Source: an uncultured Flavobacterium sp. (GTDB lineage Bacteria; Bacteroidota; Bacteroidia; Flavobacteriales; Flavobacteriaceae). Taken from it: a stretch of DNA of 64,000 nucleotides. The notes beneath the pieces were generated by a model, which did not search any database, was not told the DNA's origin, and worked only from the letters and a program-made list of their open reading frames with translations. Each line of letters begins with the position of its first letter. Within the stretch, counting starts at the first letter, position 1. Shown one piece after another: positions 1 to 64,000 of this stretch. The translations under genes were made by a program, and so were the position numbers. The DNA lies in NCBI GenBank assembly GCA_964461805.1, contig CAYWVV010000008.1, positions 1,410 through 65,409 on the forward strand. The letters are read 5' to 3'.

Positions 1-332
1 TGTTTGTATATTTTAATTTATTAAGATTTATAATGATTAAAGATTGGCCACAAGATATCGGTGGTAAACCATCTTTTGATTTTATTCAGAACATGCCAGC
101 TTTCGTTCCTGTTTTATTTGAAGGTACAGTTTTTTTTGCTGCGCATTTAATGGTTATTACTTTCTATATGAGAAGTAAATTATGGCCATTTAAAAAAGCT
201 GAAAACCCAGATGTAAGAACAACTGATGACCATTTTTTAATGGAAGTTGGGGTTCATGGAAATGAAGAAGAATTAGTTTCTTTCTTTAAAAACACAGGAG
301 CTGTTGAAGTTAAAGTAATTGAAAAGCATTAA
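1..332 (+). CDS. actD: Alternative complex III ActD-like membrane subunit (DUF3341 type), 5' end outside window
   Basis: Frame is open from nt 3 at the window edge through listed ORF 33..332, so the ATG at 33 is probably internal. One hydrophobic helix (VPVLFEGTVFFAAHLMVITFY) then a soluble tail. Followed directly by a mono-haem cytochrome c, an NrfD-like membrane protein and coxII/coxI, the ACIII-oxidase order known in Flavobacteria. Confidence 0.6.
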   Translation, partial: FVYFNLLRFIMIKDWPQDIGGKPSFDFIQNMPAFVPVLFEGTVFFAAHLMVITFYMRSKLWPFKKAENPDVRTTDDHFLMEVGVHGNEEELVSFFKNTGAVEVKVIEKH

Positions 333-337
333 TTAGT

Positions 338-898
338 ATGAAAAGTATTTTAAATATATTGACATTAGTAGGAGCATCTTTGCTAATGACATCTTGTTTT
401 GATAAATCTGCACCTAATTATCAGTTTTTTCCAAACATGTATGAACCTGTTTCTTATGAAACTTATGGAGAATCTAATGCTTTCAACTCACCAACAGGTG
501 AAAAAGGTAGAGTTAGTCAAATTCCACCATCAGGAACAATTAAGCAAGGTTTTGTACCTTACGAAATTCCAAATACACCTGAAGGATATGCAGCATCAAA
601 AGCGAATGTTTCCCCTTTAACTGCTGACCAAATTGATTCAGAAAGAGGAAAAGAATTGTTTACTATTTATTGTGCAATCTGTCATGGTGAAGCTGGAGAT
701 GGTAAAGGGAATTTAGTAAAAAGAGAAAAATTTCTAGGGGTGCCTAGTTATAAAGATAGAGTGATTACTACTGGTAGCGTGTTTCACGTGGTTACTTACG
801 GTTTAAACTCAATGGGTTCACATGCTAATCAGTTGTCAAAAGAAGAAAGATGGCAAGTTGCTGATTATGTTTTGAAACTAAAATCAGAATTAAAATAG
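338..898 (+). CDS. actE: Mono-haem cytochrome c lipoprotein, ACIII ActE-like
   Basis: Lipobox LLMTSC and a single CxxCH haem motif (CAICHGEAGDGKG). 5-nt gap to the upstream gene. ORF 399..620 is an out-of-frame overlap. Confidence 0.75.
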   Translation: MKSILNILTLVGASLLMTSCFDKSAPNYQFFPNMYEPVSYETYGESNAFNSPTGEKGRVSQIPPSGTIKQGFVPYEIPNTPEGYAASKANVSPLTADQIDSERGKELFTIYCAICHGEAGDGKGNLVKREKFLGVPSYKDRVITTGSVFHVVTYGLNSMGSHANQLSKEERWQVADYVLKLKSELK

Positions 899-925
899 TA
901 TTACTTTTTTGAAAAAAATAAAAAT

Positions 926-2473
926 ATGTACCAGTTTTCTAGTAGATTAAAAAGCTTTTCATTTGCCTTAATGGTATTAGGTATTTTAGGAATCGGTTAC
1001 GGTTTCTGGACTGCGCCTAAAACTAATGAAGATGTTGAAGCAATTTTAAAAGAGCAAGAAGCTCATCATGGTGGGGCACACCACGATACTCATGCAGCAG
1101 CCACTCATTCTGAAGCTACTCATGATGCACATGCAAATGTTGATGAACATGCTTCTCACGAAGCTACATCTCACAAAGCAGAAGGTGTTGATACTTTAAC
1201 ACATGAAGTAGCTCACGTAGCAGTTGATACTGCAGCTCATGCAGAAACAGATTCTATTGTAGAAGCAATTGCTCCTGTAGTAACTAATCATAAAAGTGAT
1301 GTTTACGTAAGTAAATTTCACAAAGAAAATGTGGATCACGCTGCAGAACATAAAGAACACGTTGAGCACGTAAAACATCAATTACAAAACAAACCTTGGT
1401 CTGCATTATATGTAGCATGTATTTTCTTTATGTTAATTGCAGTTGGTGCTTTAGCTTTCTATGCAATTCAATGGGTTGCACAAGCGGGTTGGTCTCCAAT
1501 TCTATTTAGAGTTATGGAGGGAATAACATCTTATGTATTGCCTGGTTCTATTATATTTTTCGTATTATTATTGTTGGCAGGTTTCCATTTCAATCACATG
1601 TTTACATGGATGGCAGATGGTATAGCAGATCCTAAAAGCGAAAATTATGATCACATAATAGCTGGTAAAACTGGGTTTTTAAATGTGCCTTTTTTCTTAA
1701 TTAGAGCTGTAATTTTCTTGTTTGGTTGGAATTTATTCAGATACGTTTCAAGAAAGAATTCTATCAAATTAGATCAAACTAGAGATCAGTCATTCTTTAG
1801 AAAAAACTATAATGCGGCTGCGATGTTCTTAGTTTTCTTTATTGTTTCAGAATCTATGATGTCTTGGGATTGGATTATGTCTGTTGATCCACACTGGTAT
1901 AGTACTTTATTCGGATGGTATGTATTTGCAAGTTTCTTTGTAAGTGGTATTACAGTTATTGCTTTAACTACTATTTATTTAAAAAACAAAGGATTATTGC
2001 CTGAAGTTAATAAATCTCATTTACATGATTTAGCTAAATTTATGTTTGGTATCAGTGTATTCTGGACATACTTATGGTTCTCACAATTTATGTTAATGTG
2101 GTATTCTAATATTCCTGAAGAAGTTACTTATTTTGTAACTCGTATTGAAAACTATAATTTACCTTTCTTTGGAATGGTAGTTATGAATTTCGTTTTCCCT
2201 TTATTAATATTAATGAATGCCGATTTCAAACGCCTTCAATGGGTTGTTGTTATGGCAGGTATTGTAATATTAGCAGGTCACTATGTTGATTTCTTCAACA
2301 TGATTATGCCTGCAACTGTTGGTGATCAATGGTTTATTGGTGTCTCTGAAATAAGTTCAGTACTTTTCTTCGCTGGATTGTTTATTTTTGTTGTGTTCAC
2401 TGCATTAACAAAAGCTCCTTTATCGTCTGACGGAAATCCATATATAGAAGAAAGCAAACATTTTCATTATTAA
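926..2473 (+). CDS. actF: ACIII ActF-like polytopic quinol-oxidoreductase membrane subunit with His-rich N-terminal loop
   Basis: 515 aa with many hydrophobic helices after residue ~165. Located between the cytochrome c gene and coxII. The N-terminal helix is followed by a ~110-aa His/Ala/Thr/Glu-rich low-complexity segment. Confidence 0.7.
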   Translation: MYQFSSRLKSFSFALMVLGILGIGYGFWTAPKTNEDVEAILKEQEAHHGGAHHDTHAAATHSEATHDAHANVDEHASHEATSHKAEGVDTLTHEVAHVAVDTAAHAETDSIVEAIAPVVTNHKSDVYVSKFHKENVDHAAEHKEHVEHVKHQLQNKPWSALYVACIFFMLIAVGALAFYAIQWVAQAGWSPILFRVMEGITSYVLPGSIIFFVLLLLAGFHFNHMFTWMADGIADPKSENYDHIIAGKTGFLNVPFFLIRAVIFLFGWNLFRYVSRKNSIKLDQTRDQSFFRKNYNAAAMFLVFFIVSESMMSWDWIMSVDPHWYSTLFGWYVFASFFVSGITVIALTTIYLKNKGLLPEVNKSHLHDLAKFMFGISVFWTYLWFSQFMLMWYSNIPEEVTYFVTRIENYNLPFFGMVVMNFVFPLLILMNADFKRLQWVVVMAGIVILAGHYVDFFNMIMPATVGDQWFIGVSEISSVLFFAGLFIFVVFTALTKAPLSSDGNPYIEESKHFHY

Positions 2474-2496
2474 TAATTAATTAACGAAATAAACAA

Positions 2497-3657
2497 ATGA
2501 ACGGTTTATTGATACTTTTAATCATAGTTTTATTAGGTGTTGCAGCATGGCAATTATCTAAGATATTTAGTCTAACGCAATTAGGAACAAAAAGAGATGA
2601 CTCTGGTGTTGCTAATGATAGAGACAACAATATAAATGGATATTTAATGTTTGCGTTTGTAGCATTTATATACATAGTTACAATTATTTCTTTTGTTAAA
2701 TGTGGAAGTTTCGTATTAAGTACGCCAGCTTCTGAGCATGGTAAAGAAGTAGATAGTTTAATGAACATTTCGATGGTAATTATCTTCATTGTTCAAACTC
2801 TAACTCAGTTTTTATTACACTATTTTGCTTTTAAATATAGAGGTAAAGAAGGTCAGAAAGCATTATATTTTGCAGATAACAATAAATTAGAAGCCATTTG
2901 GACTATTATTCCTGTTATCGTTTTAGCAGTTTTAATTCTTTACGGATTATATACTTGGAACCAAATTATGTATGTTGACGAAGATGAAGAAGTAATCAAT
3001 ATTGAATTATATGCAAAACAATTTGCTTGGGAAGCACGTTATTCAGGTGATGATAATACTTTAGGTAAAGCCAATGTACGTTATATTAAAGATGTAAATA
3101 CTTTAGGTGTTGACATGTCTGATAAAGCATCACAAGATGATAAAGTTGTAGCAGAAATACATTTACCAGTAGGTAAGAAAATTCATTTCAGAATGCGTTC
3201 TCAAGATGTTTTACACTCTGCTTACATGCCTCATTTTAGAGCACAAATGAACTGTGTTCCTGGTATGGTAACTGAATTTGCTTTTGTTCCTACACTTACA
3301 ACTGCGGAAATGCGTGGTACAGCTATGATGATGAAAAAAGTAGATGGTATTAATAAAATTAGAGCTAAAAAATCTCAGGCATTAGTTGCGGAAGGTAAAC
3401 CAGCTTTAGAACCATATACATTTGATTACTTATTATTATGTAATAAAATTTGTGGTGCTTCTCACTATAACATGCAATTGAAAATTATTGTAGAGTCTGA
3501 AGCAGATTACAAAAAATGGTTAGCGTCTCAAAAAACTCTTGCGGCTACAATTAAAGAAGCTAATGCTCCTAAAGTTGATCCAGCACTAGCTCCAGATGCA
3601 GCTAAAGTTATAGTAGACTCTACTAAAACTATGGCAGAAGTAGTAGCAAAAAAATAA
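2497..3657 (+). CDS. ctaC: Cytochrome c oxidase subunit II
   Basis: Two N-terminal TM helices. Cupredoxin part has HSAYMPHFRAQMNCVPG and the CuA-type CNKICGASHYNM (CxxxCxxxHxxM). Directly upstream of coxI. Confidence 0.85.
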   Translation: MNGLLILLIIVLLGVAAWQLSKIFSLTQLGTKRDDSGVANDRDNNINGYLMFAFVAFIYIVTIISFVKCGSFVLSTPASEHGKEVDSLMNISMVIIFIVQTLTQFLLHYFAFKYRGKEGQKALYFADNNKLEAIWTIIPVIVLAVLILYGLYTWNQIMYVDEDEEVINIELYAKQFAWEARYSGDDNTLGKANVRYIKDVNTLGVDMSDKASQDDKVVAEIHLPVGKKIHFRMRSQDVLHSAYMPHFRAQMNCVPGMVTEFAFVPTLTTAEMRGTAMMMKKVDGINKIRAKKSQALVAEGKPALEPYTFDYLLLCNKICGASHYNMQLKIIVESEADYKKWLASQKTLAATIKEANAPKVDPALAPDAAKVIVDSTKTMAEVVAKK

Positions 3658-3686
3658 ATCAAGATTCAAAAAATAATATAATTATT

Positions 3687-5453
3687 ATGTCACACGATCA
3701 CGGTCATCATAAAGACACTTTCATTACTAAATATATTTTTAGTATTGACCATAAAATGATTGCTAAGCAGTACCTAATTTCAGGTTTATTAATGGGAATC
3801 ATAGGGGTAGTTTTATCTTTGTTTTTCAGAATGCAAATTGCATGGCCTGAAGAATCTTTTGAAGTCTTTAAAATTTTCTTAGGTGAAAAAATGGCTCCAG
3901 GTGGAGTTATGAGAAATGATATTTACTTAGCTTTAGTAACGATACATGGTACAATCATGGTATTCTTCGTTTTAACTGCTGGTTTATCTGGAACCTTTAG
4001 TAACTTATTAATTCCATTGCAAATTGGTGCGCGAGATATGGCGTCAGGTTTCATGAATATGTTATCCTTTTGGATGTTCTTCGTTTCATGTATTATCATG
4101 ATTTCATCTTTATTTGTAGAATCAGGTCCTGCATCTGCAGGTTGGACAATTTATCCGCCGCTTTCTGCTATTGAAGAAGCTATTCCTGGGTCTGGTATGG
4201 GTATGACTTTATGGTTAGTATCTATGGCTATTTTCATCGCATCTTCATTAATGGGATCTTTAAATTATATCGTAACTGTTATTAATTTAAGAACTAAAGG
4301 GATGACAATGACTAGATTGCCTCTTACAGTTTGGGCTTTCTTTGTAACTGCTATTATTGGAGTTATTTCTTTCCCAGTATTGTTCTCTGCAGCATTATTA
4401 TTAATTTTCGACAGAAGTTTTGGAACTTCTTTCTACTTGTCTGATATTTTCATTAAAGGTGAAGTTTTACATTACCAAGGTGGTTCTCCAGTTTTATTCG
4501 AGCACTTATTCTGGTTCTTAGGTCACCCTGAAGTATATATCGTATTATTACCAGCTTTAGGAATTACGTCTGAAGTAATTGCAACTAACTCTAGAAAACC
4601 TATTTTCGGTTACAGAGCCATGATTGCTTCTATTATAGCAATTGCATTCTTATCTACAATCGTTTGGGGTCACCACATGTTTATTTCAGGTATGAATCCA
4701 TTCTTAGGTTCTGTATTTACATTTACAACCTTATTAATTGCAATTCCATCTGCTGTAAAAGCGTTTAACTATATTACGACACTTTGGAAAGGGAATTTAC
4801 AATTAAACCCTGGAATGTTATTCTCAATCGGTTTAGTTTCTACTTTCATTACTGGAGGTTTAACCGGAATCATTTTAGGAGACAGTACTTTGGATATTAA
4901 CGTGCATGATACGTATTTCGTAGTAGCGCATTTCCACTTAGTAATGGGTATTTCAGCATTATACGGATTCTTCGCTGGGGTGTACCACTGGTTCCCAAGA
5001 ATGTTCGGAAGAATGATGAACAAAACATTAGGATATATTCACTTCTGGGTTACTGCAGTTTGTGCTTACGGAGTTTTCTTCCCAATGCACTTTATTGGAA
5101 TGGCTGGTTTACCAAGAAGATATTATACAAACACTAACTTCCCATTATTTGATGAGTTAGCTGATACTAACATCTTAATTACTGTATTTGCTTTAGTAGG
5201 AGCAGCATTCCAATTGGTTTTCTTCTGGAACTTCTTCTACAGCATTTTCAAAGGTAAAAAAGCACCAATGAATCCATGGCGTTCTACTACTTTAGAGTGG
5301 ACAGCTCCAGTAGAACATATTCACGGAAACTGGCCAGGTGAATTACCTACAGTACACCGTTGGCCATATGACTACAGTAAGCCAGGTCATGATGAAGATT
5401 TTGTGCCGCAAACTACACCAATGAAAGAAGGTGAAGTTGAGTTACATCACTAG
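3687..5453 (+). CDS. ctaD: Cytochrome c oxidase subunit I
   Basis: 588 aa, 12-TM haem-copper oxidase signature stretches (WFLGHPEVYIVLLPALG, HHMF, VVAHFHLVM). Confidence 0.95.
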   Translation: MSHDHGHHKDTFITKYIFSIDHKMIAKQYLISGLLMGIIGVVLSLFFRMQIAWPEESFEVFKIFLGEKMAPGGVMRNDIYLALVTIHGTIMVFFVLTAGLSGTFSNLLIPLQIGARDMASGFMNMLSFWMFFVSCIIMISSLFVESGPASAGWTIYPPLSAIEEAIPGSGMGMTLWLVSMAIFIASSLMGSLNYIVTVINLRTKGMTMTRLPLTVWAFFVTAIIGVISFPVLFSAALLLIFDRSFGTSFYLSDIFIKGEVLHYQGGSPVLFEHLFWFLGHPEVYIVLLPALGITSEVIATNSRKPIFGYRAMIASIIAIAFLSTIVWGHHMFISGMNPFLGSVFTFTTLLIAIPSAVKAFNYITTLWKGNLQLNPGMLFSIGLVSTFITGGLTGIILGDSTLDINVHDTYFVVAHFHLVMGISALYGFFAGVYHWFPRMFGRMMNKTLGYIHFWVTAVCAYGVFFPMHFIGMAGLPRRYYTNTNFPLFDELADTNILITVFALVGAAFQLVFFWNFFYSIFKGKKAPMNPWRSTTLEWTAPVEHIHGNWPGELPTVHRWPYDYSKPGHDEDFVPQTTPMKEGEVELHH

Positions 5454-5463
5454 AATATAAAAA

Positions 5464-5495
5464 CAAAAAAGTCCCAATTTTAATTGGGACTTTTT
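5464..5495. terminator. Bidirectional rho-independent terminator between convergent coxI and SNF2 genes
   Basis: aaaaaagtcccaatt/aattgggactttttt is a perfect inverted repeat flanked by A-run and T-run. Confidence 0.7.
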
Positions 5496-5510
5496 TGTTT
5501 TTATATTTTA

Positions 5511-8366
5511 TTAAATCAGGGTTTCAATTGTATCAAATATTTCGTTAGTTACATCCAAGTCTATATCAAATATAGAAGTTCCTACTATTTTCTTTTTTTC
5601 TTGAAGTTTTATTATTTTTTCTTCAATTGTGTCCTTTGTTATAAATCGTAATACAGTTACTTTTTCAGTTTGGCCCATTCTATGTGCTCTTGATAAAGCT
5701 TGGTTTTCCTTGTAAGGATTCCACCAAGGATCTAAGAATATCACATAGCTTGCTTGTGTAAGATTTAACCCTGTTTCTCCAGCTTTTAACGATATAAAAA
5801 ACAAATTTGGTTGTTCTCTATGTTGAAAGTTATAAACTAATTGTTCTCTTGTTTCTTTTTTTGTTTTTCCTGTCAATGTTTGATAGCTAATTTTGTTTTC
5901 TTTACACCATTTTTCATATATCGCAATATGCTTTACAAATGAACTAAAAAGCAATACTTTTTTATTTTTGGCTATGAGTACATTTATTTTATTTGTAATT
6001 TCAATAAATTTTCCTGAATCTATTTCAGATTTTTCATCGATTAATTTGGGATGATTACTCCAGTGTCGTAACCTAAGTAACGATTTTAAAATTTGTATGC
6101 GATCTGGTTTGTCTTTATCTATTGATAATAGTGAATTTCTGGCTTTAGATTTTTCTTTTTCATATTCTTTCGCTTGTTCTAAACTCATTTCACAGTATAT
6201 GATTTGTTCTGTTTTTTCAGGGAGTTCATGTAATACTTCCTCTTTTGTTCTCCGTAAAATAAATGGATTCAATATTTTCTTCAATTCATTTAACGTGTTT
6301 TCATCCTGCTTTTTTTCAATAGGATCTAAATAGTTTTTTTTAAAATATCCAAAATTTCCTAAGATGTCTTGGTTAATTAATTGCATTTGTGACCATATAT
6401 CAGACAAAGAGTTTTCAATTGGAGTTCCACTTAATATGATTTTTTGTAAAGCTGGAATAGACTCTAAGTTTTTATATGAAATAGATTCTTTGTTTTTTAT
6501 ATTTTGACTTTCATCTACAATAATAAAATTAAAGTTTACTTTCATCAGTTCTTTCACATCTTTGTTCAGTGTGCCATAAGTTGTGAAAACTAAATCATAG
6601 TTTTTAAGCTTGTTGATAATAGTTTTTCTTGTAGGACCAAAATACGTTATGCAATGAAAAAACGAAGTAAATTTTTTACTCTCTTGGTACCAGTTAAATA
6701 ATAATGATTTTGGTGCTACAATTAACGCTTTTATTTTTGTTTTTTGTGGTTCTATTGTAGCAAACAAATCAGTCACTATAGTTGAATTTGTTTCCGATTT
6801 TAATAAATTGTTTTCTTGTATTGTGGCTAAAAAACTTAAAATTTGTATTGTTTTTCCCAAACCCATATCATCGGCCAAACAAGCTCCATATCCATTTTGA
6901 AACAATTGTAGTAACCAATGTACTCCTTTTTCTTGATAGGGACGTAATGTGGCGTTTATAGTGCTAGCTATTGGTAGGTTTTCCAGTTTTTCTATTGAAT
7001 AATCTGTGTTTTCTAGTAATGCTACTTTTGTTTTCGCTAAGGTTGTTGTTTCCTCAGAAGTTACAACCAAATGTTTCACTAATGAACTGTATTTACTAAA
7101 CCATTCTTCTGGAATCATAAATATACTTTGGTCAGGAAGTTCGAAAGTATATTTTTTCTGTTCGAGATATGGAATAAACTTTGCAAATGGAATCGTAAAA
7201 TCTCCTATGGTGACTCCGATTTTTACATCAAACCAATCATTTTTTTCTACAACTTGTGTTTGAATTTGATAAGCTGCTGCATTGATTTTCTTGGTCCCAT
7301 ATAAAAAGGTTCCAATAGTAAAATTATAGTTTTCTAATGTTTTTTTATGAATTTCTAGATATTGATATAAAGAATTTGTAGTAGAAGTTAAGTGCCATTT
7401 TTCTTGTTTTGTATCTTTAAATTCAAAGTTGTTTAATAAAGTAATTTGTGCAGCTTCTTCTAATTTATTTCGTTCTGTAAGAGTGACTTTGATTTCCTCA
7501 TTTTCAAAATCAATAGAAACTTGTTTTTGTCGTTTTTCTTCCGAACTAAATCGTACATCGTGATAACCAAATTCTAAATAAAAATAAGGTTTGTTTTTAA
7601 AGAAATCTACTTCAGTAACTATCGTACAAGTAGTAAGTGTGTTTTGATGGATAATTTCAAATCCATTGGTTTGAATGGCAACTTTTTGAACTATATCTTT
7701 TATAAATGTATTAAAATAAGAGGCTAAAATGCGTTGCGGAACCTCAATTGTAGTTTTGTTTAAAAAAGGTTTTAACTTATTAGTATTAATATTTTTTAAA
7801 AGGACTAATTCTGAGTTTAATACAAACCAAAAGGTAGTGTTTGTAAGTAAATGAATCGTTACTTCACAAGGAACAATCGTTTCGTTTTCCTGTTGTAAAT
7901 ACAATTCATACGATAAACCATCTTCTTTTTTATTGAAATGTAAACTTACATCATACTCTTTTTCCGTGTAAGTTATTTTTTTAGATATAAAATCTTTTTC
8001 GTGAAACAGATTTAAAGTAAGTTGAATTTGTTGCCCTTTTGCAAGCACAAGTAATTCATCAATACGATCATCTAAATATTGGAAATAAAAAGTAGCTAAC
8101 GATTTATCTTCCAAGAAAGACCCTTTTTTGACTTTCTTGTTAAATCGCTCTAGTAGTTTTTCGGGTTGTAAAAGCGTCAGAATTTCGAATATTCTGGAGA
8201 TTTCTTTACTAATTTGCTTCGGTTCTATTCCAAAATGTTGTAAAACCTCAGGTGTAGCTTTTTTTTCTATATACCTGAATTCCTTTGTGTGGTTGATATA
8301 TAGTGTAGGCAAATACGCTTTAAGTTCTTGATGATAAGAAAAATCAAGAATAAAAAAATAATCCAT
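5511..8366 (-). CDS. SNF2-family DEAD/H helicase with ~470-aa uncharacterised N-terminal region
   Basis: LADDMGLGKT (motif I), IIVDESQNIKN (motif II), LSGTPIEN (III), QALSRAHRMGQ (VI). The N-terminal half has no motif I recognise. Confidence 0.85.
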   Translation of the reverse strand: MDYFFILDFSYHQELKAYLPTLYINHTKEFRYIEKKATPEVLQHFGIEPKQISKEISRIFEILTLLQPEKLLERFNKKVKKGSFLEDKSLATFYFQYLDDRIDELLVLAKGQQIQLTLNLFHEKDFISKKITYTEKEYDVSLHFNKKEDGLSYELYLQQENETIVPCEVTIHLLTNTTFWFVLNSELVLLKNINTNKLKPFLNKTTIEVPQRILASYFNTFIKDIVQKVAIQTNGFEIIHQNTLTTCTIVTEVDFFKNKPYFYLEFGYHDVRFSSEEKRQKQVSIDFENEEIKVTLTERNKLEEAAQITLLNNFEFKDTKQEKWHLTSTTNSLYQYLEIHKKTLENYNFTIGTFLYGTKKINAAAYQIQTQVVEKNDWFDVKIGVTIGDFTIPFAKFIPYLEQKKYTFELPDQSIFMIPEEWFSKYSSLVKHLVVTSEETTTLAKTKVALLENTDYSIEKLENLPIASTINATLRPYQEKGVHWLLQLFQNGYGACLADDMGLGKTIQILSFLATIQENNLLKSETNSTIVTDLFATIEPQKTKIKALIVAPKSLLFNWYQESKKFTSFFHCITYFGPTRKTIINKLKNYDLVFTTYGTLNKDVKELMKVNFNFIIVDESQNIKNKESISYKNLESIPALQKIILSGTPIENSLSDIWSQMQLINQDILGNFGYFKKNYLDPIEKKQDENTLNELKKILNPFILRRTKEEVLHELPEKTEQIIYCEMSLEQAKEYEKEKSKARNSLLSIDKDKPDRIQILKSLLRLRHWSNHPKLIDEKSEIDSGKFIEITNKINVLIAKNKKVLLFSSFVKHIAIYEKWCKENKISYQTLTGKTKKETREQLVYNFQHREQPNLFFISLKAGETGLNLTQASYVIFLDPWWNPYKENQALSRAHRMGQTEKVTVLRFITKDTIEEKIIKLQEKKKIVGTSIFDIDLDVTNEIFDTIETLI

Positions 8367-8379
8367 TATGAAAAAAAGC

Positions 8380-9732
8380 TTAAATTCCTAAAACCAATCT
8401 TGCAATTGAAAAGTAAATGATAATTCCCATAATGTCATTACTAGTTGTAATAAATGGGCCAGTGGCTAATGCTGGATCGATACCGTATTTGTCTAATACA
8501 ATTGGAATAAATGTTCCAACTAGTGAAGCAATTACAATAACCGTTAATAAAGCCACAGAAACGGTAATTCCTATAAGGAAAGGATAGCCAAGTAGGAAAT
8601 GGCTACCAAGTATTAAAATACCGGCTAAAATGCTTCCGTTTAATAAGCTTAACGATAATTCTTTTAACAATCGGTTCCACAAACTTCCATTAATAGAATT
8701 ATTAGCCAAACCTTGTACGACAATCGCACTCGATTGTACACCTACATTTCCAGCCATTGCCGCAATTAATGGTGTAAAAAACAAAATCGTTCTATGGCCT
8801 TCCATAGTTGGTTCAAAAATACTTAAAACCTTTACCGAAATAAATCCACCAAATAAAGCTAAAACTAACCAAGGCAAACGTGCTTTAGTTAATTCAAAAA
8901 TGCTATCATCCGCTTCAACATCTTGCGAAATACCGGCTGCTAATTGGTAATCTTTATCCGCTTCTTCTTTTATAATATCGATAATGTCATCAATCGTAAC
9001 TCTTCCTACCAATCTGCCTAATTCATCTACAACAGGAATGGCTTCCAAGTCATATTTTTGCATGATTCTTGCTACTTCTACATCTTTAGTTTCTACGCGA
9101 ACGTAATCTACTTTTTTAATATAAATATCGCCAATTTGTGTTTTAGTAGAAGTTGTTAATAAATCTTTCAAAGACAAACGCCCTTTCAAACGATCTTCAT
9201 CATCGACTACATAAATCGAATGTACTCGAGTCACATTTTCTGCTTGATGACGCATTTCTTTCACGCAAGTTAACACATTCCAGTTTTCGTTGACTTTCAC
9301 TAATTCTTTTGCCATAATACCACCAGCGGTATTTTCATCATAACGTAAAAGGTCAACAATATCTTTAGCGTGCTCAACATCTTCTAACTCCGAAATTACC
9401 TGAGCTTTTTTAGATTGTGGTAACTCGGCAATAATATCCGCCGCGTCATCCGTATCTAATTCGTCAAGTTCTTCTGCAATTTCTTTGGCTGATAAACTTC
9501 GTAAAATGTTTTCACGAACTTCCTCATCCAATTCTAGTAATATTTCTGCGGTAATTTCTGAATCTAATAAGTTGAAAAGATAAATGGCTTCGGAAGTATC
9601 CAAATCATTCATAATTTCCGCTATATCAGCAAAGTGAATTTCATGCAAAATCGTTTCCAACTCAACAATGTTATTTTGTTGAATTAAATCCTCAATTTGT
9701 GTGATAAGTTCTTTACTGATTTTAAATTCCAT
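8380..9732 (-). CDS. mgtE: Magnesium transporter MgtE
   Basis: Acidic N-domain, CBS pair, and C-terminal 5-TM domain with [15 protein letters not shown] and [12 protein letters not shown] motifs. Confidence 0.9.
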
Positions 9733-10498
9733 CGGCAGCTATTTTTTGAGTCAAAGCAATGAATTCTTCAACTGACAATTGTTCTGGTCTTTGTGCAAAT
9801 ATAATATCTTCTTGTAATTTATCTGATAAATTTAAAGTTTTTAAACTGTTGCGTAAGGTTTTTCTTCTCTGTTGAAAAGCAGTTTTTACCACTTTAAATA
9901 AAAGTTTTTCATCACAAGGCAGTTCGTAGTTCTCTTTTCGTGTCATTCGCATCACACCAGAATCAACTTTTGGTGGCGGATTAAACACGGTTGGAGGAAC
10001 TGTAAATAAGTATTCTACATCATAAAAAGCTTGCGCCAATACAGATAAAATCCCATACACTTTACTTCCTTTTTTGCTACAAATTCGCTCCGCAACTTCT
10101 TTTTGAAACATACCAGAAAATTCCGGAATTTGGTCTCTCAGCTCCAAAGTTTTAAACACAATTTGTGTAGAAATATTATATGGAAAATTTCCAATAATAG
10201 CAAATTGCTCGTTTTTAAAAGCCGTTTGCCAATCGTGACGTAAAAAATCTAAAGAAAAAATATTATTCGCCAATTTTAAATAATGCGCTTGTAAATAATC
10301 AACAGATTCTTTGTCAATTTCTACCACAAAAGTTTCGTATGGTTTTTCCAATAAGTATTTGGTTAAAACACCCATTCCCGGACCAATTTCTAATACTTTC
10401 TTATAGTTAGAGCCAACCAAAGAATCGGCAATTTGTTGCGCAATGCTTTCATCCGTAAGGAAATGCTGACCTAAATGTTTTTTGGCTTTAACTGACAT
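9722..10498 (-). CDS. rsmA: 16S rRNA (adenine1518/1519-N6)-dimethyltransferase
   Basis: [11 protein letters not shown]-binding [18 protein letters not shown]. 11-nt overlap with mgtE. Confidence 0.9.
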
Positions 10499-10525
10499 AT
10501 AATTTTATTTTTTATTCTTAAACTT

Positions 10526-10585
10526 CGTAAATCCCAAATCGTAAATCCCAAATCGTAAATCCCAAATCGAAATTCGTAAATCCAA
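10526..10585. repeat. 14-nt tandem repeat (cgtaaatcccaaat x3 plus degenerate units)
   Basis: Read directly: units at 10526-10539, 10540-10553 and 10554-10567, then cgaaatt/cgtaaatccaat. The array ends exactly at the stop codon (10586-10588) of the minus-strand gene. Confidence 0.9.
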
Positions 10586-10912
10586 TTAGTTTTCGTTACT
10601 AAAAAACTCATTAATAACTTCCAATTCGGTTCTAAAAGCTAACATTTTATCACCAAACAAACGTAAACCTTCTTCTCTTAATTTAGGCGCATAGGTTTTG
10701 TAATATTCCTGAAGTTTTTCATTGCTTTCTGCAGAATATTGAATCGAGTAGGTTGTTCCGCCCATTTCTTCTTCCACTAAAACTCTAGAAAGTTTCGCTT
10801 TGTAAAAACATCCTGTGGCTAAAACTTCTCCAATATGTTTGGTTTTTAACCAATTTAACCATTGGTCGTGTGCGCTTTCGTCAATGTTTATGGTAACATT
10901 ATAAATAATCAT
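10586..10912 (-). CDS. DUF4286-like small cytoplasmic protein
   Basis: 108 aa, starts MIIYNVTINIDES..HDQWLNWLK, resembling the Bacteroidetes DUF4286 family as I recall it. No signal peptide. Confidence 0.55.
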   Translation of the reverse strand: MIIYNVTINIDESAHDQWLNWLKTKHIGEVLATGCFYKAKLSRVLVEEEMGGTTYSIQYSAESNEKLQEYYKTYAPKLREEGLRLFGDKMLAFRTELEVINEFFSNEN

Positions 10913-10988
10913 GTGCTTAATTTTTTACAAAGATACTTTTTTAATATCAATGACAATAGCAATGCTAAAATTCAATTATTTTTAATTT

Positions 10989-11083
10989 GGGCGTGCCCCT
11001 TCGGGTCGGGCTTTCCGTTCCCGCTTTTTTTGTACCGAGAAAAACGGAACAAAAAAGAGCTCCACTGCAATCCCTCACGCAAG
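10989..11083. repeat. GC-rich structured intergenic element (probable dispersed Flavobacterium repeat)
   Basis: gggcgtgccccttcgggtcgggctttccgttcccgc...cggaac...ctccactgcaatccctcacgcaag stands out as a GC island in AT-rich spacer. Contains hairpin ttccgtt/aacggaa. Only one copy in this window. Confidence 0.4.
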
Positions 11084-11297
11084 AAACCGTATTTCAATCA
11101 TAAAATTCTCAACTCAATATCAATAACACAGATTGGAGAAATTATTAAAATTTTAGAAATTTCTTAAATCTGTGTTTAAAAATCCGCGTGCCAAACTTAA
11201 ATGCGCTATGATGAGCGGAGCGCCTTTACTCGCAAACCAAATTATGTGCCTATGTGTTTAGAAACTTATATGACTTATATGTTTAAAAATAAAAAAA

Positions 11298-11327
11298 CTC
11301 CCAACTCCCAACTCCCAACTCCCAACT
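11298..11327. repeat. 7-nt tandem repeat (ctcccaa x4)
   Basis: Read directly; lies 19 nt upstream of the ruvB ATG. Confidence 0.9.
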
Positions 11328-11345
11328 TAATATTATATTTGTAAC

Positions 11346-12368
11346 ATGAATGAAAATTTAGATCCCAACAAAGAGCGTTTTACACCGCAAGAAATAGATA
11401 TTGAAAAAGCATTGCGTCCGTTAAGTTTTGACGATTTCGCAGGTCAAGACCACGTGCTTGAAAATTTAAAAGTATTTGTTGCCGCAGCCAATCAGCGAGG
11501 CGAAGCGTTGGATCACGCCCTTTTTCATGGTCCTCCCGGATTAGGAAAAACCACTTTAGCTAGTATTTTAGCGAACGAGTTGGGTGTCGGAATCAAAATT
11601 ACATCTGGTCCAGTTTTAGATAAACCAGGTGATTTAGCAGGTTTGTTAACTAATTTAGATGAGCGTGATGTTTTGTTTATTGACGAAATTCACCGTTTGT
11701 CACCCATTGTGGAAGAATACTTGTATTCCGCCATGGAAGATTATAAAATCGACATCATGATTGAATCGGGACCCAATGCGCGTTCTGTACAAATCAACTT
11801 AAATCCGTTTACTTTAGTCGGTGCCACAACCCGTTCTGGATTATTAACGGCTCCAATGCGTGCGCGTTTCGGAATTCAAAGTCGTTTGCATTATTATAAC
11901 ACCGAATTATTAGCCACAATTATAGAAAGAAGTTCAGGAATTTTAAACGTACCCATCGATTTAGAAGCAGCCATTGAAATTGCAGGAAGAAGTAGAGGAA
12001 CACCTCGTATCGCAAATGCATTATTACGAAGAGTTCGAGATTTCGCTCAAATAAAAGGGAACGGAAGTATTGATATCGAAATTGCTCGTTATGCCCTAAA
12101 AGCATTAAATGTAGATGCAAATGGATTGGACGAAATGGATAATAAAATTTTATCAACCTTAATTGATAAATTCAAAGGTGGACCTGTCGGACTAACCACT
12201 TTAGCAACAGCCGTTTCAGAAAACGGAGAAACCATTGAAGAAGTGTACGAACCATTTCTAATTCAAGAAGGCTTTTTAATGCGAACACCTCGTGGCCGTG
12301 AAGCTACCGAAAAAGCGTACAAACATTTAGGTAGAATAAAAGGAACAAGTCAAGGAGAATTATTTTAG
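11346..12368 (+). CDS. ruvB: Holliday junction branch migration helicase RuvB
   Basis: Walker [10 protein letters not shown], Walker B FIDEIHR, sensor and arginine regions, 340 aa. Confidence 0.95.
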
Positions 12369-12389
12369 AATTTCAACGAATTATTACAT

Positions 12390-12836
12390 ATGAAATTTTT
12401 TAGGCTTGTATTTGTTTTTCTTTTTTTAAATAGTTGTGATAACAATAGCATTACAATTGTTAAAATACCTACTGAATACATTCGAAAAAATCCAGAAGGA
12501 ATAATAAATCAGAAAAATTATTTTTTTGCAGTAAAAGAGAATAGCGTTGATTTAATTGATAAATATGCTAAATCATTTATTGATTCAGTTGGAATAACTG
12601 AAAAAGTAACTCTGAATTTGACGTTTTATAAATATAAAGCTCATTTAAATGAGAAATCAGTTTATAAAGAAGGTGATGAAACTATTTATCAAAATGGTGA
12701 ATATTTGATTAGTAGTTTTAGTTGGCACAAAGGTAAATTCTTAGGTAAAAAAGTTTTTGAAGACGGAAGTTTAGAAAAAATAGTTCCAAGCCTTCCAGGA
12801 ATGCCTTGTCCGAGAAAAGAAAAATATCCATATTAA
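12390..12836 (+). CDS. Hypothetical lipoprotein
   Basis: Lipobox FLNSC. No recognisable domain. Confidence 0.5.
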   Translation: MKFFRLVFVFLFLNSCDNNSITIVKIPTEYIRKNPEGIINQKNYFFAVKENSVDLIDKYAKSFIDSVGITEKVTLNLTFYKYKAHLNEKSVYKEGDETIYQNGEYLISSFSWHKGKFLGKKVFEDGSLEKIVPSLPGMPCPRKEKYPY

Positions 12837-12922
12837 TCCTTGAGATTGTAATAAAAAAATATAAACTTTCAAAAAAAGTGAAATTATTTCCGTTTTAGCT
12901 AAATAATTTATAGAATAATTCT

Positions 12923-13948
12923 TTAGTTCTTAAAAGTAGATTCTCTTTCAATTATGCTCGTTTCTAGTTCTATAGTTCTAGGTGTAAAAGGTAAAAATTC
13001 TTTGCGAGCATTCATTTCTTCTAAAAGTAATTTAAAGGCTTGTTCGCCCATTTCAAAGCTGGGTTGATCCACCGTGCTCAATTTTGGTGTAATCACTTGC
13101 GACATAAACCAATTGCTAAAACCAATAATTTTTATTTGCTCAGGCACTTTTATTTGATGTTCGTTAAAATGAGCTAAAACACCAACAGCAACCATGTCCG
13201 TAATCACAAAAATGCCATCCACATCTTTGTGATCGTTCAGTATTTTTTCTGCAAATTGTTTGCCTTCTTCAAACGTTACATTTTTACAAGGATACACTAA
13301 ACTTGAATCAAATGGAATATTATGATCTTCTAAGGCCTTTTTGTAACCTAAAAATCTATCAATAGCATTTTGTGGATTTAACGGACCTCTAATATGGGCA
13401 ATTTTTTTACATCCTTTATCTATCAAATGTTTTACCGCTTGGTAAGCCGCTTTCTGATCGTTAATAACTACTTTTGAACTAGGTATGAGTTTCGAAATTT
13501 TATCAAATTGTACAAAAGGAATTTCTCTATCTATAATTTGTTGCAAGTAAATTTCATTATTCGCATCGTTAGAAAGTGAAATAATAATACCATCTACACG
13601 TTTATTTATAAGTAATTCAATCTGTTTTTTTTCTAATTCCAAGGATTCATTAGATTGAAGAATTATCACTAAATAGCCATTATTTTCGGCCTCTTCTATA
13701 ATTCCCTTAATTACATTTGAAAAAAAATGATGAACCACTTCCGGAATAATAAGACCAATAGTTTTTGATTCTTTAGTTCTTAAGTTCACCGCAAAACTAT
13801 TTGGTGTATATTGTAAGCTGGAAGCTAAGTCTAAAACAGATTGTCTGGTTTTTTCATTCACATCCGAATATCCTTTTAAGGCTTTGGAAACGGTGGTGAC
13901 TGAAATGCCTAAAGTTTCGGCAATTTGTTTTAGCGTAATATCTTTCAT
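12923..13948 (-). CDS. LacI-family transcriptional repressor
   Basis: N-terminal HTH ITLKQIAETLGISVTTVSKALKG plus a periplasmic-binding-protein-like sugar-binding core. Divergent from the sugar operon. Confidence 0.85.
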   Translation of the reverse strand: MKDITLKQIAETLGISVTTVSKALKGYSDVNEKTRQSVLDLASSLQYTPNSFAVNLRTKESKTIGLIIPEVVHHFFSNVIKGIIEEAENNGYLVIILQSNESLELEKKQIELLINKRVDGIIISLSNDANNEIYLQQIIDREIPFVQFDKISKLIPSSKVVINDQKAAYQAVKHLIDKGCKKIAHIRGPLNPQNAIDRFLGYKKALEDHNIPFDSSLVYPCKNVTFEEGKQFAEKILNDHKDVDGIFVITDMVAVGVLAHFNEHQIKVPEQIKIIGFSNWFMSQVITPKLSTVDQPSFEMGEQAFKLLLEEMNARKEFLPFTPRTIELETSIIERESTFKN

Positions 13949-13992
13949 ATTACAAATATGCTAAAAAAATCCAAATGATGCTAATTCTTAAT

Positions 13993-14006
13993 CGAAAACG
14001 TTTTCG
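13993..14006. promoter_or_regulatory. Candidate LacI operator 1 (perfect palindrome CGAAAACGTTTTCG)
   Basis: Perfect 14-bp palindrome with central CG in the divergent intergenic region. Confidence 0.6.
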
Positions 14007-14013
14007 GAGTTTT

Positions 14014-14027
14014 CGAAAACGTTTTCG
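14014..14027. promoter_or_regulatory. Candidate LacI operator 2 (identical palindrome, 21 bp from operator 1)
   Basis: Identical CGAAAACGTTTTCG; centre-to-centre spacing is 21 bp. Confidence 0.6.
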
Positions 14028-14114
14028 GTAGTAATTTCATAAAAATATGTTAATTTAATTTTTACATTCGAAGTAATTAACAACTAAAATTACTAATCAA
14101 ATAATTATTCAAAA

Positions 14115-16754
14115 ATGAAAAAAATTACTAGTTTTTTGAAGAAATCGATTTTTATTATAGCCATTTTGCTATTCCATCAATCATTTGCTCAAAATGGTTC
14201 TTTGTCAGGTAAAGTAACTGACGCAAAAGGTTCGCCAATAAATGGCGCAAGCGTTTCTACTGGAAGTAAAACAACAACTACTAACGAAGAAGGTAGTTTT
14301 GTGCTTTCTGATTTGCAAAACGGATTAACAAAAGTTAAAGTGACTATGTCTGGATTTGCAGACTTTAAAAAGGAACTTGAAATTAATGGAAGTACAGTTT
14401 CTGATTTTCAATTAGAAGAAAAAGCGTCCAATATTGACGAAATTGTAGTTACAGGAGTAGTTAGATCTGCTACCAAATTACAATCTAGTGTTTCAGTAAG
14501 TTCTGTTTCGGGAGCACAAATAGAACAAGCAGCTCCAAGAGCTACCGCAGAAATTTTCCGATCAATTCCTGGTATCAAATCAGAATCTACTGGAGGAGAA
14601 GGAAATGCAAATATTACTGTTCGTGGAATACCTGTGGCTTCTGGTGGAGCAAAATTTTTGCAAATTCATGAAGACGGAATGCCAGTTATGCAATTTGGTG
14701 ACGTAGCATTCGGTAACGCCGATATTTTTATTAGAGCAGATCAAACGGTACAACGAGTAGAATCAATTAGAGGAGGTTCTTCTTCTACATTAACTAGTAA
14801 CTCACCAGCAGGAATTATCAACTTCATCAGTAAAGATGGTAAAAAAGAAGGAGGTAGTTTGTTTCAATCTGTAGGATTAGATTACGGAAATAATCGTACA
14901 GACTTCGAATATGGTTCGCCATTGTCAGAAACACTTCGCTTTCATATTGGTGGGTTTTACAGACAAGGTGAAGGGCCAAGAAATGCAGGTTACACAGCAA
15001 ATGTTGGAGGACAATTCAAAGCTAACATGACCAAAGAATTCGAAAAAGGGTACGTGAGATTATATTTCAAATATCTAAATGACAAATCAATTGGATATTT
15101 ACCTATGCCAGTAAATGTATCTGGAACTAACGCTAATCCAAATTGGAGTTCAATCGCCAATTTTGATATTTTACATGATACGCCACATAGTGCTTATTTT
15201 CAAGATATGTTATCAATTGGTGCAAATGGAGAAAGAAGAAGAAGTAACATGTCAGACGGAATGCGCCCAATTGCAACTTCTTTCGGCGGAGATTTGTCTT
15301 TTGATTTAGGAAACGAATGGAAAATTGATAGCAAATTCAGACAAAATTACAATAAAGGACGTTTTATTTCTGCTTTTCCAGCTGAAGTTACTAATGCTGG
15401 TGCAATTGCAGCTAGTTTTGGTGAAACCAACTTAACTTACGCAAATGGTCCAAAAGCAGGTCAAGTGTTTGATAATAATGCTTTAGTAATGAGAATTCAT
15501 ACTTTTGATACAGAAATTAACAACTTCAACAACTTCACGAATGACATGAAATTAACTAAAAAATTAGGTAATTTCAATGTAACATTAGGATATTACAAAG
15601 CCTTCCAAAACATCTCAATGTCTTGGTTATGGAATTCTTACTTGTTAGAAGCTAAAGGTGATAATGCCGCTTTGTTAAACGCAGGAGCGAACTCAGTTAA
15701 TGGATTATATGCTTATGGTGTACCATTTTGGGGGAACTGTTGTACAAGAAATTATGATGCAAACTATGATATCACAGCACCTTATGTAGCAGGTTCGTTA
15801 AAAGCAAATGAGAAATTAACTGTTGATGCAAGTGTGCGATTTGATTCAGGTAAAGCCCGTGGTTCTTATGCAGGAGCCACACAATCTTTAAATTTAGATG
15901 TAGATAATAATGGAACTATTGAAGGTCCAGAAGCTAGTGTGTCAGTGGTAGACAACGCTAACAGAAAACCAATCAATTACAATTATGATTATGTATCTTA
16001 CTCTTTTGGTGCGAATTATCTATTAACAGAATCTCAGTCACTTTTCGGAAGATATAGTCGTGGTGGTAGAGCGAATGCAGATCGTTTATTATTTGGTCCA
16101 AATGTATTAAATGATGGTTCAGCCGTTCCAGGTTTAAGTGCAGATATGGTGAATCAAGCAGAATTTGGATATAAAAGAAAAGGAAATAATGCTTCTATTT
16201 TTGCAACAGCTTTCTACGCAAATGTATCAGAACAAAACTGGGATTTCGGAGGTTCAGGTGGTGGAATCAGACAAATTCAAAGAAAATATAATTCATATGG
16301 TTTAGAATTAGAAGGAAATTATAAAATTAATAGTTTCTCTGTTAATGGAAGTGTAACGTATACTAAAGCAGAAATTGCAGATGATGCAGTTACTCCAGCT
16401 TTAAATGGAAACAAACCAAGACGTCAAGCGGATTTCATTTTCAATGTAGTGCCAACATACAAATTCGGTACAAAAAAACAACATAATTTCGGTTTCAGTG
16501 TAATTGGTACAACCAAATCTTATGCACAAGATGATAACAAATTGGTGATGCCAGGTTATGCTTACGTAAATCCGTTCTTAAGTTTCGAATTAACAAAAGG
16601 ATTTACAGCAACGGTGAATGTAAATAACGTTTTTGATACCATCGGTATTACTGAAGTAGAAGAAGGTAGTATTGTAGAAAACACCAACAATATTGTAAGA
16701 GCACGTTCTATTACAGGTAGAACAAGCTCGTTAACAATTGCTTACAGATTCTAA
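14115..16754 (+). CDS. TonB-dependent outer-membrane receptor (CarboxypepD_reg-like N-domain + plug + barrel)
   Basis: Signal peptide, GSLSGKVTDAKGSPINGASV carboxypeptidase-regulatory-like domain, DEIVVTG TonB-box/plug region, C-terminal ...LTIAYRF. No SusD-like gene follows. Confidence 0.85.
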   Translation: MKKITSFLKKSIFIIAILLFHQSFAQNGSLSGKVTDAKGSPINGASVSTGSKTTTTNEEGSFVLSDLQNGLTKVKVTMSGFADFKKELEINGSTVSDFQLEEKASNIDEIVVTGVVRSATKLQSSVSVSSVSGAQIEQAAPRATAEIFRSIPGIKSESTGGEGNANITVRGIPVASGGAKFLQIHEDGMPVMQFGDVAFGNADIFIRADQTVQRVESIRGGSSSTLTSNSPAGIINFISKDGKKEGGSLFQSVGLDYGNNRTDFEYGSPLSETLRFHIGGFYRQGEGPRNAGYTANVGGQFKANMTKEFEKGYVRLYFKYLNDKSIGYLPMPVNVSGTNANPNWSSIANFDILHDTPHSAYFQDMLSIGANGERRRSNMSDGMRPIATSFGGDLSFDLGNEWKIDSKFRQNYNKGRFISAFPAEVTNAGAIAASFGETNLTYANGPKAGQVFDNNALVMRIHTFDTEINNFNNFTNDMKLTKKLGNFNVTLGYYKAFQNISMSWLWNSYLLEAKGDNAALLNAGANSVNGLYAYGVPFWGNCCTRNYDANYDITAPYVAGSLKANEKLTVDASVRFDSGKARGSYAGATQSLNLDVDNNGTIEGPEASVSVVDNANRKPINYNYDYVSYSFGANYLLTESQSLFGRYSRGGRANADRLLFGPNVLNDGSAVPGLSADMVNQAEFGYKRKGNNASIFATAFYANVSEQNWDFGGSGGGIRQIQRKYNSYGLELEGNYKINSFSVNGSVTYTKAEIADDAVTPALNGNKPRRQADFIFNVVPTYKFGTKKQHNFGFSVIGTTKSYAQDDNKLVMPGYAYVNPFLSFELTKGFTATVNVNNVFDTIGITEVEEGSIVENTNNIVRARSITGRTSSLTIAYRF

Positions 16755-16837
16755 AAAAAAGTTTCATATTTGTTTATTCAATTCCTGTATCAGACTGTTC
16801 TGATATGGGAATTGTTTTAAATTTAAAAAGTATAAAA

Positions 16838-17176
16838 ATGAAGAAAATAATCTATTTGATGTTTTTGATTTTCGGAATGTTTTCTGCAAATGCCCAACAA
16901 AAAAATATAAAACCAGTTGTAAACAACGTAATTATCTACGGAAGTGATGAATGTCATCATTGTACAGACACCAAAGCTTTTTTAACTCAAAATAAAATTT
17001 CTTTTGAATTTTTTGATATTGATAAAAATCCAGAAGCTTTAAAAGAAATGTTGCTGAAATTAAAAAATGCCAATATCAGTACTCAAAATTTAGGCATTCC
17101 TGTTGTAGATAAAAACGGAGTAATCTTTACCAATACTGGTGTGTTTGAAGAATTTTTACAAAAATTAAAAAACTAA
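16838..17176 (+). CDS. Secreted glutaredoxin/thioredoxin-fold protein (CHHC)
   Basis: Start moved to the ATG at 16838, giving signal peptide MKKIIYLMFLIFGMFSANAQ. VIIYGSDECHHCTDTKAFL is a Grx-like CxxC. Its stop overlaps the next ATG (TAATG). Confidence 0.6.
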   Translation: MKKIIYLMFLIFGMFSANAQQKNIKPVVNNVIIYGSDECHHCTDTKAFLTQNKISFEFFDIDKNPEALKEMLLKLKNANISTQNLGIPVVDKNGVIFTNTGVFEEFLQKLKN

Positions 17177-18483
17177 TGGCAGCAAAAATAAAATTAAGTT
17201 TCTGGCAAATCATCAACATGAACGTTGGGTTTTTTGGTATCCAATATAGTTTCGGATTGCAACAAAGTGCTGTGAATCCTATTTACGATTTTCTTGGTGC
17301 AAGTCCAGATGAATTGCCACTGTTAAACTTAGCTGGACCTTTAACAGGTTTGCTTGTTCAGCCCATAATTGGTGCTTTGAGTGATAAAACTTGGTTGCCA
17401 AAATTAGGAGGAAGAAGAAAACCTTACTTTTTTATTGGGGCTATTATTTGTAGTATCGCATTATTTTTGTTTCCATTTAGTAGTTCGTTATGGATGGCCG
17501 CAGGTTTATTATGGATTTTAGATGCCGGAAATAATACAGCCATGGAGCCTTACCGAGCTTTCGTAGCCGATAAATTAGATGAATCACAACAACCTATTGG
17601 ATTTCAAGCACAAAGTTTTTTCACAGGTTTTGGTCAAACTTTAGCGAATGTTTCCTTGTTTGTTTTTCCAATGATTTTTATTGGTACAACAGGAAAATTA
17701 CCTACATGGGTTTTTGCCTCATTTATATTAGGTTCCATTTGTTCGATTGGCTCGGTTTGGTGGAGTTCACATACTACTAAAGAAATCCCGCCTACAGAAG
17801 AAGAATTACAAAAAATTCAATCCGAAAAAGTAAGTGTTTTTACACCTTTTGTAGATATTTTCGCAGCCATAAAAGAAATGCCTAAAGTGATGTGGCAATT
17901 GGCTGTAGTCTATTTGTTTCAATGGTATGCGTTGTTTTGTTATTGGCAAAATTCCTCAAAAAGTATTGCACTTTCCGTTTGGCATACTACGCCACAACAA
18001 AATAGTAAATTATACGAAGAAGCTGTAGGTTGGACAGGTTTAGTAAATGGTTGGTACAATATTGTTACGTTTTTATGTGCCTTCGGATTGGTGTATTTTG
18101 CCAAAAAATATTCGCCAAAAATGGTGCATTTTGCCTGTTTGTTACTAGCGGCAATTGGGTTTTTAATTTTTCCACATATAGAAAATAAATATTTACTATT
18201 TCCAGCAATTACAGGTTTTGGAATTGGTTGGGCAAGTATGATGGGAATTCCTTATTTAATGGTAGTGAACAACATTCCAAAAGAACGATACGGTGTGTAT
18301 ATGGGAATTATCAATATGATGATTGTCATTCCAATGTTCATTCAAACGATAACTTTCGGATACATCATGAAGCATTTTTTAAATAATGATCCGCGTTTAG
18401 CTATCACATTCGCCGGTGTTTTATTAGTGTTGGCCGCTATTTTCACTTTGTCTATTTCAAGCAAAAAAGCAACTCATGAATAA
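17176..18483 (+). CDS. MFS sugar:H+ symporter, SLC45/GPH sucrose-transporter-like
   Basis: 12-TM protein with LGGRRKPYFFIGA (RxGRR-type loop 2-3 motif typical of SLC45/sucrose symporters). Confidence 0.7.
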   Translation: MAAKIKLSFWQIINMNVGFFGIQYSFGLQQSAVNPIYDFLGASPDELPLLNLAGPLTGLLVQPIIGALSDKTWLPKLGGRRKPYFFIGAIICSIALFLFPFSSSLWMAAGLLWILDAGNNTAMEPYRAFVADKLDESQQPIGFQAQSFFTGFGQTLANVSLFVFPMIFIGTTGKLPTWVFASFILGSICSIGSVWWSSHTTKEIPPTEEELQKIQSEKVSVFTPFVDIFAAIKEMPKVMWQLAVVYLFQWYALFCYWQNSSKSIALSVWHTTPQQNSKLYEEAVGWTGLVNGWYNIVTFLCAFGLVYFAKKYSPKMVHFACLLLAAIGFLIFPHIENKYLLFPAITGFGIGWASMMGIPYLMVVNNIPKERYGVYMGIINMMIVIPMFIQTITFGYIMKHFLNNDPRLAITFAGVLLVLAAIFTLSISSKKATHE

Positions 18484-19651
18484 TGTTTCTTATCATAAAG
18501 CAATTGCCTTACTTCACCAAGTCAGTACAAATAATGGGTTTTTAGCCAGTGCCGAAAACACGTCTAATTACCAACGCGTTTGGGCAAGAGATGGTGTAAT
18601 TTGCGGTTTAGCTGCTTTGGCTTCTGGTGATGAAAAACTAATTGAAACTTTCAAAAGTACTTTAGAAACTTTAGCGAATAACCAACATGAAATTGGAACT
18701 ATTCCATCCAATGTTTTACTTTCTGAAGAAAACAATGAAGTCAGTTATGGTGGTTTAGCTGGAAGAGTAGATGCCGTAACTTGGTTCATTATCGGAATTT
18801 GTCAATATGCTCATCATCAAAATCAACCAGAATTCGTACAAAAATATCAAACACATATTGAAAAAGCTTTACATCTTCTAAATGCTTGGGAATTCAATAA
18901 TAAGCATTTAGTATATGTACCTCTTTCAGGAAATTGGGCCGATGAATACATTACAGACGGCTACGTTTTATACGACCAATTGTTGCGAATTTGGGCTTTA
19001 AAAAGTTACAACCATTTTGCGAAATCAGCTTCCATTTCTCAAAAAATTGAGGAGATTTCGAATCAAGTAGAAACGAATTTTATTCCAAAATCAGAAGGAG
19101 AAAAATACCACGAACGCGCGTATAAAGAATTAGATTTTCAAGATTATTTGCCGTGTTCTTTTTCACCATCAGGTTATAAAACACAATTTGATGCTTTCGC
19201 GAATGCACTTGCTGTTTTGTTAAATATTGGAAATAAAGATATACAAATTAATATTTTAAATCACGCTTCAAAAGTCGCTGCTGAAACTAAATTAGGATTA
19301 GTTCCTGCCTTTTGGCCACCCGTTTTTCCAGAAGATGAACATTGGAATTTATTGAAAAACAATTGCAAATACGAATTTAGAAATTTTCCTTACGAGTTCC
19401 ATAATGGAGGAAGTTGGGCGATGGTGAACGGCTTTGTAGGTTTGGCTTTTTTAAGTGAAAATCAAACTATAGAAGCGACAGCATTATTAGAAAAAATAAA
19501 TACCGCTAATGCCATTGCTGATTTTTCTTTTTACGAAAATTTCAATACAAAAACACAAGAACCTAATGGAGTGGCTTTTTGCGCTTGGAGTGCAGCAGCA
19601 AGCGTTTTGTTAGAACAATCTTTACATCATAATTTTAAATTACTATTTTAA
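18476..19651 (+). CDS. GH100-like (alkaline/neutral invertase family) glycoside hydrolase
   Basis: NYQRVWARDGV and FHNGGSWAMV resemble the (alpha/alpha)6 neutral-invertase signatures. 8-nt overlap (ATGAATAA) with the MFS gene. Confidence 0.6.
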   Translation: MNNVSYHKAIALLHQVSTNNGFLASAENTSNYQRVWARDGVICGLAALASGDEKLIETFKSTLETLANNQHEIGTIPSNVLLSEENNEVSYGGLAGRVDAVTWFIIGICQYAHHQNQPEFVQKYQTHIEKALHLLNAWEFNNKHLVYVPLSGNWADEYITDGYVLYDQLLRIWALKSYNHFAKSASISQKIEEISNQVETNFIPKSEGEKYHERAYKELDFQDYLPCSFSPSGYKTQFDAFANALAVLLNIGNKDIQINILNHASKVAAETKLGLVPAFWPPVFPEDEHWNLLKNNCKYEFRNFPYEFHNGGSWAMVNGFVGLAFLSENQTIEATALLEKINTANAIADFSFYENFNTKTQEPNGVAFCAWSAAASVLLEQSLHHNFKLLF

Positions 19652-19652
19652 G

Positions 19653-20582
19653 TTGAAAACGATAGATATCATAAGTATAGGTGAAGTTTTAATTGATTTT
19701 ATTGGTCATGAAGTCAATACATCTATTAATAGAACTAAAGATTACCATAGATTTTTAGGGGGTTCGCCAACCAATGTAGCCGTAAATGCGTCGCGTTTAG
19801 GATTGAATTCCGTTTTGGTAGCCTCATGTGGACAAGATGGTTTGGGCGATTATGTGATTAGAAAATTGAAATCGAATCATGTAAATGTGCAACATATTCG
19901 GATGACTGAAAGTACACCAACTTCAGTAATTTTTGTTTCAAAATCCACAGAAACACCTGATTTTATTCCGTATCGTCAAGCGGATTGCGAAATTTTTGAA
20001 GCACAATTACCTGATGAGGTGATTGCACAAGCTAAAATTTTTCATACAACTTGTTTCGCGTTAAGCAAAAATCCAGCACGTCAAACTATTTTAAATCGAG
20101 CCAAAAAAGCAGCAGAATTAGGCGTAAAATTAAGTATAGATATTAATTTTTCTGAAAGAATTTGGCCAGATAGAGAAGAAGCAAAAAAAGTTTTAAAAGA
20201 ATATTTAGCCAATGATCCGCTAGTAAAATTAAGCGAAGACGATTGTTACCGATTATTTGCCGAAGTGAAATCGGAAGAATTTATTTTTAATTACTTTCAT
20301 CAATTAGGTGCCACTACAATTTGCTTAACGAAAGGTAAAAATGGCGTAGTAGTTTCCGATTTGAAGGAAGGTTTGTTGTTTCAACCCGCCATTCAAATTG
20401 ACGAAATTAAAGATACAACTGGTGCAGGTGATGCGTTTTGGACCGGTTTTTTATACGCACAAATTGAAAAAAAATCACTAGAAGACTGTGTAACTATAGC
20501 ACAAAAATTAGCTACAATTAAATTGCAAAATGTTGGCAGATTGCCAGATAATATAAATATCAAGCAGATTATTCAAATTTAA
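19653..20582 (+). CDS. PfkB-family carbohydrate kinase (fructokinase-like)
   Basis: TTG start 1 nt after the upstream stop. GGSPTNVA N-terminal motif and DTTGAGDAF PfkB signature 2. Confidence 0.75.
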   Translation: MKTIDIISIGEVLIDFIGHEVNTSINRTKDYHRFLGGSPTNVAVNASRLGLNSVLVASCGQDGLGDYVIRKLKSNHVNVQHIRMTESTPTSVIFVSKSTETPDFIPYRQADCEIFEAQLPDEVIAQAKIFHTTCFALSKNPARQTILNRAKKAAELGVKLSIDINFSERIWPDREEAKKVLKEYLANDPLVKLSEDDCYRLFAEVKSEEFIFNYFHQLGATTICLTKGKNGVVVSDLKEGLLFQPAIQIDEIKDTTGAGDAFWTGFLYAQIEKKSLEDCVTIAQKLATIKLQNVGRLPDNINIKQIIQI

Positions 20583-20610
20583 AGTTAGTTGTGTTTTTAT
20601 ATTTTTCTTA

Positions 20611-20638
20611 AGCTGTATTTCGATACAGCTTTTTTTTT
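20611..20638 (+). terminator. Rho-independent terminator of the sugar operon
   Basis: agctgtat-ttcg-atacagct followed by T8. Confidence 0.7.
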
Positions 20639-20742
20639 GTCAATAAAATAAGTCTTCTTGCCTGGCTCACAAAGTAAAAGTGGTAGTTCAAAAGAAAAAA
20701 TAACTTTTTAGCTAAACTTTATGGTTTTGTCATTCCAAATTT

Positions 20743-20750
20743 TATCTTTG
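20743..20750 (+). promoter_or_regulatory. Bacteroidetes-type -7 box (TAtcTTTG) upstream of maeB
   Basis: Matches the TAnnTTTG consensus, 23 nt before the ATG. Confidence 0.4.
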
Positions 20751-20773
20751 TAAGTTGATGCAAATGATACAAT

Positions 20774-23105
<2,332 letters not shown>

Positions 23106-23196
23106 TGCGATTTACGATATGTATTATTTAATAATTTTAAAAACAACTTTGCGAACCTTGCATATTCTTTGTGAGTTTAGCAGTTAAAAAAAAGAT

Positions 23197-23778
23197 ATGA
23201 TTGCACATATTCAAGGAAAATTAGTAGAAAAAACACCAACAGAAGTGGTGATAGAATGTAATGGTGTAGGGTACGAAATTCATATTTCATTACATACTTA
23301 TTCTCAAATTCCTGAATCTGAAAATGTTAAATTATATACTTTTTTACAAGTTAAAGAAGATTCCCATTCCTTATTTGGTTTTGCTGATAAAAAAGAAAGA
23401 GAATTGTTTAAATTGTTACTTTCTGTTTCAGGAATTGGTGCGAATACTGCCAGAACCATGCTTTCCTCGTTAAATCCAGAACAAATTATTCAAGCAATTG
23501 CTTCAAATGATGTAGGAACTGTGCAATCGATAAAAGGAATCGGACTAAAAACAGCGCAAAGAGTAATTTTAGATTTGAAAGACAAAGTATTAAAAATCTA
23601 TGCAATAGAAGAAATTTCTGGCAGTTCATACAATACAAACAAAGAAGAAGCGTTATCTGCATTAGAAGTTTTAGGTTATATTAGAAAAAATGCCGAAAAA
23701 GTATTAGAAAAAATTATTGCAAATAGTCCAACCGCAACGGTAGAAGACTTAATCAAACAAGCTTTAAAAGTATTATAA
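23197..23778 (+). CDS. ruvA: Holliday junction DNA helicase subunit RuvA
   Basis: MIAHIQGKL..., HhH motifs (SVSGIGANTA, IKGIGLKTAQR), 193 aa. Confidence 0.9.
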   Translation: MIAHIQGKLVEKTPTEVVIECNGVGYEIHISLHTYSQIPESENVKLYTFLQVKEDSHSLFGFADKKERELFKLLLSVSGIGANTARTMLSSLNPEQIIQAIASNDVGTVQSIKGIGLKTAQRVILDLKDKVLKIYAIEEISGSSYNTNKEEALSALEVLGYIRKNAEKVLEKIIANSPTATVEDLIKQALKVL

Positions 23779-23779
23779 T

Positions 23780-26700
23780 TTGGACAAATTATTCAAAAAT
23801 ATAGTTTCAAAATCCAGCATCGTCTTTTTCATGATGTTAGCTAGTGTTTTTTCATTTGCACAAGAAACTCCAGTAGAAGAACAAGATTCAATAAAAACAG
23901 GCTATAGTGTTGGGAAAATTACTATGCCAAACCCAAAAAGTATTATAGATGCTTATACCTATGATCCAGTTACAAATCGTTATATTTATACCGCTTCTGT
24001 TGATGGTTTTAATATAGATTACCCCTTAATCTTAACTCCTGAAGAATATGAAAAGCTAGTGCGAAAAGAAACTATGCGTAAGTATTTTTATGAGAAAGGG
24101 TTAGCGGCAGATCCAAAAAAGGGCACAGAGGAAGCCAAAAGAAATTTACTACCAAGATTTTATGTAAATAATAAGTTTTTTGAAGCCATTTTTGGAGGAA
24201 ATACCATCGATGTAAAGCCAAGTGGTTCTGTAGAAATTGATTTAGGAATCCGATTTACCAAACAAGATAATCCTTCTTTTTCTCCAAGAAATAGAAAAAC
24301 AATGGCATTCGACTTCAATCAGCGAATTTCAATGGGTTTACAAGGAAAAGTGGGAACGCGTTTGAACGTAAATATTAATTACGATACGCAATCTACATTC
24401 GCTTTCCAAAATTTAATTAAATTAGATTATACACCAACCGAAGATGATATTTTACAGAAAATTGAAGTCGGAAATGTAAGTTTTCCTATTTCGAATTCCT
24501 TAATTCGTGGTGCACAAAGTTTATTTGGTGTAAAAGCACAATTTCAATTTGGTAAAACCACATTTACAGGAGTGTTCTCTGAACAAAAATCACAATCAAA
24601 ATCGATTACTACACAAGGTGGCGGAACCATTCAAGAGTTTGATTTCTTTGCTTTAGAATACGATTCAGACAAACACTATTTCTTATCACAATATTTTAGA
24701 AACAACTACGATAATGCGTTAAGAAACTATCCTGTAATCGATTCTCGTACACAAATTACTAGAATGGAAGTTTGGATCACCAACAAACAAAACCGCGTTA
24801 CCACAACGGATAACAATTTAAGAAATATTATAGCACTTCAAGATTTAGGAGAATCGCAATTAACAGGAATCCCAGATTCTGATGTAATTGGTGTACCAGA
24901 TGCAGGATTTGTTATTGTGCCACCAAATTCACCTACAGATAATAAAAACAATAAATTTGATCCAGCAAAAATTAATGACCCAGCTTATTATTTAGATAAC
25001 GAAATTAGAGAAATAGCTACTGCGGGTAATGGTTTTGTTAATTCAGGAATGAATGAAGGAATTGATTATTCGAAGTTAGAAAATGCTAGAAAATTATCAC
25101 CTTCAGAATATAGTTTTCACCCACAACTAGGATACATTTCCTTAAATCAAAAATTACAAAACGATGAGGTGTTAGCAGTTGCCTACCAATATACAATTGG
25201 TGGTGAGGTGTATCAAGTCGGAGAATTTGCAAATGATGGTTTAGAATCTACAACTGTTAATCCTGCTGGTGTGCCTTCAACTCAAGCCCTGATTTTGAAA
25301 ATGTTAAAAGGTAGTTTAATCAATGTAAACGAACCTACTTGGGATTTAATGATGAAAAACATCTACCAAATTCCTGGAGGTAATCAATTGCAACAACAAG
25401 ATTTTAAGTTTAATATCTTATACCAAGATCCTTCTCCTTTAAATTATATAACTCCTTTTAAGAACAGTGCTGGACAAGTGTTGTTAAATTTACCAGAAGG
25501 AGTTAAAAACACACCTTTAATAAAAACGTTAAACTTAGATAAATTAAATTACACTAATGATCCGCAACCCAACGGAGATGGTTTTTTTGATTTCTATCCA
25601 GGAATTACTGTGGATGTTCAATACGGTAGAATTATCTTTACAACAGTTGAGCCATTTGGATCTAGTTTATTCAAAAAAACAAATGCTACTTTAGACCAAA
25701 TAGGTGAAATTGGTTATGTGCCTCCAGGAAATTATGATGATGGTGACGAGAGTACTTATAATGTTAATCAGAAAAAATACGTTTTCAGAACTTTATATAA
25801 ATCTACACAAGCTGCAGCTTTACAAGAAAGTGCTAAAAATAAATTCAAATTAAAAGGTAGTTTCAAATCTACTGGCGGTGATGGAATTTCTTTAGGAGCT
25901 TTCAACGTTCCACAAGGAAGTGTTGTAGTGTCAGCAGGTGGAAGAATTTTAGTAGAAGGTGTAGATTATACCGTAAATTATCAAGCAGGTAAGGTGCAAA
26001 TATTAGATCCATCTTTATTGGCATCTAATACTCCGATAAATGTGTCTTTGGAAAATAATTCTGTTTTCGGACAACAAACCAAACGTTTTTATGGTTTAAA
26101 TGTAGAACATAAATTTAACGATAAATTTTTAGTTGGGGCAACTTTACTAAAAATGACAGAAAGACCTTTTACTCAAAAAGCAGATTACAATCAAGAATCT
26201 GTAAACAATACAATAGTAGGTTTAAATACTAATTTTTCTACAGAAGTTCCTTTCTTTACAAGATTAGTAAACAAATTACCAAATATTGAAACGGAAGCTC
26301 CGTCTAATTTATCTTTCAGAGGTGAATTTGCTTACTTGTTTCCAAATGCTCCAAAATCTGCAGATTTTAATGGTGAACCTACATCATATATTGATGATTT
26401 TGAAGGTTCACAATCTAATATTGATTTGAAATCTCCTTTGGCTTGGTCTTTAGCGAGTACGCCAATTGGTTTCGGTGGAGAGTTTAACGATGATCCTGAT
26501 TCTGATTTGGTTTGGAGATATGGCTATAAAAGAGCAAAATTATCATGGTACAGTATTGATCCTGTTTTTTATGTAGATCAACCTTCAGGGATTAATGATA
26601 ATGATATTTCATCAAACAAAACAAGAAGAATTTTTAGTCAAGAATTATTTCCAAACATTAATATTGCACAAGGACAATCGAATGTAATCAGTACCTTGGA

Positions 26701-29700
26701 TTTAACCTATTATCCTAGAGATCGTGGACCTTATAACTACAATCCAGCCGCTGCAACAAACAATCAATTTCCAGCTCTTGACGCACCGAACAATTGGGGT
26801 GGAATTATGCGCGCCATTAACACCACAAATTTTGAACAATCTAACGTAGAATATATTCAGTTTTGGATGATGGATCCTTATACTGGAAACACAGGTGATG
26901 TTGCAAATCCAACAAATACAGGTACTTTAACCTTAAACTTAGGTGAGATTAGTGAAGATGTATTAAAAGACGGACGAAAACAATATGAAAATGGTTTGCC
27001 TGAAAATGGTGGAACACAACCAACTTACGCAAATAAATGGGGTAAAATACCAGCTTCACAATCTTTAATTTATGCATTTGATACTAATGAAGGAAATAGA
27101 GCCGTTCAGGATGTTGGTTTAAATGGTTTAAACGATAATGAAGAAAAGTTAAAATATCCTGTTTTCGCTGCTGCCGGTGATGCCTCAGCAGATAATTTCA
27201 ATTTTTATTTAAACGCAACAGGAACCATTTTAGATCGCTATAAAAATTATAATGGTTTAGAAGGTAATTCACCTATTACCGTTACAGATACCAATAGAGG
27301 TAACTCAACTATACCAGATGTAGAAGATTTAAATAGAGATAATACCATGAATACCATTAATGCGTATTATAAATTTAATGTTCAAGTTTCTCCAAATCCT
27401 GTTGTGGGTCAAAATTATGTTTCAGATGTTTTAACTACTACGCAAACTATGCCAAACGGGTTAACTACTGATGTGAAATGGGTACAATATAAAATTCCAA
27501 TTCTTGAAGCAACGGCTGCTAATATTGAAGGTACAATTTCTGATTTTAGAACCATTCGTTTTATGAGAATGTTTTTAACAGGTTTTAATGAAGAAGTAAC
27601 CCTTCGTTTAGGAACTTTAGATTTAGTTCGTGGAGAATGGAGAAGGTATGTAAATTCTTTAGACGCAACAGATACGGATGTTTCTAATGACGATACGGGC
27701 TTTGATGTTGTTGCTGTAAACGTACAAGAAAACGCAAGTAGAAGCCCAATCCCATATGTGGCTCCTCCAGGTGTAGATAGAGAACAATTATATAACAACA
27801 ATACGGTTATCAATCAAAATGAACAATCTTTATCTTTAAGAGTGTATAAGAAAGATCCAGCAATTGTTGGTTTAGGTGGTTTGGAAGATAATGATGCCAG
27901 AGCCGTTTTTAAAAATGTAAATGTGGATATGCGTCAGTATAAAAAACTACGTATGTTTTTACACGCAGAACCATTACAAGTTGATGTAGCTGGAGGAAAT
28001 GCTTTAAAAGATGACGAAATGGTTGCCTTTATTCGTTTAGGAAATGATTTTACAGATAACTTCTACCAAATTGAAATGCCTTTAAAAGTAAGTTCTTTAA
28101 GCGCCCGTAGTGCTGAAGATATTTGGTTAGCAGATAACGAAATTGAATTGCCATTGGCTTTATTAGCCAAAATTAAAAGTTTAAATTTAGCGGGTGCTGT
28201 TTCCTTAGTTCCTGATGCTAACGGAATTGCCTTTTTAAATGAAAGTGTCTTAGGTTCTGATAAAAGTAGAATGACTATTGGTATCAAAGGAAATCCGAAC
28301 TTCGGACAAGTGAGAACGTTAATGGTCGGACTTAAAAATCCTAATCCAACATCTTCAGGTCCGCTTCGTGGGGAAGTTTGGTTTAACGAACTTCGTATGT
28401 CTGAAATTGACAACAAAGGAGGTTATGCTGCTGTTGCCAATTTAGATACAAATTTTGCCGATTTTGCTACATTTTCTGCTACAGGTAGAATCAGTACAAT
28501 TGGTTTTGGTGCGTTAGAAGAAGGTCCGAACGAAAGAAGTAGAGAAGATGTAAAACAATACGACATCGTTTCTAATTTTAATGTAGGCCAATTATTACCA
28601 AAAAAATGGAAAATCAACTTGCCATTCAATTATGCAGTGGGCGAACAATTAATCACACCTAAATACGATCCATTATACCAAGATTTAGAACTAAAACAAG
28701 TCATCGCAGCAGAAACAGATAGTGCTAAAAAAGACGAAATTGAAAACCGTGCTATAGATTATACGAAACGTACAAGTGTTAACTTTATTGGGGTGAAAAA
28801 AGACCGTGGTGAAAAACAAAAGCAACGTTTTTATGACGTGGAAAACGTAACACTTTCCTATTCGTTTAACGAAATGTTACACCACGATTTCCAAATACAA
28901 AGCTTAATCGATCAGCAACAAAAAACATCTTTTGATTACGCATATTCTTTTAAACCAATGTCTATTGAACCCTTTAAAAAGAATAAGTTTTTAAAGAAAA
29001 ATGGGTATTACAAAGCCATAAGCGATTTCAATTTTAATTTCTTACCAAGTAATATTACGTTTAACTCCAATATTATCAGACAATTTAATCGTCAGCAATT
29101 CAGATTGGTGGATGTGCAAGGTATCGGTTTAGATCCATTGTACAGAAGAAATTATTTCTTTAATTATCAATATGGAGTGAATTTTCCAATTACGAAATCG
29201 TTAAAATTAAATTATACGGCGGCTAATAATAACATCGTTCGTAACTATTTTGATTCGGCAAATAATCCAATTAACGATTTAGATATATGGAACGATTATT
29301 GGAATTTCGGAACTGCTAATACACATAACCAACAAGTTACCGTTAATTACGATTTGCCAATTAATAAAATTCCAGCGTTAAGTTTTATAAAATCTTCTTA
29401 TGTGTATACAGGTGATTACAGTTGGCAACGTTCTTCTCAAGCATTTGCTACTTTTCAAGCGCTAGACGGTACAATTTATCAGTTAGGAAATACCATTCAG
29501 AATGCTAATTCGCATAAAATAAACGCGGCATTAGATATGAATTCATTTTATAAATATATCGGTTTAACCGCCAAAAAACAGAAAAAACAACCAGTAGCAA
29601 ACAAAAAAACACCACCAAAACCAGGTGAAAAAGTAGTTAATACCGCTCCAAAAGTCATACAAGAAGAGAGAAATGCCTTTGCTAAATTTGGAATTGGCTT

Positions 29701-31009
29701 ATTAACGTCTATTAAAAACATACAAGTTAATTATACAGAATCTGGTGGAACGTTATTACCTGGATATTTACCAGGATTAGGTTTTTTCGGAACGTCTCGT
29801 CCAACTTTAGGTTTCGTTTTCGGAGACCAATCCGATATTAGATACGAAGCTGCTAAAAGAGGGTATTTAACAAACTATCCAGAGTTTAATCAAAGTTTTA
29901 CTCAAATTGTATCAAAGAAATTAGATTATACTGCGCAAATAGAATTTATTTCAGATTTAAAAATTGATGTAAACGCAGAAAGAAATATCACTGAAAACTA
30001 TTCAGAACAGTTTGATGCAGTAGGTGGAGAATACAATTCACTTTCACCTTACAGTACTGGAAATTATAGTATTTCTACTGTTATGATTAAAACGTCTTTC
30101 AAAACTAGCAATGAAAACGAATCTGAAATTTTCGATAGATTCCGTAAAAACCGTTATGCAATTGCAACACGTTTAGCAGAAGATTATTATGGAAATTCTA
30201 CTTATCCTGTAGGTTTAGATGGTTATCCTGTTGGATTCGGAAAAAACAGTCAGCGTGTTTTAGTACCCGCATTTTTATCTGCGTATACCGGAACCAAAAC
30301 AGCAACAGTTCAAACTGGTTTGTTCTCAGATTTCCCTTTGCCTAACTGGACCTTAAAATACACAGGTTTAATGAAGTTGACTTGGTTTAAAGACAATTTC
30401 AAACGTTTTTCTATACAACACGGTTACCGTTCAAATTACAGTGTGAATTCATTTCGAAGTAATTTAAATCCGAATCCGAAGGATACGAATGGTAATTTTT
30501 TCCCAGATGTTATTACTTCAAATGTCAATTTAACAGAGCAGTTTAATCCGTTAATCAATATCAATTTCGAATTGAAAAACTCCTTAAACATTATGGCTGA
30601 AATGAAAAGAGACAGAAGTTTAAACATGAGTTTCGATAATAATTTATTAACTGAAGTGCAAGGTAACGATTACACCATTCGTGTAGGTTACAGAATTAAA
30701 GGCGTACAATTCAATTCTAAATTAGCAGACAATGCACAAGGAATGATTAAGAGTGATATTAATGTAAAAGCTGATTTCACTCTACGTAAAAACATGACAA
30801 TTGTTCGTTATTTGGATTACGATAACAACCAGCTTGGTGGCGGACAAAATATTTGGTCGTTCAAATTAACGGCGGATTATTCATTTAGTAAGAATTTCAC
30901 GGCTATATTCTTTTATGATCATCAGTTTTCAAAAGCAGTTATTTCAACAGCTTTCCCACTTACTAATATTCGTTCCGGATTTACATTGCGTTATAATTTC
31001 GGAAATTAA
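23780..31009 (+). CDS. sprA: Cell-surface/T9SS translocon protein SprA
   Basis: 2409 aa, TTG start 1 nt after the ruvA stop, signal peptide. Size, composition and the C-terminal beta-barrel ending ...LRYNFGN match SprA. Synteny sprA-gcvH-vanZ-deoC-remB matches my recollection of F. johnsoniae. Confidence 0.85.
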   Translation: MDKLFKNIVSKSSIVFFMMLASVFSFAQETPVEEQDSIKTGYSVGKITMPNPKSIIDAYTYDPVTNRYIYTASVDGFNIDYPLILTPEEYEKLVRKETMRKYFYEKGLAADPKKGTEEAKRNLLPRFYVNNKFFEAIFGGNTIDVKPSGSVEIDLGIRFTKQDNPSFSPRNRKTMAFDFNQRISMGLQGKVGTRLNVNINYDTQSTFAFQNLIKLDYTPTEDDILQKIEVGNVSFPISNSLIRGAQSLFGVKAQFQFGKTTFTGVFSEQKSQSKSITTQGGGTIQEFDFFALEYDSDKHYFLSQYFRNNYDNALRNYPVIDSRTQITRMEVWITNKQNRVTTTDNNLRNIIALQDLGESQLTGIPDSDVIGVPDAGFVIVPPNSPTDNKNNKFDPAKINDPAYYLDNEIREIATAGNGFVNSGMNEGIDYSKLENARKLSPSEYSFHPQLGYISLNQKLQNDEVLAVAYQYTIGGEVYQVGEFANDGLESTTVNPAGVPSTQALILKMLKGSLINVNEPTWDLMMKNIYQIPGGNQLQQQDFKFNILYQDPSPLNYITPFKNSAGQVLLNLPEGVKNTPLIKTLNLDKLNYTNDPQPNGDGFFDFYPGITVDVQYGRIIFTTVEPFGSSLFKKTNATLDQIGEIGYVPPGNYDDGDESTYNVNQKKYVFRTLYKSTQAAALQESAKNKFKLKGSFKSTGGDGISLGAFNVPQGSVVVSAGGRILVEGVDYTVNYQAGKVQILDPSLLASNTPINVSLENNSVFGQQTKRFYGLNVEHKFNDKFLVGATLLKMTERPFTQKADYNQESVNNTIVGLNTNFSTEVPFFTRLVNKLPNIETEAPSNLSFRGEFAYLFPNAPKSADFNGEPTSYIDDFEGSQSNIDLKSPLAWSLASTPIGFGGEFNDDPDSDLVWRYGYKRAKLSWYSIDPVFYVDQPSGINDNDISSNKTRRIFSQELFPNINIAQGQSNVISTLDLTYYPRDRGPYNYNPAAATNNQFPALDAPNNWGGIMRAINTTNFEQSNVEYIQFWMMDPYTGNTGDVANPTNTGTLTLNLGEISEDVLKDGRKQYENGLPENGGTQPTYANKWGKIPASQSLIYAFDTNEGNRAVQDVGLNGLNDNEEKLKYPVFAAAGDASADNFNFYLNATGTILDRYKNYNGLEGNSPITVTDTNRGNSTIPDVEDLNRDNTMNTINAYYKFNVQVSPNPVVGQNYVSDVLTTTQTMPNGLTTDVKWVQYKIPILEATAANIEGTISDFRTIRFMRMFLTGFNEEVTLRLGTLDLVRGEWRRYVNSLDATDTDVSNDDTGFDVVAVNVQENASRSPIPYVAPPGVDREQLYNNNTVINQNEQSLSLRVYKKDPAIVGLGGLEDNDARAVFKNVNVDMRQYKKLRMFLHAEPLQVDVAGGNALKDDEMVAFIRLGNDFTDNFYQIEMPLKVSSLSARSAEDIWLADNEIELPLALLAKIKSLNLAGAVSLVPDANGIAFLNESVLGSDKSRMTIGIKGNPNFGQVRTLMVGLKNPNPTSSGPLRGEVWFNELRMSEIDNKGGYAAVANLDTNFADFATFSATGRISTIGFGALEEGPNERSREDVKQYDIVSNFNVGQLLPKKWKINLPFNYAVGEQLITPKYDPLYQDLELKQVIAAETDSAKKDEIENRAIDYTKRTSVNFIGVKKDRGEKQKQRFYDVENVTLSYSFNEMLHHDFQIQSLIDQQQKTSFDYAYSFKPMSIEPFKKNKFLKKNGYYKAISDFNFNFLPSNITFNSNIIRQFNRQQFRLVDVQGIGLDPLYRRNYFFNYQYGVNFPITKSLKLNYTAANNNIVRNYFDSANNPINDLDIWNDYWNFGTANTHNQQVTVNYDLPINKIPALSFIKSSYVYTGDYSWQRSSQAFATFQALDGTIYQLGNTIQNANSHKINAALDMNSFYKYIGLTAKKQKKQPVANKKTPPKPGEKVVNTAPKVIQEERNAFAKFGIGLLTSIKNIQVNYTESGGTLLPGYLPGLGFFGTSRPTLGFVFGDQSDIRYEAAKRGYLTNYPEFNQSFTQIVSKKLDYTAQIEFISDLKIDVNAERNITENYSEQFDAVGGEYNSLSPYSTGNYSISTVMIKTSFKTSNENESEIFDRFRKNRYAIATRLAEDYYGNSTYPVGLDGYPVGFGKNSQRVLVPAFLSAYTGTKTATVQTGLFSDFPLPNWTLKYTGLMKLTWFKDNFKRFSIQHGYRSNYSVNSFRSNLNPNPKDTNGNFFPDVITSNVNLTEQFNPLININFELKNSLNIMAEMKRDRSLNMSFDNNLLTEVQGNDYTIRVGYRIKGVQFNSKLADNAQGMIKSDINVKADFTLRKNMTIVRYLDYDNNQLGGGQNIWSFKLTADYSFSKNFTAIFFYDHQFSKAVISTAFPLTNIRSGFTLRYNFGN

Positions 31010-31046
31010 AAAATAAAAATTAATAGTAAATTTTAAGAATATAATT

Positions 31047-31054
31047 TACATTTG
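31047..31054 (+). promoter_or_regulatory. -7 box (TAcaTTTG) upstream of gcvH
   Basis: TAnnTTTG match, 25 nt before the ATG. Confidence 0.4.
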
Positions 31055-31079
31055 TCAAAAATAAAACACAATTATACAC

Positions 31080-31460
31080 ATGAATATACCAGCAAACTTA
31101 AAGTACACAAAAGACCACGAGTGGGTTTCAATTGATGGAGATGTAGCAACTGTAGGAATTACTGATTTTGCTCAAAAAGAATTAGGAGACATTGTTTACG
31201 TTGAAGTAGAAACTTTAGACCAAACTTTAGATAAAGATGCCGTTTTTGGTACTGTGGAAGCGGTTAAAACAGTTTCAGATTTATTTTTACCATTAAGTGG
31301 TGAAATTATCGAATTCAATGAAGATTTAGAAAGTAATCCAGAAAGTGTAAATTCTGATCCTTATGGAGCGGGTTGGATGGTAAAAGTGAAATTTTCTAAT
31401 CCTTCTGAAGTAGAAGAATTGTTATCTAGCGAAGCCTATTCAACACTTATTGGTGCATAA
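31080..31460 (+). CDS. gcvH: Glycine cleavage system protein H
   Basis: 126 aa with the lipoyl-lysine motif VEAVKTVSD. Confidence 0.9.
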
Positions 31461-31824
31461 TATATTTAAAATACTTGCTTTTCTCTGGACACTACTGATT
31501 TTTCATTTTTCTTTAGACGAATCGCCAAGTGTACCTAAAATTAATATCCAATATCCAGACAAAGTAGTTCATTTTATTTTCTACTTTGTGTTTGTGTATT
31601 TTTGGTCAAAAAGCTTAAAATCTAAACGTTTAAATTATCTTTTAATTGTTTTATTTTCAGCTTTAACTTTAGGGATTTTAATAGAGTTTTTGCAGAAAAA
31701 TTTCACACACAATCGTTCATTTGATTGGTATGATATTTTAGCGAATTCAATAGGAGCAATTGTAAGTTTTATATATGTCAAAAAGTTTTGTGCAATAAAA
31801 AACCAAATAAAAATCTCACATTAG
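31450..31824 (+). CDS. VanZ-family membrane protein
   Basis: 124 aa, 4 TM helices, D..ANSIGA C-terminal motif. 11-nt overlap with gcvH. Confidence 0.6.
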
Positions 31825-31836
31825 TGAGATTTTTTT
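31811..31836 (+). terminator. Rho-independent terminator overlapping the vanZ stop
   Basis: aaatctcac-atta-gtgagattt followed by a T-run. Confidence 0.7.
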
Positions 31837-31859
31837 ATTTTTACCAATAATTCAACAAT

Positions 31860-32603
31860 ATGAACATTTCATCTTATTTAGATTCCACGTATTTAAAAAC
31901 TGCGAAGCAAGCCAATATTTCTGAAAAGGAAAATAGTGTTTTGGTTCAAAAATTTGTACAAGAAACTATTGATGAAAAGTTTAAATTAGTCATGATTAGG
32001 CCGGATAAAATCGCTTTAGCTAAAAAATTAATTGACAGTCAACATTCAAATGTGCTAATAGGAACCGTAATAGGTTTTCCTGAAGGTACGTATACAATTG
32101 ATGAAAAACTTCAGGAAGCACAACAAGCTATTACTGATGGAGCTGACGAATTAGATTTTGTAGTGAACTATGAAGCATTCAAATTAGGTGAAATTGATTT
32201 AGTGAAAGATGAAATTTTCCAAGGCACACAATTGGCTTTAGCACACAATAAAACCGTAAAATGGATTATTGAGATTGCCGCTTTAAACGGTGCGCAAATT
32301 ATACAATTGACCTCCTTAATTAAAAATGTAGTGGTGGCTAATTTCAAGGAAAAAGACTTTGAAAACGTATTTGTAAAATCATCAACCGGATTTTATAAAA
32401 CATTGGATGGTTCGCCAAATGGTGCTACTTTTCCTGCGATAATCGCCATGTTAGAAAACGCATTTCCTTTATCAGTAAAAGCATCTGGAGGCATCAAAAC
32501 AAAAGAAGAAGCACTTGAAATGATAAAATTAGGTGTAAAAAGAATAGGAACATCATCGGCAAAAGCCATTTCTGAAGGAATTGAAACTTCGGGAAGTTAT
32601 TAA
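31860..32603 (+). CDS. deoC: Deoxyribose-phosphate aldolase
   Basis: 247 aa with the Schiff-base lysine context VFVKSSTGF and ASGGIKT. Confidence 0.85.
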   Translation: MNISSYLDSTYLKTAKQANISEKENSVLVQKFVQETIDEKFKLVMIRPDKIALAKKLIDSQHSNVLIGTVIGFPEGTYTIDEKLQEAQQAITDGADELDFVVNYEAFKLGEIDLVKDEIFQGTQLALAHNKTVKWIIEIAALNGAQIIQLTSLIKNVVVANFKEKDFENVFVKSSTGFYKTLDGSPNGATFPAIIAMLENAFPLSVKASGGIKTKEEALEMIKLGVKRIGTSSAKAISEGIETSGSY

Positions 32604-32723
32604 AGGCATAAGTTATAAGGCAAATGAGCCAAATAAAAAGAATCAAGTAGTTAGATAATTCAAGTTAAAAATAAAGTACAATTATTATTTGCGAACTTTT
32701 GCGATAAATAAAAAAATATCAAA

Positions 32724-34808
32724 ATGAAAAATATAGTTATCACTATCGTTATGTTGTTTTCTCTGTCTGTTTTCTCACAAAACAACTCAGAAAAATTACC
32801 AATATTTGAAAACTGCAAAGCCAAACTAGAAGATGAAACTTGTTTTTTTGCTACCATTCAAGATCACTTCAAGCAAAATTTCAACAAAGAATACACGACT
32901 GAAAAATCAACCCTTATTGCGCTTTTTGCAGTAGATACTTTAGGGAAATTTGAAGTATTGTATATTGATGCGGTTTCTGAAGAAATTAAAAACGAAACGA
33001 AACGTGTTTTTTCAATGTTATCTGTTGTTGAACCTGCAAAATATAATGGCAAATCCGTGTATGCTAAATATACGTTGAAAGTTAATTTTCCTTTTTCAGA
33101 TGATGATAGAACGAAGAAAGTGGCAGAAAGTGCTTTTCAAACAGAAAAAATTACAGCAAAAACCGAGATTGAAGAATTCGATAAAATAGTCTATAACAAA
33201 TTTGAAAATCCGCAATTGAAAAGCGGTATGAATATTCCGTTCAACCATCAAAAATATGCTGAATTTGATGCTTACATGAATCAAGTTGGTGCCAATAGTC
33301 ATACTGCAGAAAAACCGTATTCGTACAAAGATGTTTCAAGATATTATGACTTTGAAAAGAAGTATGCAGCCAAAGCTAAAAACGCGAGTTCTTGGTGGGG
33401 AAGAAAATTTTGGAATGAAAATTTAGTAGAAGTACAAGGTGATGGCTACTGGTTTTTATTCAACCCGATTTTAGACGTTCGTGGGGGAAAAGATTTTGAT
33501 AGCGAATTAAAAAATACATTTGTAAATACACGTGGAATTAACATCCAAGCGGGTTTAGGAAAAAACATTACGTTTACTACTTCAATTTACGAAAGTCAAG
33601 GTCGTTTTGCAGATTATTATAATGCCTATGCCGTTAGTTTAAAACCATCTGGTGGAAACCCTGGAACCATTCCTGGAGTTGGAATTGCGAAACAATTTAA
33701 AACCGATGCCTTCGATTTTCCTATGGCAGAAGCTAATATCAAGTTTACAGCCAATCAGTTTTTTGATGTTCAATTAGGATATGGAAGAAACTTTATTGGT
33801 GATGGATACCGTTCAATAATTCAGGGAGATGCTACAAGTCCGTATCCTTTTATTAAATTTAATACTACTTTCTGGAAAATAAAATACACCAACACCTATA
33901 TGTTTTTACGTGACATAACACCAGAAAACACAGCGGAAAACACCTACGCCTCAAAATACATGGCCAACCATTATTTAAGTTGGAACGTATCCAAAAGATG
34001 GAATATGGGCTTTTTTGAAAGTGTAGTTTGGAGCAACACGAACGGTAGAGGTTTCGATCCGAACTTCATCAATCCAATTATTTTTTACAGAGCCGTAGAA
34101 TTTGCTTCTTCACCAAAATCAGGAAATGCTTTGTTAGGATTAACGTCTAAATACAAATTCAACAGTCAAATTAGCGCATACGGACAATTTTTAATTGACG
34201 AATTTTCTGTGGGCGATGTTTCAAAAGGCAATAAAAGTTGGAAGAATAAATTCGGTTACCAAATTGGAGCCAAATATTTCAACGCGTTCAATATTGAAAA
34301 CCTAACCTTACAAGCCGAATACAATATAGTTCGCCCGTATGTGTATTCGCATAGTGCTACGCTTACCAATTATACACACAACAACCAAAGTATGGGTCAT
34401 GCATGGGGTGCCAACTTTAAAGAGTTAATTGCAATTGCTCGTTACAACAAAAACAGATATTTTGCTCAAGCGAAATTAATTTACGGGAAAAAAGGATTCG
34501 ATTATACAGACGGAACCAACAACTTTAATTACGGAGGCAATTTGTTTATTCCTTACGATAGCGCTACCAATCCACGACCTTATGATGAAGGCGCTTTTGC
34601 CGGACAAGGAAATACCACAACTATTTTAATTGGCGATTTCACAGCAGGTTACATTATCAACCCGAATTCCAACTTGAAAATATTTGCTAATGTAATTCAC
34701 AGAAGTTTCGATCCAACTAAAACATCAGCCACTTTTGAAAAATCAAATACCACTTGGGTTTCTGTAGGGATTTCTACAGATTTGTTTAACTGGTATTTTG
34801 ATTATTAA
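32724..34808 (+). CDS. Outer-membrane beta-barrel protein, RemB-like (tentative)
   Basis: Signal peptide, TonB-C-like N-terminal module (PIFENCK...ETCF), long beta-rich region ending in aromatic ...NWYFDY. The position a few genes after sprA matches my memory of remB in F. johnsoniae; the name is unverified. Confidence 0.5.
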   Translation: MKNIVITIVMLFSLSVFSQNNSEKLPIFENCKAKLEDETCFFATIQDHFKQNFNKEYTTEKSTLIALFAVDTLGKFEVLYIDAVSEEIKNETKRVFSMLSVVEPAKYNGKSVYAKYTLKVNFPFSDDDRTKKVAESAFQTEKITAKTEIEEFDKIVYNKFENPQLKSGMNIPFNHQKYAEFDAYMNQVGANSHTAEKPYSYKDVSRYYDFEKKYAAKAKNASSWWGRKFWNENLVEVQGDGYWFLFNPILDVRGGKDFDSELKNTFVNTRGINIQAGLGKNITFTTSIYESQGRFADYYNAYAVSLKPSGGNPGTIPGVGIAKQFKTDAFDFPMAEANIKFTANQFFDVQLGYGRNFIGDGYRSIIQGDATSPYPFIKFNTTFWKIKYTNTYMFLRDITPENTAENTYASKYMANHYLSWNVSKRWNMGFFESVVWSNTNGRGFDPNFINPIIFYRAVEFASSPKSGNALLGLTSKYKFNSQISAYGQFLIDEFSVGDVSKGNKSWKNKFGYQIGAKYFNAFNIENLTLQAEYNIVRPYVYSHSATLTNYTHNNQSMGHAWGANFKELIAIARYNKNRYFAQAKLIYGKKGFDYTDGTNNFNYGGNLFIPYDSATNPRPYDEGAFAGQGNTTTILIGDFTAGYIINPNSNLKIFANVIHRSFDPTKTSATFEKSNTTWVSVGISTDLFNWYFDY

Positions 34809-34916
34809 TAGCTTCAGAGTTATAGTCACGCAGATTTAAAAGATTAAAAGGAGTTCAATGCAAAGTTTGTCATGCTGAAAGCATCTCACACAATCTAATT
34901 CCACAATCTTGATTTA

Positions 34917-34953
34917 ATAACCCTCGTAGGATTTTAAATCCTACGAGGGTTAT
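34917..34953. repeat. Long perfect hairpin (REP-like or terminator) between convergent genes
   Basis: ataaccctcgtaggattt/aaatcctacgagggttat are ~16-18-bp perfect arms with no strong U-tract. Neighbouring small hairpins: atgct-gaa-agcat and ggatttgcaatcc. Confidence 0.6.
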
Positions 34954-34997
34954 TAAATCCTATAACCGATATCGCGGATTTGCAATCCGTGCACATT

Positions 34998-36128
34998 TTA
35001 ATCAAACTCATTCAATCCATATAAAATCTCTTTCATTTTAGTGCCGTTAATTTCCACAGGTTTGTAAGCAATATTGAATTTATCAATGGCCACATCAATA
35101 TCTGCTTTGAGTTTTTTATATTCTAAAGGTAATTTAGTTTCACATTGTTTTTCGTTTTCGTAGCTATTTAAAATCACCTTAAACTTTTCATAGAATTTGC
35201 CACCTTGATCAATGAAGTTGTTATACATGCTAATAAATTGCAGTAGTCTATCAATAGGAAATTCTAAATTGACTTGCATTTTATATTGTTGCGTGCCTGT
35301 TGCCGTTTTCATTTTAGATAAATACTCCTCCATTTTTATAGTAACATTTTCCCAATCGTCATTGGTTCTACATTGTTCCAAAGTAGTGAAGTAATTTATG
35401 GGTTTGGTGTAATCTTTAAATAAAATTTCTATTTCGCTTTTCATTTTTTCATTGCTTTTTTGTAGAAAAGCCGTTTCAAAATAAATAGTATTTAAATCGT
35501 TTTGCATGCGTAAGGTGAAATCTAAAATACATTCTATATTACCAAGTTCTTTTTCTTTTTCATCTTTTGTTAATGATGAATTAAGCATATTTGTAAACGT
35601 TTGAATCACAGAAACAAATGTGTTTGTTCCTAAAATAGAAGTTAAGTCTAAACCTGTTTTTTTGTCTTTTTTAGAAGCAACTAGGTTTTTTAATTTTTCA
35701 AATTCAGGATACTGATTCGGATTCGAAATTTTATGGATCTCGTTAAAAGTTCTTATAGAAGCAAAGTGATGATCTAAACTCAAAACTTTTTCATATAAAA
35801 TCTTGATTATTTGTAAACCTTTTATATACCTAATCTTAGAGATATCACCAGAATTATCTTTTAGTAATTGTTTAATTTCAGAGTTAATTAGGTCTTTTTC
35901 AATTAATAGTTCTACTTTCTTTTTTGTTTTATGTGTAGCAAGAAGCGAATTATTAATGGTTTCCATTTTTTCAATTTTACGGTTAATTAGAGCTTCATAC
36001 TTTAAATTGATTGAACTTATTTCTAAAAGTAATTCTGTAATGATACTATTGGGATCTTTTTCTAAGTCGTTTGAAAACGCATAACTACAAAATAGAAATA
36101 TAAAGTATGTTAGAAAGCGTTTTTTCAT
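34998..36128 (-). CDS. Hypothetical secreted, predicted all-helical protein
   Basis: Signal peptide MKKRFLTYFIFLFCSYAFS. 376 aa, Lys/Glu/Leu-rich. No domain recognised. Confidence 0.6.
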   Translation of the reverse strand: MKKRFLTYFIFLFCSYAFSNDLEKDPNSIITELLLEISSINLKYEALINRKIEKMETINNSLLATHKTKKKVELLIEKDLINSEIKQLLKDNSGDISKIRYIKGLQIIKILYEKVLSLDHHFASIRTFNEIHKISNPNQYPEFEKLKNLVASKKDKKTGLDLTSILGTNTFVSVIQTFTNMLNSSLTKDEKEKELGNIECILDFTLRMQNDLNTIYFETAFLQKSNEKMKSEIEILFKDYTKPINYFTTLEQCRTNDDWENVTIKMEEYLSKMKTATGTQQYKMQVNLEFPIDRLLQFISMYNNFIDQGGKFYEKFKVILNSYENEKQCETKLPLEYKKLKADIDVAIDKFNIAYKPVEINGTKMKEILYGLNEFD

Positions 36129-36138
36129 AGTTTTAGAT

Positions 36139-36603
36139 TTAAATTTTACTAAATAGTTTCAATAGGATTATTGCTTTGTTATCAAAAAGTTTTATTGGAT
36201 ACATCCCACTTTTTATGGTTGGGTTTTTGGTGGTTATCTTTAAAAGATTTATGGTTTCAGAATTCAATGAAAAGTCATAATCTTGGTTAAAGTAGAATTT
36301 TTCTATTTCTGAAATAGTTTTCATTTCTTTTCCAAAAAGAAATTTTTGATCTTCAATTGTAAGCGCATCTGTTTTGATTGTAAGTTGTAATTCCGTTTCA
36401 GAAATTTTTAATAAATAAAACTTCTCTGCACTTGTATTTTTAGTAGTAGTCTCAATTGTACATAAACCTATTCCGCCTTTGCATTCTCTTCCTCTAATAT
36501 CAATTTCGAATTTATTTTCAGTTGTTTGCGCATTAATGATTACACTAAATAGTATCAATATGATTGTTGTGATTTTCATTTTTTTAGTTTTACTATGGTT
36601 CAC
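36139..36603 (-). CDS. Small secreted protein, CxGxGxC paralog A
   Basis: Signal peptide (an alternative start at 36579 gives MKITTIILILFSVIINAQ). IDIRGRECKGGIGLC motif; paralogous to 38425..38877. Confidence 0.55.
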   Translation of the reverse strand: MNHSKTKKMKITTIILILFSVIINAQTTENKFEIDIRGRECKGGIGLCTIETTTKNTSAEKFYLLKISETELQLTIKTDALTIEDQKFLFGKEMKTISEIEKFYFNQDYDFSLNSETINLLKITTKNPTIKSGMYPIKLFDNKAIILLKLFSKI

Positions 36604-36621
36604 ATTATTTTAATGTTTTTT

Positions 36622-36653
36622 AAAAAAGCGGTAAAATTTGTTTTACCGCTTTT
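36622..36653 (-). terminator. Hairpin with A/T runs inside the minus-strand gene set
   Basis: agcggtaaaa-tttg-ttttaccgct flanked by an A-run and a T-run. Lies just upstream of the 36603 gene. Confidence 0.5.
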
Positions 36654-36888
36654 ACTACTTAACTAAACAATTTAAACAAAACTCAACACGATTTTAAAAG
36701 CTCTTCATTAATTAGTAGATTAATTTGAGATCTAAAAGAGGTAGTTTTTTTTTGATTCAAGTTGAATTTTTTTTGAAATGTCTTAACATTTCAGGGCATA
36801 TATTTTAAAAAAAAAAGATCCATTTTAATGTTGAATGGCTTATATAAAATGTTGTTTTTTCGTCTGGATCTTTTTTTACTATATTTAT

Positions 36889-37662
36889 TTATTGTTGTAA
36901 ACTGATTTTATAACCAAGTTTTTGAAGACTATCTTTGATACCAACAAAATGATTTTTGCCATAAACAATGGCTATTTTAGCATTCTTGTTTTGATTGATT
37001 TTGTTTATAACAACACCATTTCTATAATGTGTAATAAACTCGTTAAACATTTGTTTGTCAATTTTATTCTTGCATTTATTTCGATCATAATTGTCAAATA
37101 GTTTTGTTTTTAAGTCGTACTCTTCAAGAATTATGTTTCCATATTTATTTTCATAGGCTCTTATCAATTCATCCATAGTTGCGTCTACATTTTCAGACAG
37201 CTTATTTTTCAAGCCTAAATCGGTTAAATTCGATTGAGGGACAAGGTTTTTTTTGATTTTAATTCCTTTTTCTTTAAAAAATTCGATATAATTTGTAGCA
37301 CCTTTTGCTGATAGACCTAATAAACCGAAAGCTTTTCTGAATTTTAAAATCATGGTTGTATCCATTATTTCTTGTATACTTGAATCATTACTTTTCATGT
37401 TATTTGTGAGTATCATTTCATAAAAAATTTTATACTTTAAATTTGTCAAAGAGTCTACTTTCTTTCTGACGTTTTTATAAAAATTTTCTTTTCCAATATG
37501 ATGCATTGGAATAATGATTATTTCATTTTCTCCTACTAATTTTTCAATCTTAGAAGTTTCATCATAAATTCCTTCTCTTTCAAAAAAGTTGTTCATAAGA
37601 TATGATTTGCAAGAAGTGGATACCAATGAGGTCACAGTTAAAAATAAAAGTAATTTTTTCAT
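36889..37662 (-). CDS. Lipoprotein, possibly TraB/GumN-family
   Basis: Lipobox VSTSC. IIIIPMHHIGKENFY and IAIVYGKNHFVGIKDSLQKLGYKI resemble the GTxHxG ... GxxHxxG...L...GY pattern of TraB/GumN proteins. Weak, by eye only. Confidence 0.4.
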   Translation of the reverse strand: MKKLLLFLTVTSLVSTSCKSYLMNNFFEREGIYDETSKIEKLVGENEIIIIPMHHIGKENFYKNVRKKVDSLTNLKYKIFYEMILTNNMKSNDSSIQEIMDTTMILKFRKAFGLLGLSAKGATNYIEFFKEKGIKIKKNLVPQSNLTDLGLKNKLSENVDATMDELIRAYENKYGNIILEEYDLKTKLFDNYDRNKCKNKIDKQMFNEFITHYRNGVVINKINQNKNAKIAIVYGKNHFVGIKDSLQKLGYKISLQQ

Positions 37663-37766
37663 ATAAAAATATTAGAATTAGAAACTTTTAAATTGATTTT
37701 AAATTTTAAGATTTTAGTCAGATTTATTAATTTATTATACTTTCTTGAGGTAATTAAATTTATTTG

Positions 37767-38372
37767 CTAAATTTTAAAAGCATTTAATATTTCTTTTTTT
37801 TCATCATTGTTTAGTTCCCAACTTTCTTGTAAATCATAATTTATTAAATAGTAATTTACTTTTATTCCTTTTTCTTTTGCTTGTTCTAATAGTTTTATCC
37901 ATTCAAAAGCTTTTTTTTTATTTGTTTTGCCTAAAAAGGTTGCCCAAGTAATTAAAACTGTAATTTCATTTAAAACAATTTCTTTATTTTTATCGTTGCT
38001 TAATAGAGGAATAAAGTCTTTTATGTTTTTGTTCTCAGATTTATTAAAATTTATGTTTTTTAAATCAGTTATAAAATCATCAACTTTTGCATTGCATTTC
38101 TCTGTGTTTTTTTTATAAGGAATAAAATTACCATTTTGATTAAAAAAATACGCATCAGGAATCGTAGAGTATTTTAATTCGTAACCTTTAGCCATTGTGA
38201 TGAAATCTTTAAAAAAATAAATTGATTTAGAATCAACGTTGTTTTTTTTTAAAAAATTATACAATTCATAATTTTTTTTAAAACTTGGATTTTTTATCCC
38301 ATAACTCATTTTTGTTAATGTTTTGCAATTTGTTAATAGGATAAAAAGCAGTAAAAATTGAATTTTTTTCAT
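37767..38372 (-). CDS. Hypothetical lipoprotein
   Basis: Lipobox LLTNC. 201 aa, no motif recognised. Confidence 0.55.
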   Translation of the reverse strand: MKKIQFLLLFILLTNCKTLTKMSYGIKNPSFKKNYELYNFLKKNNVDSKSIYFFKDFITMAKGYELKYSTIPDAYFFNQNGNFIPYKKNTEKCNAKVDDFITDLKNINFNKSENKNIKDFIPLLSNDKNKEIVLNEITVLITWATFLGKTNKKKAFEWIKLLEQAKEKGIKVNYYLINYDLQESWELNNDEKKEILNAFKI

Positions 38373-38424
38373 AGTTAAGAATTTAAATAAAGGTTACTTG
38401 AAAACTCAAGTAACCTTAAGAAAT

Positions 38425-38877
38425 TTAAAATGACACCGTATACAAACCGTTGTCTAATGTTTTAATTGCATACTCACCTTTTTTTATGATATAGCCTCTT
38501 TTTAGTTCTAATTTTTCACATACATTATCTGATAGACTATAATCTTCAGATATTGTTATTATTTCTGAAGAACCGAAGTGTTTTTTTAATATTGTTAATT
38601 GAGTTTTATTAAATTCCAATGAAAAAACTCCATTACCATAGTTTACTCCTGACATTTTATTGTCATCAATTTCTATTGAAACATCTGCATCACAAACTCC
38701 AAAGCCTTTGCAATCCTTTGATTTTCTACCCCAAGTAATATCAATGTTAATTCTTACTTTTAAGGTTTCAACAGTTGTGATTTTTAACTCAGGATTGGAA
38801 TTAGTCTTTAAGCTATTTGCATTTCCGCTAACACTTAACATTACTGTGGCAATTAAGCCAAATACCATTTTTTTCAT
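38425..38877 (-). CDS. Small secreted protein, CxGxGxC paralog B
   Basis: Start moved from 38988 to the internal ATG at 38877, giving signal peptide MKKMVFGLIATVMLSVSGNA. IDITWGRKSKDCKGFGVC motif. Confidence 0.55.
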   Translation of the reverse strand: MKKMVFGLIATVMLSVSGNANSLKTNSNPELKITTVETLKVRINIDITWGRKSKDCKGFGVCDADVSIEIDDNKMSGVNYGNGVFSLEFNKTQLTILKKHFGSSEIITISEDYSLSDNVCEKLELKRGYIIKKGEYAIKTLDNGLYTVSF

Positions 38878-39137
38878 TATATTTGTTTTTTTAAAATTAA
38901 TTGCAGTCAACTTAAGTACGCCAATACTGTTTATAAGTTCGACTGCTTTTTTTATAGTTGGAAATTTCGATATTAAAAGCAAAGCCAACTTTCTCTTTAC
39001 TCCTAATAAACAGTTTTTAAGAAATCTGATAATTCTATTTTTAGTTCATCATTTCTACTTGCAAGTTTTTTATTCTGAACATTGCAAAGAAATGGGAATT
39101 GCAATATAGAAAGCAAATTATCTAAGTCTGTTTTCGA

Positions 39138-39156
39138 GAATTTCGAGTCGAAATTC
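39138..39156. promoter_or_regulatory. Palindrome gaatttcga-g-tcgaaattc upstream of the TPR/AraC gene
   Basis: Perfect 9-bp arms. Embedded in tttcgag/tttcgag and cgaaatt/cgaaatt direct repeats (39131-39165). The same arms recur at 41001-41020. Confidence 0.4.
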
Positions 39157-39276
39157 CGAAATTTCATTTACTAGTGTGTTTAAGTTGTTGATATACAGTG
39201 GTTAAATTTAAATAAAATATTTTAGCTCAAACATAAGAAAAACATTACTTTTGGCTTTTTTTTAAATATTTATATA

Positions 39277-40968
39277 ATGAAAAGATGTTTTTATCTAAGC
39301 CTTTTGAGTTTTATACTCTTTACTTTTAAATTACAAGCACAAAATTTTAAAAAACCTCTTAACTCATTATCTTATGATGAATTGAAAGAAATTTTTTTTA
39401 AAAATGAAGGAAATATTGAAATTCAAAAAAAATATGCTAAAGCTTTTTTGAATAAAGCTAAAAACGAAAATGATACTCCAAAGATAGCTAGGGGTTACTA
39501 CTACTATTCCCTTTTATTTAGTGATAATAGAAAAATTGTTTATTTTGATAGTATTATTAACAATGTAAAATATCCACCTAGTGAAAAGAATTTTCCTTTT
39601 GTAGCTTATTTGGAAAAAGGGTATTTTTTAGCAGATAAGTATAGGTATAATGAAGCCATTAATAGTTATTTAGAGTTAGAAAAACTCGCTATTTCCAAGA
39701 ATATAAATTATTATTACAAAGCAAAATTTGCTATTGGTATTTTGAAGTCTGAAAAAATGGGAGAGGTTAAAGAGTCTCTTCCGTTATTTAAGGATTGTTA
39801 TTCTTTTTATAAGAGTCAAAAAAATAATTCAGAATTGACTTTTACCTATCAACTTTCAATATTTGCTTTGGCAGATTCTTACAAATCTTTAAAAAAAACG
39901 GATAGTTCTTCTTATTATAATAAGTTAGGTTATTTTGAAACTAAAAGATCCAAAAATGAATACTTAAACAATATTTTTATTCTTAATGAAGGAGCAAATC
40001 AAGTATTGGTAAATAATTTTAAGGCAACTTTAGATAGTGTTGAAAAAGCTTTACCATATATAATTAAGAATAAAGATAATAACAATACATTAGCCTCTTA
40101 TTATTACAGAGCGAAAGCTTATCAAGGTTTAGGAATTAAAATTAAAGCTTTAGAAAACTATAAAAAAGTCGATTCATTGTATAAGTTAAATTCTTTTATT
40201 TCTCCTGAATTTTCTGATGGATATAAATTTATAATTGATTATTATAAAGAGATTGGTGACAAAGAAAATCAATTAAAATTTTTAACAACTTATCTTGAAA
40301 TTCAAAACCGATTTCAAAAACAATATAAAGAATTATCTGTGAAACTTAAAAATGATTATGACTTGCCCAATCTAGTAAAAGATAAAGAGACGTTAATTAA
40401 ATCATTAAAAACAGACGAGAAAAAACACCTTTGGTTAATCATTTTTCTAATTGGTTTGGCCATATCTTTCATATCAATCAGTATTTATCAAAACCGATTA
40501 AAGAAAAAATATAAATTAAATTTTGAAAAAATTATCAGTCAAACTTCAAAACCTGAAATTCTTAATGAAGTTGCAATCAATCAGGTTCCAAAAAAAGAAA
40601 GCATGCTTTCAAGTAGTTTAGTAAAGGACATAACTGAAAAATTAGAAAATTTTGAAAAGGAAAAGTTGTATAAAAAGCAAGGTCTAAGTAATCAATATTT
40701 GGCAAACGAATTCAGTACAAATACGAAATACTTATCATTAGTTATCAATGAATATAAAAACAAAACTTTTATTAATTATATTAATGATTTGAGAATTGAT
40801 AATATCATTGAAGAACTAAAAGAAAATAAAAATCTCAGAAAATATACCATTGCTGCATTAGCAGAAGAAGCAGGATTCAATACGGCAGAATCCTTTTCTA
40901 ATGCCTTTTATAAGCGAACAGGATTAAAACCATCATTTTTTATTAAAGAATTAAGTAGTGTTAAATAG
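39277..40968 (+). CDS. Membrane-anchored TPR-repeat / AraC-family HTH regulator
   Basis: Signal peptide, ~370-aa TPR-like repeat region, TM helix LWLIIFLIGLAISFISISIY, C-terminal AraC HTH (YTIAALAEEAGFNTAESFSNAFYKRTGLKPSFF). Confidence 0.75.
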   Translation: MKRCFYLSLLSFILFTFKLQAQNFKKPLNSLSYDELKEIFFKNEGNIEIQKKYAKAFLNKAKNENDTPKIARGYYYYSLLFSDNRKIVYFDSIINNVKYPPSEKNFPFVAYLEKGYFLADKYRYNEAINSYLELEKLAISKNINYYYKAKFAIGILKSEKMGEVKESLPLFKDCYSFYKSQKNNSELTFTYQLSIFALADSYKSLKKTDSSSYYNKLGYFETKRSKNEYLNNIFILNEGANQVLVNNFKATLDSVEKALPYIIKNKDNNNTLASYYYRAKAYQGLGIKIKALENYKKVDSLYKLNSFISPEFSDGYKFIIDYYKEIGDKENQLKFLTTYLEIQNRFQKQYKELSVKLKNDYDLPNLVKDKETLIKSLKTDEKKHLWLIIFLIGLAISFISISIYQNRLKKKYKLNFEKIISQTSKPEILNEVAINQVPKKESMLSSSLVKDITEKLENFEKEKLYKKQGLSNQYLANEFSTNTKYLSLVINEYKNKTFINYINDLRIDNIIEELKENKNLRKYTIAALAEEAGFNTAESFSNAFYKRTGLKPSFFIKELSSVK

Positions 40969-41000
40969 TTGGTAATTATGTAATTATGTTTTTTAATTAC

Positions 41001-41020
41001 CGAAATTCTTGAATTTCGAG
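41001..41020. promoter_or_regulatory. Palindrome cgaaattc-tt-gaatttcg(ag) upstream of the precursor gene
   Basis: Same half-sites as 39138-39156 in inverted order; shares the 10-mer GAATTTCGAG. Could also act as the regulator gene's terminator hairpin. Confidence 0.4.
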
Positions 41021-41052
41021 AAGCTTTGTTTTATTAAGTAATAGGTAAAAAT

Positions 41053-41060
41053 TAGGTTTG
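41053..41060 (+). promoter_or_regulatory. -7 box (TAggTTTG) for the precursor gene
   Basis: TAnnTTTG match, 25 nt before ATG 41086. Confidence 0.4.
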
Positions 41061-41085
41061 CAGTCTAAACTTAAAAACTTAAAAA

Positions 41086-41247
41086 ATGAAAAAAGAAAAA
41101 AAATTCACATTGGAAAAATTTGAAGTTGCCAAATTAAAAAATTTGAAAAAGATCATTGGAGGAGATGTTACAAATGATGGCGGTACAGTTTTTACTACTA
41201 CAGATCTAACTAGTGTTAATAAAGATGGTTCAAATGGTAATTGTTAG
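41086..41247 (+). CDS. RiPP precursor peptide (GG-type leader + Ser/Thr-rich core), not in ORF track
   Basis: Manual translation gives MKKEKKFTLEKFEVAKLKNLKKIIGG-DVTNDGGTVFTTTDLTSVNKDGSNGNC*. Has its own promoter box, lies 12 nt upstream of the first S8 gene, and is followed on the same strand by the LanB genes. Confidence 0.65.
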   Translation: MKKEKKFTLEKFEVAKLKNLKKIIGGDVTNDGGTVFTTTDLTSVNKDGSNGNC

Positions 41248-41259
41248 TTTAATAAATTT

Positions 41260-42924
41260 ATGATATATATATTGAGGTTGGTTTTTCGATTGGTTGTTTT
41301 TGTTTGTCTATTATCATCTTGTGGTTCAAAGAAAAAAGTAGTTATAGATTCTAAATTCTATACTGAAAATTGGCATCACTTTGATTTTGAAAAAGACAAA
41401 ATTTACGGAATTTCATTACAAAAATTGTATAATGAAAACACCGTCAAAAAGAATTCAAATTCGATAATTGTTGCTGTTTTAGACACTCAAATAGATTTAA
41501 ATCAAGAAGATTTAAAAGATCAAATTTGGGTAAATAAAAAAGAAATTCCAAACAATAATATTGATGATGATAAAAATGGTTACGTTGATGATGTTAATGG
41601 ATGGAATTTTGTAGGAAAACCTGATGGAGGGTATTTTTCATATGGGAATTTCGAGTATACTAGATTTGTAAAAAAGTGGGATGTTTATTTTAAAAACAAG
41701 AAAACTGTTGGAGTAGATTCTTTGGAAGTTTTTGAAGAATATAAAAGAGCACAAGCAAAACTAGAGAAGTCTATTAAATATTATACTGGTTGGAAAAAAT
41801 CTTTAGATTTTAGAATTAAACATTATCAACTTGTTGAAGATACAATTAATTATTTTTTTCCAAAAAAAGATTACACAGTTGCCAAATTAGATAGTTTGTA
41901 TCAGAAATTTAAAATTAATGATAAAACTTTTAAGCAAAGAAGAGATGATAATGATTTGGATTTGGGGGCTTTAATTTATTATAAAAAAACTGATTTTGAA
42001 ACAGGTATAAAAGTTATTGGGGACCATATAGATCCGAGCAATCAATTTGACTCAATCATTAATAAAAACTTAAACATCAATTTTGTTGATAGAGAAATGA
42101 TTAAAGATAATCCAAATAAGTTAGAAAAAGGTTATGGGAATAATAAGTTAAATCTGTATAAAAATTTAAATTACCATAGTACGGTAGTTTCCGGTACTAT
42201 TGCAGGTATAAGAAATAATAACATTGGAGTAAAGGGTTTTCATGATAATATTAAGATAATGCCATTAAGTACCTCGATTTCTGGCGACGAGCATGATAAA
42301 GATATCGCTAATGCCATTTATTATGCAGTTGATAACGGAGCTAAGATTATTAATATGTCTTTTGGTAAAGAATTTTCTCTAGAAAAAAAATGGACATTTG
42401 ATGCTTATAAATATGCAGAAGAACATAATGTTTTAATTGTTCATATTTCAGGAAACGACAAGTTTGATATTGATAAAAACCCATATTACCCAAATGATAA
42501 TGATTATATCAATAAAAAAGAAATAGTTGGTAATTTTATTAATGTCGGATCTATATCTAAAAGAACAGATAGTACAATGGTTTCAAAATTTTCTAATTAC
42601 GGTAAAGAAAATGTTGATATTTTTGCGCCAGGTGAAGAAATTCATGTTGCGAAACCTTATAATGAATATGGCTATGATTCTGGGACTTCACTAGCAGGGC
42701 CAATGGTTTCTGGAACTGCAGCTTTAATTTGGTTATATTATCCAAATCTTACCGTTCATCAAGTGAAAAATATAATTTTAGAATCGGGTATAACAATTGA
42801 TAAAATGGTTGTTAAACCTGGGACAAAAGAAGAAATGGTTCCGTTTTCGGATTTATGTAAAACGGGTAAAGTGTTGAATACTTATAACGCTATGCAATTG
42901 GCTAAAAGAATCAGTAAGAAATAA
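41260..42924 (+). CDS. S8 (subtilisin-like) serine peptidase lipoprotein, copy 1
   Basis: Lipobox LLSSC. Catalytic Asp (VAVLDTQID), His (HSTVVSGTIAG), Ser (GTSLAGPMVSG). DDDKNGYVDDVNGWNF Ca-binding-like insert. Confidence 0.85.
   Translation: MIYILRLVFRLVVFVCLLSSCGSKKKVVIDSKFYTENWHHFDFEKDKIYGISLQKLYNENTVKKNSNSIIVAVLDTQIDLNQEDLKDQIWVNKKEIPNNNIDDDKNGYVDDVNGWNFVGKPDGGYFSYGNFEYTRFVKKWDVYFKNKKTVGVDSLEVFEEYKRAQAKLEKSIKYYTGWKKSLDFRIKHYQLVEDTINYFFPKKDYTVAKLDSLYQKFKINDKTFKQRRDDNDLDLGALIYYKKTDFETGIKVIGDHIDPSNQFDSIINKNLNINFVDREMIKDNPNKLEKGYGNNKLNLYKNLNYHSTVVSGTIAGIRNNNIGVKGFHDNIKIMPLSTSISGDEHDKDIANAIYYAVDNGAKIINMSFGKEFSLEKKWTFDAYKYAEEHNVLIVHISGNDKFDIDKNPYYPNDNDYINKKEIVGNFINVGSISKRTDSTMVSKFSNYGKENVDIFAPGEEIHVAKPYNEYGYDSGTSLAGPMVSGTAALIWLYYPNLTVHQVKNIILESGITIDKMVVKPGTKEEMVPFSDLCKTGKVLNTYNAMQLAKRISKK
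42604..42907 (+). repeat. 304-bp perfect direct repeat, copy 1 (3' end of S8 gene 1)
   Basis: Compared block by block with 44264-44567: identical. Flanking mismatches at 42603/44263 and 42908/44568. Confidence 0.95.
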
Positions 42925-42931
42925 TAAATCG

Positions 42932-44587
42932 ATGAGAAAAATTTTGTTTTTATTGTTGCTTTTTATTTCGTGCTCAACCAATAAAAAATTTGTAGCACCT
43001 AATGATTCTAATTTTGTCAATAAAAATTGGCAGCATCAAGTTTCAGAAAACAATAGTGTTAAAAGCACATCTTTGCAGAAATTTTATTCCGAAAAATTTA
43101 AAAAAAGTACTTTAAACTCAATAATTGTCGCTGTTTTAGACAGTCAAATAGATTTAAATCATGAAGATTTAAAAGATCAGATTTGGGTAAATACGAAAGA
43201 AATAGCCAACAACAATATTGATGATGACAACAATGGATACATAGATGATGTTAATGGTTGGAATTTTATAGGAAAACCAAATGGGGGTTATTTTAGATAT
43301 TGGAATTTTGAATATTCGAGAATTGTTAGTTTAAAAAAAGAATATTTGAAATTAAATATTAAAACACCTTCAGATTCTTTGCTTTTTTTTAATGAATATT
43401 CGAAAATTGATGAAAAACATAAAGAGGAATTAGTTTATCATAAAAATTGGTTCAAATCATTAGAATATGCAGTAAAAATTCGATCAAAAGCCATAGATAC
43501 TTTAAAGTATTTTTTTCCAAAAGGAGATTATACTTATGAACGATTAGATAGTTTGTACCAAAAAAGTAAATTAAATGAAAAAACATTTAAACAAAGAAGA
43601 GATGCTAATGATGAAGATTTAGGGGCTTTAATAAATTCTGTGATGATAGCTATTCAAATGGGGCTTAAACAAAATGAACAATTATTTGAATTAAAAAATC
43701 AATTAGATTCTATTGTGTTTAGAAATTTAAATATTGATTTTGATGACAGAAAATATATTTGTGATAATCCTGATATTTTAGAAAAAGGGTATGGTAATAA
43801 TAAATTGAATAGTAACATATATCAATTAACTCATTCTACAGAAGTTTCATCAATTATAGCAGGACAAAGAAACCAAATTGGAGTAAATGGATTTCATAAT
43901 AATATTAAAATAATGCCTTTATGTATTTCTACTTCTGGAGATGAGTACGATAAAGATATTGCTATGGCAGTATATTATGCTGTGGATAATGGTGCTAAAG
44001 TGATTAATATGTCTTTTGGAAAAGAATTTTCATTAAATCAAAAATGGGTTTCTGACGCTTTTAAATATGCAGAAGAACACAATGTATTGTTAGTGCATGG
44101 TTCGGGTAATAATAGTTTTAATGTTGATAAGAATTCCTATTATCCAAGTGATATTGATTATGTGAGAAATAAAGAAAAAGAAGTAGTAGCCAATTTTATT
44201 AATGTAGGTTCCGTTTCGAAAAGAACAGATAGTACTATGGTTTCTCCGTTTTCTAATTATGGGAAAGAAAATGTTGATATTTTTGCGCCAGGTGAAGAAA
44301 TTCATGTTGCGAAACCTTATAATGAATATGGCTATGATTCTGGGACTTCACTAGCAGGGCCAATGGTTTCTGGAACTGCAGCTTTAATTTGGTTATATTA
44401 TCCAAATCTTACCGTTCATCAAGTGAAAAATATAATTTTAGAATCGGGTATAACAATTGATAAAATGGTTGTTAAACCTGGGACAAAAGAAGAAATGGTT
44501 CCGTTTTCGGATTTATGTAAAACGGGTAAAGTGTTGAATACTTATAACGCTATGCAATTGGCTAAAAAAATTAGTAAGCAGAAATAA
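42932..44587 (+). CDS. S8 (subtilisin-like) serine peptidase lipoprotein, copy 2
   Basis: Lipobox LFISC. Asp (VAVLDSQID), His (HSTEVSSIIAG), Ser (GTSLAGPMVSG). Tandem paralog of copy 1. Confidence 0.85.
   Translation: MRKILFLLLLFISCSTNKKFVAPNDSNFVNKNWQHQVSENNSVKSTSLQKFYSEKFKKSTLNSIIVAVLDSQIDLNHEDLKDQIWVNTKEIANNNIDDDNNGYIDDVNGWNFIGKPNGGYFRYWNFEYSRIVSLKKEYLKLNIKTPSDSLLFFNEYSKIDEKHKEELVYHKNWFKSLEYAVKIRSKAIDTLKYFFPKGDYTYERLDSLYQKSKLNEKTFKQRRDANDEDLGALINSVMIAIQMGLKQNEQLFELKNQLDSIVFRNLNIDFDDRKYICDNPDILEKGYGNNKLNSNIYQLTHSTEVSSIIAGQRNQIGVNGFHNNIKIMPLCISTSGDEYDKDIAMAVYYAVDNGAKVINMSFGKEFSLNQKWVSDAFKYAEEHNVLLVHGSGNNSFNVDKNSYYPSDIDYVRNKEKEVVANFINVGSVSKRTDSTMVSPFSNYGKENVDIFAPGEEIHVAKPYNEYGYDSGTSLAGPMVSGTAALIWLYYPNLTVHQVKNIILESGITIDKMVVKPGTKEEMVPFSDLCKTGKVLNTYNAMQLAKKISKQK
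44264..44567 (+). repeat. 304-bp perfect direct repeat, copy 2 (3' end of S8 gene 2)
   Basis: See copy 1; offset is exactly 1660 nt. Confidence 0.95.
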
Positions 44588-44589
44588 TA

Positions 44590-46809
44590 ATGAAAATAAA
44601 CTCTGTTGGCTGTTTTGATACTTTTGTATTGCGAACGCCTTTGTTTCCCATAAATTATTATACTAATCTTCTTAAAGATTATTCAAGCGATAAGTTGTAT
44701 GAGGTTTTAGAAAATGATCTTGTCAAAGATGCTGTTAAAATTGCTTCTCCTGAACTTCTAAGAGAATTGGAGAAGTTGTCGAATAATCCAAATCAAATTG
44801 ATCCCGATAAAAAAATAAATTTAGAGTTAGCCTTGTTAAAATATATAGCAAGGCTTTCTTCTAGAGCTACACCTTTTGGGGTTTTTGCTGGTTGTACTAC
44901 TGGTTTTCTAGCAAATGAAACTTTCATTCAAATTGATTCTGTCGAAAAGCATGAAGTTTTTACGCAATTTGACATGCATTATTGGATTAGTCTGCTACAG
45001 GATATTTCTAAAAATGCTTCTTTTCAAAAGAATTTAATTTACTATCCAAATTCATCATTGTATAAAATCGCCGATTTTTACAGATACATCGAATATGAAT
45101 ATGTAAATAAAAAAAGAGAACATACTTTGTCTTCTTTTAGGGTAAACCCTGTGATAGATACGCTTATTGAGAATTCTAAAATAGGTTTAAAATTCAATGA
45201 ATTGATTGATTTAATTATTGATGATGCATCTGAGATTGAAGAAGCCAGTGAATTTGTTTTGGAATTAATTAATAATCAAATTTTAGTCAGTGAACTTGAT
45301 GCAACGATTACAGGTGGTTTTGATATTAAGAGAGTTGTTGAAATCATTGAAAAAAGTACTGAATTTAATCTAGAATGCAATATTTTAAAAGAAATGTCCT
45401 TGCTTTTAGAAGGTAAAGTTAATCTGACTGATTCAAAAAATCAATTTGATAGTTTAAAAAAGTTGGTCGAGAAATTTGATACAAAATTTGAAGAAAAGTA
45501 TGTTTTGCAAACGGATTTATATAAAAAAACGACTTGCGCTTCATTGAATAAAAAAGTGAGTTTTAAAATTACAAAAGCACTTCAATTCTTAAGTAAAATC
45601 CGAGAAAATAAAGAAAATCCGAACTTAACAAATTTCAAAAATACTTTTCAAAGAAGATATGAAACTAGAGAAATGCCTCTATCTGTCGTTTTAGATTCCG
45701 AATTAGGAATTGGATACCTTCAAAACACTAAAATGAATGATACACATTCTGTATTAGATAAGTTTTCTTTCGATAGTAGTCGGAAATCAAATGCCAATTC
45801 TGAAGAATGGACAAAAACAGATTATATTTTAGAGAAAAAATTAAAAACTGCGATTGCTACTTCTAAAGATATAATTGTATTAGAGGATAAGGATTTTGAT
45901 TTTGTTGAGAAAGAAGATTACAATATACCAAGTACATTTTCTGTAATGGTAGAAATTCTATCTACAAATGAGGAAGAATTTATTGCTATTGAATCATCAG
46001 GCAATTTTAGCGCTGCAAAACTTATTGGAAGATTTTGTAATGGTGACCAAGCCATTCACAATTTGGCCAACGAAATCATTCAAAAAGAAGCGGAGTTACA
46101 CCCAAATAAAATTTTAGCAGAGATTGTTCATATTCCACAATCCAGAACGGGAAATGTATTAAGACGACCTTGTTTACGAGAACACGAAATTCCATATTTA
46201 GGGAATAGTGTTTTGCCAAAAGCTAAACAAATTGCTATAGAGGATTTGTATGTGTCAATAAAGAATAATAAAGTGGTTTTAAAATCGAAGTCACTTAATA
46301 AAGAAATCATTCCTTGCTTATCCAATGCACATAATTATTCCTATAATTCGTTGCCGATATACCATTTTCTGTGTGATTTGCAAGGGCAATCATTGCATTG
46401 TATTCCAAGTTTCAGTTGGGGGATCTTAGAAAATCATCATGCCTATTTTCCGAGAGTTGTCTATTCTGGTATTGTCCTATCAAAAGCAAAATGGGTATTT
46501 GAATATATAGAACTTGAAAAATTCGCTAAAGCAATATTCACAAGTGCATTACAAAACGAGTTTATAGTTTGGAAAGAAAAGATGAAATTGCCACAATATG
46601 TGAATTTAGTAAATGGTGATAACACTTTGTTGTTAGATTTGAATATAGAAATTGGAATACAATTATTTTTAAAAACTATTAAACCCAACTCGAAAATAAT
46701 TTTAGAAGAGTTTTTGTTTGATGATAATTCTGTAGTTAGAGATAAAGATTATAATTCGTTTGCTAATCAGTTCATTTTATCCTTTTATAAACTGCATAAA
46801 AATGAATAG
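44590..46809 (+). CDS. Lantibiotic dehydratase, N-terminal (glutamylation) part of a split LanB
   Basis: 739 aa. FVLRTPLFP at the N-terminus and RLSSRATPFGVFAG are the conserved LanB N-domain motifs as I recall them. Starts 2 nt after the S8-2 stop. Confidence 0.8.
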   Translation: MKINSVGCFDTFVLRTPLFPINYYTNLLKDYSSDKLYEVLENDLVKDAVKIASPELLRELEKLSNNPNQIDPDKKINLELALLKYIARLSSRATPFGVFAGCTTGFLANETFIQIDSVEKHEVFTQFDMHYWISLLQDISKNASFQKNLIYYPNSSLYKIADFYRYIEYEYVNKKREHTLSSFRVNPVIDTLIENSKIGLKFNELIDLIIDDASEIEEASEFVLELINNQILVSELDATITGGFDIKRVVEIIEKSTEFNLECNILKEMSLLLEGKVNLTDSKNQFDSLKKLVEKFDTKFEEKYVLQTDLYKKTTCASLNKKVSFKITKALQFLSKIRENKENPNLTNFKNTFQRRYETREMPLSVVLDSELGIGYLQNTKMNDTHSVLDKFSFDSSRKSNANSEEWTKTDYILEKKLKTAIATSKDIIVLEDKDFDFVEKEDYNIPSTFSVMVEILSTNEEEFIAIESSGNFSAAKLIGRFCNGDQAIHNLANEIIQKEAELHPNKILAEIVHIPQSRTGNVLRRPCLREHEIPYLGNSVLPKAKQIAIEDLYVSIKNNKVVLKSKSLNKEIIPCLSNAHNYSYNSLPIYHFLCDLQGQSLHCIPSFSWGILENHHAYFPRVVYSGIVLSKAKWVFEYIELEKFAKAIFTSALQNEFIVWKEKMKLPQYVNLVNGDNTLLLDLNIEIGIQLFLKTIKPNSKIILEEFLFDDNSVVRDKDYNSFANQFILSFYKLHKNE

Positions 46810-47683
46810 AGTTTTTAGTTTAGGAAGTGAATGGGTATATTTTAAAATATATGCCGGTTATAAAATTTCCGAAGTCATTCTTTTGGATTACTTGAATGAG
46901 AAAATCGAGTTGTTGCTTACGGAAAATGTAATTAAAAAATGGTTTTTTATTCGCTATAACGATTCGGATAGCCATATTAGAATTCGATTTCAATTGAATA
47001 ACAATGAAGATGTTTTTCAAATTATAAAAGAACTCAATCCTGTTTTTGAAGATTTGTTGCAAAAAAATTTCATCTGGAAAGTTCAAAACGAAACCTATTT
47101 AAGAGAAATAGAACGCTACGGTTTAAATACTATGGAAGATTCTGAAACGTTATTTTATTTTGATAGTAAAATGATAATGGACTATTTAGTTTTGAAAAAT
47201 GATTTCCAAAATGAGAAAACTCAGTTGCTATTTAGTTTCCTTTCTATAGATGCTTTTTTAAATGCATTTTCTTTGTCAACTTCAGAAAAAGTAATATTTT
47301 TTGATGATTTACAGCAAGGATTCAAAAAAGAATTTAATGCTACAAAAGTTTTAAAAAGCGAATTAGATAAACATTATAGAGGATTTGAAAATGAGATTTC
47401 AAATTGTATGAATGCAATTTCAAATCATGAATTATTACCGCTTTATGAAATAATTGAAAAAAAATCCTGCAACATAAATCCTGTTGTTCAAGTAATCAAA
47501 CAAAACTTAGAAATCAATTTAAATGCCTTTCTTTCCAGCCACATCCACATGATGATAAACAGGCAGTTCACTTCTCGTCAAAGAGAATACGAAACCCTAA
47601 TTTATGATCATTTGTATAGGTATTATAAAACGTGTTTTTATAGGAATACTTATACTATTAGTTTAATTAATGCTACTACATAA
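46802..47683 (+). CDS. Split-LanB C-terminal (SpaB_C / thiopeptide-type bacteriocin biosynthesis, glutamate-elimination) domain protein
   Basis: Start set at ATG 46802 (MNRVFSLGSEWVYFKIY...), overlapping the upstream stop as ATGAATAG. WFFIRYNDSDSHIRIRF is typical of this domain. The track start at 46760 would be an unlikely 14-aa extension. Confidence 0.75.
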   Translation: MNRVFSLGSEWVYFKIYAGYKISEVILLDYLNEKIELLLTENVIKKWFFIRYNDSDSHIRIRFQLNNNEDVFQIIKELNPVFEDLLQKNFIWKVQNETYLREIERYGLNTMEDSETLFYFDSKMIMDYLVLKNDFQNEKTQLLFSFLSIDAFLNAFSLSTSEKVIFFDDLQQGFKKEFNATKVLKSELDKHYRGFENEISNCMNAISNHELLPLYEIIEKKSCNINPVVQVIKQNLEINLNAFLSSHIHMMINRQFTSRQREYETLIYDHLYRYYKTCFYRNTYTISLINATT

Positions 47684-47706
47684 ACTTAAGTTCTTACTTG
47701 ATTTGA

Positions 47707-47736
47707 CGCTACCGCGCGAATCCTTTCGCGTGGTTT
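47707..47736. repeat. REP-like hairpin, left (cgctaccgcgcgaatcctttcgcgtggttt)
   Basis: Imperfect internal palindrome ccgcgcga/tcgcgtgg. Inverted partner lies downstream of the RAYT. Confidence 0.7.
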
Positions 47737-47761
47737 TCTAATAATTATTTAAACATAATAA

Positions 47762-48328
47762 ATGAGTAGAAATTATAAATTCCATAATTCAGAAGGTGTT
47801 TATTTTGTAAGTTTCGCAGTTGTAGGTTGGTTAGATGTGTTTACAAGAAATGAATATAAAGATTTGATTATTGAAAGTTTAGAATTTTGTCAACAAAGTA
47901 AAGGAATGGAAATACATGCTTGGTGTATTATGACAAATCATGTACATTTGATTTTTAGAAGTGTTGAGAATCAAAAACCTGAGCTTTTATTAGGTGATTT
48001 TAAAAGATTTACAAGTAGAAGTGTCATTAAAGCAATACAGGAAAACTCCAAAGAAAGTAGAAAAGAATTTTTATTAGATTATTTTAAAAAAGAAGCTAAA
48101 AAAACTTCTAATACGAGTAATTTTCAATTTTGGCGACACGATAATAAACCAATAGAATTATGGAGTAACGAAGTAATACAACAAAAAATCAATTATATCC
48201 ACAATAATCCAGTTGAAGAAGGAGTTGTATTTAGACCTGAAGATTATAAATACAGTAGTGCATCAGACTATGCCAGAGAAAATGGTTTATTGGGTAATGT
48301 TGTAGTGTTTCAGTATTTTAAATTATGA
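47762..48328 (+). CDS. REP-associated tyrosine transposase (RAYT, IS200/IS605-like Y1 HUH)
   Basis: 188 aa. HUH motif MTNHVHLIF and C-terminal catalytic-Tyr region PEDYKYSSASDY. Confidence 0.8.
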   Translation: MSRNYKFHNSEGVYFVSFAVVGWLDVFTRNEYKDLIIESLEFCQQSKGMEIHAWCIMTNHVHLIFRSVENQKPELLLGDFKRFTSRSVIKAIQENSKESRKEFLLDYFKKEAKKTSNTSNFQFWRHDNKPIELWSNEVIQQKINYIHNNPVEEGVVFRPEDYKYSSASDYARENGLLGNVVVFQYFKL

Positions 48329-48521
48329 AACCACGCGAAAGGATTCGCGCGGTAGCGGGGATAATAGTGTTTCAGACCCTGAAGAAATCAGAGCTGTTTA
48401 TAATCAAAATAGAGCTCGAGCACTTGAAGGAAGAGTCCCAAAAACGACATATGCTCAAGAAAGGATTGACCCTAAAAAGTTACAGAATCCACCAAATAAT
48501 AAAAACATAATGATTAAATAA
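48306..48521 (+). pseudogene. Possible 3' gene remnant with no start codon, stop overlapping the next ATG
   Basis: Frame is open 48306-48518 (...SDPEEIRAVYNQNRARALEGRVPKTTYAQERIDPKKLQNPPNNKNIMIK*) with no ATG near its 5' end. Its TAA (48519-48521) overlaps the ATG at 48521. A second frame (track ORF 48325..48510) is also open. Confidence 0.25.
48329..48357. repeat. REP-like hairpin, right (aaccacgcgaaaggattcgcgcggtagcg)
   Basis: Begins at the nucleotide after the RAYT stop codon. Confidence 0.7.
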
Positions 48522-49093
48522 TGAGAAAAATAACAATGTTTTTTTTGATTTTGATTTCTTGTAATCTCAAGACTTCTAATGTTTTAATTTCAGCGGAATT
48601 AATTGATTCTATTAGCGCTGAAACGATTAAATTTAAAACAGGGCAACACGTAAAAGTTAGATATATTCATATGCCAGTTTTTGTCAGATTTAATGATACC
48701 AGTTTTGTTAAAACTAATTCTGATGAAATATATTATATATATGAAACAAGCTATAAGGCTAGTTTTGATAGATATAATGCTTTCTTATATGAAGTGATAA
48801 ATAATGGTTTCAAATTAAATAAAAATGATTTTGATGAAAAAACATTTAGTTTAAATAATGTAATTAATAAAAAATTTAAACAAACTGAAACTAAAGATTT
48901 TTTAAATTATTATTCTATTAAAGATTCTTCTGAGGATAAACCATATCTTAACAAAAAAATTAAAACAGAAAATGAATATTTAACTATTTCATATTTATTA
49001 TTTACTAAAGGTTATTATTTAGGTAGTGATGATTTAAGAGGTAGGAGTTATGTTTATCGATTTGATGGTAATGTTGGTAATGTCCCAAATTAG
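48521..49093 (+). CDS. Hypothetical lipoprotein
   Basis: Lipobox LILISC. 190 aa, no motif recognised. Confidence 0.55.
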   Translation: MRKITMFFLILISCNLKTSNVLISAELIDSISAETIKFKTGQHVKVRYIHMPVFVRFNDTSFVKTNSDEIYYIYETSYKASFDRYNAFLYEVINNGFKLNKNDFDEKTFSLNNVINKKFKQTETKDFLNYYSIKDSSEDKPYLNKKIKTENEYLTISYLLFTKGYYLGSDDLRGRSYVYRFDGNVGNVPN

Positions 49094-49258
49094 GACATGT
49101 CTAATTTACAAACATAAATAACACTAAAACAGTAGCTAGTAATATAATATTTTTTAGTTGCTGTTTTATTTTTTGGAATAAAAGTAAATTAAAACAAAAA
49201 ATCCCAACCGTTGAAAGTTAGGATTCTTGCTTTAATTAAAAGATTTGGTAATCATAAT

Positions 49259-49285
49259 ACCACGCGAAAGGATTCGCGCGGCAGC
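49259..49285. repeat. Third REP copy (accacgcgaaaggattcgcgcggcagc)
   Basis: Same orientation as the right REP; differs at 1-2 positions. Confidence 0.6.
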
Positions 49286-49403
49286 AGATATAAGTCACAT
49301 GTAAATCCCGTAGGGATATTATATTTTGTAACAATGGATTTTAATCCGTTAGATGTAAAAAAAATAAAACTCCTTACACAAAACTCACAACTTCTTACTA
49401 TCT

Positions 49404-50321
49404 TTGCCCTCGATTAAAAATTCACTTTTGGAAACAAATACCATTAACCTAAAATCACTTTTTTTAGATTTTAAAGAAATCACCAAAGCAGGCTTAGCCA
49501 TAAGCGTGGTTTTTTCTTCTATTGTCGGGTATTTATTGGGGTTTTCTGAAACACATCCTTTTAGTATAATTACCCTTTTGCTATTAGCTATAGGTGGATA
49601 TTGTATGGTTGGTGCCTCAAACATTTTCAATCAAGTCATTGAAAAAGATTTAGATGCCAAAATGGAACGTACTAAAAACCGTCCTGTGCCATCAGGTAGA
49701 ATGTCAGTAAACAATGCTTTAACCTTAGGTTTCGTGTTAACGTTCGTTGGTTTAGTTGTTTTATATGTTATCAATCCGAAAACGGCTATGTTTGGTGCCA
49801 TTTCCATATTTATGTATGTAAGTTTGTACACGCCATTAAAAACATTAACACCTTTATCTGTTTTTGTCGGAGCTTTTCCTGGTGCTATTCCTTTTATGTT
49901 AGGATGGGTAGCGGCAACTGGAAGTTTTGGTATTGAAGCAGGAACGTTATTTTTAATTCAGTTTTTCTGGCAGTTTCCGCACTTTTGGGCAATTGGCTGG
50001 TTCTTATTTGAAGATTATGAAAAAGCAGGTTTTTTTATGTTACCAACAGGTAAACGCGACAAGAAAACAGCCATACAAATTATATTATACACCTTTTGGT
50101 TAATGGTGGCATCAGTGCTTCCGGTTTTTGGTTTTACTGGAAAATTACAGTTATCAGTGGTTGGAGCAGGAGCTGTTTTGTTTTTAGGAGTTTGGATGAT
50201 GTATTGGGCTTTTAAATTATATAAAAACAGGGATGCAAAAACTGCAAAAAAACTAATGTTAGTTAGCGTAACTTACATAACTTTGTTGCAAATCATTTAC
50301 GTGATTGATAAATTTGTTTAA
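49404..50321 (+). CDS. cyoE: Protoheme IX farnesyltransferase (heme O synthase)
   Basis: NQVIEKDLDAKMERTKNRPVPSG (UbiA-type Asp-rich motif), 9 TM. The start is uncertain: the track start is TTG 49404, which overlaps a TAtcTTTG box (49399-49406), so in-frame TTG 49428 is an alternative. Confidence 0.85.
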   Translation: MPSIKNSLLETNTINLKSLFLDFKEITKAGLAISVVFSSIVGYLLGFSETHPFSIITLLLLAIGGYCMVGASNIFNQVIEKDLDAKMERTKNRPVPSGRMSVNNALTLGFVLTFVGLVVLYVINPKTAMFGAISIFMYVSLYTPLKTLTPLSVFVGAFPGAIPFMLGWVAATGSFGIEAGTLFLIQFFWQFPHFWAIGWFLFEDYEKAGFFMLPTGKRDKKTAIQIILYTFWLMVASVLPVFGFTGKLQLSVVGAGAVLFLGVWMMYWAFKLYKNRDAKTAKKLMLVSVTYITLLQIIYVIDKFV

Positions 50322-50342
50322 ACACATAGAATAAATAAAAAA

Positions 50343-50927
50343 ATGGAAAGTATTTCGATACAAGAAGCTTACGATAAAAAAGCAAAAACATATAAAATGT
50401 TGTTGTATTTCGGTATGATTAGTATTATTATGATTTTTGCAGGTTTAACCAGTGCGTTTGTAGTTAGTAAACAACGCCCAGATTGGTTGAAAGATTTAGT
50501 CATTCCAGATACGTTTACTTATAGTACTATTGTTTTAATAGTTAGTAGTGTTACGTTCTATTTGGCCAAAAAAGCAATAAAAACAAATAATCAGTCTTTA
50601 ACTACAGTGTATTTATTAATCACTTTAGGGTTAGGTTTAACGTTTGTATTTCTTCAGTTCAAAGGGTTCGATTTATTGTTCAACCAAGGGCTAGTACCTT
50701 TTGGTTCTTCAAGTAAAGTTACCGTCTCTTTTTTGTATGCTTTCGTGTTTGTGCACGTTGCACACCTGTTTGGAGGTATGATTTCGTTAATTTATGTAAT
50801 TTATAATCATTATAAACAAAAATTCAATTCGTCGCAATGCCTTGGTATTGAACTAAGTGGCCTGTATTGGCACTTTATGGATTTTATTTGGGTTTACTTG
50901 TTTTTATTTTTCTATTTTTTCAAATAG
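50343..50927 (+). CDS. Cytochrome c oxidase subunit III-like protein (short form)
   Basis: 194 aa, 5 TM, C-terminal YWHFMDFIWVYLF motif. Confidence 0.7.
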   Translation: MESISIQEAYDKKAKTYKMLLYFGMISIIMIFAGLTSAFVVSKQRPDWLKDLVIPDTFTYSTIVLIVSSVTFYLAKKAIKTNNQSLTTVYLLITLGLGLTFVFLQFKGFDLLFNQGLVPFGSSSKVTVSFLYAFVFVHVAHLFGGMISLIYVIYNHYKQKFNSSQCLGIELSGLYWHFMDFIWVYLFLFFYFFK

Positions 50928-50938
50928 AAAAAAATCAA

Positions 50939-50946
50939 TAAATTTG
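50939..50946 (+). promoter_or_regulatory. -7 box (TAaaTTTG) upstream of coxIII
   Basis: TAnnTTTG match, 25 nt before the ATG. Confidence 0.35.
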
Positions 50947-50971
50947 GGAACTTTTTAACAATAACTATTTT

Positions 50972-51958
50972 ATGAGCGCTACGGTTAATAATGAACACGC
51001 TTTAGACGGAGGTCCAGGACCAATGGGAGCCACTTATGGTAAAATGATGATGTGGTTTTTCATCGTATCAGATGCTTTAACCTTTTCAGGTTTTATCGCT
51101 GCTTACGGATTTTCTAGATTTAAATTTATCGAAACTTGGCCAATCGCCGATGAGGTATTTACGCACTTTCCATTTTTACACGGTGTAAATGCACCAATGT
51201 ACTATGTGGCATTGATGACGTTTATTCTTATCTTTTCTTCAGTAACAATGGTAATTGCCGTTGATGCTGGTCACAAACTACAAAAAACTAAAGTGGCTGT
51301 TTACATGTTACTTACTATTATTGGTGGTTTTATGTTCTTAGGTTCACAAGCTTGGGAATGGAAAAACTTTATCAAAGGAGAGTATGGTGCTGTAGAAACT
51401 GCTGGAGGTTCTATTTTACAATTTGTAAAAGTAGATAAAACAGAAAAAACAGGGTACAAAAGAGTAAAATTAGAAGAGTTTGCTGCTACTTTGCCTGAAG
51501 TAAGAGAACAGTTAACTAGAGACAAAGGAGTTTGGTTTATGGAAGAAGACCATGAATTGCCTGCTTATTCAATGAATGAGGTAATGGCTGGTTTCAAAGC
51601 TCACCCTGAAATTTTAGTAAGAACTGAGTTCATAACTAAGAAAAAGGAAAAAACAGTTCTTACTCGTGAAGAATCTGAAAAAAAATTACAAGACGGAGTT
51701 CTTGTTGTGGAAGGTGCAAGTTTAATCAGAAACGAATACGGTCATAAATTATTTGCTGATTTCTTCTTCTTTATCACTGGTTTCCACGGATTCCACGTAT
51801 TCTCAGGAGTACTACTTAATATCTTAGTTTTCTTTAACGTATTATTAGGTACTTACGAAAGAAGAAAAAGTTATGAAATGATTGAGAAAGTAGGTTTGTA
51901 TTGGCACTTTGTCGATTTAGTATGGGTGTTTGTATTCACATTCTTCTATTTAGTTTAA
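50972..51958 (+). CDS. ctaE: Cytochrome c oxidase subunit III with ~120-aa hydrophilic insertion
   Basis: GSQAWEW ... FFFFITGFHGFHV ... YWHFVDLVWVFVF. The insertion spans roughly residues 135-258. Confidence 0.8.
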   Translation: MSATVNNEHALDGGPGPMGATYGKMMMWFFIVSDALTFSGFIAAYGFSRFKFIETWPIADEVFTHFPFLHGVNAPMYYVALMTFILIFSSVTMVIAVDAGHKLQKTKVAVYMLLTIIGGFMFLGSQAWEWKNFIKGEYGAVETAGGSILQFVKVDKTEKTGYKRVKLEEFAATLPEVREQLTRDKGVWFMEEDHELPAYSMNEVMAGFKAHPEILVRTEFITKKKEKTVLTREESEKKLQDGVLVVEGASLIRNEYGHKLFADFFFFITGFHGFHVFSGVLLNILVFFNVLLGTYERRKSYEMIEKVGLYWHFVDLVWVFVFTFFYLV

Positions 51959-51980
51959 TTTTTAGTAAAAAGAAAATATT

Positions 51981-52331
51981 ATGGCACACGCACATGAATC
52001 TAACATGAAAAGAATCTGGACAGTTTTCGGAATCTTATCTATCATAACAACGGTTGAGGTATATTTTGGTATCACAAAACCTGAAGCATTATTTTTAGGT
52101 ACTTTTTTAAGTATGAGTTTACTTAACTGGTTATTTATTATCTTAACAGTTGTAAAAGCATACTACATTATGTGGGCATTTATGCACTTAGAAGGGGAAA
52201 AGAAAAGTTTACGCTGGTCTATTGTGGCTCCATTAGTATTCCTAATTTTATATTTATGCTTCATTGTTTTAGTAGAAGCAGATTATATTTTTGAAGTATT
52301 TAAAAATTCTCATTACAAATGGATTTTTTAA
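51981..52331 (+). CDS. Cytochrome c oxidase subunit IV-family small membrane protein
   Basis: 116 aa, 3 TM, follows coxIII directly. Confidence 0.6.
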   Translation: MAHAHESNMKRIWTVFGILSIITTVEVYFGITKPEALFLGTFLSMSLLNWLFIILTVVKAYYIMWAFMHLEGEKKSLRWSIVAPLVFLILYLCFIVLVEADYIFEVFKNSHYKWIF

Positions 52332-52348
52332 CATAATTTATACTATTC

Positions 52349-52377
52349 AATCCCGACTAACGTCGGGATTTTTTTTT
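52349..52377 (+). terminator. Rho-independent terminator after coxIV
   Basis: aatcccgac-taac-gtcgggatt followed by T7. A TAccTTTG box (52377-52384) follows directly. Confidence 0.7.
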
Positions 52378-52409
52378 ACCTTTGTTTTTCAAAATTTAAT
52401 ATACTTATT

Positions 52410-53102
52410 GTGAAAAAATATCTAGTATTATCCGTTCTATTCATCTTGCCAATAGTGGCTTATATGTTTTTCGCAACCGCTTCACACAACTCTCTTTTTC
52501 TTCCTATTATTTCTAAAAATCACTCGGATATTCCAAGTCAATTTGTTTCCCTAAACAAGGAGAAAATTACTTTAGACCAAAACATTACGGTTTTAGGTTT
52601 TCCAGGATGTGATATCGACGAAGTAAAAGCCAATCTTTTCAATTTGAATCAGAAAATTTACAACAAATACGGCGGTTTCAAAGATTTTCAAATGGTAATG
52701 ATTTTGCCTGATGGCAATCAAGATAAAATTAAAGCCATCATGTTAGAGTTTAGAAGGTTGTCAAATGATTTAAAAAACTGGCATTTCCTTTTCGGAAAAC
52801 CTGAAGATATTGAAACATATTTTAATGCATTCAATTTCAAAAACAGCTTAAACGATAAAACTGGAACTTCTTTCGTGTATATTTTAGATAAAGAAAAAAG
52901 TCTTCGAGGAAGAAAAGGTCAGAAAATAAAAGGTAAAGTCGAATACAGAGAATGTTACAATACCATTTCTGCTGCCGAATTACACAATGAAATGTCTGAT
53001 GATGTGAAAATATTGCTACGTGAATATCGTTTAGCCTTAAAAAAGAACAAACGTAAAGACGATTTCAGAGACAAAATTGAACAAGAAGTCATAAAGAAGT
53101 AA
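52410..53102 (+). CDS. Hypothetical membrane-anchored protein (possibly degenerate SCO/thioredoxin-like)
   Basis: GTG start and an N-terminal TM helix. Size and position next to SCO suggest a thioredoxin-like fold, but there is no CxxxC. Confidence 0.45.
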   Translation: MKKYLVLSVLFILPIVAYMFFATASHNSLFLPIISKNHSDIPSQFVSLNKEKITLDQNITVLGFPGCDIDEVKANLFNLNQKIYNKYGGFKDFQMVMILPDGNQDKIKAIMLEFRRLSNDLKNWHFLFGKPEDIETYFNAFNFKNSLNDKTGTSFVYILDKEKSLRGRKGQKIKGKVEYRECYNTISAAELHNEMSDDVKILLREYRLALKKNKRKDDFRDKIEQEVIKK

Positions 53103-53219
53103 TCAGTCGCAGTTGTTAGTGGTCAGTTAAAGAATTTTAAACAAAGTTTATGTTTTCTTTTTTAATGATACTTCTTTTAATCAACAACTAGGTGTCTATG
53201 TGTTTAAAATAAAAAAATC

Positions 53220-53846
53220 ATGAAAAAAAACTCTTATATCGGAATTACGTTTATCGTTTTATTGTTCGGAATTTGGACAGTGAAAGAATTAACCGAAAAA
53301 TTTAAAGATAATGATTTAAAAAAACTAGCCAAAGTGCCCAGTTTCGAATTAACAGATCAAAATGGTAAGAAAATTTCAGATAAATCTTATTTAGGAAAAG
53401 TGTATGTAGTTGAATTTTTCTTTGCAAATTGCTTAACTATATGTCCAATTATGAATAAAAATTTAGTTCAAGTTCAAGATGAATTTTATGGAAATTTAAA
53501 TTTTGGTATCGCTTCAATTACTATAGATCCTGAACACGATACTCCAGCTTTTTTGAAGGAACACGCAAAAAAATTAGGAGTTAAGCATCCAAATTGGCAT
53601 TTTTTAAGTGGAGATTCAGAGTATATTATGAATTTAGCTAACAAAGGTTTTTATATTCAAGCAGGAAAAGACGCGAAAGCTCAAGGAGGATTTGGACATT
53701 CTGGACAATTTGCTCTTATTGACAAGGAAGGGAATATTCGTAGTAGAAAAGATAAATTCGGAAACCCAATTTTATTTTACGACGGTTTAGAACAAACTGG
53801 AATTAATGCTTTAAAAGAAGATATTAAATTATTATTAGAAGAATAG
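53220..53846 (+). CDS. SCO-family copper chaperone
   Basis: N-terminal TM helix, FFFANCLTICP (CxxxCP), conserved His region GHSGQFALID. Confidence 0.8.
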   Translation: MKKNSYIGITFIVLLFGIWTVKELTEKFKDNDLKKLAKVPSFELTDQNGKKISDKSYLGKVYVVEFFFANCLTICPIMNKNLVQVQDEFYGNLNFGIASITIDPEHDTPAFLKEHAKKLGVKHPNWHFLSGDSEYIMNLANKGFYIQAGKDAKAQGGFGHSGQFALIDKEGNIRSRKDKFGNPILFYDGLEQTGINALKEDIKLLLEE

Positions 53847-53935
53847 TTAGAAGAGCTAAGTAAAATGTCAAAAGGTATATGCAAAAGCTTTCGAACCTTG
53901 CGATTAACAATCAAGAATAAATAATAAAATATAAT

Positions 53936-54514
53936 ATGGAAAACAATACAGAAACAAAATACAACAAACTAATCACGGCCGTATCTATCATTATTCCAGT
54001 GGCAGTAGCAGCGTTATTTGGTGTGAATTTAAGAAAATTAGGCTACGATGTAGAACCGTTAAACTTTTTACCACCTATTTACGCAACCATAAACGGAATT
54101 ACAGCTGTATTGTTAATAATTGCTGTCTTAGCCATTAAAAACGGAGAAAGAAAGTTACATGAAAATTTAATGAAAACAGCCATTGCTTGTTCTATTGCGT
54201 TTTTGTTAATGTATGTAGCGTATCATATGACTTCTATTTCTGCAGTCTATGGTGATTTTAACCATAATTCGATATTAGATCCTTCAGAAAAAGATGCAGT
54301 TGGGTATACAAGATTATTGTATTTGTTTATTCTCATCACTCATATTTCTCTTTCTGTAATAATTATTCCATTAGTTTTAATTACGTATGTGAGGGCTTTG
54401 TCTGAACGTTTTGACAGACATAAGAAAATAGCAAAAATCACCTTCCCAATTTGGGTATATGTTGCCATTACAGGTGTTGTGGTGTATGTAATGATTTCTC
54501 CTTATTATGTTTAG
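53936..54514 (+). CDS. DUF420-family membrane protein
   Basis: 192 aa, 4-5 TM. This is the usual position in Bacteroidetes/Bacillus-type cox clusters. Confidence 0.6.
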   Translation: MENNTETKYNKLITAVSIIIPVAVAALFGVNLRKLGYDVEPLNFLPPIYATINGITAVLLIIAVLAIKNGERKLHENLMKTAIACSIAFLLMYVAYHMTSISAVYGDFNHNSILDPSEKDAVGYTRLLYLFILITHISLSVIIIPLVLITYVRALSERFDRHKKIAKITFPIWVYVAITGVVVYVMISPYYV

Positions 54515-54773
54515 TAAAGCAAAAAGTTGGAAGTTGAAAGTTGGAAGTAAAGCCGTAGTTTTTACTATTGCCTTATGCTTATTGCCTTTATTTTCAATTG
54601 GACAATGCGCAATGTGTCGCGCTTCCTTGCAAAATGAAGCGAATAAAGCCGCAGCAGAAGGTGTAAACGACGGAATCGTATATTTAATGGCAATACCTTA
54701 TATTCTTGTTGCTGGTGTATTTTACGCGGTTTACAGATTGAAACAAAAGAAGAAAGAAAAAATAACTTCATAA
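54507..54773 (+). CDS. Small membrane protein with CAMC motif
   Basis: ATG overlaps the DUF420 stop (ATGTTTAG). N-terminal helix, GQCAMCRASL, C-terminal TM plus a Lys-rich tail. Confidence 0.45.
   Translation: MFSKAKSWKLKVGSKAVVFTIALCLLPLFSIGQCAMCRASLQNEANKAAAEGVNDGIVYLMAIPYILVAGVFYAVYRLKQKKKEKITS
54526..54546. repeat. 7-nt tandem repeat (gttggaa gttgaaa gttggaa) inside the 5' end of the small CDS
   Basis: Read directly. Confidence 0.7.
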
Positions 54774-54812
54774 AAAAATCCCGACTCGCTTTAAATAGGT
54801 CGGGATTTTTTT
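54774..54812. terminator. Bidirectional rho-independent terminator
   Basis: aaaaaatcccgac ... gtcgggattttttt. Confidence 0.7.
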
Positions 54813-54818
54813 ATATCC

Positions 54819-54874
54819 TAAATCCAAAATCGTAAATCCAAAATCGTAAATCCAAAATCGTAAATCGTAAATAC
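54819..54874. repeat. 14-nt tandem repeat (taaatccaaaatcg x3 plus degenerate units)
   Basis: Units at 54819-54832, 54833-54846 and 54847-54860, then taaatcg/taaatac. The array ends 2 nt from the stop (54877-54879) of the minus-strand gene. The unit differs by 1 nt from the 10526 array. Confidence 0.9.
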
Positions 54875-54876
54875 AA

Positions 54877-56268
54877 TTAATCCATTCCGTCAATCGTAAT
54901 TTTCATCGTACCTGTAGAAGTGATAAAAGCTACAATTCCTTTTTCGGTAAGTTCCATTTTTTCAAAGATGAAATCGTTTAATTTTCCATTTACGAAAACG
55001 CCTTTCATGGGTGAATAATTCGTTAAATACGGTAACATGTTTTTCTTGCCTTCGTCTAAATTCGGTTTGATAGAATATTTACAACTTTCTTTAATCTTAT
55101 TTAAAATCATACCTTGTAGCAACCAATTTGCAGTACGAGTTAAAATACCTTTTGTATTTAAAACATAATCCATTTCTTCAAAATATATTTCCTTAGTTTC
55201 CGGATTGTATTTCGGAATTCCAGCTAAATAAATCGTACCGTTTACCGAACCTAACATATCTAAAGCAATAATCATTTTGCCATCTTTATACCATAAATCC
55301 ACTTTTTGAACCGTGATTTTTCTTTTTCCAGAACCAAATTCTTGACCCATGAAGTTTTTGGTCATAATTCGACTTGCACTTTCATAGGTAGAAACCGCAG
55401 CTACAGAAGCATTAAAATCAGAAGGGATTTTAGTTACTGCTTTCGAAGTAATTTTAGTTCTGTCAAATCCGTTTTTTGGTTTTTGTCCGATTAATGTTTG
55501 CATCTGACATTTCATTCCTAAATTCATTGTTATTTTAGAATGACTCATCACAGCATTCGTACTATAAATTTCATTCGGAACTAATTTAAACCAAGTTTCA
55601 TAGGTTTCATTCGCCATAAATGGAGTAGAAATAGTTTCTAAAACATCCATTACTTGTTCTTTAAAATCACAACTTTTATTAATAGCTTCATCAATCATTT
55701 TAGCTACTTTTCCTTTAAAAATTGATAAAGTTGGATTGATGATATAGGTAATCGGAACATTTTTTCCAGCAACCAAAATACTCGGACTTTCGCTCCATTC
55801 AAAATCTTCAATTTTAGATGTGGTGTTCAATTTCCAATTCGCAAAATTAGCTTTACTGTTTAAAGTTATCGTGCCATTTAAATTGATTTCTCTCGTATCG
55901 TTTAAGCCCATAAACTCGGTACCGTATTTTATTTTTGCCCAAATTTTTAATGGAATAACAGAAACTATTTCTCCGTTTTTCTCTACCAATTTGATGTCAG
56001 ACGTTTTCCAAATTTTCATTTCTGTTTTATCATCATTTAAAATAGTATCGTTGTAAATTAATCCTTTTAAATTTTTATTTAAATGGTATTCAATTTCTTT
56101 CATGCTCACTTCCATTGGCATGGAAATTAGCGAAGTTTTGTTACTATAAACAATTGGGGCGTTATTAGTTGGCTCTGGTTTCAAAGCTTCAATCTTTTTA
56201 GTCGAGCTACAACTAAAAAGCCCCATAGTTAAGATTCCGAAAAGCAAAATTTTAATTTTTATGTTCAT
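54877..56268 (-). CDS. Lipoprotein, DUF4403-like
   Basis: Lipobox GLFSC, 463 aa. Family assignment is from memory of similar Bacteroidetes proteins. Confidence 0.45.
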   Translation of the reverse strand: MNIKIKILLFGILTMGLFSCSSTKKIEALKPEPTNNAPIVYSNKTSLISMPMEVSMKEIEYHLNKNLKGLIYNDTILNDDKTEMKIWKTSDIKLVEKNGEIVSVIPLKIWAKIKYGTEFMGLNDTREINLNGTITLNSKANFANWKLNTTSKIEDFEWSESPSILVAGKNVPITYIINPTLSIFKGKVAKMIDEAINKSCDFKEQVMDVLETISTPFMANETYETWFKLVPNEIYSTNAVMSHSKITMNLGMKCQMQTLIGQKPKNGFDRTKITSKAVTKIPSDFNASVAAVSTYESASRIMTKNFMGQEFGSGKRKITVQKVDLWYKDGKMIIALDMLGSVNGTIYLAGIPKYNPETKEIYFEEMDYVLNTKGILTRTANWLLQGMILNKIKESCKYSIKPNLDEGKKNMLPYLTNYSPMKGVFVNGKLNDFIFEKMELTEKGIVAFITSTGTMKITIDGMD

Positions 56269-56445
56269 TGTGATCGTGTTACAAAAGTTTCAATTGGTTT
56301 TAGTACTTAAACGCTAAGGAATTCAAAATATTGTTTCCTGAAAATTCTTGGTTTTTAGAGTTTATTCCGCCATAAAAGTAAAATTTTAATTGTAAAGTGT
56401 AACATTTTTTTGAAAAATTGGTCAAATAGGAAAATAATAATTATA

Positions 56446-57813
56446 ATGAAGTCAGTACAAGTAGTTTTTGTATTATTTTTAGTAAGCGCTGTGTCTTTTG
56501 CCCAAGAAAAAAAATGGACATTAAAAGAATGCATCAATCATGCTGTAAAAAATAATATTTCAATAAAACAGTCAGAATTAGATTTACAAACTACCGCCAT
56601 TTCTAAAAAAGATGCGATAGGTAATTTTCTACCCACTTTAAATGGAAACGCCTCTCACGGTTGGAATTTCGGATTTAGTATCAACCCAATTACTAACGAC
56701 AGAACCAATCAAACGAATCAATTTTCTAGTTTTGGTTTAAATGGTGGTTTTGATGTTTATAAGGGTTTACAGAATGTCAATCAGTTGCGAAAAGCGAATT
56801 TGTCTATCATTGCATCGCAATATAAATTGACAAAAATGCAAGAAGATGTAGCTTTAAATGTGGCGAATGCGTATTTGCAAATCTTGTTTAATAAAGAAAA
56901 TTTGAAAGTACAAACTGTGCAAAATTTATTAGATACAAAACAGTACAATAGAACCCTTCAATTGGTAGATGCTGGAAATGTACCTAAAGGCGATTTGTTA
57001 GACATCCAAGCTACAATGGCATCAGGAAAACAACGTGTTATTGTTGCTGAAAATGCTTTGATGTTGTCAAAATTAAGTTTAGCCCAATTACTACAAATTC
57101 AAGATTTTCAAAATTTTGATGTGTCAGATAGTGATATTCCAACTCTATTGTCTACTATTTTAAATGAAACACCAGAAGCAGTAATTGCTAAAGCCAAAGA
57201 AAGTAGAACAGAATTAAAATTAGCGAAAGCCAATTTAGAAATTGCTAACAAAGACATTCAAATTGCAAAAGGAGCATTTCAACCTTCTCTAACTGTAAAT
57301 TATGGTTTAAATTCAAATATAAGTTACAATAAAATACCTTTTTTAAATTCAGGAACCGGACAAATAGATTACAACAGAGCGAGTCCGTTTTTTAAACAAA
57401 TGGAAAATAATTTTGGTCAAAACATTGGAATTTCTTTAAATATCCCAATATTTAACGGATTTGCAACTCGAAATAATGTACAAAGAAATAAAATAAATTA
57501 CGAAAAAGTAAAACTAAACCTTTCACAACAAGAATTAGATGTGGAACGAAATGTTTTTACAGCTTATACCGATACAAAAGCAGCTAAAGAAAGTTATGAA
57601 GCCGCTTTACAAATTGAAAAAGCTCGTGAATTAGCGATGCAATACGCAAAAGACAGATACGAAATTGGAATGATGAATATTTTCGATTACAACCAATCAC
57701 AAACTGCTTTCGTTAACGCACAATCAGAAGTTTTAAGAACCAAGTACGATTATATTTTTAGAATTAAAATTTTAGAATTTTATTTCGGAATTCCACTTAT
57801 AGAAAAACAATAA
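56446..57813 (+). CDS. TolC-family outer-membrane efflux protein
   Basis: Start moved to ATG 56446, giving signal peptide MKSVQVVFVLFLVSAVSFAQ. Two OEP repeats, with the typical LTLKECINHAVKNN opening. Confidence 0.8.
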   Translation: MKSVQVVFVLFLVSAVSFAQEKKWTLKECINHAVKNNISIKQSELDLQTTAISKKDAIGNFLPTLNGNASHGWNFGFSINPITNDRTNQTNQFSSFGLNGGFDVYKGLQNVNQLRKANLSIIASQYKLTKMQEDVALNVANAYLQILFNKENLKVQTVQNLLDTKQYNRTLQLVDAGNVPKGDLLDIQATMASGKQRVIVAENALMLSKLSLAQLLQIQDFQNFDVSDSDIPTLLSTILNETPEAVIAKAKESRTELKLAKANLEIANKDIQIAKGAFQPSLTVNYGLNSNISYNKIPFLNSGTGQIDYNRASPFFKQMENNFGQNIGISLNIPIFNGFATRNNVQRNKINYEKVKLNLSQQELDVERNVFTAYTDTKAAKESYEAALQIEKARELAMQYAKDRYEIGMMNIFDYNQSQTAFVNAQSEVLRTKYDYIFRIKILEFYFGIPLIEKQ

Positions 57814-57817
57814 AGCC

Positions 57818-59143
57818 ATGTCAAGAAAAAAATTATTTATCATTTTAGGAAGTGTAGCTGCCGTTATTGCGCTATTAATTGTTCTGAAAAAATCAGGAAA
57901 AATTGGAAATAGCGACGACGGTAAAGTGGTTGAAGTTTCTAAAGCAGAAACAATGACAATTGTTGAAACGGTTTCAGCAACAGGAAAAATTCAACCAGAA
58001 GTTGAAATTAAAATTATGCCAGAAGTTTCAGGTGAAGTGATTGCTTTAAATGTGAAAGAAGGGCAAGAAGTTAAAAAAGGACAATTGTTAGTAAAAATCA
58101 ATCCAGATATTTACACTTCTGGGGTGGATAGAACCGTAGCGTCTTTATCTACTTCTAAAGCTGGCGTGAGTCAAGCCGATGCTCAAGTTAAAGAAGCGAA
58201 AGCGAACTACGATAGAAATAAAAAATTATTCGATAAAGGTGTAATTTCTCGTTCTGAATGGGATAGAATTGTTTCTGCTTATGAAGTGGCAGTTGCAAGT
58301 AAACAATCTGCCTATTACCAAATGAAATCAGCTTCAGCTAACGTAACTGAAGCTAGTGATAATTTAAAAAGAACTACCATTTTCGCACCAGCAGATGGAA
58401 CAATTTCTAAATTAGATATCGAATTGGGAGAAAGAGTTTTAGGACAACAACAAATGGCTGGAACGGAAATGATGCGTATTGCCAACTTAAACAATATGGA
58501 AGTTGAAGTGGATGTAAATGAAAACGATATTGTAAAAGTAAGCATTGGTGATTCGGCAAAAATTGAAGTGGATGCGTATTTAAAAAGAAAATTTGATGGA
58601 GTAGTAACAAGTATTTCTAACTCGGCTACAACAGGATTAACTGCAGATCAAGTAACTAATTTTAAAGTAAAAGTAAGATTGGTTAAAGAATCGTATCAAG
58701 ATTTATTAAATGGAAAACCAGTAAGTTATTCGCCTTTCCGTCCAGGTATGACGGCTACAGTTGATATTGAAACCAAAAGAAGTACGAATGTTTTAGCAGT
58801 GCCAATTAGCGCCATCGTTATTAAAGACGATACTACTTCAACTAAGAAAGATATTGTGGCTGAAATAGAAAAAGAGGAAGCTGAGAAAAAAGGAAAAGCA
58901 CCTAAAAAAGACATCAAATTCGAATGTGTTTTTGTAAAAGTTGGTGAGAAAGCTAAAATTAGAGTGGTGAAAACTGGAATTCAAGATGATACAAATATTG
59001 AAATTTTATCCGGATTGAAAAAAGGGGATGAAATTATTACTGGACCGTATACTTTAGTTTCAAAAGAATTAATGCCAAATGATAAAGTTCGATTAGAAAC
59101 TAAATCGGATAAAGATAAAAAAGCAAAAGAAAATAAAAGTTAG
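57818..59143 (+). CDS. Efflux periplasmic adaptor (HlyD/MacA/RND-MFP family)
   Basis: N-terminal TM helix, lipoyl/barrel-sandwich hybrid (GEVIALNVKEGQEVKKGQLL), coiled-coil hairpin, beta-barrel. Confidence 0.8.
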   Translation: MSRKKLFIILGSVAAVIALLIVLKKSGKIGNSDDGKVVEVSKAETMTIVETVSATGKIQPEVEIKIMPEVSGEVIALNVKEGQEVKKGQLLVKINPDIYTSGVDRTVASLSTSKAGVSQADAQVKEAKANYDRNKKLFDKGVISRSEWDRIVSAYEVAVASKQSAYYQMKSASANVTEASDNLKRTTIFAPADGTISKLDIELGERVLGQQQMAGTEMMRIANLNNMEVEVDVNENDIVKVSIGDSAKIEVDAYLKRKFDGVVTSISNSATTGLTADQVTNFKVKVRLVKESYQDLLNGKPVSYSPFRPGMTATVDIETKRSTNVLAVPISAIVIKDDTTSTKKDIVAEIEKEEAEKKGKAPKKDIKFECVFVKVGEKAKIRVVKTGIQDDTNIEILSGLKKGDEIITGPYTLVSKELMPNDKVRLETKSDKDKKAKENKS

Positions 59144-59165
59144 TTGTAAAATTGATTTTGATTTT

Positions 59166-59196
59166 AAAAAGACACAAGAAATTGTGTCTTTTTTTT
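59166..59196 (+). terminator. Rho-independent terminator after the adaptor gene
   Basis: aaaaagacacaa-gaaa-ttgtgtcttttt followed by a T-run. Confidence 0.7.
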
Positions 59197-59226
59197 GTTT
59201 CTTTGTATCACTAAAATAGTATTAAA

Positions 59227-59895
59227 ATGGCATTACTTCTCAATATAGAAACCGCAACTAAAAATTGTTCTATAGCTTTGGCTAAAGACGGAAAAACTAT
59301 AGCTATAAGAGAAATCGCAACTCAGAATTTTTCTCATGCTGAAAAGCTACACGTTTTTGTTGAAGAACTTTTTGCTGAAACAAATTTGAAATTGCAAGAT
59401 TTAAGTGCGATAGCAGTAAGTCAAGGTCCAGGTTCTTATACGGGTTTACGAATTGGTGTTTCAGCTGCAAAAGGCTTGTGTTATGCTTTGTCGGTTCCGT
59501 TAATTGCTGTTGACACGTTAGAATTATTAGCCAGAAAAATTACTATTACAGAAGGAAGTATCGTTCCCATGATTGATGCCCGAAGAATGGAAGTATTTTG
59601 TGCTTTTTTCGATATTAATTATAATAAAATCAGAGAAACCAAAGCCGAAATTATTGACGAATCCAGTTATCAAGATGTTTCAGAATCATTACATTTAATT
59701 GGTGATGGCGCTATGAAATTCAAAGATATTTTAACTGATGCGAAATTTCACTATTACCCAGAAATTGAATTTCCATCTGCTATTGAAATGGCACAAGTTT
59801 CCTTTCAAAAATTTCAAAACAGTCAGTTTGAAGATGTAGCGTATTTCGAACCTTTTTACTTGAAAGATTTTGTGATGCTGACTAAGAAAGTATAA
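59227..59895 (+). CDS. tsaB: tRNA t6A37 threonylcarbamoyltransferase complex subunit TsaB
   Basis: LNIETATKNCSIAL, GPGSYTGLRIGVS. Confidence 0.85.
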   Translation: MALLLNIETATKNCSIALAKDGKTIAIREIATQNFSHAEKLHVFVEELFAETNLKLQDLSAIAVSQGPGSYTGLRIGVSAAKGLCYALSVPLIAVDTLELLARKITITEGSIVPMIDARRMEVFCAFFDINYNKIRETKAEIIDESSYQDVSESLHLIGDGAMKFKDILTDAKFHYYPEIEFPSAIEMAQVSFQKFQNSQFEDVAYFEPFYLKDFVMLTKKV

Positions 59896-59896
59896 A

Positions 59897-60664
59897 TTAT
59901 AGACTCACCAAATCTTTGGATTGTTCTAAAATATCCGATTTCACTTTCATGTGGTGCGCGTTTTCTGTCCAAACTCTTGCGCTAAAATGAATAGATGTTT
60001 CTGTGAAATTATTGATAAAAACATCGGGTCTAGGGTCTTTTAACACCAAAGGATGTTGATTGACAAGTACAGTGATTTTGTTTTTTATGTCTGAAACGTC
60101 AGAACTATAATTGGTGATAATTTCAATATCAACTCTTCTTGTGCTGAGTTGACTATGATTTTTTATTTTCCCATTAGATAATATGCCATTTGGAATATAT
60201 ACCACTTGGTTGTTAGAAGTGATTATTTTAGTTGAAAAAATTAAAATTTCGGAAACAATTCCTTGTTCGCCTTGTACTTCAATTGTATCACTAACTCGGA
60301 ATGGTTTGAATAAAATAATTAAAATTCCTCCTGCAAAATTAGAAAGAGAACCTTGTAAAGACAACCCAACTGCTAAACCAGCTGCTCCCAAAATTGCTAC
60401 AAATGACGAGGTTTCTACGCCTAACTTAGAAATTACAGTAATGAAAAGCATGATTCTTAAGGTCCAAAAAATAATGTTTCCTAGAAAATTGGTTAATGTA
60501 ATTTCTACATTTCTTTTAGTCATTAATTTTTTAGCAGTTTTGGTAATGAAACTGGTGAACCATAATCCGCCAAATAGAATAAGTAATGCCATTGCAATTT
60601 TCGGAGAATAATCGAAAATTAAATTTTTTATAGTGTTTAAATAGTTTTGAAATTCCATTGTCAT
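59897..60664 (-). CDS. Small-conductance mechanosensitive channel (MscS family)
   Basis: 3 TM helices followed by the beta-domain (FRVSDTIEVQGEQGIVSEI). Confidence 0.8.
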   Translation of the reverse strand: MTMEFQNYLNTIKNLIFDYSPKIAMALLILFGGLWFTSFITKTAKKLMTKRNVEITLTNFLGNIIFWTLRIMLFITVISKLGVETSSFVAILGAAGLAVGLSLQGSLSNFAGGILIILFKPFRVSDTIEVQGEQGIVSEILIFSTKIITSNNQVVYIPNGILSNGKIKNHSQLSTRRVDIEIITNYSSDVSDIKNKITVLVNQHPLVLKDPRPDVFINNFTETSIHFSARVWTENAHHMKVKSDILEQSKDLVSL

Positions 60665-60680
60665 ATTTTTTGCAAAATTA

Positions 60681-60711
60681 AAAAAGCGTTCAAATTATAG
60701 AACGCTTTTTT
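60681..60711 (-). terminator. Rho-independent terminator after nifU-like gene
   Basis: aaaaagcgttc-aaattata-gaacgcttttt. Confidence 0.65.
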
Positions 60712-60747
60712 GTTTTTTTTATACTAATTAATTTACTTTTAAAAAGG

Positions 60748-61650
60748 TTAACCATTCATAGCTTCTACGATAATGGTGTTGTTTTTTAGCATATCACGTA
60801 GCATGTTTTCAATTCCGTTTTTCAGAGTAAATGTAGAAGACGGGCAACCACTACACGCACCTTGTAAAGTTACTTTTACTACATTGGTTGTTTCGTCATA
60901 AGAATTAAATGTAATGTTTCCACCATCACTTTGAACAGCAGGTTTTACATATTCTTCCAAAATATTGATGATTTCTTGTGACGTAACGTCTAAATTATCA
61001 AAAAATTCTTCTTGTTTGATTTTGAAATTGTCTGTTTTCTCAATTAAACTTTCATCAACTACTAAATCGGTTTGTTCTAAATATTGTTTTAAGAACGTAC
61101 GCAATTCTAAAGTAATTTCGCTCCATTCTGCAATGTCATATTTGGTGATTGAAATATAATTTTCATCAATGAACACTTCTTTTACGAAAGGAAAACTAAA
61201 TAAATCTTTTGCTAGTGGAGAAGCTTTAGTGCCATCAATATTTTTGCATTCTACTGCTGTATTTGTAAGCTTTTTATTGGCTACAAACTTAGTTACAGCT
61301 GGGTTTGGTGTAGATTCTGCATAAATTGTCACTGGGTTTTTCTTTGCAGAAGTTTCTTCTAAAATTATTTTCCCACCTTTTTCTATGAAATCTTCTATTT
61401 GATTAGCCACTTCATCCTGAACATCTTCCCATTCTACAATTGAGAACTTTTCAATAGCAATGAAATTTCCAGAAATGTAAACCGATTTTACAAATGGAAG
61501 ATAGAATAATTGTTTCGCTAATGGCGAATTTTCGGTTTCGTCAATGTTTTTAAATTCAAAATTTTGATTCCTTGTAATAAAATCTTCCAGTTCAAATTTT
61601 ACAATCGACGGATTATTTGTGCTTTTTATCGATATTTTGCTCATATTCAA
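60748..61650 (-). CDS. NifU/Nfu-family Fe-S assembly protein (two Nfu_N domains + NifU C-domain)
   Basis: Duplicated N-domain (SPLAKQLF.LPFVKSVYISGNFI / SPLAKDLFSFPFVKEVFIDENYI) and C-terminal CSGCPSS. Confidence 0.8.
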   Translation of the reverse strand: MNMSKISIKSTNNPSIVKFELEDFITRNQNFEFKNIDETENSPLAKQLFYLPFVKSVYISGNFIAIEKFSIVEWEDVQDEVANQIEDFIEKGGKIILEETSAKKNPVTIYAESTPNPAVTKFVANKKLTNTAVECKNIDGTKASPLAKDLFSFPFVKEVFIDENYISITKYDIAEWSEITLELRTFLKQYLEQTDLVVDESLIEKTDNFKIKQEEFFDNLDVTSQEIINILEEYVKPAVQSDGGNITFNSYDETTNVVKVTLQGACSGCPSSTFTLKNGIENMLRDMLKNNTIIVEAMNG

Positions 61651-61738
61651 TCCTTTTTTTGCAAAGATACAAACATTGCATAAAGTAAAGTTATATATTT
61701 GAATATTATAATTTTGTTAACACAACCAACTTTAATAT

Positions 61739-64000
61739 ATGAAACTACTACTATTCATATGTGGATTGTTATTTTCATTAATAACAAATGCACAATTAAA
61801 TGTAAATAACACAACTTTTTCACCCGCCGATTTAATTTTAACTAAATTAATTGGTCCAGGTGTTTCGGTATCAAATGTAAAATATAATCGTAATGGTGCT
61901 ACTGCTCCCGTTACTGTACCTGTTACACCATCTGTTTTAACTACAAACAAGCAATTAGGTTTTTATACAACCGGTACAACTCCAACAAACTTGGGTCTTG
62001 TGAGTGGTTTGATTATGACAAATGGTTCTGCAAGTGGAGCTGTTGGTCCAAATAGTACTGGTAGTCAAACTACTGCTCCGCAATTTGAGCAATTTAATGA
62101 TGTTGATTTATTTCAAATTACAAATAGACCAATTAATCATATTTGTATTTTAGAATTTGATTTTATTCCGCAAGGGCCAGAAATTAAATTTGAATATGTT
62201 TTTGCTTCTGAGGAATATCCAGAATTTGTAGGTACATCTTTTAATGATGTATTTGGTTTCTTTTTAAGCGGTCCTGGTATTAATGGTACTTTTTCAAATG
62301 GAGCAAAAAATATTGCTTTAGTGCCTAATACTACTACACCAATTTCAATTAATAATGTAAATCCCGGTTTAAATAGTGCATATTACGTAAGTAACGCTGG
62401 TGGTTCAACCATTCAATATGATGGTTTTACAACTGTTTTAACAGCTAAATCTGAAGTACAATGTGGGTTAACTTATCATATGAAGCTCGCTATAGCGGAT
62501 GTTCAAGATAATATTTATGATTCTGCAGTTTTTTTTAAAGAAGGTAGCTTTTCAGCTCCAGAGATAAATTTAGGACCAGAATTGGTAGGTTCGGCTAGCG
62601 CCTGCTGTGGCGAAAAATTAAATTTTTCAACTCCTTTTAAACCAACAGAATATCCAGGTGCAGTGCATAATTGGTATTATAATAATGTTTTAGTGTATAC
62701 TTCTACAACTTCAAACACCTTTGAATTTCTGAATACAACTTGTACGAATGGCGTTTTAAAAGTTGTTATAAAGCCATATCCTAGTCAAAATTGTACTTTC
62801 GAAAAATCAAAAACAATTGAATATCAATTCGGGCCTGTGTTAAACACGCCACCGCCATTAACTTTGTGTTCAGATAATCCAGCAACAGCAACTGGCTCTT
62901 TTGATTTGAATATGCAGATTAATAATATAATACCAAACTTTGATTCAGATTACGAAGATTTAGGTTTTTTTAATACAAGAGAAGATGCAATAGCAAATAT
63001 AAATCCTATTCCAGTTGGTAGTTGGCATAATTTTACTGGTGTTCATAATCAGTCTGTTTTTTTAGGGGTAATTAATATACTTTTAACAGGTAATATTTGT
63101 CGTTCTGTAATGGAATTTAAATTGAATTTTGTAAACTGTGACGACACTGCTTGTGTTCCGAATTCTAGTGCAACAGTTTTCGATTTAACCACTAGAAAAC
63201 CAATTATTCTTAATGGATTTGATCCTTCTAAATATTCTGTTAGTTTTCATCATGACATGCCATCTGCTGTAGCAGGAACTTTGCCAATCTTGCCTCAAAA
63301 TGCTTATCCTATGGCTACAAATCCTGAGGAAATTTACGTTAGATATTGGGAAAATGCTGTGCCGTTAAATAAACAATTTACTCAATTTACACTTTTAGCC
63401 AATCAGTCTAATTATGCTGGTAATGATGGTGCTTTAACTTTTTGTAAAGATGATACTATGACTTTTAGTTTGTTTGATTATATTTCTGGAGAACAAGCTG
63501 GTGGTACGTGGTCTATTGTATCTGGTTCAGGAGCAAATGTTAATTTAGCTACAGGTACAATTACATCAAATAATAGTGCGGCTAATTATGTTTTGGAGTA
63601 TAGAGTGGATGCTAGTGCTAGTTGTCCTATAGATGTTAGTACTTTGACTGTAACTATAAATTCTGTTTGTGGTGTGCAGGCGCCACCAGATTTACTACTT
63701 TGTGATGATGGTAGTAATAATGGCATTGAAACTTTTGATTTATCTGTTCAGAATGCAATAATTTTGGGTAGTTTATCTAGTTCAGATTATACAATATCTT
63801 ATCATGAAAATAGTTCTGAAGTTTTGACAGGTGCTTCTCCTATTTCTCCAATTACAGCTTATCCGAACACATCAAATCCTCAGACTATTTATATTAGAGT
63901 TATTAAAAATTCTGATGGATCTGTTTTTGATACCTCGAAAACTTTTCAATTGATAGTTAAACCACAACCAATTGTGTCAAGTTTTACTGGTACCACCGCA
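61739..64000 (+). CDS. Large secreted adhesin-like protein with choice-of-anchor-L-type N-domain, 3' end outside window
   Basis: Not in the ORF track because it has no stop. ATG 61739, frame open for 754 codons to the window end. Signal peptide MKLLLFICGLLFSLITNAQ, FASEEYPEFVGTSFNDVFGFFLSGPG motif, then repeated LxLCDD...FDL...Y.VSFH...PQTIYIRV modules. Confidence 0.7.
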   Translation, partial: MKLLLFICGLLFSLITNAQLNVNNTTFSPADLILTKLIGPGVSVSNVKYNRNGATAPVTVPVTPSVLTTNKQLGFYTTGTTPTNLGLVSGLIMTNGSASGAVGPNSTGSQTTAPQFEQFNDVDLFQITNRPINHICILEFDFIPQGPEIKFEYVFASEEYPEFVGTSFNDVFGFFLSGPGINGTFSNGAKNIALVPNTTTPISINNVNPGLNSAYYVSNAGGSTIQYDGFTTVLTAKSEVQCGLTYHMKLAIADVQDNIYDSAVFFKEGSFSAPEINLGPELVGSASACCGEKLNFSTPFKPTEYPGAVHNWYYNNVLVYTSTTSNTFEFLNTTCTNGVLKVVIKPYPSQNCTFEKSKTIEYQFGPVLNTPPPLTLCSDNPATATGSFDLNMQINNIIPNFDSDYEDLGFFNTREDAIANINPIPVGSWHNFTGVHNQSVFLGVINILLTGNICRSVMEFKLNFVNCDDTACVPNSSATVFDLTTRKPIILNGFDPSKYSVSFHHDMPSAVAGTLPILPQNAYPMATNPEEIYVRYWENAVPLNKQFTQFTLLANQSNYAGNDGALTFCKDDTMTFSLFDYISGEQAGGTWSIVSGSGANVNLATGTITSNNSAANYVLEYRVDASASCPIDVSTLTVTINSVCGVQAPPDLLLCDDGSNNGIETFDLSVQNAIILGSLSSSDYTISYHENSSEVLTGASPISPITAYPNTSNPQTIYIRVIKNSDGSVFDTSKTFQLIVKPQPIVSSFTGTTA

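Follow-up and report, generated by a model that had tools for sequence, protein, structure and literature searches.

A LanC-less, lanthipeptide-like gene cluster family with split LanB dehydratases in Flavobacterium

We analysed a gene cluster in a 64-kb stretch of Flavobacterium DNA (hereafter the window) that appears to encode class I lanthipeptide-like dehydration in the absence of the cyclase LanC, and we propose that it represents a Flavobacterium-wide family, a reading which we hold, as a complete pathway, with about even confidence. Positions 39277–47734 contain the gene of a TPR/TM/AraC regulator, followed by an operon encoding a 53-aa GG-leader precursor, two S8 lipoprotein peptidases, LanB-N and LanB-C, and the operon has a promoter region that is conserved at one end and a terminator hairpin at the other. 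An earlier note on this DNA had located and named these genes; all of its ORF positions agree with the gene calls, and its identifications are right according to Pfam and NCBIfam matches and to homologues of the precursor.

The dehydratase is encoded as two proteins. LanB-N (44590..46809, + strand; 739 aa), the glutamylation half of a split class I dehydratase, matches Lant_dehydr_N over its full length (E 6e-129, profile positions 2–645 of 649), and LanB-C (46802..47683, + strand; 293 aa), the glutamate-elimination (glutamyl lyase) half, matches Lant_dehydr_C (E 2e-62) and TIGR03891 (E 1.5e-60). LanB-C lies directly 3′ of LanB-N and is translationally coupled to it; the ORF coordinates give a start/stop overlap of ATGAATAG, which fits the overlap of the LanB-C ATG with the upstream stop codon noticed earlier. 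The closest solved relative of LanB-N is MadB (E 2.5e-42), and LanB-N residues R88, R92, T94, D128, D309 and R481 align with MadB R89, R93, T95, D128, D308 and R483, all six being invariant across 24 family members. Likewise, R62, R105 and H249 of LanB-C align with MadB R822, R864 and H1005; the split LanB keeps all nine NisB/MadB catalytic residues, and an alignment that might have exposed defective halves found none missing. One Arg and one His tell anti- from syn-lyases (PMC9486935), and both residues that mark anti-lyases are found in LanB-C, which by this sequence signature is of the canonical anti-elimination type. The split LanB thus looks catalytically competent.

LanC and other modifying enzymes were searched for across the window. 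Among its ORFs of at least 110 aa, most of which were Pfam-scanned or carried precomputed Pfam annotation, there was no LANC_like, ABC_tran/C39, YcaO, radical SAM or LanM protein, and a dedicated HMM, made from 29 LanC sequences encoded beside distant LanB-N homologues, gave nothing at E≤10 against all six-frame stop-to-stop frames of at least 50 aa in the window. The earlier claim that LanC, exporter, YcaO, radical SAM and LanM genes are missing in cis therefore stands through 64 kb by Pfam and the LanC HMM. As in class I lanthipeptide clusters, the window has the LanB-N residues, the Arg/Arg/His of LanB-C and a closely fitting leader motif, and its S8, like LanP-type leader peptidases, has an intact triad with the oxyanion Asn; a LanC in the cluster is found neither within the 64-kb window nor in 40 related loci, as canonical LanC is absent within ∼10 kb in all 40 loci of the window's clade.

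Other classes that employ LanB-like enzymes were considered. In goadsporin and thiopeptides, a split LanB leaves Dha in the final product without LanC. Dehydroamino acids would be made without LanC in the window as in thiopeptide, goadsporin and other azole RiPP systems with split LanB, and the LanB-C of the window matches the same TIGR03891 thiopeptide-type model as their elimination halves. Split-LanB azole groups are defined by YcaO, azoline dehydrogenase and often pyridine synthase (Table S6, PMC9486935). Neither YcaO nor nitroreductase was found in the scanned window ORFs or the annotated neighbours of related loci, and there is no second Lant_dehydr_C-type protein (pyridine synthase), the sole copy keeping its lyase catalytic residues; these negatives speak against a thiopeptide or linear azole cluster, which would need YcaO and azoline dehydrogenase. 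An AviCys RiPP of the epidermin/cypemycin/thioviridamide type was rejected as no HFCD/LanD flavoprotein Cys decarboxylase is present in the scanned window ORFs or the annotated related loci, and a PEARL or small-LanB peptide aminoacyl-tRNA ligase is ruled out by the intact elimination partner directly after LanB-N.

The earlier note proposed to test for co-occurrence of precursor, split LanB, regulator and two S8 genes; the first three do recur, with the same parts being found in 40 LanC-less loci, but the twin S8 genes do not. In 55 of 60 bootstraps of a LanB-N tree the 40 LanC-less loci branch apart from the 31 canonical ones, and the gene order of the window is monophyletic in 60/60. The canonical sister loci combine LanC with LanB-N, often with LanB-C and often with a C39-ABC exporter, and in these 31 loci LANC_like is encoded in the locus itself, usually directly upstream of LanB-N. 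The family spans many Flavobacterium species and metagenomes. On this phylogeny, the window's cluster is a member of a large conserved family on its own LanB-N branch and not a singular oddity, and the comparative data point to a single clean loss of LanC that went along with a remodelled substrate and changed accessory genes.

LanB is also split in pinensin-type Bacteroidetes clusters (PinB1/PinB2/PinC) and in LanC-LanBN-LanBC-C39 ABC-HlyD loci. Such split-LanB class I clusters belong to the same phylum, with LanB-N 34–40% identical and a near-matching LxLxKx5L...GG leader, but they carry LanC and usually C39-ABC/HlyD in cis, whereas the window's family is without LanC and features the TPR/AraC regulator together with S8 or S9 peptidases that are secreted. 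No characterised system with the same architecture was found in the literature searchable, and the earlier judgement that this is not a known RiPP family is upheld to that extent. In a glutamyl-lyase similarity network, group 33, ‘split LanB only’, has no other class-defining enzyme (PMC9486935); this group, known from one line of a supplementary table that names no taxon, precursor, protease, regulator or product, may be the window's family. Two lanthipeptides reported with DeepRiPP (Merwin et al. 2020), deepflavo and deepginsen, resemble the window in being Flavobacterium-linked and lanthipeptide(-like), a likeness drawn from the descriptions in two reviews, where a table gives Flavobacterium ginsengiterrae and Chitinophaga strains as their sources (PMC8358304, PMC7369419). 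Bacteriocin and immunity genes neighbour the loci of relatives.

The precursor gene (41086..41247, + strand) encodes a 26-aa leader MKKEKKFTLEKFEVAKLKNLKKIIGG and a 27-aa core DVTNDGGTVFTTTDLTSVNKDGSNGNC, and its conservation extends to related loci and to 23 database homologues; over more than 50 precursor homologues the leader is conserved and the core is hypervariable. Bacteroidetes class I LanA leaders have the motif LxLxKx5L and end in GG (PMC7268733), and the present leader, FTLEKFEVAKL...GG, is close to it, with Phe replacing the first Leu; recognition by LanB is predicted. The core has eight Ser/Thr and a single, terminal Cys, as had been counted before in DVTNDGGTVFTTTDLTSVNKDGSNGNC, with a Ser at −4 from the Cys (S23–C27). 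Because one Cys allows one ring at most, a multi-ring class I lanthipeptide is impossible, in line with the earlier argument.

Cores of LanC-less loci have a median of 1 Cys compared with 5 in LanC-containing loci (Mann–Whitney p = 9e-13), ranging from 0 to 2 in the window's family and from 3 to 13 in LanC-containing clusters, and 10 of 60 LanC-less cores have no Cys although the same enzymes are kept. Because ten members are without any Cys, the family-wide modification would be dehydration and not the thioether. Where Cys is present in the LanC-less family, a Ser lies 3–4 residues upstream of it in 46/53 cases and Thr alone in none of the 53, with Thr being 2.3 times commoner than Ser in these cores; the same −3/−4 positions of LanC-containing cores have 23 Ser and 35 Thr of 167. 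Across the related sequences this spacing rule holds in at least four unrelated core types. Dha is a more reactive Michael acceptor than Dhb, and the preference for Ser upstream of Cys therefore fits enzyme-free cyclisation. A thioether, if formed, would probably be the small ring S23–C27. The large C-terminal macrocycle suggested earlier is at odds with the Ser at −3/−4 of 46/53 Cys, while the linear dehydrated product suggested beside it agrees with the Cys-free members. The window peptide ends in Cys, and 1–35 residues follow the last Cys in 33 of 50 Cys-containing family cores.

The single lanthionine ring might instead be made enzymatically in an ordinary class I lanthipeptide pathway, with LanC (and LanT) located elsewhere in the genome. 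Our view covered 64 kb here and ∼10 kb on either side in relatives, and Bacteroidetes clusters that do contain LanC share this type of leader. Moreover, the 64 kb also lack the exporter that a GG leader calls for, yet related loci have one nearby, so unlinked partners are plausible in this system, and unclustered lanthipeptide maturation genes are on record (PMC8960859). Nevertheless LanC is in the locus in 31 sister loci and in 0/40 within ∼10 kb in the window's clade, and its loss coincides with a drop in median Cys (5 to 1), the presence of Cys-free members and an exclusive Ser partner, which is unexpected under a normal LanC; we consider a distant cyclase unlikely, while granting it an appreciable chance. 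Somewhat harder to accept is a linear poly-dehydrated product without thioether, whose Cys would stay free or take another role such as disulfide dimerisation or later conjugation. Dehydration would be enough for the 10/60 cores that are Cys-free with the same enzymes, the LanC HMM detects no cyclase in the window, and precedent is given by the split LanB of goadsporin and thiopeptides and by the YcaO-containing split-LanB groups in Table S6 of PMC9486935. However, a Ser 3–4 residues before 46/53 Cys, in unrelated cores with a Thr-rich background, is hard to explain without Ser–Cys interaction, and a thiol beside Dha would be expected to react.

The membrane-bound one-component regulator (39277..40968, + strand) begins with a signal-like segment, followed by a TPR-type domain of ∼360 aa, a TM helix and a C-terminal AraC-type HTH. 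HTH_18 matches residues 475–555 (Pfam, E 5e-12), and residues 385–403 form the single strong hydrophobic segment. Pfam detected no TPR in the window's copy; TPR_12 matched in 28 of 32 regulator homologues from related loci, and the regulator family profile matches solved TPR proteins. Thus the TPR/TM/AraC architecture given earlier is confirmed for the HTH and TM in the window's copy and, through homologues, for the TPR-type domain, which is predicted to be periplasmic. The regulator gene is beside the precursor gene or the LanB pair in 40/40 LanC-less loci classed A or B, these classes being defined by that very adjacency, and regulator and precursor genes remain neighbours in both gene orders found in the family. 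Upstream of the precursor gene, the TAnnTTTG box reported at 41053..41060 (+ strand) is present as TAGGTTTG, 25 nt before the ATG, and its T, A and TTTG positions are invariant across six aligned loci. TAnnTTTG is the Bacteroidetes-type −7 promoter consensus. A palindrome, CGAAATTCTTGAATTTCG (41001..41018, strandless), is situated 35 bp upstream of this box, and both of its 8-bp arms are nearly invariant in six loci with regulators 42–83% identical, L015 alone having one change in the left arm; the arms are kept as sequence, with no compensatory changes. We infer that this palindrome is a candidate operator bound by the regulator.

It was also considered whether the mature peptide is a self-signal, matured by periplasmic proteases and sensed in the periplasm by the regulator's TPR domain, which would make it a functional parallel to the TPR peptide receptors of Gram-positive bacteria. 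The adjacency of regulator and precursor genes in both gene orders, a TPR domain that is predicted to be periplasmic like the proteases, and a cluster without an outer-membrane export component would suit this idea, and there is a weak match of the regulator profile to the TPR part of peptide-binding RapF (E 4e-5), but this is generic TPR similarity. The periplasmic domain is 85–89% identical to those of F. bernardetii and F. facile despite unrelated cores (A versus B) and only 74% identical to that of L016, which has the same core type; these identities run against core types and thus give no receptor–ligand covariation. Hypervariable cores beside bacteriocin and immunity genes would suit antagonism better, and we regard self-signalling as improbable. 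An RRNPP-type TPR receptor, a cytoplasmic protein whose N-terminal HTH precedes a TPR domain for re-imported peptide, was rejected, as the domain order is reversed (TPR, TM, AraC HTH), the TPR domain is predicted to be extracytoplasmic and core covariation is absent.

A C39-ABC gene lies no more than 10 kb away in at least seven related loci, in many cases together with HlyD; the earlier statement that there is no exporter is hence valid for the 64-kb window and fails for relatives. The GG leader is most simply explained by an unlinked C39 transporter. Cleavage by a C39 transporter and then by an S8 protease is known as two-step processing in cytolysin (CylA) and lichenicidin (LicP). Because both steps are used there, a GG leader and S8 proteases are not contradictory, and the earlier view that the S8 enzymes take the place of an exporter-linked leader protease is the less simple one. 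By analogy, these class II systems would share with the window the GG leader and an extracellular subtilisin that takes off a further N-terminal stretch. CylA and LicP belong to systems with LanM synthetases and an in-cluster transporter, and are made with a prodomain, in contrast to the S8 lipoproteins with a short pre-Asp stretch found here. What counts against export followed by trimming in the window's family is that a tripartite C39-ABC/HlyD/OMP system, if it secretes straight to the outside, would bypass a periplasm-facing lipoprotein.

Both S8a (41260..42924, + strand; Peptidase_S8 E 2e-42) and its paralogue S8b (42932..44587, + strand; E 2e-44) start with lipobox-like signals (..LLSSC and ..FISC). 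The S8a triad D75/H306/S477 and oxyanion N399 are invariant across 44 homologues. In these enzymes ∼50 residues separate the lipobox Cys from the catalytic Asp, and a conserved 150-aa helical insert sits between catalytic Asp and His; the AF2 model of S8a (pLDDT 80) predicts it as all-helical at 132–281, and superposes on subtilases, the Foldseek matches being compact subtilases that cover only about half of the model (TMq 0.31–0.47). Between the window and L016, both of which have type-A cores, S8a and the L016 S8 share 84% identity, while the LanB-N pair is only 71% identical. S8b is 77–82% identical to the S8 of L003, 74–77% to that of L004 and 68% to S8a. Its ortholog in F. facile and F. 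bernardetii is the lone S8, encoded 3′ of a type-B precursor, and the window has no cognate precursor left for S8b. Over the last ∼124 residues S8b differs from S8a only in the final few, a pattern that suggests gene conversion between the C-terminal parts. On these sequence relationships S8b is to be seen as the gene already resident in the cluster when a precursor+S8a cassette entered by recombination. S8b is thus a leftover, and the twin S8, earlier taken as a defining trait, is a recombination relic and not a family trait: the slot between precursor and LanB-N holds 0–3 S8 genes, an S9 prolyl oligopeptidase or a DinB-like protein, the latter two also with N-terminal signal-like starts, and in L032 there is no protease between precursor gene and LanB-N, therefore trimming is not obligatory. 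Judged from their lipoprotein or signal-like sequences, slot proteases probably act outside the cytoplasm. Moreover, S8 subtype tracks core type and not LanB phylogeny, which suggests that S8 recognises the core side of the substrate, and S8a is proposed to be the cognate trimming protease for the type-A core.

That the S8 (or S9) enzymes are macrocyclising transpeptidases like PatG or POPB/PCY1 is very improbable: both families include RiPP macrocyclases, the conserved helical insert between catalytic Asp and His occupies the same topological position as the PatG capping insert, and there is a weak NCBIfam PatA/PatG protease match (E 4e-20), but its 72 bits are far under the cut-off of 421, ordinary subtilases (deseasin, SUB1), not PatG, come out best in both sequence and structure comparison, and the window core and many others end at Cys with no follower peptide to displace.

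In the LanC-less dehydration pathway that we propose, the regulator would activate the promoter TAGGTTTG, probably through the upstream palindrome, and drive preA-S8a-S8b-lanBN-lanBC. From the catalytic residues, LanB-N would bind the leader in the cytoplasm and glutamylate core Ser/Thr with Glu-tRNA(Glu), and LanB-C would eliminate glutamate to give Dha and (Z)-Dhb. Following the Ser-x-x-(x)-Cys rule, Cys27 would then add to Dha23, spontaneously or with the aid of an unrecognised activity, to form one small C-terminal lanthionine ring, and Thr-derived Dhb, the TTT run included, would remain as dehydroamino acids. As relatives suggest, a C39-peptidase ABC transporter whose gene lies elsewhere in the genome would cut off the GG leader on export, and, in keeping with the co-inheritance of S8 subtype and core, S8a would trim the variable Asp/Asn/Gly-rich N-terminal spacer outside the cytoplasm. 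For the product we favour a role in competition between bacteria, given the hypervariable cores and the bacteriocin loci adjoining relatives. More tentatively, and with a chance that we put clearly below even, the family would be a cyclase-independent, genus-wide lanthipeptide branch in which LanC was lost once, cores were remodelled to 0–1 Cys with Ser-derived Dha as the sole partner, ring closure is spontaneous or due to an unrecognised activity, final maturation moved outside the cytoplasm to core-specific ‘capped’ S8/S9 enzymes that travel with the precursor in exchangeable cassettes, and a TPR/AraC sensor exerts control. If true, this branch would be a new, lanthipeptide-like class that follows a biosynthetic logic of its own, and ring closure without cyclase would be a natural case of sequence context (Ser not Thr, i to i+3/4) replacing an enzyme. 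The lanthipeptide mining of PMC7268733 began from LanC-like proteins; where LanC is the bait, as largely practised, a LanB-only family would be systematically missed. The compact dehydratases may serve as a source of Dha/Dhb peptides, and the secreted peptidases of both types, S8 and S9, which appear to recognise particular cores, as possible reagents.

At the downstream end of the operon, a G+C-rich hairpin (47711..47734, + strand; fold energy −20.2 kcal/mol, z −4.2) followed by TTTTCT is the likely terminator. This hairpin lies within a 36-nt inverted repeat (47707–47742 / 48322–48357) and doubles as the left REP-like arm flanking a RAYT transposase gene.

We collected 94 loci by scanning genomes and metagenomes and by looking up gene contexts, and labelled their ORFs by BLAST to the proteins of the window and with a LanC HMM, which gave three architectures, with 13 incomplete contigs outside these classes. 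Locus type A (regulator, precursor, protease(s), LanB-N, LanB-C) comprises 32 loci including the window, their LanB-N being about 45-83% identical to that of the window, with 83% in the nearest named relative, Flavobacterium facile. The eight type B loci (LanB-N, LanB-C, regulator, precursor, sometimes S8 or S9) have a LanB-N of 35-39% identity, and the 31 type C loci (LanC, LanB-N, often LanB-C and C39-ABC, some also with HlyD) one of 34-39%. In a neighbour-joining tree of 84 LanB-N proteins, type A was monophyletic in 60/60 bootstraps, and types A and B were split from type C in 55/60. No canonical LanC was found within about 10 kb of type A or B loci, and this clade-wide absence argues for an inherited trait rather than an accident of assembly. 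The window cluster is a real, conserved LanC-less branch of class I-type RiPP biosynthesis, the absence of LanC being seen in cis. The co-occurrence check proposed in the earlier note returned the LanC-less combination of regulator, precursor and split LanB in 40 loci (types A and B).

Some related loci hold further modification genes. The only LanC-like match, in locus L022, was rejected as a LanC of the family, because it is part of an adjacent split LanM-like pair (2416-5419, directly upstream of the regulator). One member of the pair is a DUF4135 protein (593 aa, E 2e-88); in the other, the LANC_like protein (403 aa, E 2e-54), different residues stand in place of the zinc-binding Cys/Cys/His (AWSHG, FFNGSSG). 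Locus L032 carries a second, inverted split LanB pair beside its LanC-less cluster (about 1195-9400), accompanied by two 3-Cys GG-leader precursors (FTSIFSCSASNGDRSCC...), with no LanC in the stretch examined. In locus L007, genes for an ATP-grasp-like protein and a SPASM-domain protein (14420-16617) follow the split LanB after about 1.4 kb and probably form a separate grasp-with-SPASM peptide cluster.

In the window, a Pfam scan or precomputed annotation covered most ORFs of at least 110 aa of the 64 kb, and these include genes for respiration, transport, sugar utilisation and housekeeping, as well as SprA and a few of unknown function. Among the ORFs so covered there was no LANC_like, ABC transporter, C39 peptidase, YcaO, radical SAM or LanM match, and the lack of LanC, exporter, YcaO, radical SAM and LanM first noticed around the cluster thus holds among the scanned ORFs of 64 kb. 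The LanC HMM, built from 29 genuine LanC proteins of distant relatives (the four of these that were scanned matched Pfam LANC_like with E about 1e-44 to 1e-50), found no match (E<=10) among all the window's stop-to-stop frames of at least 50 aa. A 391-aa ORF (18476-19651) was rejected as a hidden LanC-like barrel, as it matches Glyco_hydro_100 and lies among sugar-utilisation genes; the OEP/HlyD genes at 56410-59143 were likewise rejected as an exporter, having no accompanying ABC or C39 gene and a TsaD family match as the next gene.

The ORF positions of the earlier note were all confirmed. In the regulator (39277-40968), an AraC-type HTH (HTH_18, E 5e-12) lies at the C-terminus and a single strong hydrophobic segment at residues 385-403; a Pfam search of this copy gave no TPR match, TPR_12 is matched by 28/32 regulator homologues of related loci, and the regulator-family profile matches solved TPR proteins. 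The precursor gene (41086-41247) is followed by genes for two 550-aa S8 subtilases (S8a, 41260-42924, and S8b, 42932-44587; E 2e-42 and 2e-44), both with a lipoprotein-type signal ending in Cys, as had been proposed. LanB-N (44590-46809, 739 aa) matches Lant_dehydr_N across the entire profile (E 6e-129), and LanB-C (46802-47683, 293 aa) matches Lant_dehydr_C (E 2e-62) and also the thiopeptide-type TIGR03891 model. Intergenic gaps of 12, 7, 2 and -8 nt indicate a tight operon, at the end of which a G+C-rich hairpin is followed by a T-run (47711-47734). Upstream of the precursor, the TAGGTTTG box at 41053-41060 proved real; six loci keep it, together with a perfect palindrome, CGAAATTCTTGAATTTCG, at 41001-41018. 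A sigma-70 promoter scan gave 59 sites against 59.7 expected, this model being uninformative for Bacteroidetes.

The closest solved relative of both LanB halves is the class I dehydratase MadB, and the residues essential in NisB and MadB are given in the MadB paper (PMC12241602). The glutamylation residues R89, R93, T95, D128, D308 and R483 of MadB correspond to R88, R92, T94, D128, D309 and R481 of the window LanB-N, all six invariant among 24 family members, and the elimination residues R822, R864 and H1005 to R62, R105 and H249 of LanB-C. The loss of catalytic residues, which the earlier note had named as a refuting case, was therefore not seen. An Arg and a His distinguish anti- from syn-glutamate lyases (PMC9486935); since the window LanB-C has the anti-type Arg and His, (Z)-Dhb and Dha are expected. 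A role for LanB-C as a thiopeptide-type [4+2] enzyme was rejected, because the lyase Arg/Arg/His is kept and the gene is the single one of its kind. The predicted chemistry is like that of class I lanthipeptides, although the window cluster has no LanC in cis, and the split LanB systems of thiopeptides and azole peptides similarly make dehydroamino acids without LanC but differ by a YcaO, which is absent from the window cluster.

The precursor leader, KKFxLEKFxVAKLKNLKxIxGG, is strongly conserved across the family and closely fits the LxLxKx5L motif with GG end of Bacteroidetes class I LanA peptides (Walker et al., PMC7268733); that survey began from LanC-like proteins, so the LanC-less family was out of its reach. 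Core sequences are hypervariable and fall into at least four unrelated types, named separately from the locus types: core type A, that of the window (TV[FY]TTT ... GS-x-x-(x)-C), core type B (..ITDILRRLSSNVC), core type C (..LPTLTVSVNGQGYSNKC), and further types with DDPIDTN...SSxxC or the Cys-free KTITD. TxTD/ITD was considered as a universal core motif and is common, yet it is missing from DDPIDTN-type cores and was not relied on. Cores from LanC-less loci have a median of 1 Cys, compared with 5 (range 1-13) in LanC-containing loci (Mann-Whitney p = 9e-13). Among type A loci, eight have no core Cys, nineteen have one, four have two and one has three; exactly one Cys is present in 23/23 database homologues of the window's precursor, and 10/60 LanC-less cores are Cys-free.

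In LanC-less cores (Thr 15.2%, Ser 6.5%), Ser lies at -3 or -4 of 46 of the 53 Cys, about 13% being expected by chance, and Thr alone is found there for 0/53; at the same positions in LanC-containing cores, Ser accompanies 23/167 Cys and Thr only 35/167. We infer that the Cys, where present, would pair with a Ser-derived Dha to give a small ring, the pair in the window being S23-C27 of its 27-aa core. Dha is the more reactive acceptor, and such a ring could therefore close without a cyclase. An AviCys-type C-terminal ring was rejected, since there is no LanD and most family members have residues past the Cys (many cores run 1-35 residues beyond it).

The twin S8 genes, which had been taken as a feature of this kind of cluster, did not prove general. 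In type A loci the slot between precursor and LanB-N holds S8 genes in 26/31 distinct loci, with copy numbers from one to three; five loci have an S9 prolyl oligopeptidase, which is alone in L005, L011 and L030. The slot of L013 holds a secreted DinB/MST-like protein, and that of L032 is empty. The L013 protein (8347-9477, F. jejuense; 376 aa) has a C-terminal DinB / mycothiol-S-transferase-like domain (MST E 4e-6), and a thiol-transferase fold beside a dehydratase could serve thiol addition to Dha/Dhb outside the cytoplasm. S8, S9 and DinB/MST-like slot proteins all have N-terminal signal-like sequences, which places the protease step after export. In the S8 enzymes the catalytic triad D75/H306/S477 and oxyanion Asn399 are invariant in 44 homologues, only about 50 residues separate the lipobox Cys from the catalytic Asp, and an all-helical insert (residues 132-281), conserved and modelled with confidence, lies between catalytic Asp and His. 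Foldseek matched the S8 model to compact subtilases covering about half of it, which does not inform on the helical insert. A PatG-like macrocyclase was rejected, as there is no follower peptide and the top matches are ordinary subtilases.

The S8 subtype tracks core type and not LanB phylogeny. S8a is 84% identical to its counterpart in L016, a locus with a type-A core, and 61% and 70% in L003 and L004 (F. facile), which have type-B cores, whereas S8b is 65% identical in L016 and 77-82% and 74-77% in L003 and L004; the corresponding values are 71%, 79% and 83% for LanB-N and 73%, 82% and 83% for the regulator. This pattern marks the window cluster as a recombinant, in which a type-A precursor+S8a cassette would have been placed before the resident S8b, whose own precursor was lost. 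A preserved intermediate is seen in L006, where precursor and S8 gene each occur twice and the second core is joined in frame to a fragment of LanB-N; its 183-aa ORF (7479-8030) joins the first ~147 LanB-N residues, the leader end and a type-B core (..KKIKGGVGDPIPPNDHEITDIIKRLSSNVCQ), and looks like a recombination scar of precursor+S8 cassette exchange between clusters. The final ~124 residues of S8a and S8b (42515-42924 vs 44175-44587) are identical save the last few, compared with about 60% for the remainder, and the DNA is 94% identical between 42515-42814 and 44175-44474, a sign that these tandem genes recently underwent gene conversion. From the co-inheritance of S8 and core, it seems that each S8 recognises its substrate by the core side and not by the conserved leader.

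No exporter gene is present in the window, as the earlier note had said; its further claim, that S8 lipoproteins remove the leader in place of an exporter-fused protease, gave way to an unlinked C39 transporter, favoured from relatives and the simplest explanation of the GG leader. At least seven type A loci have C39-ABC genes no more than 10 kb away, in many cases accompanied by HlyD, Rce1-like immunity proteins and genes for unmodified bacteriocins with GG leaders. Cytolysin (CylA) and lichenicidin (LicP) are precedents for a cut at the GG site and then trimming by an S8 protease.

A full-text literature search found no description of the window architecture (precursor, S8, split LanB, TPR/AraC, no LanC), and the possibility raised earlier that it had already been described found no support in the literature searched. 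Group 33, an uncharacterised "split LanB" only group in Table S6 of PMC9486935, may be the same LanC-less family. Two reviews (PMC8358304, PMC7369419) cite two lanthipeptides found by DeepRiPP, with Flavobacterium ginsengiterrae among the source strains; the LanC-less branch is apparently uncharacterised, these Flavobacterium lanthipeptides being known here from reviews only.

The predicted periplasmic TPR domain of the regulator is 85-89% identical to that of loci with different cores and 74% to that of a same-core locus, and this lack of covariation with core type weakens its reading as a pheromone receptor. Divergent from the regulator, L008 (2300-3923), L009 (652-5728) and L011 (4999-5202) carry arrayed genes for bacteriocin-like peptides that have a GG leader and are unmodified. 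Rce1-like (CPBP) proteins, a thioredoxin-like protein and C39-ABC/HlyD exporters are encoded with them, and the LanC-less module thus often adjoins a classical bacteriocin locus. Small secreted proteins are also encoded divergently from the regulator, in the window at 38425-38988 (-) and 36139-36603 (-), with counterparts in L003 (5504-5920), L004 (5495-5944), L005 (4809-5348), L006 (2923-3459) and L013 (5352-5648). They have a near-identical signal peptide (MKKMVFGLIATV..) and unrelated mature parts, the two in the window share a G-R-x3-C-K-G-x-G-x-C motif, and searches of Pfam and NCBIfam gave no match; these may be cluster-linked proteins, either polymorphic effectors or immunity proteins.

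The G+C content of the cluster and variable upstream genes (36000-48000) is 24-29%, against 31-35% in much of the remaining window. Flanking genes (32724-36128; 49404 onward) share 79-97% identity with their counterparts in other Flavobacterium species, and the region is thus a variable island whose place in the chromosome is fixed. The gene at 47762-48328 encodes a REP-associated tyrosine transposase (Y1_Tnp; NCBIfam REP_Tyr_transpos, E 3e-26). On either side of it lies one arm of a G+C-rich inverted repeat of 36 nt (47707-47742 and 48322-48357), the two arms being 94% complementary; the left one is also the terminator hairpin of the RiPP operon. F. facile has the same transposase gene in the same place.

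What the first reader, a model, noticed from the sequence alone, without database searches (positions are those of the whole stretch)
41086..41247. Unannotated 53-aa precursor: Lys-rich GG leader plus anionic Thr-rich core ending in Cys
The gene falls below the ORF-track cutoff. Codon-by-codon translation gives MKKEKKFTLEKFEVAKLKNLKKIIGG | DVTNDGGTVFTTTDLTSVNKDGSNGNC. The leader is amphipathic and Lys-rich and ends in IIGG, like the K-L-x-K-x-x-I-x-G-G leaders of Bacteroidetes bacteriocin-like/GG-type precursors. The 27-aa core contains 6 Thr (including a TTT run), 2 Ser, 4 Gly, 4 Asp, 4 Asn, 1 Lys and a single terminal Cys, so its net charge is about -3. A TAggTTTG box lies 25 nt upstream and the first S8 gene starts 12 nt downstream. 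An alternative reading is possible. In PEARL-type small-LanB pathways the C-terminal residue of a scaffold peptide is the site of chemistry, so the terminal Cys may be the modified position rather than a ring-forming nucleophile.
Basis: seen in the sequence. Interest (0 to 1): 0.8.

Follow-up and report, generated by a model that had tools for sequence, protein, structure and literature searches.

The report
Flavobacterium lanthipeptide-like precursor without a cyclase gene
The 53-codon ORF is a real, conserved gene for a peptide that is chemically modified after translation, made in a widespread Flavobacterium operon that has a two-piece lantibiotic dehydratase and secreted proteases but no ring-closing enzyme, so its chemistry is a testable variant of a known antibiotic-like peptide class.

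Summary
Window 41086-41247 (+) encodes MKKEKKFTLEKFEVAKLKNLKKIIGG|DVTNDGGTVFTTTDLTSVNKDGSNGNC. The same small gene sits at the same operon position in 20 related loci. Its leader is under strong purifying selection (pN/pS about 0.1) and its core is hypervariable.

It is the first gene of an operon with two S8 lipoprotein peptidases and a split class I dehydratase (Lant_dehydr_N 739 aa, Lant_dehydr_C). A membrane-anchored AraC-type regulator gene lies upstream. A conserved palindrome, CGAAATTC-NN-GAATTTCG, and an invariant TAGGTTTG box precede the precursor.

The five-gene module recurs in many Flavobacterium species in different chromosomal contexts. No LanC gene or C39-type export gene lies in the 64-kb window. 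No LanC lies within about 10 kb in any related locus.

A profile search found 182 related peptide clusters. Their cores are anionic and Thr-rich. About 28% have no Cys. Of 156 Cys, 118 have Ser at -3 or -4 (21 expected), which suggests a small lanthionine ring.

The PEARL reading is rejected. An elimination domain is present, and the Cys is C-terminal in only 27 of 122 Cys-containing cores.

Best reading: a precursor of a pinensin-like RiPP with no cyclase in the cluster. This is a new variant of a known kind.

The parts
39138..39166 (.). Cluster of half-sites (GAATTTCG-AGT-CGAAATTC-CG-AAATTTCA) upstream of the regulator gene; a putative autoregulatory operator.
   Evidence: A 2-mismatch match to the palindrome lies at 39149-39166 (sequence). 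In L014 the exact palindrome lies upstream of the AraC gene. Its function is inferred.
39277..40968 (+). AraC-family (HTH_18) one-component regulator of 563 aa. It has an N-terminal signal-like segment, an extracytoplasmic domain of about 360 aa, one transmembrane helix (residues about 385-405) and a C-terminal HTH (475-555).
   Evidence: Pfam HTH_18, E = 4.9e-12. There is a single strong hydrophobic segment. This gene always lies directly upstream of the precursor in loci long enough to show it. A TPR_12 hit on orthologues is faint.
41001..41018 (.). Perfect 8+2+8 palindrome CGAAATTC-TT-GAATTTCG, 34 nt upstream of the -7 box; a putative binding site of the AraC-type regulator.
   Evidence: An exact match lies between the regulator gene and the precursor in 16 of the 19 loci held at the time of the search. 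In L014 the exact copy lies upstream of the regulator gene and only a degenerate copy precedes the precursor. L017 and L019 carry 1-2 mismatch versions. About 0.6 three-mismatch matches are expected by chance in the window. The 2-nt spacer argues against an RNA hairpin. Binding is inferred.
41053..41060 (+). TAGGTTTG, a Bacteroidetes-type -7 promoter element (TAnnTTTG), followed by an A-rich TAAAA-like stretch before the ATG.
   Evidence: It is invariant (TAG[G/A]TTTG) and at a fixed distance in 10 aligned loci. It is not significant from occurrence alone. The promoter consensus is taken from my own knowledge of Bacteroides and Flavobacterium promoters.
41086..41247 (+). Precursor peptide gene (LanA-like). 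The leader is 41086-41163 (26 aa, ending IIGG), the core is 41164-41244 (27 aa) and the stop is 41245-41247.
   Evidence: It is the only match to the family profile in the window (E = 8e-28).
41260..42924 (+). S8 subtilase 'a' of 554 aa, with a lipoprotein-type signal (…LLSSC) and an insert of about 200 aa between the catalytic Asp and His.
   Evidence: Pfam Peptidase_S8, 146 bits. Clade a is present in all five loci with 'TTT'-type cores and in none of the three 'ITD..SSxxC' loci. The lipobox was read by eye.
42932..44587 (+). S8 subtilase 'b' of 551 aa, a paralogue 68% identical to 'a'. The last 119 aligned residues differ from those of 'a' at only three positions, which suggests gene conversion or a recombination joint.
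   Evidence: 42515-42814 against 44175-44474, 94% nt identity. Its clade is the one found in loci with the other core type.
44590..46809 (+). Split LanB, glutamylation part (Lant_dehydr_N, 739 aa).
   Evidence: Pfam PF04738, 431 bits. Residues 10-724 align to residues 9-727 of the full-length LanB-type structure 9g04 (E = 2.5e-42).
46802..47683 (+). Split LanB, glutamate-elimination part (Lant_dehydr_C / TIGR03891). Its ATG overlaps the upstream stop by 8 nt (ATGAATAG).
   Evidence: Pfam PF14028, 212 bits, and TIGR03891, 205 bits. It aligns to 9g04 residues 764-1020 and MibB residues 815-940. The overlap is shown.
47711..47734 (+). GC-rich hairpin directly after the operon. It may terminate transcription, but it is a REP-like repeat that belongs to the adjacent RAYT gene.
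   Evidence: Terminator-like hit. An identical inverted copy lies at 48330-48353 and a 1-mismatch copy at 49259-49282, flanking the RAYT gene at 47762-48328.

Best explanation
The ORF encodes a LanA-type precursor peptide of a class-I-lanthipeptide-like RiPP operon specific to Flavobacterium.

Shown by the data: the peptide is a conserved, translated gene with a conserved GG leader and a hypervariable, anionic, Thr-rich core. It is co-transcribed, or at least tightly linked, with two extracytoplasmic S8 peptidases and a split LanB dehydratase.

Inferred steps:
1. In the cytoplasm the leader (F-x-L-x-K-x5-L…GG) docks on the 739-aa glutamylation protein. That protein uses Glu-tRNA(Glu) to esterify core Thr and Ser residues. 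The 294-aa elimination protein then removes glutamate, giving Dhb and Dha (up to 8 sites, including the conserved T-V-F-T-T-T stretch).
2. Cys27 adds to Dha23 (S-N-G-N-C) to close one small C-terminal lanthionine ring. This happens either spontaneously or through a cyclase encoded elsewhere, because the cluster has none.
3. The modified precursor crosses the inner membrane by a transporter that is not in the operon.
4. The lipoprotein S8 peptidases (S9 prolyl oligopeptidases in some relatives) remove the leader and/or trim the variable N-terminal part of the core.
5. The membrane-anchored AraC-type regulator binds the conserved palindrome upstream of the precursor promoter and of its own gene, and so controls expression.

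The biological activity of the product is unknown.
For: Gene reality: 23 homologues; a near-invariant leader against a variable core; leader pN/pS of about 0.1 with saturated synonymous change.

Operon membership: the order AraC, small ORF, S8 (one or two) and/or S9, Lant_dehydr_N, Lant_dehydr_C is seen in close relatives. It is also seen in named species in different chromosomal contexts: F. bernardetii, F. facile, F. urocaniciphilum, F. hydatis, F. jejuense and Flavobacterium sp. 1.

Split but complete LanB.

Leader type: it matches the LxLxKx5L…GG motif of Bacteroidetes class I LanAs (PMC7268733).

Ring inference: across 168 family cores, 118 of 156 Cys have Ser at -3 or -4, against 21±4 in shuffles (maximum 39 of 2000). 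Ser is otherwise rare, at 6.6%.

No cyclase: no LANC_like hit on any ORF of at least 100 aa in the 64-kb window, with a few internally overlapping or short ORFs not scanned, and none in the annotated flanks of the related loci.

Protease link: the S8 clade follows the core type, and the S8 proteins carry lipoprotein signals.

Regulation: conserved palindrome and -7 box.
Against: No expression, mass-spectrometry or enzymology data exist. The dehydration sites and the ring are inferred. A LanC elsewhere in the genome cannot be excluded with these tools. About 28% of family cores lack Cys, and two of these were verified next to the same S8 and LanB genes (L018 and L020). A thioether ring is therefore not the family's common denominator and may be dispensable. 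A GG leader normally implies a C39 transporter, which is absent from the operon and from the window, so which protease cuts at GG is unknown. The S8 proteins resemble generic subtilases rather than solved LanP enzymes. The S8-to-core association rests on 8 loci and on adjacent, hence linked, genes.
Confidence: 0.75

Rival explanations
1. It is a canonical class I lanthipeptide. The precursor and split LanB are as described above, but cyclisation is carried out by a LanC encoded elsewhere in the genome, and export with GG cleavage by an unlinked C39 ABC transporter. The cluster is then simply fragmented.
For: The SSxxC signature is very strong. All characterised Bacteroidota class I systems use a LanC: PinC, PedC, ChmC and RuiC. 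Unclustered lanthipeptide maturation genes are documented (PMC8960859, listed). C39 transporters lie near the module in L016 and L018.
Against: More than 12 independent loci, in at least five different chromosomal contexts, never place a LanC within about 10 kb. About 28% of family members have no Cys and so need no cyclase. The C39 transporters in L016 and L018 come with their own GG peptides.
Confidence: 0.3
2. It is a PEARL-type pathway. The peptide would be a scaffold whose C-terminal Cys is extended or transformed by an aminoacyl-tRNA-dependent LanB-like ligase and then released by the proteases.
For: The Cys is C-terminal in the window peptide and in 27 family members. Proteases are abundant in the cluster.
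Against: An elimination-domain protein is always present and translationally coupled, and the two ORFs together rebuild a full LanB. The Cys is followed by 1-17 residues in 95 of 122 Cys-containing cores, and 46 cores have no Cys. No oxidase, decarboxylase or other tailoring gene typical of pearlin pathways is in the operon.
Confidence: 0.03
3. It is an unmodified double-glycine bacteriocin or pheromone that merely neighbours a LanB system acting on another substrate.
For: There are weak, sub-threshold leader similarities to ComC and to TIGR04149 GG peptides.
Against: It is the only small conserved ORF in the module and the only family match in the window. The module of five genes moves as a unit. 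Cores are 22% Ser and Thr, with conserved T-x-T, TTT and SSxxC motifs. The leader carries the LanB-associated LxLxKx5L motif.
Confidence: 0.04
4. It is a chance ORF in an AT-rich intergenic region, not a gene.
For: It is short and lies in an A/T-rich context. TAnnTTTG boxes are common.
Against: It is conserved in frame across loci with LanB identity as low as 47%. pN/pS is about 0.1. There are 182 profile hits.
Confidence: 0.01

Closest known systems
Pinensin biosynthetic cluster of Chitinophaga pinensis (pinA, pinB1, pinB2, pinC, pinT), a class I lanthipeptide with a split LanB
   Same: It is from Bacteroidota. The LanB is split into glutamylation and elimination proteins. The precursor is small and ribosomal with a short core.
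   Different: The window operon has no PinC-like LanC and no PinT-like transporter. It has one or two S8 lipoprotein peptidases (S9 in relatives) and a dedicated membrane-anchored AraC regulator. Sequence relatedness to PinB1 and PinB2 was not measured because no pinensin sequences were available here.
Bacteroidota class I lanthipeptides with LxLxKx5L…GG leaders (RODEO survey; Ped15.1/15.2, ChmA, RuiA)
   Same: They share the leader motif and Gly-Gly end, and dehydration by a Glu-tRNA-dependent LanB.
   Different: Those clusters were found through their LanC and usually carry a C39 transporter. Their cores have several Cys and rings. Here there is no LanC and no C39 gene, cores have zero or one Cys (rarely two), and the cores are anionic.
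Split LanB dehydratases of thiopeptide and goadsporin pathways (for example TbtB/TbtC, GodF/GodG); from my own knowledge
   Same: They have separate glutamylation and elimination proteins. The dehydroamino acids are installed without any LanC. Goadsporin keeps its Dha residues in a linear peptide. The TIGR03891 domain is shared.
   Different: The window has no YcaO or azole-forming genes and no pyridine synthase. The leader and core are unrelated.
Two-step leader removal in GG-leader lanthipeptides (for example lichenicidin LicT plus the S8 protease LicP), and prolyl oligopeptidase FlaP in class III flavipeptin; from my own knowledge
   Same: A GG leader occurs together with an extracytoplasmic subtilase or prolyl oligopeptidase. 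This suggests trimming of residues between the GG site and the mature N-terminus. The S8 type follows the core type rather than the conserved leader.
   Different: No GG-cleaving transporter is in the cluster. The S8 proteins here are lipoproteins with a large insert and are not close to solved LanP enzymes by sequence.
PEARL / pearlin pathways (small LanB-like peptide aminoacyl-tRNA ligases)
   Same: They share the Lant_dehydr_N fold and use an aminoacyl-tRNA.
   Different: PEARLs lack an elimination partner and act on the scaffold's C-terminus. Here an elimination protein is present and the C-terminus is not conserved.

Membership tests
Class I lanthipeptide system (LanA/LanB/LanC) | LanB glutamylation domain (PF04738) | tested here: met
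   Window 44590-46809 scores 431 bits and covers the whole profile. It aligns to LanB-type structure 9g04 over residues 10-724.
Class I lanthipeptide system (LanA/LanB/LanC) | Glutamate-elimination domain (PF14028) | tested here: met
   It lies on a separate, overlapping ORF at 46802-47683: 212 bits on PF14028 and 205 bits on TIGR03891. The motifs FFIRY..D..HIRIRF, REIERYG and HIHMMINR are retained. Their catalytic role is assumed from my knowledge of NisB and was not tested.
Class I lanthipeptide system (LanA/LanB/LanC) | LanC cyclase (PF05147) encoded with the dehydratase | tested here: not met
   No LANC_like hit on any scanned ORF of at least 100 aa in the 64-kb window, nor within about 10 kb in L001-L019. 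The rest of the genome could not be searched.
Class I lanthipeptide system (LanA/LanB/LanC) | Core peptide with Ser/Thr and Cys placed to form (Me)Lan rings | tested here: met
   The window core has 8 Ser/Thr and S23-x3-C27. Family-wide, Ser is enriched at Cys-3 and Cys-4 (118 of 156 against 21 expected). However, 46 of 168 cores have no Cys.
Class I lanthipeptide system (LanA/LanB/LanC) | Thioether cross-link in the mature product | not testable with these tools
   This needs mass spectrometry with thiol alkylation, or GC-MS of the hydrolysate.
Bacteroidetes class I LanA leader type | LxLxKx5L motif and a C-terminal Gly-Gly | tested here: met
   The window leader reads F7-x-L9-x-K11-x5-L17…G25G26. 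Many relatives have L at the first position. The motif is as described in PMC7268733.
Pinensin-like BGC | pinB1/pinB2 split dehydratase together with pinC and pinT | tested here: not met
   A split dehydratase is present. No LanC homologue and no ABC or C39 transporter lie in the operon or the window. The BGC composition is taken from PMC10112250 and PMC9680876.
PEARL / pearlin pathway | LanB-like ligase without an elimination domain or partner | tested here: not met
   An elimination protein is encoded immediately downstream with an 8-nt overlap, in every locus.
PEARL / pearlin pathway | Chemistry on a conserved C-terminal residue of the scaffold peptide | tested here: not met
   The last Cys is C-terminal in only 27 of 122 Cys-containing cores. 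C-termini are not conserved.
Thiopeptide pathway | Azoline-forming YcaO/cyclodehydratase and a [4+2] pyridine synthase, in addition to a split LanB | tested here: not met
   There is no YcaO or second TIGR03891-type protein in the window. Only one Lant_dehydr_C ORF is present.
TIGR04149 rSAM-modified GG peptides of Bacteroidetes | HMM score above cutoff and an adjacent radical SAM maturase | tested here: not met
   The score is 15.4 bits against a cutoff of 25. No radical SAM gene is in the operon.
LanP-type leader peptidase | Subtilase encoded with the precursor that removes the leader | tested here: inconclusive
   Two S8 genes with an Asp/His/Ser triad lie directly after the precursor. The S8 clade follows the core type. 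The closest solved structures are generic subtilases. The cleavage site is unknown.

The most novel reading that the evidence does not exclude
The module may define a family, found across Flavobacterium, of cyclase-independent class-I-type RiPPs. A split LanB would install Dhb and Dha in short anionic peptides. Members with Cys would close a minimal SSxxC lanthionine ring without any dedicated cyclase, and about a quarter would be purely linear dehydropeptides. Maturation would be by periplasmic lipoprotein S8 or S9 proteases matched to the core type. The whole unit would be switched by a membrane-spanning AraC regulator through a conserved palindrome, possibly as a peptide-sensing autoinduction circuit rather than an antibiotic.
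Probability: 0.35. Interest if true: 0.7.

Novelty: new variant of a known kind. Interest (0 to 1): 0.55.

Why it matters
Class I lanthipeptides are defined by a LanB-LanC pair, and genome-mining tools and surveys find them through LanC. This operon type is common in Flavobacterium. There are 298 LanB_N homologues at E <= 1e-20 and 182 precursor clusters. It would be missed or mislabelled by such rules.

If cyclisation is spontaneous or absent, the family gives a natural test of how much a cyclase is needed for small Dha-Cys rings. It would also provide a set of linear poly-dehydro peptides from Gram-negative bacteria, for which very few RiPP products are known.

The conserved operator and membrane AraC regulator give a direct handle for switching on otherwise silent clusters. 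The finding is still a genome-mining lead, not a new principle.

Tried and rejected
- **PEARL reading:** rejected, because an elimination partner is present and the C-terminus is not conserved.
- **Thiopeptide, rSAM (TIGR04149) and cyanobactin (PatA/PatG) readings:** only sub-threshold or shared-domain hits, and the partner enzymes are absent.
- **Non-coding RNA or tRNA at the locus:** none found.
- **Additional precursor copies in the window:** none found.
- **'Pherotype' idea, that the regulator's sensor domain co-varies with the core type:** not supported. The window regulator is 82-85% identical to those of loci with the other core type, but only 73-76% identical to those of three loci with the same core type (L004, L009, L010); the L009 gene appears disrupted, so only its 346-aa C-terminal ORF could be compared.
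- **Terminator after LanB_C:** it turned out to be a REP-like repeat that flanks the neighbouring RAYT gene, so it is only weak evidence for the operon end.
- **Sigma-70 promoter scan:** uninformative, with 59 hits found and 60 expected.
- **TAnnTTTG occurrence alone:** not significant.
- **Sequence similarity of the S8 proteins to solved LanP enzymes:** none stood out.
- **Literature:** six searches found no description of this LanC-less Flavobacterium module. One phrase search on 'no LanC' returned only noise. PMC9845027 is not held.

Full report
**Observation.** Window 41086-41247 (+) translates to MKKEKKFTLEKFEVAKLKNLKKIIGGDVTNDGGTVFTTTDLTSVNKDGSNGNC, followed by a stop. The core composition is 6 T, 2 S, 4 G, 4 D, 4 N, 3 V, 1 K, 1 F, 1 L and 1 C, with a charge of -3. 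TAGGTTTG lies at 41053-41060, 25 nt upstream of the ATG, and the gap to the next gene (ATG at 41260) is 12 nt.

**Is it a gene?** A protein search returned 23 homologues of 49-68 aa.
- In the alignment the first 26 residues are almost invariant: M1, K6, F7, K11, V14-A15-K16-L17-K18, I23 and G25-G26. The part after GG is hypervariable apart from one invariant Cys.
- Nei-Gojobori counts on the last 21 leader codons of 11 distinct loci give pS of 0.5-1.0 and pN of 0.04-0.15. This shows strong purifying selection on the protein sequence.
- A profile of the family matches only this ORF among all 1180 stop-to-stop segments of the window (E = 8e-28).
- No Rfam family or tRNA overlaps the region.

**Neighbourhood.** From upstream to downstream, on the + strand:
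- 39277-40968 encodes an AraC-family regulator (HTH_18) with one central transmembrane helix.
- 41260-42924 and 42932-44587 encode two S8 subtilases.
- 44590-46809 encodes Lant_dehydr_N (739 aa, 431 bits).
- 46802-47683 encodes Lant_dehydr_C / TIGR03891.

The two dehydratase ORFs overlap by 8 nt. They align to residues 9-727 and 764-1020 of one full-length LanB-type structure (9g04), and also to MibB. Together they are therefore a split but complete class I dehydratase, as in pinensin and thiopeptide pathways. Both S8 proteins begin with lipoprotein-type signals (…LLSSC and …FISC, read by eye). They are 68% identical, and their last 119 aligned residues differ at only three positions. No scanned ORF of at least 100 aa in the 64-kb window hits LANC_like or Peptidase_C39; a few short or internally overlapping ORFs were not scanned.

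**Conservation of the module.** Contigs that carry close homologues of the peptide show the same gene order: AraC, small ORF, S8 (one or two), Lant_dehydr_N, Lant_dehydr_C.
- A genome scan with the dehydratase names the organisms as Flavobacterium: F. bernardetii, F. facile, F. urocaniciphilum and two MAGs.
- More distant dehydratase homologues (47-52% identity) have the same five-gene module in quite different chromosomal surroundings. These are F. hydatis, Flavobacterium sp. 1, F. jejuense and MAG 5N022. The module is therefore a functional unit and not a relic of local synteny.
- The protease complement varies. F. urocaniciphilum has an S9 prolyl oligopeptidase in place of S8. F. bernardetii has S8, S8 and S9. 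L006 and L009 have S8 and S9. F. jejuense has a DinB/MST-domain protein.
- None of these loci has a LanC within about 10 kb.

**Size and character of the peptide family.** A profile search of 1.84 billion representative proteins gave 182 hits at E <= 1e-3. I analysed 168 cores that could be cut after GG.
- They are rich in Thr (16%), Asp (12%), Gly (11%) and Asn (10%), with a mean net charge of -2.
- The Cys count is 0 in 46 cores, 1 in 97, 2 in 19 and more than 2 in 6.
- Of 156 Cys, 118 have Ser at -3 or -4. Shuffled cores give 21±4, with a maximum of 39 in 2000 shuffles. Ser reaches 56% at -4 and 46% at -3, against 6.6% overall.
- The last Cys is C-terminal in only 27 of 122 Cys-containing cores.
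- A mid-core motif, [DN]-x-x-T-[IVL]-[TFYL] (as in …DDTVFTTT… and …DQTITD…), occurs 26 times against 2 expected.
- Two Cys-less precursors were checked in context. One lies in a full module in Flavobacterium sp. 1. The other lies directly before an orthologous S8 gene.

**Regulation.** Aligning the region between the regulator gene and the precursor across 10 loci shows two conserved elements: the TAG[G/A]TTTG box at a fixed distance from the ATG, and a perfect palindrome, CGAAATTC-NN-GAATTTCG, at window 41001-41018.
- The exact palindrome is present in 17 of the 19 loci held at that point. In 16 of them it lies between the regulator gene and the precursor. L017 and L019 carry 1-2 mismatch versions.
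- A related cluster of half-sites lies upstream of the regulator gene itself, at 39138-39166. In F. urocaniciphilum (L014) the exact copy is at that position.
- The 2-nt spacer makes an RNA hairpin unlikely.
- I infer that this is the operator of the adjacent AraC-type regulator, with autoregulation. The regulator's topology suggests that it senses something outside the cytoplasm: a signal-like N-terminus, about 360 residues, one transmembrane helix and then the HTH.

**Mosaic structure.**
- Compared with locus L001, the window's regulator is 98% identical, its precursor 96% and its S8a 95%. Its dehydratase halves are only 73% identical.
- S8b and both dehydratase halves are closest (74-84%) to loci whose precursor has the other core type.
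- In a comparison of all S8 proteins over the non-converted part, clade a occurs in all five loci with 'T-x-x-TTT' cores and in none of the three loci with '…ITD..SSxxC' cores. Those three carry clade b.
- This fits proteases that recognise the variable part of the peptide. The genes are adjacent, however, so linkage alone could give the same pattern.

**Mechanism.** The best-supported reading is a LanA-type precursor. The leader recruits the split LanB, core Thr and Ser are dehydrated through glutamylation and elimination, and Cys27 adds to Dha23 to form one small C-terminal ring. After export, the extracytoplasmic S8 enzymes remove or trim the leader.
- Dehydration is inferred from the enzyme family.
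- The ring is inferred from the SSxxC statistics.
- Closure without a cluster-encoded cyclase is inferred from the consistent absence of LanC and from the Cys-less members. An unlinked LanC remains a serious rival, which I put at about 0.3.
- Export and cleavage at GG are unexplained, because no C39 transporter is in the operon.
- A two-step scheme would reconcile the GG leader with the S8 and S9 genes: an unlinked transporter would cut at GG, and S8 or S9 would trim the variable N-terminal segment, as LicP does for lichenicidin (my own knowledge). This scheme is untested.

**Comparison with what is known.** The nearest characterised system is the pinensin cluster (split PinB1/PinB2, PinC, PinT). 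The leader belongs to the LxLxKx5L…GG type described for Bacteroidetes class I LanAs.
- The operon meets the dehydratase, precursor and leader criteria of class I lanthipeptides but fails the LanC criterion. I therefore do not file it as a canonical member.
- It works like the dehydration half of that pathway. In lacking a cyclase it resembles the split-LanB step of the thiopeptide and goadsporin pathways.
- PEARL, thiopeptide, rSAM-GG and cyanobactin memberships were tested and not met.
- I found no paper in the held library that describes this LanC-less Flavobacterium module. That is absence from the searched library, not proof that nobody has described it.

**Verdict.** The finding is a new variant of a known kind: a solid genome-mining lead with an open and testable question about cyclase-independent maturation. 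It is of moderate interest (0.55).

Noticed in passing
window 41001-41018 and 39138-39166: A conserved perfect palindrome, CGAAATTC-NN-GAATTTCG, lies ahead of the precursor promoter. A related cluster of half-sites lies ahead of the AraC regulator gene. Together they are a likely operator and autoregulation pair. The exact palindrome is present in 17 of 19 related loci.
   Followed up: yes
window 41260-44587: The two S8 genes are 68% identical paralogues, and their last 119 aligned residues differ at only three positions (42515-42814 against 44175-44474, 94% nt identity). The operon is mosaic: the regulator, precursor and S8a are 95-98% identical to L001, but the dehydratase is only 73% identical. 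This indicates recombination or gene conversion between cluster variants.
   Followed up: partly
window 47711-47734, 48330-48353, 49259-49282 and ORF 47762-48328: A REP-associated tyrosine transposase (RAYT; NF047646, 92 bits) is flanked by identical inverted GC-rich 24-nt hairpins, with a third copy 900 nt further on. This insertion directly after the RiPP operon is absent at that spot in L001 and L004.
   Followed up: partly
L016 14147-20078: Directly downstream of the module in Flavobacterium sp. 5N022 lies what looks like a second RiPP set. It consists of a GG-leader peptide (…AEVVGG|KGQADCICKEDW…), an ATP-grasp protein, a SPASM-domain protein, a C39-ABC transporter and a HlyD-like protein.
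   Followed up: no
L018 1-3923: In Flavobacterium sp. 1 the module lies next to a C39-ABC transporter, an LcnD/HlyD protein and several small GG-leader ORFs that resemble class II bacteriocins. Its own LanA-like core (FGKDEDVVTVTETKTIIVKVTR) has no Cys.
   Followed up: partly
L019 8347-9477: In F. jejuense the position of the S8 gene is taken by a 376-aa protein with a C-terminal DinB/mycothiol-S-transferase-like domain (PF04978, 28 bits against a cutoff of 27). This is a thiol-transferase fold, which is intriguing in a cluster that lacks a cyclase. An unexamined gap of 520 nt follows it.
   Followed up: no
L006 14999-17140, L009 13247-15283, L012 14726-16885, L014 7810-9975: S9 prolyl oligopeptidases recur as extra or replacement proteases in the module. 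The presence of Pro in the cores only loosely follows their presence.
   Followed up: partly
window 34998-38988 (- strand) and 32724-34808 (+): A run of conserved ORFs (694, 376, 154, 257, 201 and 187 aa) between deoC and the regulator has no Pfam match. They are syntenic in close relatives but absent next to the module in distant species, so they are probably not part of it.
   Followed up: partly
window 338-5453 and 49404-54514: Cytochrome oxidase genes lie on both sides of the region: cytochrome c, CoxII and CoxI at the start, and CyoE, CoxIII, CoxIV, SCO1 and DUF420 after the RiPP operon. SprA (2409 aa, T9SS), gcvH and the RiPP module lie between them.
   Followed up: no
PMC11613158: In Chryseobacterium sp. 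PMSZPI, an adjacent pair of genes annotated 'thiopeptide-type bacteriocin biosynthesis' and 'lantibiotic dehydratase family' is listed with values of about +2.7 to +3.0 in an expression table under spreading (gliding) conditions. This hints that split-LanB clusters in Flavobacteriia are expressed and regulated by condition.
   Followed up: no
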